29,950 bases of DNA from the NCBI GenBank assembly GCA_043803765.1, contig JAZDJQ010000005.1, forward strand, positions 1-29,950, in the 5' to 3' direction. The translations under genes and the position numbers were made by a program. The notes below the pieces were generated by a model. It was not told the DNA's origin. It saw only the letters and a list, made by a program, of their open reading frames with translations, and did not search any database. This document shows positions 1 to 29,950 of the stretch, in pieces. The first letter of the stretch is position 1. Every line of letters begins with the position of its first letter. The stretch comes from Candidatus Iainarchaeum sp. GTDB taxonomy: Archaea; Iainarchaeota; Iainarchaeia; Iainarchaeales; VGJJ01.

Positions 1-512
1 CCTGCAAAAGAAGGCGTTCCTTCTTTTTGTACGATTTCTTGTGCGGCATTCGTATGAATGATGAGCGCATCGCACTGCAGTTCATTCACGAGTTTTTGTA
101 TTTTTTGAGTGGGATATTCCTTCAATTGGGATACTCCTAAATTGCATGCGAGAAAAATATGGGGGGCGTATTTTCGCACGTCAAACGATGAAAACGTTTG
201 GGGTTTTTCTATCGCAGCCCGCGTGCTTCCCAATCCCATCCCTGTTTTTTTTTCTTCACATGCTTTGGCAATATCTTGATTTATTTTTGTTAGCGTGGCA
301 TGTCCTCCTGTCATACTGCTCACCATGTAGGGGAAAGAGAATTCGTGTTTTAGAAAAATAGTTTTAGTGTCTATTTTTTTCTCGTCTATTTCCGGGAGAG
401 ATAAATAATCCAATTCCATTTCATCGAATCCGGTTGTCTTATCAGTGAACTGCACGGACTGATTCAATGCAATGTCCACGTGTTCCGTTTTCCTTTTAAT
501 GATGCTTGGCAT
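1..512 (-). CDS. fni: Type 2 (FMN-dependent) isopentenyl-diphosphate delta-isomerase, 5' part, truncated by window edge
   Basis: Not in ORF track. Manual translation from ATG 512: MPSIIKRKTEHVDIAL...TGFDEMEL...LPEID...PYMVSSMTGG...INQDIAKACE...MGLGSTRAAIE...SFDVRKYAP...NLG...DALIIHTNAAQEIVQKEG. RKxxH, SMTGG, GLGS and HxNxxQE are IDI-2 motifs. Confidence 0.93.
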   Translation of the reverse strand, partial: MPSIIKRKTEHVDIALNQSVQFTDKTTGFDEMELDYLSLPEIDEKKIDTKTIFLKHEFSFPYMVSSMTGGHATLTKINQDIAKACEEKKTGMGLGSTRAAIEKPQTFSSFDVRKYAPHIFLACNLGVSQLKEYPTQKIQKLVNELQCDALIIHTNAAQEIVQKEGTPSFA

Positions 513-544
513 AGGAATGAGGGAGACAAAGAGGTATATAACCC

Positions 545-1216
545 CTATTTTCCTTTTTCGTTCTTGGAAGAATACGCTCTGCGTATTTTTCTAATAATGA
601 CCGTTCGCTTGTTGGTTCCCGCCGACCGATGTTTGGGCTCTCCGAAAACCTGACGATAGGCTTCGTCCGAAGTGAATCCGCTACCGTAAATCAATTGAAT
701 AAATCGAATTTCGTCAGGTCGGAGAATCCGTTTGATTGAACGCCAAATGGATTGGATGATTTCTCTATTTTCGATATCATCCATGAAGGATTTGGGAGTG
801 GTTTTCAGATCCCGTAATGTTTCTTCATCTAACGGAACCGTCCTTTTTTTTAGCTCACGCTCTTTTATTGTTCGATCGAATACAGACGAAGTGGAATGAT
901 TGAGTGCATTCTTCATGATAGTTAAGAGATATCCTTCGAAAGAATCCATTGATGGAATATACCCGCGATTGATCATTTCCCTGTAGCGCCACAAATATAT
1001 TAGGATGTTCTGCCGGTTATCATCAAAAGTGTTCCCAAAAACACGGGTTTTTGCCACTTGGGAAATTAATGGTTCGTTCTCTCTGACAAAATGAGTGAAT
1101 CCTTTGGTATACATGGGGATTATTTCATGTATGTGGGCATGCCATTGTCGTCTTCGGCGTTGAAGAGATTGAACCCGTTTCCTATTGATTCTCCTCCGAT
1201 TCCCTTGAACAGGCAT
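545..1216 (-). CDS. Sigma70/ECF-like protein with Arg-rich N-terminus (putative DNA-binding regulator)
   Basis: Likely start MPVQGNRRR at 1216, with an AT-rich TATA-like element upstream. DDNRQNILIYLW...SFEGYLLTIMKN resembles sigma region 2. LRPDEIRFIQLIYGSGFTSDEAY...KRTVIIRKIRR resembles region 4. Confidence 0.5.
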   Translation of the reverse strand: MPVQGNRRRINRKRVQSLQRRRRQWHAHIHEIIPMYTKGFTHFVRENEPLISQVAKTRVFGNTFDDNRQNILIYLWRYREMINRGYIPSMDSFEGYLLTIMKNALNHSTSSVFDRTIKERELKKRTVPLDEETLRDLKTTPKSFMDDIENREIIQSIWRSIKRILRPDEIRFIQLIYGSGFTSDEAYRQVFGEPKHRSAGTNKRTVIIRKIRRAYSSKNEKGK

Positions 1217-1265
1217 AAAAATGACTCTCCAATCCCATTTTCTTTCCTTATAATAAAAGGATGCG

Positions 1266-2057
1266 CTATTGCGGAATGTTGGCCGCATCGATGATTCCGA
1301 TGAAGGAATCCTTTTTCAGTGATGCGCCCCCCACGAGGCATCCGTCGATGTCATTCTGGGTGAGGAAGAGCCTCGCGTTCTCGGGTTTGACGCTTCCTCC
1401 ATACAATATGAGCATGCGCTGTGCTTCATCTGCTCCGAATTGCTTCTTTATTTCGTCGCGTAAAAATGCGTGGGCATCATTGGCATCTTTTGGGGTGGCA
1501 GGCTGTCCCGTATTGTCTTTACTGGTGGAGATGGCCCATACGGGTTCATACGCGAGAATGACTTTGGTTATTTGGTCGCGTGATATTCCAGCTAATCCTT
1601 CATTGAGTTGCACGCCTAATACCTCAAATGTTTTTCCTTCTTTTTTTTCTGCTGCTGTTTCCCCCACGCATAGAATGGGAGTCATGTTGCTTCGCAGTGC
1701 GGCTAATACTTTGGCGTTGATGATGCGGTTAGGTTCGTGATAGTTTGCCCTTCTTTCAGAATGACCAATAATACAATACTGTGCTCCTGCTGCTGCCACC
1801 ATGTTTGCGGAAACGTCCCCCGTGAATGCCCCGTTGTTTTCATAATGGCAATCCTGTGCACCCATTTTGACTTCGCTTTCTTTCAATACGTTCGCAATCT
1901 CGGATAAATGCGTATAGGGAGGACACACGATTACTTTCACATTGGTTCCTGCGATGTGCAGATGGGCATATTTGTGCAGTTCCTCAACCAGTTTTTTCCC
2001 TTCCGTGATGGTTAAGTTCATTTTCCAGTTTCCCACGATGACCTTCGAGCGACTCAT
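1266..2057 (-). CDS. tpiA: Triosephosphate isomerase, bacterial type
   Basis: GNWKMN, GAFTG, IIGHSERR, AYEPVWAI, YGGSV and LVGGASL motifs; 263 aa. Confidence 0.97.
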   Translation of the reverse strand: MSRSKVIVGNWKMNLTITEGKKLVEELHKYAHLHIAGTNVKVIVCPPYTHLSEIANVLKESEVKMGAQDCHYENNGAFTGDVSANMVAAAGAQYCIIGHSERRANYHEPNRIINAKVLAALRSNMTPILCVGETAAEKKEGKTFEVLGVQLNEGLAGISRDQITKVILAYEPVWAISTSKDNTGQPATPKDANDAHAFLRDEIKKQFGADEAQRMLILYGGSVKPENARLFLTQNDIDGCLVGGASLKKDSFIGIIDAANIPQ

Positions 2058-2103
2058 GAGCTAATTCCCTCCCAACCCTGAAACAGGTAGGGTGGAATAA
2101 GTA

Positions 2104-2418
2104 TTAAAGGGTTGACTCGAAATCGTGTGATTCTTTCCCTATTTTCATGGCGATTCGGTGACGGCGGTTCTGCTCCTCGGTTAAAAGAGTTTTCAGTTCC
2201 CTTGATGCCCTCTGGTAAAGGGTATCAAGATTGGTTGTGAGCTGCCTCATGAAATGGTCAGCATTGGTTGTTCCTATTTTTTCCCTGAGAAGGGTGTGCA
2301 GACGATAGAGTTCTTCTCCACGGGACCCTTCTTCTTTCAACTCGAATAGTACGCGAATGATTTGTTTTTGTTGAGAGTAGAGGAATGCGCGTGGGAGTAA
2401 AAAATATCTCACATTCAA
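2104..2418 (-). CDS. Hypothetical helical protein, possibly a 5'-truncated remnant
   Basis: TTG start only. The open frame continues about 13 codons upstream to an in-frame TGA next to the toxin gene. No recognisable motif. Confidence 0.4.
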   Translation of the reverse strand: MNVRYFLLPRAFLYSQQKQIIRVLFELKEEGSRGEELYRLHTLLREKIGTTNADHFMRQLTTNLDTLYQRASRELKTLLTEEQNRRHRIAMKIGKESHDFESTL

Positions 2419-2475
2419 CTCTTCAATTGTTTCATGGAATTTGTCTTGTGCAAATATTCAGACAAACATATAGCC

Positions 2476-2814
2476 TCACTTTTGGATTTTCAACAATTCC
2501 AACACCAAGCCGTCAATTGCATCCTGTTGCGCTTTGGCGATGGTGCCTATTTGCCTTTTGAATCGGCTGTCGTCCATTGATGCCATTTGGAATACAAGCG
2601 CAATGCTGTATTCCTTCAAACCGTTCTCTGGTGTTGGCTCGATGGGCAGCGTAAAAGAAAATGTGGCTTTGTCGGTGTTGCTGGTTAGTGGAACAACAAT
2701 CGCCAGCTTATTGGCCCGGCCAAGAATAATTGCCGGCCGCATTCCTTTTTGTTCGTGGCCTTTTCCTTCTGGCAGGTCAACGAACCACACTTCGCCTTTT
2801 TTCATTAGGGTCAA
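2476..2814 (-). CDS. PemK/MazF-family endoribonuclease toxin
   Basis: GEVWFVDL...GHEQKGMRPAII...VVPLTS signature of PemK/MazF. Confidence 0.9.
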   Translation of the reverse strand: MTLMKKGEVWFVDLPEGKGHEQKGMRPAIILGRANKLAIVVPLTSNTDKATFSFTLPIEPTPENGLKEYSIALVFQMASMDDSRFKRQIGTIAKAQQDAIDGLVLELLKIQK

Positions 2815-3341
2815 TCCTGCATGTCATGCGTTGAAGCTTCCTGCCAAGGCCTGAACTCTTCCTTCATTTCAGCGAGTTCTTTTTCGGTTGGCACGAACAA
2901 AAATTCTTTTGCCTTTGAAACACCGACCGCAATCTGTGCTTCGGAATAGAATGGTTTCATTTTCTTGACGTTCTTCTGTGCGGTCAATGGGTCTTGTTTT
3001 TGGTCAAAGGCAAAAAAGGAATACGTTGCTGCAACTTCGAGTGTATTCGCCTTGAGCTCGCCAAACAATTCATTGAATTCCTCAATGTCTTTTGACTCGG
3101 CATTTGTCAGGCTAGCGGACGTTTCCAAGTGTTCCACTTTTTTCTTGTTTTCATACACTCGGTCTGTGAGTCCTCTCGAATAAGGACCACGCACATACAA
3201 GTGATACTCAAAGCCAGTCTTGACTCCTTTCAATTGGAGCAAGTAAATTGCCTTTTGAATAATCAGGCGGTGCTCGAAATTGTCAATTTTTGGCTTGAAG
3301 CCCATTGCCTTGAAACAGGCCACTACTTTATCCAGATTCAT
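2811..3341 (-). CDS. Putative antitoxin, SocA/Panacea (DUF4065)/YwgA-like
   Basis: RLIIQKAIYLLQ...Y.LYVRGPYS...LEVAAT pattern. ATG 3341 overlaps the upstream stop (ATGA) with a GGGGTGA RBS, and its stop overlaps the toxin start. Confidence 0.65.
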   Translation of the reverse strand: MNLDKVVACFKAMGFKPKIDNFEHRLIIQKAIYLLQLKGVKTGFEYHLYVRGPYSRGLTDRVYENKKKVEHLETSASLTNAESKDIEEFNELFGELKANTLEVAATYSFFAFDQKQDPLTAQKNVKKMKPFYSEAQIAVGVSKAKEFLFVPTEKELAEMKEEFRPWQEASTHDMQD

Positions 3342-3676
3342 TTTTTCACCCCGCATTCAATCAGTTTCTTTAACCAGTTTTTTGTATGCTCCCATGCAAG
3401 TGTCCCTTCGGGGGTTATTTGGTAGGATTCCAGTTCTTTTCCTTCCAACGTAATTTTTTGTGATTTGATATATCCGTTTTCTTCCAAAACTTTGAGATTG
3501 GTGTAAAGCGCGCCATCCGACACATCCAACACCGCCTTCAGTTCCCGATACATTACTCCATCCTGACCAAGGCTTGCGATGCTCGCCAGCAACTGCAGTC
3601 TGATCAATGAAAAAACGCTCGAATTCAGAGCCTTCGATTCCTCAATCAGGGACAAAAAATCACTATTCATACACAA
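3338..3676 (-). CDS. Winged-helix transcriptional regulator (ArsR/MarR-like)
   Basis: IRLQLLASI...YRELKAVLDVSDGALYTNLKVLEENGYI...YQITPEG winged HTH; first gene of a three-gene operon. Confidence 0.85.
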   Translation of the reverse strand: MCMNSDFLSLIEESKALNSSVFSLIRLQLLASIASLGQDGVMYRELKAVLDVSDGALYTNLKVLEENGYIKSQKITLEGKELESYQITPEGTLAWEHTKNWLKKLIECGVKK

Positions 3677-3771
3677 CCACTATCGCTGTTATATAAAAAT
3701 AAGACAACCGATAAGTATAAAAACTTTTATTAACACTTTAATTTTCAAAGTAAATGTAAAAGTAGATTTGA

Positions 3772-4071
3772 ATGGTTAATGGGTATCGAAAAGACATGAT
3801 TGCAGAAGGAAAGATCGCGCGCGACCTTCACGATAAAGGATTCCAAAACATCCACCAACGCACTGGAAGCCTAGGCACGGCAGACAGTTACGCTTTAAAA
3901 GATGGCCAAAAATACTATGTGCAAGTCAAAAACGGAGCAGCAAGAGTAGATCCTGATGTCATCAGCCACCCGCAAAAACTCGCTCAAGACAGGAGTGGAT
4001 CAGGTGTTGTAATTAACCGCCAAGACGGCCAAAACAAATGGCGCTTCTTCGGCAACTGGGGGTGCGGATAA
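3772..4071 (+). CDS. Small PD-(D/E)xK nuclease-like protein (Hjc/Mrr-like)
   Basis: AE..IARDL..KGF....GSLGTAD..A.K....YVQVK matches the E...G...D...QxK arrangement. Confidence 0.6.
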   Translation: MVNGYRKDMIAEGKIARDLHDKGFQNIHQRTGSLGTADSYALKDGQKYYVQVKNGAARVDPDVISHPQKLAQDRSGSGVVINRQDGQNKWRFFGNWGCG

Positions 4072-4160
4072 ATGGTTCAGAAACTATTCGGATTCGAAAT
4101 CATTGGCGAGTAGTGTCAGGTCGTTGCATTTGAGTTCTTTCTTGGCATTTATGAGAAAGG

Positions 4161-4685
4161 TTATTTCCTTTTTCTCCGTGCCTTCCGCTCTTCTGTTTCC
4201 CGCGTGATGTTCCCTAGGGTGGCCTTGTCAACAGCGGCCCCTAGGTTAGCTGCATCCCATATTTTCTTTCCGCGCTTGGAAAAGAATCGCGGGTTCGTGG
4301 CTTTTCTGAGTAAACGACCGGTGCGTGTGCGGAACGCCGACTTTGCCTTGCCTAATTGACGAATACGGGATTCATAGGCACGAAGTGCTTGTTCTTCTTC
4401 TCCAGTAGCAATACTTTGTTTTTCAGTTAATTTCCTGTGTTGTTTTGAAAAAAAATGAGTATCTACTATATCCATGTAACCTTTATCTCTGTCAAATCTT
4501 GCAGTTAAATCATCAGCTATCTCAGATGCTACTATCCGCCGTGAGTTTGCCCCTGTATAATGGTCTCTTGCTTTGGCAACTCTCTCCATTTTTCCCCTAA
4601 TTACTATTCGTTTCAAACTCCGAGGCACGAGCAGAACGCTGTGTACTTTTCTTTCAAGGTATTTTCGGGGGGGGCGGGTGGGCAT
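4161..4685 (-). CDS. Hypothetical highly basic protein
   Basis: 174 aa ORF, MPTRPPRK start, Arg/Lys-rich; no family recognised. Confidence 0.6.
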   Translation of the reverse strand: MPTRPPRKYLERKVHSVLLVPRSLKRIVIRGKMERVAKARDHYTGANSRRIVASEIADDLTARFDRDKGYMDIVDTHFFSKQHRKLTEKQSIATGEEEQALRAYESRIRQLGKAKSAFRTRTGRLLRKATNPRFFSKRGKKIWDAANLGAAVDKATLGNITRETEERKARRKRK

Positions 4686-4870
4686 AGAATATTCCTCTGG
4701 GCGCGATAAGGCACCCTCGTCGAAAGGAGAGGGGGATGGAACTATTTAATTCCGATGGATGGGCGGGTGGTGGAAAAGGATTTTTCAGGTCTCTCGGTTA
4801 TTTCCCCTATTTCCTTTTTTCCACATATTTTCGTTCAACGTAGGCTTGCACCATTTTCTTGAAATCGTAC

Positions 4871-5362
4871 TTACCGAGAATGTCGGTATCCTTTGTTCCA
4901 GAAGCGCCATAACTGCATTCGCCATTCATTATAAAAGGAATCAAGCCCCCTATTATATTCCTCCCAGAAACCATGTTTTTTGGCAAAAGCCTCTAACAGG
5001 CTAAGTCTTTCCATATATTTTTTCCTTTTTTGCTTTTCTTGTCGGGTCAAGCCTTTGGGCACCCAAGAGATGTACGAGCGACGATGTAGTGTTATCCATT
5101 CGTGATAGGCTTCGGGTGTCAATCTATTTTTCAGTTTTAAGTGTTTCGTGAAAATCTGAAACAAATGGCTCCTCTCATTCCGAATTACAAAGGGGTCGTC
5201 TCCCCGAACGTATGTTTGAAGCAAGAATGACTGGTATTTAGCATCTCCTCTGTTTAGAGTGGAATTTTTCTGTTTGCGAGCGAAATGTTTCTTGGTAGAG
5301 GGCAATAGAAACTTTCGCATATGCCGTTGAAACTGCTTGGGATTACGAATAATGGGTGCCAC
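4871..5362 (-). CDS. Hypothetical highly basic protein
   Basis: 163 aa ORF, GTG start with TTTATATATTATAA about 20-30 nt upstream; Arg/Lys-rich. Confidence 0.6.
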   Translation of the reverse strand: MAPIIRNPKQFQRHMRKFLLPSTKKHFARKQKNSTLNRGDAKYQSFLLQTYVRGDDPFVIRNERSHLFQIFTKHLKLKNRLTPEAYHEWITLHRRSYISWVPKGLTRQEKQKRKKYMERLSLLEAFAKKHGFWEEYNRGLDSFYNEWRMQLWRFWNKGYRHSR

Positions 5363-5392
5363 TTTGAATGGAGGATTTTATAATATATAAAG

Positions 5393-6670
5393 TTAAACAG
5401 TGGTCTCCATTTCTTTCTTGGTACTGTACTTCTTTTCCACGTAGGCTTGAACCATGCGTTTGAACTCGTCCTTCATCGTTCTTCCTTGGAGTGTTTTCAC
5501 TAATTTTCCATCCTCGAATACGGGCGCGGCAGGGTTTTCTCCGCTCCCGGGGAGTGAAATACCAATGTTGGCGTCCTTGGCTTCTCCGGGGCCGTTTACG
5601 ATGCATCCCATTACGGCTACGTGCATGCTTTCCACTCCATCGTATCCTTGTTTTTTCCATATGGGCATTTGCGTGTGCAGGTATTCCGTTACTTCTTTTG
5701 CTAGTTCTTGAAACGTGATGCTTGTTGTGCGTCCGCATCCCGGGCAGCTGGTTACTTGGGGGAGAAAAAATCGGTGCCCGAGTGATTGAAGTACTTGTTG
5801 GGATACTAATACTTCTCGTGAGCGAGAGGAACCGGGTTCGGGTGTTAGTGAAACGCGGATCGTGTCTCCTATTCCTTGATTGAGCAATAGGGATAATGCG
5901 GCAGTGGATGCGACGATTCCCTTATCCCCCATTCCTGCTTCCGTTAATCCTAAATGCAATGGTTGATTTGTTCGTTTGGATAATTCAGAGTAGCAGTATA
6001 CCATTTCTTGCACCCCGGACATTTTGGTTGAAATGATGATTTGGTCTTTTCTCATTCCTAATTCGATTGCTTTTTCCGTTGAGAGTAATGCGGATTGTAT
6101 CATGGCTTCTAGGAAAACGTGGTTGGCTCCTTTTTGTTCTGCTGGAATTTTTTGGTTGTCATCATCAATGAGTTTTTTTAGTAATTGTTGGTCGAGGCTT
6201 CCCCCATTCACTCCAATGCGTACGGGTTTGTTGTGTTCAACTGCTATTTTAATGAATGAATCAAAATTAGCATCGTATTTTTCTCCAAATCCAACATTTC
6301 CGGGGTTGATTCGGTATTTGTCTAACGCGTCTGCGAGAGTAGGATACTTAGACAAAAGAAGATGCCCATTGTAGTGGAAATCCCCAATGAGAGCAGTATC
6401 CCCGTATCCTTCTTCGTGTAGTTTTTTTCGTATGGCCGGAACGGCGATTGCCATGGCATCTTTTTCAACCGTGAAACGCACTAATTCGCTTCCTGCATCC
6501 GCTAATTCTTTTATTTGTTTTACTGTTTGTTCAACGTTGGCTGTGTCCGTGTTGGTCATGCTCTGCACACGCACGGGATTGTTTCCTCCAATCCCCACTT
6601 TTCCTACTTTTACTTCTATTGTTTTTCTTTTTTGGAATCCGTTAAGGGTTTCTAGTTTTTGCATCGGCAC
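5393..6670 (-). CDS. ispG: HMBPP synthase (4Fe-4S)
   Basis: [63 protein letters not shown]. Confidence 0.97.
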
Positions 6671-6694
6671 ACGACCTTACTACTATTCATCATT

Positions 6695-6725
6695 TAAGGA
6701 GAGGGAAAATTTTTCCCTTTCCTTA
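6695..6725. promoter_or_regulatory. 31-bp near-perfect inverted repeat between dxs and ispG
   Basis: TAAGGAGAGGGAAAA-T-TTTTCCCTTTCCTTA; arms match 14/15; overlaps a TATA-like CTTAAAT about 25 nt before the ispG start. Confidence 0.55.
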
Positions 6726-6741
6726 TGTTGAATTTAGGGTG

Positions 6742-8574
6742 TTATTTTTTGACCATTTTACTTGCCGTATTCACAATGTCTTCTACTGTCATTCCGAATT
6801 TCTTTTTGATGTTTTCAGGCGTGTCGTAGGGAATGTATTCGTCTGCTCCGCCGAGCCGGGTGACCTGTACATTGGATAGTTTGTTTTTTTCTAAACATTC
6901 TAATACGGCGGAACCAAATCCTCCTACGAGGGTGTTTTCTTCGAGTGTTATTATTTTTCCTGTTTTGTGTACGAAATGTTTAATCATTTCTTCATCGAGG
7001 GGTTTAGCAAACCGTGCGTTAATGACGGCAGCGCTTATTCCTTTCTTTTTTAGTTCTTCTGCTGCTTTTACCGCATCGCGTACCATCCATCCAATGGCAA
7101 GCAAGGTGACATCGTTTCCGTCTTGTACTAATTCGGCTTTTCCGATGGGTATTGTTTTGAGTTCTTGTTTTGGTAAGACGCACATATTTGTGTTTCCTTT
7201 TGGATAGCGGATAGCAATCGGCCCTTTGTTGTATTCGTGTGCGGTCTTCACCATGTGTTGTAATTCGTTTTCGTCTTGGGGTGCCATCACGACAAAACCG
7301 GGGAGGATGCGTGTATAGCTAATGTCTAAAATTCCTCCTTGAGTTGGTCCGTCTCCTGTGATAGCGGATTTTGGAATCAAGAATTTTACGGGAAGATTCA
7401 TCATGGATACATCGTGCATCATTTCATCGAATGCGCGCTGTAAAAATGGGGAATAGATGCATACGAATGGTTTCATTCCTTCTGCTGCGAGTCCGGCTGA
7501 AAATGTAACGCCGTGTTCTTCGGCGATTCCCACATCATAGAATCGTTGAGGATATTTTTCTCCAAACTTATTCATTCCTGTTCCGGCAGCCATGGCAGCG
7601 GTTAATCCTACAATGGTAGGGTCGTCTTCGGCTAATTGCATAAGTGTTTGAATGGCTAATCCTTCAATAGAACCATTGCATTTTTTCTTGGGGTCACCTG
7701 TTTCTATTTCGAATGCGGCGTGTTCATGCCAGCGGGCCTTGTCTTTCTCCATGTAGTCTACTCCCTTTCCTTTTTGGGTGAGTACATGCAAAATTTTAGG
7801 TCCTTTGATTTCTTTCATCTCGGAGAGGTGATGCACTAATTCGTCAAAATTGTGTCCGTCAATGGGGCCGTAATACTTGAATCCTAGTTTTTCAAAAATG
7901 GTTCCGATACCCCTTCTTCCTCGTTCGTCCGTGGAGACGCTGGATAATCTTTTCAAATATTCGTGGAACGATCCCACGCTGGGGGAGATTCCCATTTTGT
8001 TATCATTCAATACGATGACCATGTCGGTTTGATTGTATCCAATGTTGTTTAGTGCTTCGTATGCGAGTCCGCCCGTTAATGCCGAGTCTCCTACTACACA
8101 TATTGTTTGGTAGTCTGCTTTTTTTAGTTTGGCTGCTTCAGCCAGTCCCATTGCTCCGCTTAATCCAGTGGAAGCGTGTCCTGCACTCCACACATCGTAT
8201 TCGCATTCTCCCCTCACGATGAATCGTGTGAGTCCCCCGGGGTATTTGCAGATAGTAGGAAATCGTTCCCTTCTCCCTGTCATTATTTTGTGCGTGTAGG
8301 ATTGGTGGGATGTGTCAAAAATAATCTTGTCTTTGGGTGCGTTAAACACATAGTGGATGGCCATCGTGAGTTCTACCACCCCGAGGTTGGCTCCGATATG
8401 CCCTCCATTTTTAGCGCAGGTATCAATGAGTAATTCCCTTACTTCTTGGGCAACATCGTGCAGGTTTTCAATCGAACATTGTTTCAAATCTGCAGGGGAA
8501 TTAATATCTTTGAGCGAGAGCCTTCCTGTTTTTCCATTTCCATTCAGTCCGCTCTCAAAATCGGTTGCATTCAT
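6742..8574 (-). CDS. dxs: 1-deoxy-D-xylulose-5-phosphate synthase
   Basis: GGHIGANLGVVELT, FD..HQSYTHK, GHAST, ThDP motif GDSAL...LNDN, TAAM..GTG, DVGIAEEH, YSPFLQRAFD, DGPTQ.G. Confidence 0.96.
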   Translation of the reverse strand: MNATDFESGLNGNGKTGRLSLKDINSPADLKQCSIENLHDVAQEVRELLIDTCAKNGGHIGANLGVVELTMAIHYVFNAPKDKIIFDTSHQSYTHKIMTGRRERFPTICKYPGGLTRFIVRGECEYDVWSAGHASTGLSGAMGLAEAAKLKKADYQTICVVGDSALTGGLAYEALNNIGYNQTDMVIVLNDNKMGISPSVGSFHEYLKRLSSVSTDERGRRGIGTIFEKLGFKYYGPIDGHNFDELVHHLSEMKEIKGPKILHVLTQKGKGVDYMEKDKARWHEHAAFEIETGDPKKKCNGSIEGLAIQTLMQLAEDDPTIVGLTAAMAAGTGMNKFGEKYPQRFYDVGIAEEHGVTFSAGLAAEGMKPFVCIYSPFLQRAFDEMMHDVSMMNLPVKFLIPKSAITGDGPTQGGILDISYTRILPGFVVMAPQDENELQHMVKTAHEYNKGPIAIRYPKGNTNMCVLPKQELKTIPIGKAELVQDGNDVTLLAIGWMVRDAVKAAEELKKKGISAAVINARFAKPLDEEMIKHFVHKTGKIITLEENTLVGGFGSAVLECLEKNKLSNVQVTRLGGADEYIPYDTPENIKKKFGMTVEDIVNTASKMVKK

Positions 8575-8640
8575 GCTAGGTCCACCCTCCAGGTAGAATA
8601 CCAGATAACGGACAACCTTTGGTTAGGGCCACTTATAAAA
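8575..8640 (-). promoter_or_regulatory. Archaeal TATA-like promoter and hairpin leader with RBS for dxs
   Basis: Minus strand TTTTATAA (8633-8640), then GTCCG...GGTA-TTC-TACC..GGAGGGTGGAC before the ATG. Confidence 0.55.
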
Positions 8641-8694
8641 CAATACGTCTTTTGCCTAATAAATTATTGACGCTTGACGTAATACACGGTATTC

Positions 8695-9207
8695 CTAGTA
8701 TGTTGAAGATTTTGAGCACAATAAAACCTGTGCCAAGCAAAAAATACCTTCCCCTCGTGCTACCTCGGTTAACTTATCTCCTGTTCCTGCCGTAATCCCT
8801 ATCTTTTCTTTGGAAATACCCAATAAGAAAGACAAGTTATGTTTAATTTCACCTACTTTGGGTTGAATTCGTGGAGTTAAACATTCTAATGCGATTGACA
8901 CGTTTTCTAACTCATAGGGGGAAGAATGCAATGATTCAAGGGCTTTTTTTAAAATAAAAGAGGAATGAATCGCTTCTCCTACCATGTCTTTTGGGGTAAA
9001 ATATGCCCCTAATCCATCTTTTCCTAATGCAGAATGAATGGCATTAAACAACGCGTGCAGTATCACATCCGCATCACTGTCTCCAGCTAATCCTATTTCT
9101 CCTTGAAATATCACTCCTCCTAATAGTAACGGACGACCAGTAGATTGTCTTTCAAACGCGTGTGAATCCATTCCTACTCCAATACGATAGTGAGGATCCA
9201 TGCTCAT
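8695..9207 (-). CDS. ispF: 2-C-methyl-D-erythritol 2,4-cyclodiphosphate synthase
   Basis: RIGVGMDSHAF, LLLGGV, SDADVILHA, GITA.T...L...RGEGI; Zn ligands D-x-H and H retained. Confidence 0.92.
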   Translation of the reverse strand: MSMDPHYRIGVGMDSHAFERQSTGRPLLLGGVIFQGEIGLAGDSDADVILHALFNAIHSALGKDGLGAYFTPKDMVGEAIHSSFILKKALESLHSSPYELENVSIALECLTPRIQPKVGEIKHNLSFLLGISKEKIGITAGTGDKLTEVARGEGIFCLAQVLLCSKSSTY

Positions 9208-10499
9208 TTCTTCGCCCCGAAAAAAGTTAATGCTTCTTGCAGTGCAGGATGTTTTTTTCCATACAATTCTAAAGTTACTCCTTTTTCAATTGCTTCCCAT
9301 GCTTGATGCAGACTCTCTGCTCCTGCTTTAGGTCCAGACGGATGACCAAATACACCGCGTCCTGGAACCATACTAAAATCAATTGTGTTAAACGTTTTAT
9401 ACATCAGGGGTAACGACCCGGCCCAATCACTGCCTCCTGGAATAGGAAGTGATGTATTCAGCCCGTGCATATCATACAGGCAAGCATTTACATTTGCTTG
9501 CACTTCTTCTTCGGTTGTCATCATTCTTTTTCCCAAACCCGGCATGATAATAGCATCGCATCCTGACAACCTTGTTAAACGTGTGATTAAATCAGAATTA
9601 ACCCCAAAATTGGGCATGCGGGAAAAAGCAGCAACAAAATCAAAGTGAGAAAAAATAGGTACTTTCGTATGTTTGGCCAGCATTCGCACTGCACTCCATC
9701 CTAGTGTCATCGTGTTCACCATAATAGCATTGCCTCCCATTCCTACTACCGTGTCATGCAGTTCTAACAACCGGTCTACTTCATCCGTAATATTAGCAAT
9801 GTACATCTTGGGCTGCCCTGTCTTATCTTCGGCTTTATGCATTTCATGAATAACATATTCAAGTCTTTTTTTGATTGGAGAATACGCCACATCTGCAAGC
9901 ATCTCGTCATCTTTGCATACATCTAATCCACCCATCCATGCTTCATATGCAAGTTTGGCAAAATCCCCCGGTTGAAGACCAATATTAGGTTTAACCACTC
10001 CAGTAAATAGAGGACGATTGTACACGTTTAATTTTTTACGTATTCCTTTCAATCCAAATATTGGACCGGTAAACTGCCTCACAAATGAACGAGGCAACTC
10101 CACATTCACCAGTTTAATTGCATTCATGCTCGGACAATGAAATGCCCCTTCTCCCGCAGCAGCCGTAATAAGATTAGGTATTTTGGGTCCAAAATTAATA
10201 ATAGGGTGTGCAATAGTGACTAACGCTGTTGTATATACTTTTCCATCTAAAAATTTGGCGAGAAGAGGAGTTGATTTTTTTCCTAATACTTTGCATGAAA
10301 GGACTTTTGCTCCATGTTGGATTCGAAAATCCTCTTTTACTCCCACGCGGTGCCATTGTGCTGTGCTCTGTTCTTGGCATAAATGAACAGACGCTTCAAT
10401 TGGGTCGATAGGAGTTTCTATCAGATACGTGAACTTTGCATATTCGTCTCCTACGGATGCATCGAGAGACAAAAATCCATTCATATCTTCCTTGTTCAT
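9204..10499 (-). CDS. RuBisCO-like protein, form IV (C. tepidum/IV-Photo-like)
   Basis: EQSTAQW.RVGV.EDFR, IAHP..NFGPKIPNL, KPNIG, GGLD..KDDEMLADV, ANITDEVD, PGGSD, PGRGVFGHP.GPKAGA. K177 is replaced by N, so it is not a carboxylase. Confidence 0.93.
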   Translation of the reverse strand: MNKEDMNGFLSLDASVGDEYAKFTYLIETPIDPIEASVHLCQEQSTAQWHRVGVKEDFRIQHGAKVLSCKVLGKKSTPLLAKFLDGKVYTTALVTIAHPIINFGPKIPNLITAAAGEGAFHCPSMNAIKLVNVELPRSFVRQFTGPIFGLKGIRKKLNVYNRPLFTGVVKPNIGLQPGDFAKLAYEAWMGGLDVCKDDEMLADVAYSPIKKRLEYVIHEMHKAEDKTGQPKMYIANITDEVDRLLELHDTVVGMGGNAIMVNTMTLGWSAVRMLAKHTKVPIFSHFDFVAAFSRMPNFGVNSDLITRLTRLSGCDAIIMPGLGKRMMTTEEEVQANVNACLYDMHGLNTSLPIPGGSDWAGSLPLMYKTFNTIDFSMVPGRGVFGHPSGPKAGAESLHQAWEAIEKGVTLELYGKKHPALQEALTFFGAKK

Positions 10500-10500
10500 C

Positions 10501-10926
10501 TTATTCCCCCACTATCGTTATATTTACGTTTCGTTGCTTCCGCGGTCCATCCAATTCAACAAAAAAGATACGCTGCCATGTTCCTTTCACGATGACTCCT
10601 TCTTGCACAGGAAGGGTTTCAGATGCACCTAACATCCATGATCGTAGATGCGCATCCGTATTTTTTCGATTATCAACAGGTGCGATATCGTGTCCATACC
10701 CTTTTCCTGCAGGCACCATTTCTTTGAAAAACAGTTCAACATCTTTTAATAAATGAGGCTCGCTCTCATTCACGCGTATCCCGGAAGTAGTATGCATGGT
10801 GGCAATGTTCACTATCCCTTTTTTTATTTTTGCGCGTTTCACGATGTGTTCAACCTTTCTCGTTATCTCAATTATTTGAAAACGCATGGTTGAATCAATA
10901 GAGATTTTTTCGTACACTGTTTTCAT
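10501..10926 (-). CDS. yjbQ: YjbQ/UPF0047 family (secondary thiamine-phosphate synthase-like)
   Basis: HTTSGIRVNE, HD.....N.DAHLRS, GTWQRIFFVELDGPR.R. Confidence 0.9.
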   Translation of the reverse strand: MKTVYEKISIDSTMRFQIIEITRKVEHIVKRAKIKKGIVNIATMHTTSGIRVNESEPHLLKDVELFFKEMVPAGKGYGHDIAPVDNRKNTDAHLRSWMLGASETLPVQEGVIVKGTWQRIFFVELDGPRKQRNVNITIVGE

Positions 10927-10948
10927 GATTCTTTTCCCTCACGTACGA

Positions 10949-11611
10949 TTAATAAATCCGCCTTCTTTTTACATGTAATTGGATTCTCCTCCCAAATTTT
11001 CCCCATCCCCTAACGAGTGTTGGCGCGCAGGGTTTTTTCCTAATGAACGTGCTCATTTCCTCTATTGGAATTCTTCCCAGTTTTTCAAATTCGCTCCCGG
11101 GATAAATGCGTTTTCCTTTAGGTAAAAAAGTGTAGTGGAAATGCACTCGTTCCGCATGATGATAAATTGTTTTCCCTACTTTTTGCACGTCCCGTACATC
11201 CACCCATCCCAAATAGTGCAGTGGAGTGGTAATTCCTAATTCTTCCTTCATTTCTCTTTTGGTTCCATGCAGGATGGTTTCATTGGAATGAACATGTCCG
11301 CCAATCGAAGTATCCCATTTTCTCGGGTGGAGTTTTTTTCGGTGCGAGCGGTATTGAAGAATAATATTTTTTTTCACATCGATGACAAACACATGTCCTA
11401 CAGAGTGTAAAAGTCCGTGTTCGTGTGCGAATAGTTTGGGTATTTTTCCTAGTGTTTTTCCCTTTTGGGATAACCATTCAACATATTCAAGAGGCTGATT
11501 AAGTATCTCATTCGATGGATTTTTCTTTTTCTTCGTTTCTTTTTTGGAGTATTTTTTCAGCGAAGAATAAGTCTTCTTGGGTGGTAATCTTGATGTTTTC
11601 ATATCCGCCAT
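10949..11611 (-). CDS. NUDIX hydrolase, IDI-1/YfcD-like (start uncertain)
   Basis: AHEHGLLH.V.HVFV...LQYRS..K..HP.KWDTSIGGHV..NE....G.KREMKEELGI Nudix box. The only ATGs lie inside ispD. Confidence 0.85.
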   Translation of the reverse strand: MADMKTSRLPPKKTYSSLKKYSKKETKKKKNPSNEILNQPLEYVEWLSQKGKTLGKIPKLFAHEHGLLHSVGHVFVIDVKKNIILQYRSHRKKLHPRKWDTSIGGHVHSNETILHGTKREMKEELGITTPLHYLGWVDVRDVQKVGKTIYHHAERVHFHYTFLPKGKRIYPGSEFEKLGRIPIEEMSTFIRKKPCAPTLVRGWGKFGRRIQLHVKRRRIY

Positions 11612-12230
11612 CCACTACAACAGGTTTGATCCCTAGCCGTTCAACCAGTTGAACGTCATCTGTTCCATAAAAGCCTTCTTTTAATGCTTTTTCATGTGCT
11701 TGGAGGAATACTCCATATTGAATGCATTGAGGGGTTTGCATTCCCCATAATTCATCCCGTTTGAGTGTTTCAATTATTTTTCCATCTTCTCCTACTTTTT
11801 TGATCGTGTCCTTTACTCGATAGGCGGCTGCGCTTGCTTGGTAGTGTTGAGCAGCATGAATGCATTCGGAGATTAATTCTTTGGAGATAAGAGGATTGGC
11901 TGCGTTGTGAACCAGCACAACATCATGATTCTCCGGATGTAATTCCTGAAGCGCCATTAGACCATTTCTCACTGAGTCCTGCCGCTCTTTTCCCCCTTCA
12001 ACAATTTTTTTTACTTTCGTTAAGTGCAAACGATTAATCCACTCGAGTAGAGGTTTCATCCATGCTGAATGGATGATAACCGTAATGCTTGTTATTTTTT
12101 CATGTTCTTGGAATAATTGGAGCGAGTGCGCAATGATAGGTTTTCCTCCCAGCATGAGAAATGATTTGTTTACACTTGTTTTCATTCTGCTTCCGCTGCC
12201 ACCCGCTCCCACTAATACGTGAACACCCAT
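11508..12230 (-). CDS. ispD: MEP cytidylyltransferase
   Basis: AGGSGSRM...K, GGKERQDSV, VKDTIK, QTPQ, TDD, NIKITTQEDL. The cluster context favours IspD over TarI. Confidence 0.92.
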   Translation of the reverse strand: MGVHVLVGAGGSGSRMKTSVNKSFLMLGGKPIIAHSLQLFQEHEKITSITVIIHSAWMKPLLEWINRLHLTKVKKIVEGGKERQDSVRNGLMALQELHPENHDVVLVHNAANPLISKELISECIHAAQHYQASAAAYRVKDTIKKVGEDGKIIETLKRDELWGMQTPQCIQYGVFLQAHEKALKEGFYGTDDVQLVERLGIKPVVVDGGYENIKITTQEDLFFAEKILQKRNEEKEKSIE

Positions 12231-12343
12231 AGAATACTATATGGACTGCGGGGTTAAATAGAATAGGCTTTTTTTCCTATTATGCGGGGGAAAAAGAGCC
12301 CATAATGCAAGTAATCATTGCAGGGTGGTGAAAGTTGGGTTCA

Positions 12344-12730
12344 TTAAGAATCGCTTTTAATAATGCTACGACGATTTTTGCTTCCGCAAGTGCATTTCAT
12401 TTCAAAACCAGGAGTTTCATCTTTCGAATAATCGTCCGTAATTTCTTCGCCTTTCTTAATATCTCTTTTAGCTACATGGGAAAAATTGTCCACATAGGTA
12501 TTGGCATCACAAGAATGATTGACATATCTCGTAGGAGGCTGCATTAAAATATATTTTCCTTCCGCATATGCAACAAATCTCTTTTCGTTCTCGGATAATC
12601 GGTCAACTTCTTTCTTTGTCAATTGATGGGTTATGTCCCATTTAACAACAATTTCCCCTTTCTTAAAATTGCGTGATGCAAATACTCCTTTCCCATTAAT
12701 TTTAGATTCTTTTACAACAATATCTTTCAT
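12344..12730 (-). CDS. Small SET-domain (lysine methyltransferase-like) protein
   Basis: SKINGKGVFA...KKGE, RYVNHSCDAN, RDIKKGEEITDDY, post-SET CTCGS. Confidence 0.88.
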   Translation of the reverse strand: MKDIVVKESKINGKGVFASRNFKKGEIVVKWDITHQLTKKEVDRLSENEKRFVAYAEGKYILMQPPTRYVNHSCDANTYVDNFSHVAKRDIKKGEEITDDYSKDETPGFEMKCTCGSKNRRSIIKSDS

Positions 12731-12811
12731 ATTGGAATGGATGATAGATTATTTTTATCAATGTATCGGAGCCGGATTTTATTTCTTTGGAAAAATTCGT
12801 TTTACCCTTCA

Positions 12812-13960
12812 TTATTTTTCCAACAATTTCAGTGTTTCTTTCCGTGCCCATGCGTCCGCAGCCATTACATCTTCGATCGTAGGATTGATAGTGTTGTGAT
12901 GGGCATTCATTACTTGGTGAATCGTATTTTGAATATCCAAAAACTCTATTTTTCCATTCAAGAATGCTTCTACTGCGGTATCATTGCTTGCGTTTAACAC
13001 GCAACAAAGTGTTCCTTTTTTTCGTGCAGCTTCTAGTCCCATTTTCAAGCAGGTGAATGTTTCCATGTCGGGTTGTTCAAACGTGAATTGTTTGGCTTGA
13101 ATAAAATCAAATGGTTTAATGTTCAATGGAATTCGTTTGGGGTGCGTTAACGCATATTGGATGGGTATCCGCATATCATGGTGTCCTACCTGTGCCATAA
13201 TGCTTCGATCCACGAATTCTACCATTGAGTGAATAATGCTTTGCGGGTGCACCACCACGTCTATTTTTTCTGCCGGAATGTCGTATAACCACATCGCTTC
13301 ATTGACTTCAAATCCTTTATTCATAAGTGTTGCAGAATCAATCGTTATTTTTCCACCCATTTTCCATGTAGGATGATTTAATGCCTGTTCTTTCGTAACG
13401 CCTATTAATTCGTTTTTCTTTTTTCCTCGGAAAGGGCCTCCTGAACACGTGATAATCAGTCGTGAGACTTCTTTCACATTTTCTCCTTTCAAGCATTGAA
13501 AAATAGCCGAGTGTTCTGAATCAATGGGTGTTAATTCAATCCCATATTTTTTTACTAATGGCATAACAACGGCTCCTGCGCTTACGAGTGTTTCCTTGTT
13601 TGCCAATGCTATTTTTTTTCCTGCATGAATTGCTTCAATAGTGGGTTTCATTCCAATATTTCCCACTAATGCCTGAACGATAGTATCCACGCTTTCCCAT
13701 CGCGCGGCTTCATTCAATCCATTATAACCGGATAATACATGCACGTTTCCATTCGTTTTTTTCTTCAAATGATCCGCTTTTTCTTCGTTTACTAAGCAAA
13801 CGGCTTCGGGTTGGTATTGCTTTATTTGTTTTTCCAACAACTCGATGTTGCCGTTCGCCGTGAGCACTTTTACCGAAAATTCACGGGGGTGCTGGTCTAC
13901 GATGTTTAATGTTTGCGTGCCAATGCTTCCCGTGCTTCCTAATATTCCAATTCGTTGCAT
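12812..13960 (-). CDS. dxr: DXP reductoisomerase
   Basis: LGSTGSIG, LANKE, IDSEHSA, SGGPF, HPTWKMGGKITIDSATLMNKGFE, HPQSIIHS, DMRIPI. Confidence 0.98.
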   Translation of the reverse strand: MQRIGILGSTGSIGTQTLNIVDQHPREFSVKVLTANGNIELLEKQIKQYQPEAVCLVNEEKADHLKKKTNGNVHVLSGYNGLNEAARWESVDTIVQALVGNIGMKPTIEAIHAGKKIALANKETLVSAGAVVMPLVKKYGIELTPIDSEHSAIFQCLKGENVKEVSRLIITCSGGPFRGKKKNELIGVTKEQALNHPTWKMGGKITIDSATLMNKGFEVNEAMWLYDIPAEKIDVVVHPQSIIHSMVEFVDRSIMAQVGHHDMRIPIQYALTHPKRIPLNIKPFDFIQAKQFTFEQPDMETFTCLKMGLEAARKKGTLCCVLNASNDTAVEAFLNGKIEFLDIQNTIHQVMNAHHNTINPTIEDVMAADAWARKETLKLLEK

Positions 13961-14170
13961 GATAATCTCCCGGGAGGGTCAAGGTTTATTAGACCAACCT
14001 AATCCCCAGATTGCTTCTGGAATGTATCGAGAAAGGAGATACATCCTTGCATAAGAGTCATGCAAATCGGGCATTGTCGAAATAGTTATTGGTGATTCTT
14101 TGGAATTCGAGGTGGGTTTTTAACACAAAACCCGTTGGGTGGTGGTAGAACAAATAGGAGGAAACTCTGC
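13961..14170. promoter_or_regulatory. Divergent dxr/ispH control region with multi-hairpin segment and inverted-repeat-flanked TATA-like element
   Basis: Four consecutive stems at 13982-14065, GGGTTTT-TAACAC-AAAACCC at 14114-14133, GGAGG before ispH and GGGAG before dxr. Confidence 0.5.
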
Positions 14171-15184
14171 ATGGAGATTGAACTTGCCCGTGCGGCAGGA
14201 TTTTGTTTTGGCGTTAAGCGCAGTGTAAAATTGGCTCATCAAACACTGGAAAAGGGTCCTGCTTATTTGTATGGAATGCCCGTGCATAATCAGCGCGTAG
14301 TGCAAAAGATTATTGATCATGGTGGAAAACTCGTAGAGGATAATCCGTATGCTGCCTCCAAGATTTCCCGTTTTACCCATTTGGATTCGATGGATGATAT
14401 TCCGGATGGAAGCACGGTGCTAATGCGTGCCCATGGTGTTCCCATCCGGGCGAATGAAAAGGCGAAGGAAAAAAACCTCCAGGTCGTGGATACTACCTGC
14501 CCTTTTGTGACGATGGTGCATAAAACCGCCCGATTGCTGGCGGATGAAAAATATCAGGTGATTGTAGTGGGAGAGCATGGTCACCCGGAAGTAGAAGGAA
14601 TCAAGAGTTATGCTCCTAACGCAATCGTTGTGGAAAATCCGGAGGAAGCACGCAAGCTTTTTCCAAAAAAAACACAATATTATACGAATGATGAATTAAT
14701 GAAAGCAAAGAATGATGCGGAAGTAGTGGAGAAACTCCATTATCCCGTGCTCACGAAGATTGGTATTGTTTCCCAAACCACTCAATCCAATGATAATGTG
14801 CACGCGATCACGATGGAATTGCTTGGAAAAGCACGTGAAGTAAGGGTGTATAACACTATTTGCAATGCCATGCATGAAATGCAGCCCGGAGCGGTAGCAT
14901 TAGCAAGCAATGTAAACCCGATGATTATTGTAGGGGGGAGGAATTCGGGGAATACTAAAAGGCAGTATGAATTGTGCGCTAAGAAAACCACAACGCATTG
15001 GATTGAGTCCGCGGAAGAATTGAAACCCGAATGGTTTGTGGGGAAAAAACATGTGGGGATTGGTGCGGGAGCCAGTACCCCGGATGAGGATATTGAAGAT
15101 GTCATTTCTTGGATACAAAAGTATGATAAAGAAACGAATCATGTAGAAAGTAGAATAATTCGGCCCGAATATGTCGTACATTAG
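14171..15184 (+). CDS. ispH: HMBPP reductase (4Fe-4S)
   Basis: Start reassigned to ATG 14171 (RBS GGAGG). AGFCFGVKR, VHN, RAHG, DTTCPFV, HPEVEG, SQTT, NTICNA, GASTP. Confidence 0.96.
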   Translation: MEIELARAAGFCFGVKRSVKLAHQTLEKGPAYLYGMPVHNQRVVQKIIDHGGKLVEDNPYAASKISRFTHLDSMDDIPDGSTVLMRAHGVPIRANEKAKEKNLQVVDTTCPFVTMVHKTARLLADEKYQVIVVGEHGHPEVEGIKSYAPNAIVVENPEEARKLFPKKTQYYTNDELMKAKNDAEVVEKLHYPVLTKIGIVSQTTQSNDNVHAITMELLGKAREVRVYNTICNAMHEMQPGAVALASNVNPMIIVGGRNSGNTKRQYELCAKKTTTHWIESAEELKPEWFVGKKHVGIGAGASTPDEDIEDVISWIQKYDKETNHVESRIIRPEYVVH

Positions 15185-15198
15185 AGAACGCGGTTTTA

Positions 15199-15609
15199 TT
15201 GATGGATGTGGGAAAAAATATGGAAAAAGAAGACGTGCACCGTGTCATGCGTGCATATGGAAAAGCATGGGAGAAGCAGGACACGAAAACAATACTTCGG
15301 TGTTTTTCTTCGAATGGAGTATATCAAGAAAGTCGGCTCGCAAAGCCTTATCGTGGACATGCACAGATTCGTCGATTTTGGGAACGAGTGGTTGTTTGCA
15401 ACACGCGTCGCGTGAAGTTCTCACTCAAAACGTGTTATGTTTCCAAGGATAGAAAAACGGGTTTCGCTGAATGGGAATGTACGAATGAGTTTCGGGAGAA
15501 AAAAAATGCTCCATGGGTTTTTCATCTGATGGTAGGAATAATGGTTTTACGCATGCGTGCGGGAAAAATAACGTATTTGAACGAGTACTGGAATATGAAA
15601 AAGGAGTAA
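15199..15609 (+). CDS. SnoaL/NTF2-like protein
   Basis: YGKAWEKQD...F...GVY.E...PYRG..QIRRFW...AEW...GKITYLNEYW is a typical NTF2-like pattern. Confidence 0.8.
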   Translation: MMDVGKNMEKEDVHRVMRAYGKAWEKQDTKTILRCFSSNGVYQESRLAKPYRGHAQIRRFWERVVVCNTRRVKFSLKTCYVSKDRKTGFAEWECTNEFREKKNAPWVFHLMVGIMVLRMRAGKITYLNEYWNMKKE

Positions 15610-15613
15610 TGCG

Positions 15614-16510
15614 ATGAAAATTCTTTCCCCCGCCAAGCTCAATCTTGTATTGGACATTTTACGCAAGCGCAAAGATGGTTATCATGAAGTGGATTTCGTG
15701 ATGCAGGAATTAATGTTGCGGGATGAGGTGGAAATAGAAAGTGTCCAAGATTCTTCTCACATTTTGATTTCGTGCACCGACCCTGCCGTCCCAATAGATG
15801 AAAAAAACACGTGTTATCGTGCCGTTCAACTCATGCAGGAAGAATGCCGAAAAAAAGGAAAAACGATTCAGGGAGCACGCATTCACATTGAGAAACGCAT
15901 TCCTTCTGCCGGAGGATTAGGAGGAGGGAGCAGCAATGCTGCGTCGGTGTTAAAAGGGTTGAATGGGTTGTGGAAACTTGATTTGTCCAAGAATGTGCTC
16001 GCTGATTTGGCGGGAAAAATTGGTAGCGATGTTCCTTTTTTTATTTATGGAAAAACATGCCGTGCACAGGGAAGGGGAGAAATCATCACTTCTATTTCCC
16101 CGTGTCCCGTGCTTCATTTGGCATTTATTGTTCCTCCGGTTAATGTTCCCCCCAATAAGACCCAGTGGATTTATTCTCATTTTTCAGTTGATAAAGTAAT
16201 GCAGCACCCTTCCGTAGAGAATATGATGCGTTGTTTATCCCAATCCAACTCCAGCGCTGAAACGATTGCCTCTCACATGGGAAACGCGTTTGAGTATTTG
16301 GATATTCCCCAATATGATGTTGTGTTTTCTGCCATTGAGCAAATAAAAAAACTTCCCGGTGTTTTCCAGTGCATGCTCGCAGGCGCAGGCCCTACCATTG
16401 TGGCAGTGTGTGATTCTGAAAAAACAACCTCTCAACTTATTCAACCTTTCCGCATGCAGGGATGGGTGGCGTTTGCTACACAGACGGTTAAACGCGCTAC
16501 GGCTGATTAA
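15614..16510 (+). CDS. ispE: CDP-ME kinase
   Basis: PAKLNLVLDI..KRKDGYHE, KRIP..GGLGGGSSNAA, GSDVPFF, GRGE. Confidence 0.96.
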   Translation: MKILSPAKLNLVLDILRKRKDGYHEVDFVMQELMLRDEVEIESVQDSSHILISCTDPAVPIDEKNTCYRAVQLMQEECRKKGKTIQGARIHIEKRIPSAGGLGGGSSNAASVLKGLNGLWKLDLSKNVLADLAGKIGSDVPFFIYGKTCRAQGRGEIITSISPCPVLHLAFIVPPVNVPPNKTQWIYSHFSVDKVMQHPSVENMMRCLSQSNSSAETIASHMGNAFEYLDIPQYDVVFSAIEQIKKLPGVFQCMLAGAGPTIVAVCDSEKTTSQLIQPFRMQGWVAFATQTVKRATAD

Positions 16511-17084
16511 TCAGTGGCGTGGCGGGCAAGGCGGGTATCTGGATGAGTGACCCGAGTGCCAACAATACGAGCACTGCCAGCACCAGCTGAATCACTTTAA
16601 CCAATACACTCTTTCCCATGCCCATCTGATTGGCCACGGACACCTGCACAATGGAAAGATATGCCATGTACAGTCCCAGAACGGCAAACGCAATGACACC
16701 CAGCGGCGGAAGAATAACCAGTACAATGAACAAGATGAGTGAAACAGAATATAGCGGCATGACAAACTGGGATGCCAGGAAAATATTTCCGGTATAGGCT
16801 CCTTTTCCACCCAGCAGTTTGGCAATACTCCAGTCCAGGAAGGCAGTCGGCAGATAGTACGCCAGCAATCCTATCACAAACAGGATGGGAAACAACACCA
16901 ATGATATTCCAAAAGTTAAAACAGCCGGCAAAAGTCCTGCAATGACACCGATGATTACACCATGAATCGCAAACCGTTTAATCGCGGCCTCAGCAGTAGC
17001 GCGCGGCAATGCTTTCTGTAATTCCTCGCGTGGATGAAGCAGTACTTCATACAATGAAAATGGGTTTGTTTTCTGTTCGGCCAT
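16497..17084 (-). CDS. Yip1-like multipass membrane protein
   Basis: VLLHPRE...; about five hydrophobic segments; IAKLLGGKG.Y motif. Confidence 0.7.
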   Translation of the reverse strand: MAEQKTNPFSLYEVLLHPREELQKALPRATAEAAIKRFAIHGVIIGVIAGLLPAVLTFGISLVLFPILFVIGLLAYYLPTAFLDWSIAKLLGGKGAYTGNIFLASQFVMPLYSVSLILFIVLVILPPLGVIAFAVLGLYMAYLSIVQVSVANQMGMGKSVLVKVIQLVLAVLVLLALGSLIQIPALPATPLINQP

Positions 17085-17096
17085 AGATGCATCACC

Positions 17097-17621
17097 TCAG
17101 TATAATCCTAGAACCGATTTAATTGCATTCACCAAATTAGTAAGAAACACCATGATGTCCGCGATAAGCGTTGTGAGTGTCGCACTCGAGTCAACTCCTT
17201 GGTATTTTAGTTTTCCTTGATTAACGGCTTGAACGAATGCTCCTGCTTGGTCTTCCGAATTGGCAATCGTGTGAATGGTTTCTTCATCCGTCCAAACTTT
17301 GAGTGTGGGATCGGTTGGGGGATACCTCGTGAGGGATTGAATGGTATTATCTACCGTGATTATTCCCAGCTTCTCGATGCTTCCTCCCATGAGTTTTAAT
17401 TCCACATGAATGCGCTGGTTCCCGAATAAGGATTGTACCGGGAGAGGGAGTTTTTTGAACTCGCTTGTAGCCAATGCGATTTCCTCCGATAACGCGGGGT
17501 TAAGGTTCCCGTTTTCTAGGAAAACAGTATCGAGTAATGGAGCAATAGTGGACTCTTGGGCGTACGCATGAATGGAAAATAGAAAAAAGGTTAATCCTGC
17601 AAGTAGAATAATGGTTCGCAT
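17097..17621 (-). CDS. Exported protein with signal peptide, possible SCP2-like fold
   Basis: Signal peptide ending AYA|Q; PTLKVWTDEETI...AF..A...GKLKYQG; hydrophobic C-terminus. Confidence 0.55.
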   Translation of the reverse strand: MRTIILLAGLTFFLFSIHAYAQESTIAPLLDTVFLENGNLNPALSEEIALATSEFKKLPLPVQSLFGNQRIHVELKLMGGSIEKLGIITVDNTIQSLTRYPPTDPTLKVWTDEETIHTIANSEDQAGAFVQAVNQGKLKYQGVDSSATLTTLIADIMVFLTNLVNAIKSVLGLY

Positions 17622-17696
17622 TCCTTTTCTAAAACATTCTTTGTTTTAAATGGCTTCCTTTTGCAGTCTCCAAAAAAGAAAAAAAATAGTAGTACG

Positions 17697-20600
17697 CTAA
17701 TGGTTATTTTTAGGATACGTTCGAGTAATGGACTGCTGTTCTTCTAATATCCTATCAAATGCTTTCAAAAAATCCGTGGACTGGTCTTCTTCGATACGAC
17801 AGCCTGCCGCGATACGGTGACCGCCTCCCTCTGCTGTTTTTCCCAATGATTTGCACGTCTCTTTGAGTGCGGCTCCCAGATTCACTCCATTTCGTACGAG
17901 TTCACTTGTAGCCCGGGCACTCACTTTAATGCTTCCATCTTCATGTCGTGAAAAAGCAACAATGGGTTTGTTTGTTTGTACTCCTCCGCTTCCATATAAC
18001 ATTCCGGCTACTATTCCCACAATGGAATCCTTGATGCGCGTTCCTGCGTCAAAGAAATAGAAGTTTGGGTGCTCATCAAGCCCTTCTGTTTGCATTAAGT
18101 GAATTCCTTCCGCTAAATTTCGTCGATGTTCTCGTAATAATGCAAGAGCGCGTTCATAATACTCTAATCGGTCTCCCGTGCATACGTGAAAGCCTATTTC
18201 GCTTGCACCGTTGCGCCCGCAGTTATGTACAACTATTCCGTTCGCGATGTAATTGTGATTTCTCTCCACAGTAATATCATAAACAAAATCTGGCTTATTT
18301 TGGATTTGGTGAATATCTTTTACTTTATCCCAATAAATATCAGAATCAACAAATTGTTGAAGATCATTAATGATTCGATTAGATTCAGTCACTAACTTAG
18401 TATATGCGATAAAGCCTTTTTCGATTTTTTTCTGAGCATTTTTTCCAGGAATTCTTCCTTTTTCTATTTTAATCAACCAAGCAGGAGATATTCCACAGGA
18501 CTTCGCAATCTTTATCCTACTAAAGCGAAGTGATCTTGGTAATTGCTGAAAATTCTTAGTTAGAATAGCTCGTTCACATTTTTTTACGCGTTCCATAAAA
18601 TAATCCAAGTACTTTCTCACACTTTCGATACTTGGTTGTTTCCCTTTTTGGTAATAAGTAAAATGTGCTGCCCATGCAGAAGGAACCCCTAGCAATTCCC
18701 AAAGTCTAATTATTTTTTCGCGTACCGGCAAGAAAAGTTCACGTGAATTAATCGGGTTCATTTTTTCCGTTCTTGAAAGCAATAAATCGTTTATTTCTTT
18801 CAATGAAAATCCGATTTCTTTTACAAAAGTCTGAATGTTTATTTTTCCACAAATCAACAACCGATACTTATTGCCAGTGCAATCACTGCATTTTCGATGG
18901 GTAACATGTGAAATTATTCCAAATCGTTGCAAGAGATATACCATTTGGTTTATCATCTTTTCAGAATGCGTTGCAAATTCAATACCGCCGCTGTAAATAT
19001 TTCCATCACTCGAAAACAACCCGCGCAACATGCCTGCCACGACAGACTTTTCTGCTTCTAATAAAAGGGGATTAAAACACACAACGGACGACTTATTGCC
19101 TTTAGGAATTCCCATTCGTTGGATAAATGTTGAAAAAGTCGTGCTGTGCCAAAAGGCATTAAAACAATTAGAATGGTCTGTAGAATAGTAACCTTTTATC
19201 TGGAATTTTTCTGAAAATATCTTTTTGATTTGTTCAAATGAAAAGAGATCTCGTGGTTTTTTTGAAAATGCGATATCGACCCCGGAGTTGTTTTTTTTAA
19301 CATGACCGTCTCCTGCGATATAACCAATAAGAAAACCTAAATCATTGTCAAAAGAAGGAATTTTCATAAATTTTCGGGAATTTGGAACACGAACCGTTCC
19401 ATTTACTATGGCAAACTCATCTTTTTCAAAAAAATCCCAAAACTGCATTCTTCTAGAAACATCTGGAATTACTTTTGAAATGGCAACAAAATCGTTTTTT
19501 TTCAAGCTTTCAGCAGAAACCCATTTGATGTTTCCACTTGATAATGACATTATTTCGTGATTTTGCGTCACTGAAACGTTCCTACCTGTCTTAGTAGTAA
19601 TCTGAAAAATGTTCATTCCTTTAGGCAAAGGGATTTCGTGTTTTGCCACAACTCTATCAGGAATTATTTTACCATTCTCCACAGAAAAAACGCGTTCGTT
19701 TTCAATTTCTTGAATTTCACTTGGCTTTCCATTTAGATAAACTTCTGTCCCATGAACAACACATGCATTGAGCACCGTCGAAAATTCTTTTGCATCACGC
19801 AAAGGGGATTTTTTTTCCTCGTGAAGGAGCGTGTACACGTCTCCTATCATTTCGTTCATTTTCCATTCAGGGGTGTTGTGCTCGTGGAGATGCATAAGCA
19901 ATCCTGTTGAGAGTACCTTTTTTTCATTCATCGGCAAATCTTCGTATGCACGCCAATTCCCATTATTGTCTTTCAAATCGATTCCCAGTCCTTCCAGAAA
20001 ACGTGCACAATTATCAGGATTGGCAGTTAGTTCTGGCAACACGGGGCTCGTTGAAAAGGTAAGATATTGGATGAGGGGCCGGGAAATCCTTCCATATAAT
20101 CGTAAATCCGTTTTCACATCCAATACGCCAGCTTCTTTCCCCTGTTTGATAACATCCCGATTTAGTCCAACAAGACCATTTCCCCGCGAGTCCTGCATAT
20201 CTCCTACTGCTCCCACGATTCCTAATGCGGCCAAATCCTTATTTCGGGTTGACATTTCTTTTGCCACAAAATAGGCGATTCCTGCGCTGGATAATTCGAC
20301 TCCTCCATTCAGTCCAAATTCCATCGGATTAATGTGTCCCTCATTTACTCCATCGCCTCGTTGATGGTGGTCGATTATAAAAAAGGGGTTGGATAATTCT
20401 TTTTGTAATAGTGTAATGTAGCTTGAACCGAAGTCGGTGAAGATGATGCTGGCATCCATTTTTTTCAATCGTTCTACATCATCCGAATACAATTGTTTTA
20501 GTGTTATCGTGTGCACGGGAATGTTTTCTCGCTGCAACGCTTTCGTAATAATTCCTCCTGACGTAAGTCCATCGCAGTCATGATGCGTGCATACCACTGC

Positions 20601-20699
20601 CTTTTCCAGCTTCCGGATAGACTCGGCAGCGGATTGGATGCGTTCAAAGAATGCTTTAATCGCTTCGGGTCGTTCCTCGGGGGATACGATTTCGTTCAT
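17697..20699 (-). CDS. Archaeal DHH/DHHA1 nuclease (RecJ/Cdc45-like) precursor containing an intein
   Basis: HHDCDG, DFG, IIDHH, GAVGDMQD, GIVAG, SAR, GGGHRIAAG; about 486 aa after splicing. Confidence 0.9.
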   Translation of the reverse strand: MNEIVSPEERPEAIKAFFERIQSAAESIRKLEKAVVCTHHDCDGLTSGGIITKALQRENIPVHTITLKQLYSDDVERLKKMDASIIFTDFGSSYITLLQKELSNPFFIIDHHQRGDGVNEGHINPMEFGLNGGVELSSAGIAYFVAKEMSTRNKDLAALGIVGAVGDMQDSRGNGLVGLNRDVIKQGKEAGVLDVKTDLRLYGRISRPLIQYLTFSTSPVLPELTANPDNCARFLEGLGIDLKDNNGNWRAYEDLPMNEKKVLSTGLLMHLHEHNTPEWKMNEMIGDVYTLLHEEKKSPLRDAKEFSTVLNACVVHGTEVYLNGKPSEIQEIENERVFSVENGKIIPDRVVAKHEIPLPKGMNIFQITTKTGRNVSVTQNHEIMSLSSGNIKWVSAESLKKNDFVAISKVIPDVSRRMQFWDFFEKDEFAIVNGTVRVPNSRKFMKIPSFDNDLGFLIGYIAGDGHVKKNNSGVDIAFSKKPRDLFSFEQIKKIFSEKFQIKGYYSTDHSNCFNAFWHSTTFSTFIQRMGIPKGNKSSVVCFNPLLLEAEKSVVAGMLRGLFSSDGNIYSGGIEFATHSEKMINQMVYLLQRFGIISHVTHRKCSDCTGNKYRLLICGKINIQTFVKEIGFSLKEINDLLLSRTEKMNPINSRELFLPVREKIIRLWELLGVPSAWAAHFTYYQKGKQPSIESVRKYLDYFMERVKKCERAILTKNFQQLPRSLRFSRIKIAKSCGISPAWLIKIEKGRIPGKNAQKKIEKGFIAYTKLVTESNRIINDLQQFVDSDIYWDKVKDIHQIQNKPDFVYDITVERNHNYIANGIVVHNCGRNGASEIGFHVCTGDRLEYYERALALLREHRRNLAEGIHLMQTEGLDEHPNFYFFDAGTRIKDSIVGIVAGMLYGSGGVQTNKPIVAFSRHEDGSIKVSARATSELVRNGVNLGAALKETCKSLGKTAEGGGHRIAAGCRIEEDQSTDFLKAFDRILEEQQSITRTYPKNNH
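18222..19763 (-). mobile_element. Intein (514 aa) with LAGLIDADG homing endonuclease
   Basis: Begins C(VVHGT) after LNA. Block B VTQNH; LIGYIAGDG and LRGLFSSDG motifs; ends VYDITV..NHNYIANGIVVHN followed by C+1. Confidence 0.95.
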
Positions 20700-20819
20700 T
20701 CATGAAAAAGGATTCCTTTCCTTTTAACGATTGGGAAGGGAGAACGCCGTTGGGGGAAGACTTCTTAATGAAACGGAGAAATGGGAACCTGTCTGATAAA
20801 AAAAACGGGCGAAGCTACT

Positions 20820-21803
20820 TTAGAAAAAATTAGTAGCTCTTTTGATCAGCTTCGAAACCACGATCTGTGGATATTTGTCCAAACCGTCACGCAGCGAGAA
20901 CATTTTTTCTTCACTTACCCTGTCCAATACTTTGCCAAAATATTCGGCATCACTAACTCCCAGCCGATCCAACACAAACCCCAAATTTTTATAATGCGAC
21001 ATTTTGTCCAACATTTCCCCTATACGATGGGGTGATTCCATCGTATCCAGCAAATGACCCAAAAGGACAGGGGATTTCATTTCATCCAATACCCCGCCCA
21101 GAAGATGGGGAAAATTCATCTGGTCTAACACTATACCCAAACGACTAGGATACGCCATCGAATCAACTAATATAGTTAAACGATAGGGGTTGGACATATT
21201 TTCTAGTACTACACAAAAACGGGACGGATAACTCATACTATCCAGTAATTTAGTTGTCTGATGCGATGAACGTCTCTTATCGAATAAGGGTGCCAAAAGA
21301 ACAGAGTCACTTATTTTTCCCATCACCTCTACTAAATGGGAAGGATGGTGCATCTGGGAAAGTGAATCACCTATATTGTAAGAACTTTCCGTGTGATACA
21401 ATAAATCAGCAAACTTCTTGGGGTATTTCGCTACCCCCTCCATCCACTCGACAACTGTCTTCGGATGGGCTTTTTCAAACGACCGAAGAAAGTGATAATA
21501 TTTCATCAAGAGAGATGAATACCCTTGCCTCTTGCTATACTTTACTAAGTACAGCAACAATGGTGCCTGCCACCTCTTTCTTCCTCGCAAAAAAGGGAAC
21601 TGCTTCTCCATGGACAACACCAACTCATGAGTGTTCACAGCACGTTGGGTTCGTTGGCGACGAACCATCAACTTGCCCCCTGCCGTCCGAACATCCTCAA
21701 GCGCGAGATTATGGGGAATCGTTTTCGCCCGGCGCATCAATCGAACTGAAGCGGGCGGAGGCCGGGAAGACACTCCCCTAACTCTCATGGATGAACGAGC
21801 CAT
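20820..21803 (-). CDS. Hypothetical protein with basic N-terminus and 13-aa tandem helical repeats
   Basis: Start reassigned to MARSS at 21803 (TATATATA about 25 nt upstream); repeats MxxPxxLGxVLDx. Confidence 0.75.
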   Translation of the reverse strand: MARSSMRVRGVSSRPPPASVRLMRRAKTIPHNLALEDVRTAGGKLMVRRQRTQRAVNTHELVLSMEKQFPFLRGRKRWQAPLLLYLVKYSKRQGYSSLLMKYYHFLRSFEKAHPKTVVEWMEGVAKYPKKFADLLYHTESSYNIGDSLSQMHHPSHLVEVMGKISDSVLLAPLFDKRRSSHQTTKLLDSMSYPSRFCVVLENMSNPYRLTILVDSMAYPSRLGIVLDQMNFPHLLGGVLDEMKSPVLLGHLLDTMESPHRIGEMLDKMSHYKNLGFVLDRLGVSDAEYFGKVLDRVSEEKMFSLRDGLDKYPQIVVSKLIKRATNFF

Positions 21804-21992
21804 ACTGTTAGGTAAAATAATGAAATATATATAGTTTTTGATAGTAGGAGGAATTCTTACGGAACCGCTGAAAAGGGTGGTTGCCATGCGCTATACCCGT
21901 CATATTTTTTTTCATGCTTGCGGGAGGGAGAATAGCCCCATTTCTTAGGCGGGTCGTTGGGTTTTATATGCGGGGAGTTTTTCCTTCTTTTC

Positions 21993-22682
21993 ATGACATG
22001 GGGTCGGAATCTTTTCCTAGTGATCGTTTTTTCCCTGATTCTTACGACGGGGTTATTTCTCATGCTCAATCCTACTTCAACGGGCGGAGATGAAAGCCTG
22101 AATCAGAGTCCGGTGCTCTACTTTGTATTAGTTGTATTAGTGTTGGGCATTGGTGCTTTTCTCTCTTTCAAAAAAGAAGAAAATGCCAATCCTCCTTTTA
22201 ATTTTTGGCTTTTTGTCTGCATTACCTTTTCCGGTTTGATGATAGGGGGAATCATGCATGAGCTTACGCATGTGGCGCTCATTCAGCATCCTACTCAATT
22301 CCGTGTTCATTTTGGTGATAGTAGTGCTATTTTCTCCACGTGTTGTTTGAATCCAGGAGAATACCATTATGAGGAAATAGCCTATGCGATTCAATTCATT
22401 GTGATGGCGTTATGGATATTTTTCTTCAGGGGATACTTCTATTCTTCTCTTCCTCCTTCCAAGAAAAAAATTAATCTCAAAACAAAAAAAAGTAATCCTG
22501 TTTCTTCTAAAAAAATGTCCATTTCTTCTCTTGATGAGGGAGAACAAATGGATGTGGAATGGGAGAAAGCAAAGTCCGAAATACTAAATGCTGGAAAGAA
22601 AGGAAAGAAACAGAAGGAGAATGACGCTCTCACGATGGAATGGAATAATCTGGAGAGATTGAAGGCTCCGAAGCGGGGCTGA
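21993..22682 (+). CDS. Membrane protein with HExxH (putative zinc metallopeptidase)
   Basis: Start ATG 21993 with TTTTATAT at 21962; about four TM segments; GGIMHELTHV then EEIAY. Confidence 0.6.
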   Translation: MTWGRNLFLVIVFSLILTTGLFLMLNPTSTGGDESLNQSPVLYFVLVVLVLGIGAFLSFKKEENANPPFNFWLFVCITFSGLMIGGIMHELTHVALIQHPTQFRVHFGDSSAIFSTCCLNPGEYHYEEIAYAIQFIVMALWIFFFRGYFYSSLPPSKKKINLKTKKSNPVSSKKMSISSLDEGEQMDVEWEKAKSEILNAGKKGKKQKENDALTMEWNNLERLKAPKRG

Positions 22683-25002
22683 ATCCTATCGTTTTTCCAT
22701 TCTGTCTTAGTCCAATGACCGAGCTGTTGATCTTGTTTTTGGTCACTCCTACGATTTGGTCGGCCACTTTTACTACCTGGTCATTATGCGTGATGGAGAT
22801 AAATTGAGAAGACTTGCTCATTTCCTTGATCAATAATCCCACTTTGTTGGAATTGGTCATGTCTAACGCCGCATCTACTTCGTCGAAGAAATAGAATGGC
22901 GCCGGTTCGTATAATTGGATGGCAAATATGAATGCGAGCGAGGTGAGTGATTTTTCTCCCCCGGACATGGAGTCAATATTCTTGAGTGATTTTTCGAGTC
23001 CGTGCCGTGCTTCGATAAGCAGTCCTGATTCGAGTGGTTTTTCAGGATTGGATACTTGCAGTCGTGCTTCTCCGTCAAAAAATCCGGTATAGAGTTTGTT
23101 AAAGTTCTTATTAATCGCATTGAACGTTTCCATGAATGCTTCCGTTCGTTTAACGTCAATTCCTTGTATTAAATCGAGTACGGCTAATCGTTCTTCGTCT
23201 AATGTATTGGCTTTCTCTCGTATTTCCATAACATCTTTTTCGTATTGTCCAAAGTCTTCGAGTGATTTTAGGTTGACGGTTCCGATTTGCTTAATCTGGT
23301 GTTCAAGTACGGGAATGTTTTTTCGCAATGCCACAATATCTCCGTTGTCGAGCGTTGGAACTTCCGTGTAGTGGACCAATTCTTCTTTTACATCTTGTAA
23401 TCGCGTATCGTATTTTGATTGTTCGATTCTTACTTCGGATAGTTGTCCTTCTAGTCGGAATGATTTTTCCTGCCATGCTCTTTCTTTTTCTCTTTCTACT
23501 ATTAGTTTTTGCTGTACTTTTTCTCTTTTATCCAACCATTCCTTGTTATGTGTTAGAAATTCTTTGTATTTTTTCTCCGATTGAGTGAATGTTTTCCCTA
23601 TTTCTTTTTGTTTTTCCTCTAATACGTTGAGCGTGGATTCTATTTCTTTTTCTTCTTTCACGATTCGTTCCCATTGGATTCGTCCTTTTTTGGTATGGGA
23701 TAATATTGCTTCGATTCGGTGTAATTCGTTTTGTTCTTTGCTGAACCGTTCTCTTTCTCCTGTTAATCGTTCCACGTTCTTTTGTGCACTTGCATGCGCT
23801 TTTTTCTTTTCTTCGATTATTTTTGTTTGATGTTTGGCGTCGATTGTTCTTTCGCATACAGGGCATGTTCCTTTTACTTTGCTTAATCGTTCGATTGCTT
23901 GTGCATGCGCATAGGTTTGTCCTCGGTGTTCGGCTAGTTCGTTTTCAATCATTCTGATTTTTTCGTGCAGTGTCTTTCCCTCTTCGGTAATGTTATCGTG
24001 CTGTTGAATCATGTTCTCGTGTTCTTTCATTTCTTTCTCTAGTTCTTCTTTTAGTTGCCGAATCTCGGCCAGTCTTTTTTCCGCGTCTTTTTTTCTTTCT
24101 TGGTTCACGCGTACGTCGGCGCGATGCGTTTCAAGTGTTTTTCCTATTCCTTCCCCTCGTGTTTGTACACTCGTTCCTAATACTTTTTCGTCGAATTCTT
24201 TGAATTGATTTTCTAATTCTACGATGCTCTTTCGTGAATCGTTTTGTTTCCCCATGGCTTCTTCTTTTTTCTCTATGATATCCACTTGTCTTGCCAGTAA
24301 TTTTTCTAATTTTTCATTCAAATCTTTTGATTCGATGTGCAAAACGGTTGCTTTTGTTTGCTGTAATTCCTTCTCGATTGTTTTGAATTTTTTGGCCAGT
24401 TCTCTTTCTCTTGCAAGTTGTTCGATGATGGCCATTCTTTCATTCAATACAATATGAACGTCCTTGATTTTCCGGTCCACTTTTTCTAAATCTTTGAGTG
24501 CTTCTCCTTTTTTTTCTTCAAACTCTTGTAATCCTGCCACTTCATCAATGAGTTGTCTTCTTTCGATCGGGTTCATATCAATAATACGAAGCAGGTCTCC
24601 TTGCGAAACGAGATTATGTCCGTCTACGCGCAATCCTAATTCTCCTAAAAGATTTTGTATCTCTCCTAATGTGACTCGTTTTTCATTAAGACGATACACG
24701 GATTTTCCTGTTTTATCCACGGTGCGGGAAATATCATATTGTTTGTCATGATCCTGCAGTGTGAGCGTTACTACGGCGTAGTTTTCTCCTGTCGCCGCTC
24801 CCGTGTTGACCAGTTCCGTTAAGCGTGATGCTCGAAGTGATTTGAGGGATGTTTCTCCTAATGCGAACAATACCGCATCCATGATATTGCTTTTTCCGCT
24901 CCCATTTGCTCCTGCAATCGCAGTAAACCCTTCTGCGAATGGAATCGTTACTTGTTTGAATGACTTGAAGTTTTTCATTCGTATTTTTTTTAGTTGAAGC
25001 AT
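22630..25002 (-). CDS. SMC-family ATPase, short arms, CXXC hook instead of hinge
   Basis: NFKSF, Walker A GANGSGKSN, Q-loop VSQG, MSGGEK, FFDEVDAALD, ITH; central CPVC at aa 380-383. Confidence 0.9.
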   Translation of the reverse strand: MLQLKKIRMKNFKSFKQVTIPFAEGFTAIAGANGSGKSNIMDAVLFALGETSLKSLRASRLTELVNTGAATGENYAVVTLTLQDHDKQYDISRTVDKTGKSVYRLNEKRVTLGEIQNLLGELGLRVDGHNLVSQGDLLRIIDMNPIERRQLIDEVAGLQEFEEKKGEALKDLEKVDRKIKDVHIVLNERMAIIEQLARERELAKKFKTIEKELQQTKATVLHIESKDLNEKLEKLLARQVDIIEKKEEAMGKQNDSRKSIVELENQFKEFDEKVLGTSVQTRGEGIGKTLETHRADVRVNQERKKDAEKRLAEIRQLKEELEKEMKEHENMIQQHDNITEEGKTLHEKIRMIENELAEHRGQTYAHAQAIERLSKVKGTCPVCERTIDAKHQTKIIEEKKKAHASAQKNVERLTGERERFSKEQNELHRIEAILSHTKKGRIQWERIVKEEKEIESTLNVLEEKQKEIGKTFTQSEKKYKEFLTHNKEWLDKREKVQQKLIVEREKERAWQEKSFRLEGQLSEVRIEQSKYDTRLQDVKEELVHYTEVPTLDNGDIVALRKNIPVLEHQIKQIGTVNLKSLEDFGQYEKDVMEIREKANTLDEERLAVLDLIQGIDVKRTEAFMETFNAINKNFNKLYTGFFDGEARLQVSNPEKPLESGLLIEARHGLEKSLKNIDSMSGGEKSLTSLAFIFAIQLYEPAPFYFFDEVDAALDMTNSNKVGLLIKEMSKSSQFISITHNDQVVKVADQIVGVTKNKINSSVIGLRQNGKTIGFSPASEPSISPDYSIPS

Positions 25003-25017
25003 GATATCATCCCATCG

Positions 25018-25782
25018 TTATTTTGGCATGTGCTTCCGTTGCGGTATGGAAGTAAATTCTTTTTTTTCTGCGTGAATCGAAAGTCCTAATGTGGTGGCGC
25101 TGAACCATGTTGATATCCCCGCAAAGAGGGAAAAAAATGCTAAGGAAGCCCACTCGTTCTCAATAGTGAAGGGAAATAATTCAGGAATGGATAATACGAA
25201 TGTAGAGATGATGAGCAGCACGAGTATTAATATTATTACGGAGAAAAAATTTCCCGTGCTCATGTTCCATGATTGGGAAAGAGCATCTTTGAGTGTAATT
25301 CCTTTTCCCAGAAGAGAAGGAGTGAAAACGAATTTGGTGATAGCAAATAGAGAAACGACCACCATAATTCCAAACAACGCAAATGCAAACAGTTGAATAA
25401 TTCCACCTAATCCTGCGAGATACGCGATGAAAGCGTTCACGACGAAGAAGGCCGTGACTCCCACTAAAACAAATAGAGCGAGAAGAAAAGAAGATGGAAT
25501 AATCTCTCCAATGGTATGAGGGGTTGTTTTTCCAACATGGGAGGCAATCCACCCATAAATAAATGTGGTAAGCGTGAGATTAGCGAGAATGGCAAGAATA
25601 CCTATTATTCCATTCATGGAGAAAACATACGTCATCGCGGCAGAGGGATCCGTGAGGGGAACAATACTGTCTAGTAACACGAGGGATATTCCGCCTTGTA
25701 TGAATACGGTTAACCATGCAGCAATGAACAATCCCGGTTTTCGCATCATGGCGAAAGGGGCTGCGAATACGTGTGCGAGCAT
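25018..25782 (-). CDS. Multipass membrane protein
   Basis: About six hydrophobic segments; ALSQSWNMSTGNF pattern; 15 nt upstream of the SMC gene. Confidence 0.7.
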   Translation of the reverse strand: MLAHVFAAPFAMMRKPGLFIAAWLTVFIQGGISLVLLDSIVPLTDPSAAMTYVFSMNGIIGILAILANLTLTTFIYGWIASHVGKTTPHTIGEIIPSSFLLALFVLVGVTAFFVVNAFIAYLAGLGGIIQLFAFALFGIMVVVSLFAITKFVFTPSLLGKGITLKDALSQSWNMSTGNFFSVIILILVLLIISTFVLSIPELFPFTIENEWASLAFFSLFAGISTWFSATTLGLSIHAEKKEFTSIPQRKHMPK

Positions 25783-25938
25783 CCTAATTCCATCCTCCCC
25801 CGTGGGTTTCCCTACTCCGTATACGGCACGTTCGCCTCGTTTTTAATCCCACCCCTCTTTTCTCCCTTTTAGAGGCAACTCGTGCTTTTTTTCAAAAGGG
25901 GTTCGTTTTTAAGCGTTTTTGCGTCGCTTTGATATACG

Positions 25939-26220
25939 ATGAAAGTCCCCAAGTCGAAGAAAATATACTGTAAAAAGTGCAATGCTCACACTTCCCAGAA
26001 GCTTAAGCTCTTCAAGACGGGTCAGGCGCGTACTCTTTCTATTGGAACCCGCCGGAACGTTCGGAAGCACAAGCGGGGGTATGGGGGGAAGGCTAAATTT
26101 GTAATTAAGGTGAAGAAACAGACCAAGAAGCCTGTTTTCTTAGCCGAATGCCCTGCGTGTAAAACCAAGCGCTATTATGTTATTCCCAAACGGATGAAAA
26201 AGGTTGAATTAGCGGCTTGA
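25939..26220 (+). CDS. rpl44e: 50S ribosomal protein L44e (eL42)
   Basis: MKVPK...YCKKCNAHT, GYGG, KQTKK, ECPACK zinc ribbon; archaeal/eukaryotic family. Confidence 0.95.
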   Translation: MKVPKSKKIYCKKCNAHTSQKLKLFKTGQARTLSIGTRRNVRKHKRGYGGKAKFVIKVKKQTKKPVFLAECPACKTKRYYVIPKRMKKVELAA

Positions 26221-26271
26221 TGGTTCTATTTTTCACGCTATTTTTAATAAGCCGAGCCCCCCAATGTTTTC

Positions 26272-26448
26272 ATGCTTCGAAAAGCCCCTCTTGCCTTTAC
26301 ACCGGCGCAACGGAAGAAAGAATTGGAAGTATTATTCAGCGAAATCCGCGAGTCCAAAAAGGATCCTTCTTTTCGGAAGGCGCTTCGGGAGTTTATCGAA
26401 TTTCATACAGGAAAATCCGATCGTTTTTCGAGTTCAGCAAACGAATAG
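26272..26448 (+). CDS. Small 58-aa protein, candidate antitoxin partner of convergent PIN gene
   Basis: Below track cutoff: MLRKAPLAFTPAQRKKELEVLFSEIRESKKDPSFRKALREFIEFHTGKSDRFSSSANE; TTTTTAATAA about 25 nt upstream. Confidence 0.5.
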   Translation: MLRKAPLAFTPAQRKKELEVLFSEIRESKKDPSFRKALREFIEFHTGKSDRFSSSANE

Positions 26449-26912
26449 AAAAGAGGCGTTCTCAATCCGTTTTCCTGATTTACCTGGGCGTACGCACGAA
26501 GTGCGGGGGCGGAACCCATGGAATGCCGGTCTTCCGTGACGATCACGTCCAATCCATGGATACTCGCGCAGGCCACGATTAAAAAATCATTTACCAATTG
26601 CGCACGGGATATGCCTCCACGATAGCTCAACCCGTACTCCGTTGCAATTGAAGCAATCCGATCATTAGTCCTAAAGGTGCGGCTTTGAACCAACACGTCA
26701 TACAGACGGAGAAGATCTTGCCGAACATTCCGATTGCCTATTTTTCCCTTGGGGTGATTGCGCAATTCATTTCGAATAAGATCAAAACCGTACACTTGAA
26801 TATGTTCGGCCACACTCAATCGTTTGGCCAATTCCTGCTTTCCCTGTTCAATGAAAAAGCCGTAGACGTTGGTATCCAGTATTATTCGTTGAAAAGGGGA
26901 AGGATATTCCAT
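26403..26912 (-). CDS. PIN-domain (VapC-like) ribonuclease
   Basis: Start reassigned to MEYP at 26912; IILDTNV, E, NDFLIVACA, IVTED acidic tetrad. Confidence 0.85.
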   Translation of the reverse strand: MEYPSPFQRIILDTNVYGFFIEQGKQELAKRLSVAEHIQVYGFDLIRNELRNHPKGKIGNRNVRQDLLRLYDVLVQSRTFRTNDRIASIATEYGLSYRGGISRAQLVNDFLIVACASIHGLDVIVTEDRHSMGSAPALRAYAQVNQENGLRTPLFYSFAELEKRSDFPV

Positions 26913-27213
26913 TGTTTTCTCTTCGCGAGGAAACGACTTTAAAACTAGAGAAAATTTCCCAAAAAACCCGACCATGCTCTTATTTCTCTTTTTCTGGAAG
27001 ACAGCGGAACTCCTGCAAGTCGTATAATTCCAAGACCGTGGGATTGTCTTTCCACGTGAAGAAAGTGTCTTTTGCCAAAAGACCCGCAACCAGCGAGCAG
27101 AACTATACGCACGATTTATCACAAACAACCTAAAATTAGTCAAAAAGACAAAGATTTTCAACTAAGCCTCAAAAACCGCCCCTTTTTTATTCTCCCAATT
27201 CATTCCTTAACGT

Positions 27214-28335
27214 ATGACTTCTAAGACTTCTATTTTGTTAATTATTCAGCAGAATCCTGGAATTGATTATCAGAGTTTGCTTTCTAAAACCGCTCCTAAT
27301 TATGCTAATTTGAACTCGGCTCGTGCCGCATTGTCCCGTGTGTTAAAGGATGCGGTTTCATTTGGCATGGTCACCCGTCAGGAAAACCAGCTTTTTCTCA
27401 CGGATAAAGGAGTAGCCGGGCTGAAAGTGAAAATGCATGATAAGCTTATTCTCAAGCTCAACTCGTTGATGAAAATTCGTACCGTGGCACAGAACCCCGA
27501 CCCGTTAGTACAGCATTTGTCTATTTTGCTTGAGCGGGGAAAAATGGACCCTCGTTTATTGGATAATGCGCGTGCCTCGACTAGTTTTTCGGTGAATGAT
27601 TTGGAAAGGGTCCACGTGAAGTTGCAGGAAAACATCCGTCACCTCTCTTATTTGGAAAAAACGCTTGAACAGCAGGTTGAATCATTGCGCGGACAGAATT
27701 TTCCCGTATCCCAAGTAGTAAAGAATGCAGACCTTCTTCCTAATGCGAATAAGGGATTGGATGCCATCCATGTTGAAGAAGTGCAGGTAGAACACCCTTC
27801 TCATTCTCCTTTGGAAAATCATCCCCTTTTTGCTAGTATTCCCCACGTTACATCCAAAGGAAACAGGGTAAGCATTCCTCCTGCTCATTTTTCTACATTG
27901 CTCGCACGTTTGGCAGAACAGGAAGAGCACACTCATCCCCCCCGAGTGTATGCCGGGCTATTAACATTGGATACGGGAAAAGAACACACGATTATTCGAG
28001 GACCCAGTCAAGTAGTGGAAAAGTTCGCCGGAACCCTTTCCATTCAGGAAACGATTGATACATTGTCTCTTTCTCAAACACCATTGCCTTCTCTTCCAGC
28101 AGAGCCTTTGACAAAAGCAGTCCCGCTTCCTCCAAGGGATGATACGCCCGATGAGCCCTATCCTACTAATCCTCCTCCTAATCCAATACCGGATAACCCC
28201 CCTCAACCATTGCCTCCTTATCAGCCGGAGGAACCACCTTCTCCTATCCCTTCTGATGATGAGCCGGATTCTCCCGAAGATGATGAAAACCCTGATTCAG
28301 AGGATGAAGAATCAACCGAAAACGCTCGTCCATAA
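27214..28335 (+). CDS. Hypothetical protein: N-terminal winged helix, coiled coil, Pro-rich/acidic tail
   Basis: ILLIIQQNPGI...ALSRVLKD...G.V......LTDKG; C-terminal PPPNPIPDNPPQP...DDEPDSPEDDE. Confidence 0.7.
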   Translation: MTSKTSILLIIQQNPGIDYQSLLSKTAPNYANLNSARAALSRVLKDAVSFGMVTRQENQLFLTDKGVAGLKVKMHDKLILKLNSLMKIRTVAQNPDPLVQHLSILLERGKMDPRLLDNARASTSFSVNDLERVHVKLQENIRHLSYLEKTLEQQVESLRGQNFPVSQVVKNADLLPNANKGLDAIHVEEVQVEHPSHSPLENHPLFASIPHVTSKGNRVSIPPAHFSTLLARLAEQEEHTHPPRVYAGLLTLDTGKEHTIIRGPSQVVEKFAGTLSIQETIDTLSLSQTPLPSLPAEPLTKAVPLPPRDDTPDEPYPTNPPPNPIPDNPPQPLPPYQPEEPPSPIPSDDEPDSPEDDENPDSEDEESTENARP

Positions 28336-28385
28336 TTGGGTTTTTAGGGATTCGCTCACCCATTTTAGTTAACAATAATACGATT

Positions 28386-28468
28386 GGAGAGATGGCAGAG
28401 CGGTCAAATGCACTGGTTTCGAAAACCAGAGCCTCACGGCTACGGGAGTTCGAATCTCCCTCTCTCCG
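28386..28468 (+). tRNA. tRNA-Ser(CGA)
   Basis: Acceptor GGAGAGA/TCTCTCC+G; anticodon arm CTGGT-TTCGAAA-ACCAG; long variable arm; GTTCGAATC T-loop; no encoded CCA. Confidence 0.96.
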
Positions 28469-28594
28469 TTCATCGCCAAGAAAATGAGGGGTCACCGCAT
28501 GGCACCCCTGTTCCAATGCTGCCGGACGGACAAATAAGCGTTTTTGGCGGTTTAGTAAGCATTGATTTTTATTGACAAAGAAGTGGGTATTGGT

Positions 28595-28810
28595 ATGGAT
28601 TGGAAAGTTTATTTGGAAAAAGATATTGAATCAGGCTGGTATACCGTGACCGTTCCTGCTTTGCCAGGATGTATTAGTCAGGGAGAAACCCGTAAGGATG
28701 CGCTCGAAAATATTAAGGAGGCTATTGCGTTGCACTTGGAGTCATTGGCGGAGTCGGGTGTCCCTATCCATAGTGAAAAAGAAGTGGCTAAAGTTTCTGT
28801 TACCATATGA
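28595..28810 (+). CDS. hicB: HicB-family antitoxin (short form)
   Basis: YTVTVPALPGCISQGET..DALENIKEAI; ATG at 28595. Confidence 0.9.
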   Translation: MDWKVYLEKDIESGWYTVTVPALPGCISQGETRKDALENIKEAIALHLESLAESGVPIHSEKEVAKVSVTI

Positions 28811-29013
28811 AACTGCCCATTGTTTCTGGCAAAGATGTCTTGCGTGTTCTATTGAAGAAGGGCTATGCTATCAATAATCAGAAAGGAAGTCACATTCATT
28901 TGCAACATCCTGAAAAACAATCAGTCACGGTGCCGAATCACAAAGTCATTGTTCCTAAAACATTAAAATCAATTATCGAAGCAACCGGGCTGACTGCGGA
29001 TGATTTTCGCTGA
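28807..29013 (+). CDS. hicA: HicA-family toxin
   Basis: SGKDVLRVL.KKGY....QKGSH...VTVP.H....TLKSI; ATGA overlap with hicB. Confidence 0.9.
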   Translation: MKLPIVSGKDVLRVLLKKGYAINNQKGSHIHLQHPEKQSVTVPNHKVIVPKTLKSIIEATGLTADDFR

Positions 29014-29054
29014 TTGAGTAACAGAACGAAAAATGGTAATTAATGGAAAAAAAA

Positions 29055-29768
29055 TTAGGCGGGTAATGCTTCTCGTGCTAAGATGAGGCGTTCCTCTGCA
29101 AGAGTAGGATTGCCTCTTTCCAATGCGGATACTGATTCCGTAATGAGTTGGGCAACGATTGGTGGAAAATCCTTTTTTCCTGTTTGGGCAAGTGTAGACA
29201 AATACGTTGCAATATCATCCGGTCTTCGTGCTCGGGAATACCAATACTGGACATTATCTCCTGCGTGTCGAAGTTGGTCGGATAAAATGGTTTTTCGCCA
29301 TTCTTTGTTTTTGGAAAGCCCTGCATCCTGCAACAAGTCAAGGGGCAGTACATACTGCCTGCTGAGTGCACGCATGGCAAGTCGGTTTGCTTTTTGTAAA
29401 AAGTCAATTGCTTCCATTTTTTTCTTTTTTGCTAATGCAATTCCTGCGTTTTTTATTATTTCTCTTGCTTCTTTTAATTCCGGTTCGCGTTTTCGTCCAA
29501 GGGACTGATAGTCATATCGAAGTCGTTCTAGTACTGCATGGATGTCCCTTATATGAACGTCTACGCGTCCTAGTTTTTGGATAGCGAGGCGATTATCCCC
29601 TACGTATTTTTCTAATCGTTCTCGTTCAATGCGCATTCGCTCGGACAATTCTTCTGCCCTCCTTCCAAAAAAAACATGTTGTCTTTGTAATTGGTTTCTC
29701 CTTGCGATGATATCGTTTGCCGCTGCTCTTAGTTTTCCAAGTGCGGCAGTCGTGTTTCCTTTTTCCAA
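29055..29768 (-). CDS. Hypothetical helical/coiled-coil protein (start uncertain)
   Basis: 237 aa from TTG; the frame is open about 20 codons further upstream; recurring helical-hairpin motif (LEKGNTTAAL; LERGNPTLA). Confidence 0.6.
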   Translation of the reverse strand: MEKGNTTAALGKLRAAANDIIARRNQLQRQHVFFGRRAEELSERMRIERERLEKYVGDNRLAIQKLGRVDVHIRDIHAVLERLRYDYQSLGRKREPELKEAREIIKNAGIALAKKKKMEAIDFLQKANRLAMRALSRQYVLPLDLLQDAGLSKNKEWRKTILSDQLRHAGDNVQYWYSRARRPDDIATYLSTLAQTGKKDFPPIVAQLITESVSALERGNPTLAEERLILAREALPA

Positions 29769-29838
29769 CCATTTTTGTGCTTCACGCAGTCGTTGGATTG
29801 TTCTTTTTTTGGGGCTTGTTGAAATCCTTTATAAATAG

Positions 29839-29871
29839 CCTAAAATAGGAGGTTTTGCCTCCTACTTTAGG
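29839..29871. repeat. 14-bp inverted repeat/hairpin
   Basis: CCTAAAATAGGAGG-TTTTG-CCTCCTACTTTAGG (13/14), adjacent to TTTATAAA at 29828-29835. Confidence 0.6.
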
Positions 29872-29950
29872 TGGTTTTCGTATGAGTATTCTGATTCCTG
29901 TCGAATATAATTCCTTCTATTCGCTCGCGGAGCGAGCCTTTAGCGAGGCT

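What the first reader, a model, noticed from the sequence alone, without database searches (positions are those of the whole stretch)
8695..12230. Form IV (C. tepidum-like) RuBisCO-like protein built into an MEP operon: candidate alternative route into DXP/MEP
Seen: ispD-NUDIX-yjbQ-RLP-ispF are tightly packed on one strand. The RLP stop overlaps the ispF start (ATGA, 9204-9207) and yjbQ ends 1 nt before the RLP start. The RLP motifs (EQSTAQW, NFGPKIPNL, KPNIG, KDDEMLADV) match my recollection of the C. tepidum IV-Photo RLP, whose physiological substrate is unresolved. Known: the Rhodospirillum rubrum RLP, from a different clade, isomerises methylthioribulose-1-P to methylthioxylulose-5-P, which a cupin converts to DXP (MTA-isoprenoid shunt). 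Inference: this RLP may feed or repair the MEP pathway. One option is 1,3-isomerisation of 5-deoxyribulose-1-P directly to DXP, which would need no cupin; none is visible here. This context would give a functional clue for an orphan RLP clade, in an archaeon.
Basis: partly seen in the sequence, partly recalled or inferred. Interest (0 to 1): 0.92.

Follow-up and report, generated by a model that had tools for sequence, protein, structure and literature searches.

The report
RuBisCO-like protein–YjbQ pair in MEP operon
A small archaeal genome carries a RuBisCO-like enzyme and a small partner protein of unknown function inside its gene cluster for making isoprenoid building blocks, and the same pair recurs beside isoprenoid and methylthioadenosine-salvage genes in unrelated microbes, which gives a testable clue to what two long-unexplained protein families do.

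Summary
ispD, Nudix, yjbQ, a form IV RuBisCO-like protein (RLP) and ispF are packed on the minus strand, inside a cluster holding all seven MEP-pathway genes. The RLP belongs to the IV-Photo family (E 3e-145 to the Chlorobaculum tepidum RLP structure).

The conserved partner of this RLP is YjbQ, not the MEP genes. YjbQ lies directly upstream in 40 of 80 IV-Photo loci, and the RLP-linked YjbQs form their own subfamily.

The pair sits in three kinds of context:
- Inside MEP clusters, in two different arrangements, in the window's archaeal order.
- Beside MTA phosphorylase and MtnA in Micrarchaeota and an Aenigmatarchaeote.
- After xseB-ispA, the slot that dxs holds in E. coli, in a Bdellovibrio-like lineage.

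Sixteen of 36 Dxr-positive genomes with the pair lack Dxs.

Best reading (about 0.4): YjbQ plus RLP convert 5-methylthio- or 5-deoxy-ribulose-1-phosphate into DXP, a variant of the Rhodospirillum MTA-isoprenoid shunt.

Against this reading:
- No MtnA was found in the window's family.
- Dxs lies next door, and the pair is accessory in the genus.
- Within one bacterial lineage, carrying the RLP does not track loss of Dxs.
- No biochemistry is available.

The parts
9204..10499 (-). RuBisCO-like protein (form IV, IV-Photo family, yjbQ-linked archaeal subclade), 431 aa
   Evidence: PF00016 scores 191.6 bits. PDB 1TEL/1YKW match at E about 1e-145 and 2QYG at 1.7e-133. All NCBIfam RuBisCO, MtnW and OiaX models score under their cut-offs. 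In the tree it falls in a clade of 6 archaeal sequences with SH-aLRT 97. Against form III RuBisCOs of the same order, KPK becomes KPN, HR becomes HF, the loop His becomes Ile and GGG becomes GRG, while KDDE is kept.
10501..10926 (-). YjbQ/UPF0047 protein of the RLP-linked subfamily, 141 aa; one base separates its stop from the RLP start
   Evidence: PF01894 scores 125 bits and TIGR00149 132.7 bits. The junction was read. The 41 RLP-linked YjbQs lie on one side of a branch (SH-aLRT 93) against 20 generic YjbQs of the same order. The subfamily has its own insertion with invariant D85 and R87.
8695..9207 (-). ispF (MEcPP synthase); its start overlaps the RLP stop (ATGA)
   Evidence: PF02542 136.6 bits. 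TIGR00151 134.2 bits, cut-off 116.45. Junction read.
10949..11611 (-). Nudix protein, weakly IDI-like; a fixed part of the cluster whether or not the RLP is present
   Evidence: PF00293 44.5 bits. IDI models score 49 and 33 bits, under their cut-offs. It is present next to ispD in the RLP-less genus members G002, G015, G014 and G008.
11508..12230 (-). ispD
   Evidence: PF01128 207.5 bits. TIGR00453 224.3 bits, cut-off 181.3.
6742..8574 (-). dxs (DXP synthase), single copy in the genome
   Evidence: PF13292 317.9 bits plus the transketolase domains. The only other tblastn hit in the genome is 26% identical.
5393..6670 (-). ispG
   Evidence: PF04551 371.5 bits.
12344..12730 (-). SET-domain protein lying between ispD and dxr
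   Evidence: PF00856 57.2 bits. tblastn found no counterpart in the relatives' clusters.
12812..13960 (-). dxr
   Evidence: Three Dxr domains at 145.6, 131.9 and 138.2 bits.
14135..15184 (+). ispH, divergently oriented
   Evidence: PF02401 268.5 bits.
15199..15609 (+). SnoaL-like protein between ispH and ispE
   Evidence: PF12680 48 bits. Also present in G017 and G015.
15614..16510 (+). ispE
   Evidence: TIGR00154 228.7 bits, cut-off 138.7.

Best explanation
The unit is a two-gene module, yjbQ plus an IV-Photo-family RLP, co-expressed with the MEP genes. [quoted passage not shown]

Proposed route:
1. MTA phosphorylase releases 5-methylthio-ribose-1-P from MTA, or 5-deoxy-ribose-1-P from 5'-deoxyadenosine.
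2. An MtnA-type isomerase makes the ribulose-1-P.
3. The RLP moves the carbonyl by enolisation, as the Rhodospirillum rubrum RLP does. It uses its retained Lys/carbamyl-Lys/Asp/Glu metal site and an apolar pocket in place of the second phosphate site.
4. YjbQ does a second obligatory step. For the methylthio substrate the likeliest step is the one a cupin does in R. rubrum (removal of the methylthio group). For the deoxy substrate it would be fixing the C3 epimer.
5. Dxr then takes the DXP.

In this archaeon the route would be an accessory feeder beside Dxs, not a replacement.

What is shown: gene order, family membership, conservation of the pair, its contexts, and the residue pattern. What is inferred: the substrate, the product, and which step YjbQ does.
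For: 1. The module is conserved.
- yjbQ lies directly upstream of the RLP in 40 of 80 IV-Photo loci. In 5 more the upstream DNA is not assembled.
- Within the genus, the UPF0047 family was found only in RLP carriers.
- RLP-less genus members have the same collinear cluster, with Nudix abutting ispF (G002, G014) or about 520 nt away (G015, G008).
- RLP-linked YjbQs form one group (SH-aLRT 93) apart from 20 generic YjbQs of the same order. They carry a specific insertion next to the conserved His.

2. The module recurs in isoprenoid contexts.
- In the window's order it lies within MEP clusters in two orders: nudix-yjbQ-RLP-ispF-dxs, and in G029 dxs-yjbQ-RLP-ispG.
- In 9 bacterial loci it follows ispA: XseB was identified upstream in 5 of them and XseA in 5. 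This is the slot dxs occupies in E. coli K-12.

3. It recurs in MTA-salvage contexts.
- In Micrarchaeota the neighbours are MTAP (TIGR01694 307 bits, cut-off 274.85) and MtnA (TIGR00512 294 bits, cut-off 279; the R15P-isomerase model scores only 139).
- The Aenigmatarchaeote locus L091 reads MTAP-yjbQ-RLP-MtnA.
- Across 27 genomes with an IV-Photo RLP (26 with yjbQ adjacent), IF-2B/MtnA is found in 23 and MTAP in 25 at E <= 1e-30.
- The window's genome has an MTAP (330 bits) on contig C3.

4. Dxs-less genomes.
- 16 of 36 Dxr-positive genomes with yjbQ-RLP lack Dxs, against 1 of 27 other Dxr-positive IV-Photo genomes.
- One RLP clade is 6 of 6 Dxr+ Dxs-.
- Of the 16 Dxr-positive, Dxs-less genomes, 15 have IspG and none has HMG-CoA reductase.

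5. Residues. Against form III RuBisCOs of the same order, the metal/carbamate triad and the first Lys are kept. The residues at the second-phosphate site become Phe, Ile and Val. This fits a monophosphate with an apolar tail.

6. Print.
- R. palustris RLP2 (Photo) slowly converts MTRu-1-P to MTXu-5-P in vitro (passage of PMC5893883 citing earlier work).
- 172 of 181 species lacking only Dxs are unexplained (passages of PMC10663253).
- Overproduced E. coli YjbQ bypasses PdxB in a way the authors take to yield a 2-oxo-3-hydroxy-4-phospho acid (passages of PMC3010111).
Against: 1. No IF-2B/MtnA homologue was found in G000 (93% complete). None was found in the other four carriers of its family: G001 (95% complete), G006 (87%), G013 (85%) and G017 (71%). 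MTAP was found only in G000 and G006 of these five. The known way to make the proposed substrate is therefore incomplete in this lineage.

2. Dxs is in the same cluster. The module is accessory: 4 of 17 genomes of the genus carry it.

3. The within-lineage test failed. Among 61 relatives of G061, the RLP is present in 8 of 11 Dxs-positive and 36 of 50 Dxs-negative genomes. Fourteen genomes have neither, and all 14 have Dxr. Something else can supply DXP there.

4. The 16/36 against 1/27 contrast (naive Fisher p 3.6e-4) is not phylogenetically independent. Only 2 independent pairs exist and neither is informative.

5. Some genomes scored 'Dxs-negative' (G062, G065) hold 637-639 aa ORFs with weak two-part matches to the Dxs model (133-139 bits; cut-off 466). 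These could be divergent enzymes. One search used E <= 1e-100, and genome completeness is not given for these genomes.

6. Deleting R. palustris RLP2 gave no MTA phenotype, and its in vitro rate was negligible (PMC5893883 passages).

7. MTA and 5'-deoxyadenosine output is far too small to build archaeal isoprenoid membranes. This rests on general knowledge, not a call. In Dxs-less Micrarchaeota the route could not be the bulk source unless lipids are scavenged.

8. The chemistry of YjbQ is unknown, and all nine solved relatives are 'hypothetical'.
Confidence: 0.4

Rival explanations
1. The yjbQ-RLP pair has a function unrelated to isoprenoid precursor supply. Candidates are another sugar-phosphate conversion, or the sulfur/stress role reported for the C. 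tepidum RLP. Under this reading the pair sits in the MEP cluster only because it was inserted there, or was carried along when the cluster moved between DPANN archaea.
For: - The pair is a clean two-gene presence/absence at one point of an otherwise collinear cluster, and most genus members lack it.
- IV-Photo RLPs sit in very different neighbourhoods elsewhere. In Chlorobiaceae the order is class II aldolase-SDR fusion, DeoC aldolase, RLP, SDR. In Desulfobacterales the neighbours are class II aldolase, RpiB, an MBL-fold protein, UPF0261 and an MFS transporter. In Chloroflexota RpiB is adjacent.
- 31 of the 40 yjbQ-linked loci show no isoprenoid gene nearby. This includes the purple sulfur bacteria (Ectothiorhodospira, Chromatiaceae), which also keep Dxs.
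- There is no within-lineage association with Dxs loss.
- No MtnA was found in the window's family.
Against: - Three unrelated lineages place the pair next to isoprenoid or MTA-salvage genes.
- Within the window's order the pair lies inside MEP clusters at two different positions. Simple hitch-hiking does not predict this.
- The tight coupling to ispF (a 4-base overlap) implies co-translation with MEP enzymes.
Confidence: 0.3
2. The pair works on a MEP-related compound but in another direction. It might repair or recycle a damaged or mis-epimerised pentulose phosphate (for example 1-deoxy-ribulose-5-P). Or it might divert DXP toward thiamine or pyridoxal synthesis, with YjbQ acting as the thiamine-phosphate-synthase-like enzyme its NCBIfam name suggests.
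For: - NCBIfam names TIGR00149 'secondary thiamine-phosphate synthase enzyme YjbQ'. Passages of PMC3010111 report low thiamine phosphate synthase activity and rescue of a PLP-synthesis block.
- Dxs needs thiamine diphosphate, and DXP is a precursor of thiamine and PLP (established knowledge).
- The module co-exists with Dxs in the window and in 20 of the 36 Dxr-positive genomes with the pair.
Against: - The RLP-linked YjbQs are a separate subfamily from the generic ones, so activities of E. coli YjbQ need not apply.
- This reading does not explain the adjacency to MTAP and MtnA, or the position after ispA where dxs normally lies.
- The thiamine activity is described in print as not physiological (PMC3010111 passage).
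Confidence: 0.15
3. The protein is a working RuBisCO of the nucleotide-salvage (pentose bisphosphate) pathway common in DPANN archaea.
For: - 26 of 61 related genomes carry form III-like RuBisCOs at 27-35% identity to the query.
- Some Micrarchaeal loci have a ribokinase-like PfkB kinase, a nucleoside phosphorylase and an IF-2B isomerase near the RLP. This superficially resembles that pathway.
Against: - The type III model scores 224.7 bits against a cut-off of 497.
- Residues that form III enzymes of the same order keep are replaced: KPK to KPN, HR to HF, the loop His to Ile, SGG to GGS and GGG to GRG.
- The neighbouring isomerase scores as MtnA (294 bits, over its cut-off), not as R15P isomerase (139 bits against 314).
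Confidence: 0.01

Closest known systems
MTA-isoprenoid shunt of Rhodospirillum rubrum and R. palustris (MtnP, MtnA, DeepYkr-clade RLP, cupin methylsulfurylase, giving DXP)
   Same: An RLP is genetically tied to MtnP/MtnA (Micrarchaeota, Aenigmatarchaeota) and to MEP or isoprenoid genes. A second small protein is always paired with the RLP. The product is expected to enter at Dxr.
   Different: The RLP belongs to the IV-Photo family, not DeepYkr. The partner is a YjbQ/UPF0047 protein, not a cupin. No cupin family was hit by any of the 30 window ORFs scanned. No MtnA was found in the window's family. No activity has been shown.
Chlorobaculum tepidum RLP (1TEL/1YKW) and R. palustris RLP2 (2QYG), the studied IV-Photo RLPs
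   Same: They are in the same family: E about 1e-145 and 1.7e-133, and about 50-55% identity to the Chlorobiaceae loci. The pattern of kept and replaced active-site residues is the same.
   Different: The window protein lies in a yjbQ-linked archaeal subclade. The Chlorobiaceae proteins are nested in a derived clade that lacks yjbQ and sits between aldolase and SDR genes. Two near-site positions differ: HFDF and GSDW here against HFPF and GSDS there.
DHAP shunt for MTA and 5'-deoxyadenosine (MtnP or MtnN+MtnK, MtnA, class II aldolase Ald2)
   Same: It has the same upstream steps and the same pentulose-1-phosphate branch point (passages of PMC6302742; abstracts of PMC6079011 and PMC10986504 as shown in the listing).
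   Different: The branch-point compound would be isomerised toward DXP rather than cleaved. No class II aldolase lies next to the yjbQ-linked RLPs, though one does lie next to the Desulfobacterales and Chlorobiaceae RLPs.
Canonical xseB-ispA-dxs operon (E. coli K-12)
   Same: In 9 bacterial loci the order ispA-[next gene] is kept, with XseB identified upstream in 5 and XseA in 5.
   Different: The slot after ispA holds yjbQ-RLP instead of dxs. Six of these 9 genomes have no Dxs over the cut-off.
Bacterial-type MEP cluster of Woesearchaeota (Castelle et al. 2021, PMC8204110)
   Same: Co-located MEP genes in small DPANN genomes, as their text describes (passages seen).
   Different: The passages I saw mention UbiA and fatty-acid genes as neighbours, not an RLP or YjbQ.

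Membership tests
Form IV RuBisCO-like protein, IV-Photo family | RuBisCO large-subunit catalytic domain | tested here: met
   PF00016 scores 191.6 bits (cut-off 30.1) over residues 150-427.
Form IV RuBisCO-like protein, IV-Photo family | Closest relatives are the C. tepidum RLP and R. palustris RLP2, well apart from other RLP and RuBisCO groups | tested here: met
   E 2.9e-145, 1.1e-144 and 1.7e-133, against 7.7e-62 for the next structure. In the tree it groups with 81 IV-Photo sequences on a branch with SH-aLRT 100 against form III.
Form IV RuBisCO-like protein, IV-Photo family | Metal/carbamate residues kept, while several RuBisCO substrate-binding residues are replaced | tested here: met
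   Alignment with three form III enzymes of the same order gives this pattern: K170 kept, KPK to KPN, KDDE kept (K196, D198, E199), HR to H285-F286, loop His to I318, GGG to G-R381-G. The correspondence to spinach numbering (K175, K177, K201, D203, E204, H294, R295, H327, G403) is recalled, not computed.
Bona fide RuBisCO (form III) | Scores over the curated type III model and keeps the full active-site set | tested here: not met
   TIGR03326 scores 224.7 bits against a cut-off of 497.45.
MtnW/YkrW DK-MTP-1-P enolase | Scores over the curated MtnW models | tested here: not met
   NF007095 scores 201.8 against 409. TIGR03332 scores 161.5 against 513.6.
OiaX 3-oxo-isoapionate-4-P decarboxylase (apiose RLP) | Scores over the curated OiaX model | tested here: not met
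   NF042437 scores 236.8 against 700. It is the best NCBIfam hit but far under its cut-off.
MTA-isoprenoid shunt (R. rubrum type) | MTA phosphorylase in the genome | tested here: met
   G000 contig C3 (L112:1383-2156, minus strand) scores 329.6 bits on TIGR01694, cut-off 274.85.
MTA-isoprenoid shunt (R. rubrum type) | MTR-1-P isomerase MtnA in the genome | tested here: not met
   PF01008 has no match in G000. tblastn with a Micrarchaeal MtnA gives no hit. PF01008 is also absent from G001, G006, G013 and G017. The genome is 93.5% complete.
MTA-isoprenoid shunt (R. rubrum type) | DeepYkr-clade RLP with an adjacent cupin methylsulfurylase | tested here: not met
   The RLP is IV-Photo. No cupin family was hit by any of the 30 window ORFs scanned. 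The neighbour is YjbQ.
MTA-isoprenoid shunt (R. rubrum type) | Conversion of MTRu-1-P to MTXu-5-P and then to DXP | not testable with these tools
   Needs enzyme assays. The only information is in print: R. palustris RLP2 is slow in vitro and has no in vivo role (PMC5893883 passages).
YjbQ / UPF0047 | Scores over the Pfam and NCBIfam family models | tested here: met
   PF01894 scores 125 bits (cut-off 27). TIGR00149 scores 132.7 bits (cut-off 67.75). Nine solved relatives are all named as hypothetical.
RLP-linked YjbQ subfamily (defined here) | Groups with YjbQs encoded next to IV-Photo RLPs and carries the D85/R87 insertion | tested here: met
   41 linked against 20 generic YjbQs fall on one branch, SH-aLRT 93. 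D85 and R87 are invariant in the linked set and absent from the generic set.

The most novel reading that the evidence does not exclude
YjbQ plus the IV-Photo-type RLP form a thiamine-independent, Dxs-independent DXP-forming system fed from S-adenosylmethionine by-products. It would be the only source of DXP in the Dxs-less Micrarchaeota, and in those Dxs-less members of the G061 bacterial lineage that carry the pair. It would also assign a first physiological function both to the UPF0047/YjbQ family and to the IV-Photo RLPs.
Probability: 0.2. Interest if true: 0.9.

Novelty: new variant of a known kind. Interest (0 to 1): 0.72.

Why it matters
- Two orphan families. The IV-Photo RLPs and the YjbQ/UPF0047 proteins are both structurally solved but functionally unassigned. 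This work shows they form a conserved, co-evolving gene pair whose neighbours point to one short stretch of metabolism: MTA or 5'-deoxyadenosine salvage into DXP. An open question becomes a four-enzyme in vitro experiment and a dxs-rescue experiment.
- Dxs-less MEP pathways. The finding bears on a puzzle stated in print: 172 of 181 species that lack only Dxs are unexplained (PMC10663253 passages). The work adds Micrarchaeota and a bacterial lineage in which 50 of 61 sampled genomes lack Dxs.
- Limit. My own within-lineage test shows that the pair cannot be the whole answer to that puzzle.
- DPANN biology. The module would show SAM-waste recycling wired directly into a laterally acquired bacterial isoprenoid pathway.

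Tried and rejected
- Complex prediction on RLP and YjbQ alignments returned 'no answer' (score 0.00). I draw nothing from it.
- The look-up of sequencing runs listed no run, so no RNA holder is listed.
- The metagenome-contig scan with the window RLP gave only 3 loci at 51% identity. I did not analyse them further.
- The unknown roughly 250-aa gene downstream of the RLP in 6 bacterial loci ('c19') has no Pfam or NCBIfam hit. In the protein atlas it gave only sub-threshold hits to unnamed Acidobacteriota clusters (best 0.88) and weak PEGA/BamE-like fold matches. I dropped it as a candidate enzyme.
- The independent-pairs test of yjbQ adjacency against Dxs absence has only 2 pairs and no power.
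- The weak UPF0047 remnant in G005 (19 bits, one stop) lies in a 20-kb stretch that gave no hit to any window protein. It is therefore not a relic inside a MEP cluster.
- I considered and rejected RuBP as substrate, via β-elimination of the C1 phosphate followed by reduction to DXP. The Micrarchaeal PfkB/phosphorylase/IF-2B neighbours prompted the idea. The second-phosphate site is apolar, and the isomerase scores as MtnA, not as R15P isomerase.
- Supplements were not opened. Castelle 2021 Table S4 and the PMC10663253 tables may already list RLP or YjbQ neighbours, or the Dxs-less species.
- My claim that the yjbQ-RLP link is not in print rests only. In one search none of the 25 listed papers (of 62 holding two or more terms) held YjbQ or UPF0047, so none paired either name with an RLP term.

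Full report
**What is there.**
- The window is contig C5 of a 1.02-Mb genome, 93.5% complete, in 19 contigs.
- On the minus strand lie ispG (5393-6670), dxs (6742-8574), ispF (8695-9207), an RLP (9204-10499), yjbQ (10501-10926), a Nudix gene (10949-11611), ispD (11508-12230), a SET-domain gene (12344-12730) and dxr (12812-13960).
- Facing them on the plus strand are ispH (14135-15184), a SnoaL-like gene (15199-15609) and ispE (15614-16510).
- All seven MEP enzymes are therefore in one cluster, and each is single-copy in the genome.
- The RLP stop overlaps the ispF start (ATGA). One base separates the yjbQ stop from the RLP start.
- An intein-bearing DHH-CID protein and a Rad50 in the window, and the 'archaeon' titles of the closest syntenic loci, indicate a small archaeon.
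- Castelle et al. 2021 describe co-located MEP genes in a clade of Woesearchaeota (passages of PMC8204110). I did not verify the phylum.
- No HMG-CoA reductase was found by tblastn with a Micrarchaeal query, so MEP looks like the only isoprenoid route.

**What the RLP is.**
- It matches the solved C. tepidum RLP at E 2.9e-145 and R. palustris RLP2 at 1.7e-133. The next structure is at 7.7e-62.
- Every curated NCBIfam model (type III RuBisCO, MtnW, OiaX) scores far under its cut-off.
- I aligned it with form III RuBisCOs from the same archaeal order. It keeps the first lysine of the K-P-K motif and the K-D-D-E metal/carbamate motif.
- It has N for the second lysine, F after the conserved H (H-R becomes H-F), I for the loop histidine, and G-R-G for G-G-G.
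- The positions that bind the second phosphate in RuBisCO have become apolar. This fits a monophosphate with a methyl or methylthio tail. The mapping to spinach residue numbers is from memory.
- It is the only RuBisCO-family gene in the genome.

**The conserved partner is YjbQ.**
- Among 61 related genomes, close RLP homologues (61-74% identity) occur only in G000, G001, G006, G013, G017 and G029. Twenty-six others have 27-35% identical form III-like genes.
- In every related locus where the upstream DNA is assembled (5 of 6 loci), yjbQ is directly upstream. All 6 loci are flanked by MEP genes.
- In the genus, UPF0047 genes were found only in RLP carriers.
- RLP-less members have the same collinear cluster, with Nudix abutting ispF (G002, G014) or about 520 nt away (G015, G008). 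The pair is a clean two-gene indel.
- G029, from another family of the order, has a different arrangement: dxs-yjbQ-RLP-ispG.
- A scan of species-representative genomes found 447 relatives and kept the 80 closest to my query alignment. This sample is biased toward the query.
- In 40 of the 80, yjbQ lies directly upstream of the RLP. In 5 more the upstream DNA is missing.
- In an RLP tree rooted on four form III sequences (a long branch, with an unresolved base), the yjbQ-linked lineages are basal. They are the window's clade, Micrarchaeota, an Aenigmatarchaeote and Bdellovibrio-like bacteria.
- The lineages without yjbQ (Chlorobiaceae; Desulfobacterales and Chloroflexota) are nested. The 'no yjbQ' label needs 3 changes on the tree.
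- The 41 RLP-linked YjbQs lie on one side of a branch (SH-aLRT 93) against 20 generic YjbQs from the same order. Their subgroups mirror the RLP tree.
- The linked YjbQs share an insertion after the conserved histidine, with invariant D85 and R87, that the generic ones lack.
- All nine solved YjbQ relatives are 'hypothetical'.

**What the neighbours say.** I clustered neighbour ORFs within 8 kb of the RLP and annotated cluster representatives. This gave distinct contexts:
- (a) In the window's order, MEP genes.
- (b) In Micrarchaeota:
  - an MTA phosphorylase, shown within 5.5 kb in 4 Micrarchaeal loci and in the Aenigmatarchaeote locus L091;
  - an MtnA-type isomerase (4 loci), which scores as MtnA (294 bits, cut-off 279) and not as R15P isomerase (139 against 314);
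  - a ribokinase-like PfkB kinase (3 loci).
- In Aenigmatarchaeota, locus L091 reads MTAP-yjbQ-RLP-MtnA.
- (c) In nine bacterial loci (L041-L046, L066, L082, L097), ispA-yjbQ-RLP, with XseB identified upstream in five and XseA in five. In E. coli K-12 the order is xseB-ispA-dxs, so the pair sits where dxs normally sits.
- (d) In purple sulfur bacteria, yjbQ-RLP has no recognisable partner genes.
- (e) Without yjbQ: in Chlorobiaceae, aldolase-SDR fusion, DeoC aldolase, RLP, SDR. In Desulfobacterales, class II aldolase, RpiB, MBL, UPF0261 and MFS. In Chloroflexota, RpiB.

**Dxs-less genomes.**
- Across the 80 genomes behind those loci, 63 have Dxr over its cut-off.
- Of the 36 Dxr-positive genomes with yjbQ-RLP, 16 have no Dxs over its cut-off: 5 Micrarchaeota and 11 bacteria.
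- Of the other 27 Dxr-positive genomes, 1 lacks Dxs.
- One well-supported RLP clade (L043, L044, L045, L052, L064, L082) is 6 of 6 Dxr+ Dxs-.
- I scanned 21 Dxs-less genomes for two further markers: the 16 above, plus 5 Micrarchaeota in which no full-length Dxr was found. IspG is present in 17 and HMG-CoA reductase in 1.
- Of 27 IV-Photo RLP genomes checked (26 with yjbQ adjacent), 23 have an IF-2B/MtnA match and 25 an MTAP match.
- In print, 181 of about 4,400 species lack only Dxs, and 172 of them are unexplained (passages of PMC10663253).

**Results against the simple story.**
- First, the naive contrast (Fisher p 3.6e-4) is not independent of phylogeny. Only two independent pairs exist, and neither is informative.
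- Second, I sampled 61 relatives of one Dxs-less carrier (G061):
  - Only 11 have Dxs (E <= 1e-100) and 44 have the RLP.
  - The RLP is present in 8 of 11 Dxs-positive and 36 of 50 Dxs-negative genomes, so there is no association.
  - The 14 genomes with neither gene all have Dxr. Some other source of DXP must exist in that lineage.
  - In three of four such genomes examined, ispA is followed by a zinc-dependent alcohol dehydrogenase, and in two by UbiD as well.
  - Some 'Dxs-negative' genomes also hold 637-639 aa ORFs with weak two-part matches to the Dxs model.
- Third, in the window's own family no IF-2B/MtnA homologue was found in any of the five carriers. MTAP was found in only two of them, G000 and G006. 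It was also found in 1 of 5 non-carriers.
- Fourth, the pair is accessory in the genus and co-exists with Dxs.
- Fifth, the R. palustris Photo RLP has no detectable role in MTA metabolism in vivo (passages of PMC5893883).

**Reading.**
- The most economical explanation of all contexts together is this. The yjbQ-linked IV-Photo RLPs and their YjbQ partners act on the pentulose-1-phosphate made by MtnP and MtnA from MTA and/or 5'-deoxyadenosine, and deliver a five-carbon product to Dxr.
- The strict pairing argues for two chemical steps.
- In this archaeon the route would top up Dxs from SAM waste. The missing MtnA means that one step is done by an unknown enzyme, or the substrate comes from a host, or the reading is wrong.
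- I put the reading at about 0.4, an unrelated function that hitch-hiked at 0.3, and a MEP-related but different role (repair or vitamin branch) at 0.15.

**Novelty.**
- I found no paper that pairs YjbQ or UPF0047 with an RLP.
- I found none that proposes an IV-Photo RLP as a DXP source.
- Jaffe et al. report IV-Photo-like RLPs in Parcubacteria and one Micrarchaeote, and suggest a stress role (passages of PMC6389311).
- Supplements that might list these neighbours could not be opened.
- If the reading is true, this is a new variant of a known kind of pathway, and a first functional handle on two orphan families.

Noticed in passing
window 17697-20699 (-): A 1000-aa DHH/DHH-CID/DHHA1 protein (GAN/RecJ-Cdc45-like) is interrupted by an intein with a LAGLIDADG domain. 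In relatives the two halves align contiguously without the insert.
   Followed up: partly
window 11508-11611: The ispD and Nudix ORFs overlap by 104 nt. Overlaps of about 70-100 nt recur in G002, G014 and G013. Either the overlap is real or the true Nudix start lies further downstream.
   Followed up: no
window 12344-12730 (-): A SET-domain protein lies between ispD and dxr. tblastn found no counterpart in the relatives' MEP clusters.
   Followed up: no
L112 (G000 contig C3) 1383-3160: The genome's MTA phosphorylase lies next to a methyltransferase whose best NCBIfam hit is geranyl diphosphate 2-C-methyltransferase (174 bits, cut-off 400). This is a second, weak SAM-isoprenoid juxtaposition.
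   Followed up: no
Relatives of G061 (G141-G187 and others): In this bacterial lineage only 11 of 61 sampled genomes have Dxs. Dxr was found in all 25 Dxs-less members that I tested. The source of DXP is unknown for at least the 14 that also lack the RLP.
   Followed up: partly
L134 4919-5935, L136 5556-6578, L137 5149-6258: In RLP-less, Dxs-less relatives of G061, the gene after ispA is a zinc-dependent alcohol dehydrogenase. It is on the same strand in 2 of 4 genomes and on the opposite strand in 1. UbiD follows in 2.
   Followed up: no
Genomes behind L033, L034, L035, L036, L039: These Micrarchaeota have Dxr and IspG, on the same contig in four of the five, but no Dxs and no HMG-CoA reductase. 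The MEP pathway has not been stressed for this phylum in the passages I read.
   Followed up: partly
L072, L076, L083, L094, L095, L098, L099, L103, L104, L105: The Chlorobiaceae RLPs sit in a fixed order: class II aldolase-SDR fusion, DeoC-type aldolase, RLP, SDR, LptE. This may be a separate clue to the C. tepidum-type function.
   Followed up: no
L053, L055, L058, L063, L069, L088: The Desulfobacterales and Desulfocapsaceae RLPs sit with class II aldolase, RpiB, an MFS transporter, an MBL-fold protein and UPF0261.
   Followed up: no
G029:C12:10471-11763: The RLP of G029 carries one in-frame TGA. It may be a pseudogene, a sequencing error or recoding.
   Followed up: no
G001 contigs C7 and C34: G001 holds two different yjbQ-RLP loci (74% and 71% identical to the window RLP), each on a MEP-cluster fragment. 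This could be two strains in one bin or a duplication.
   Followed up: no
window 3-512 (-) and G000 contig C6 end: An FMN-dependent-dehydrogenase-like fragment, possibly a type 2 IPP isomerase, runs off the window start. Its first 46 residues recur identically at the end of contig C6, so the two contigs probably abut.
   Followed up: no
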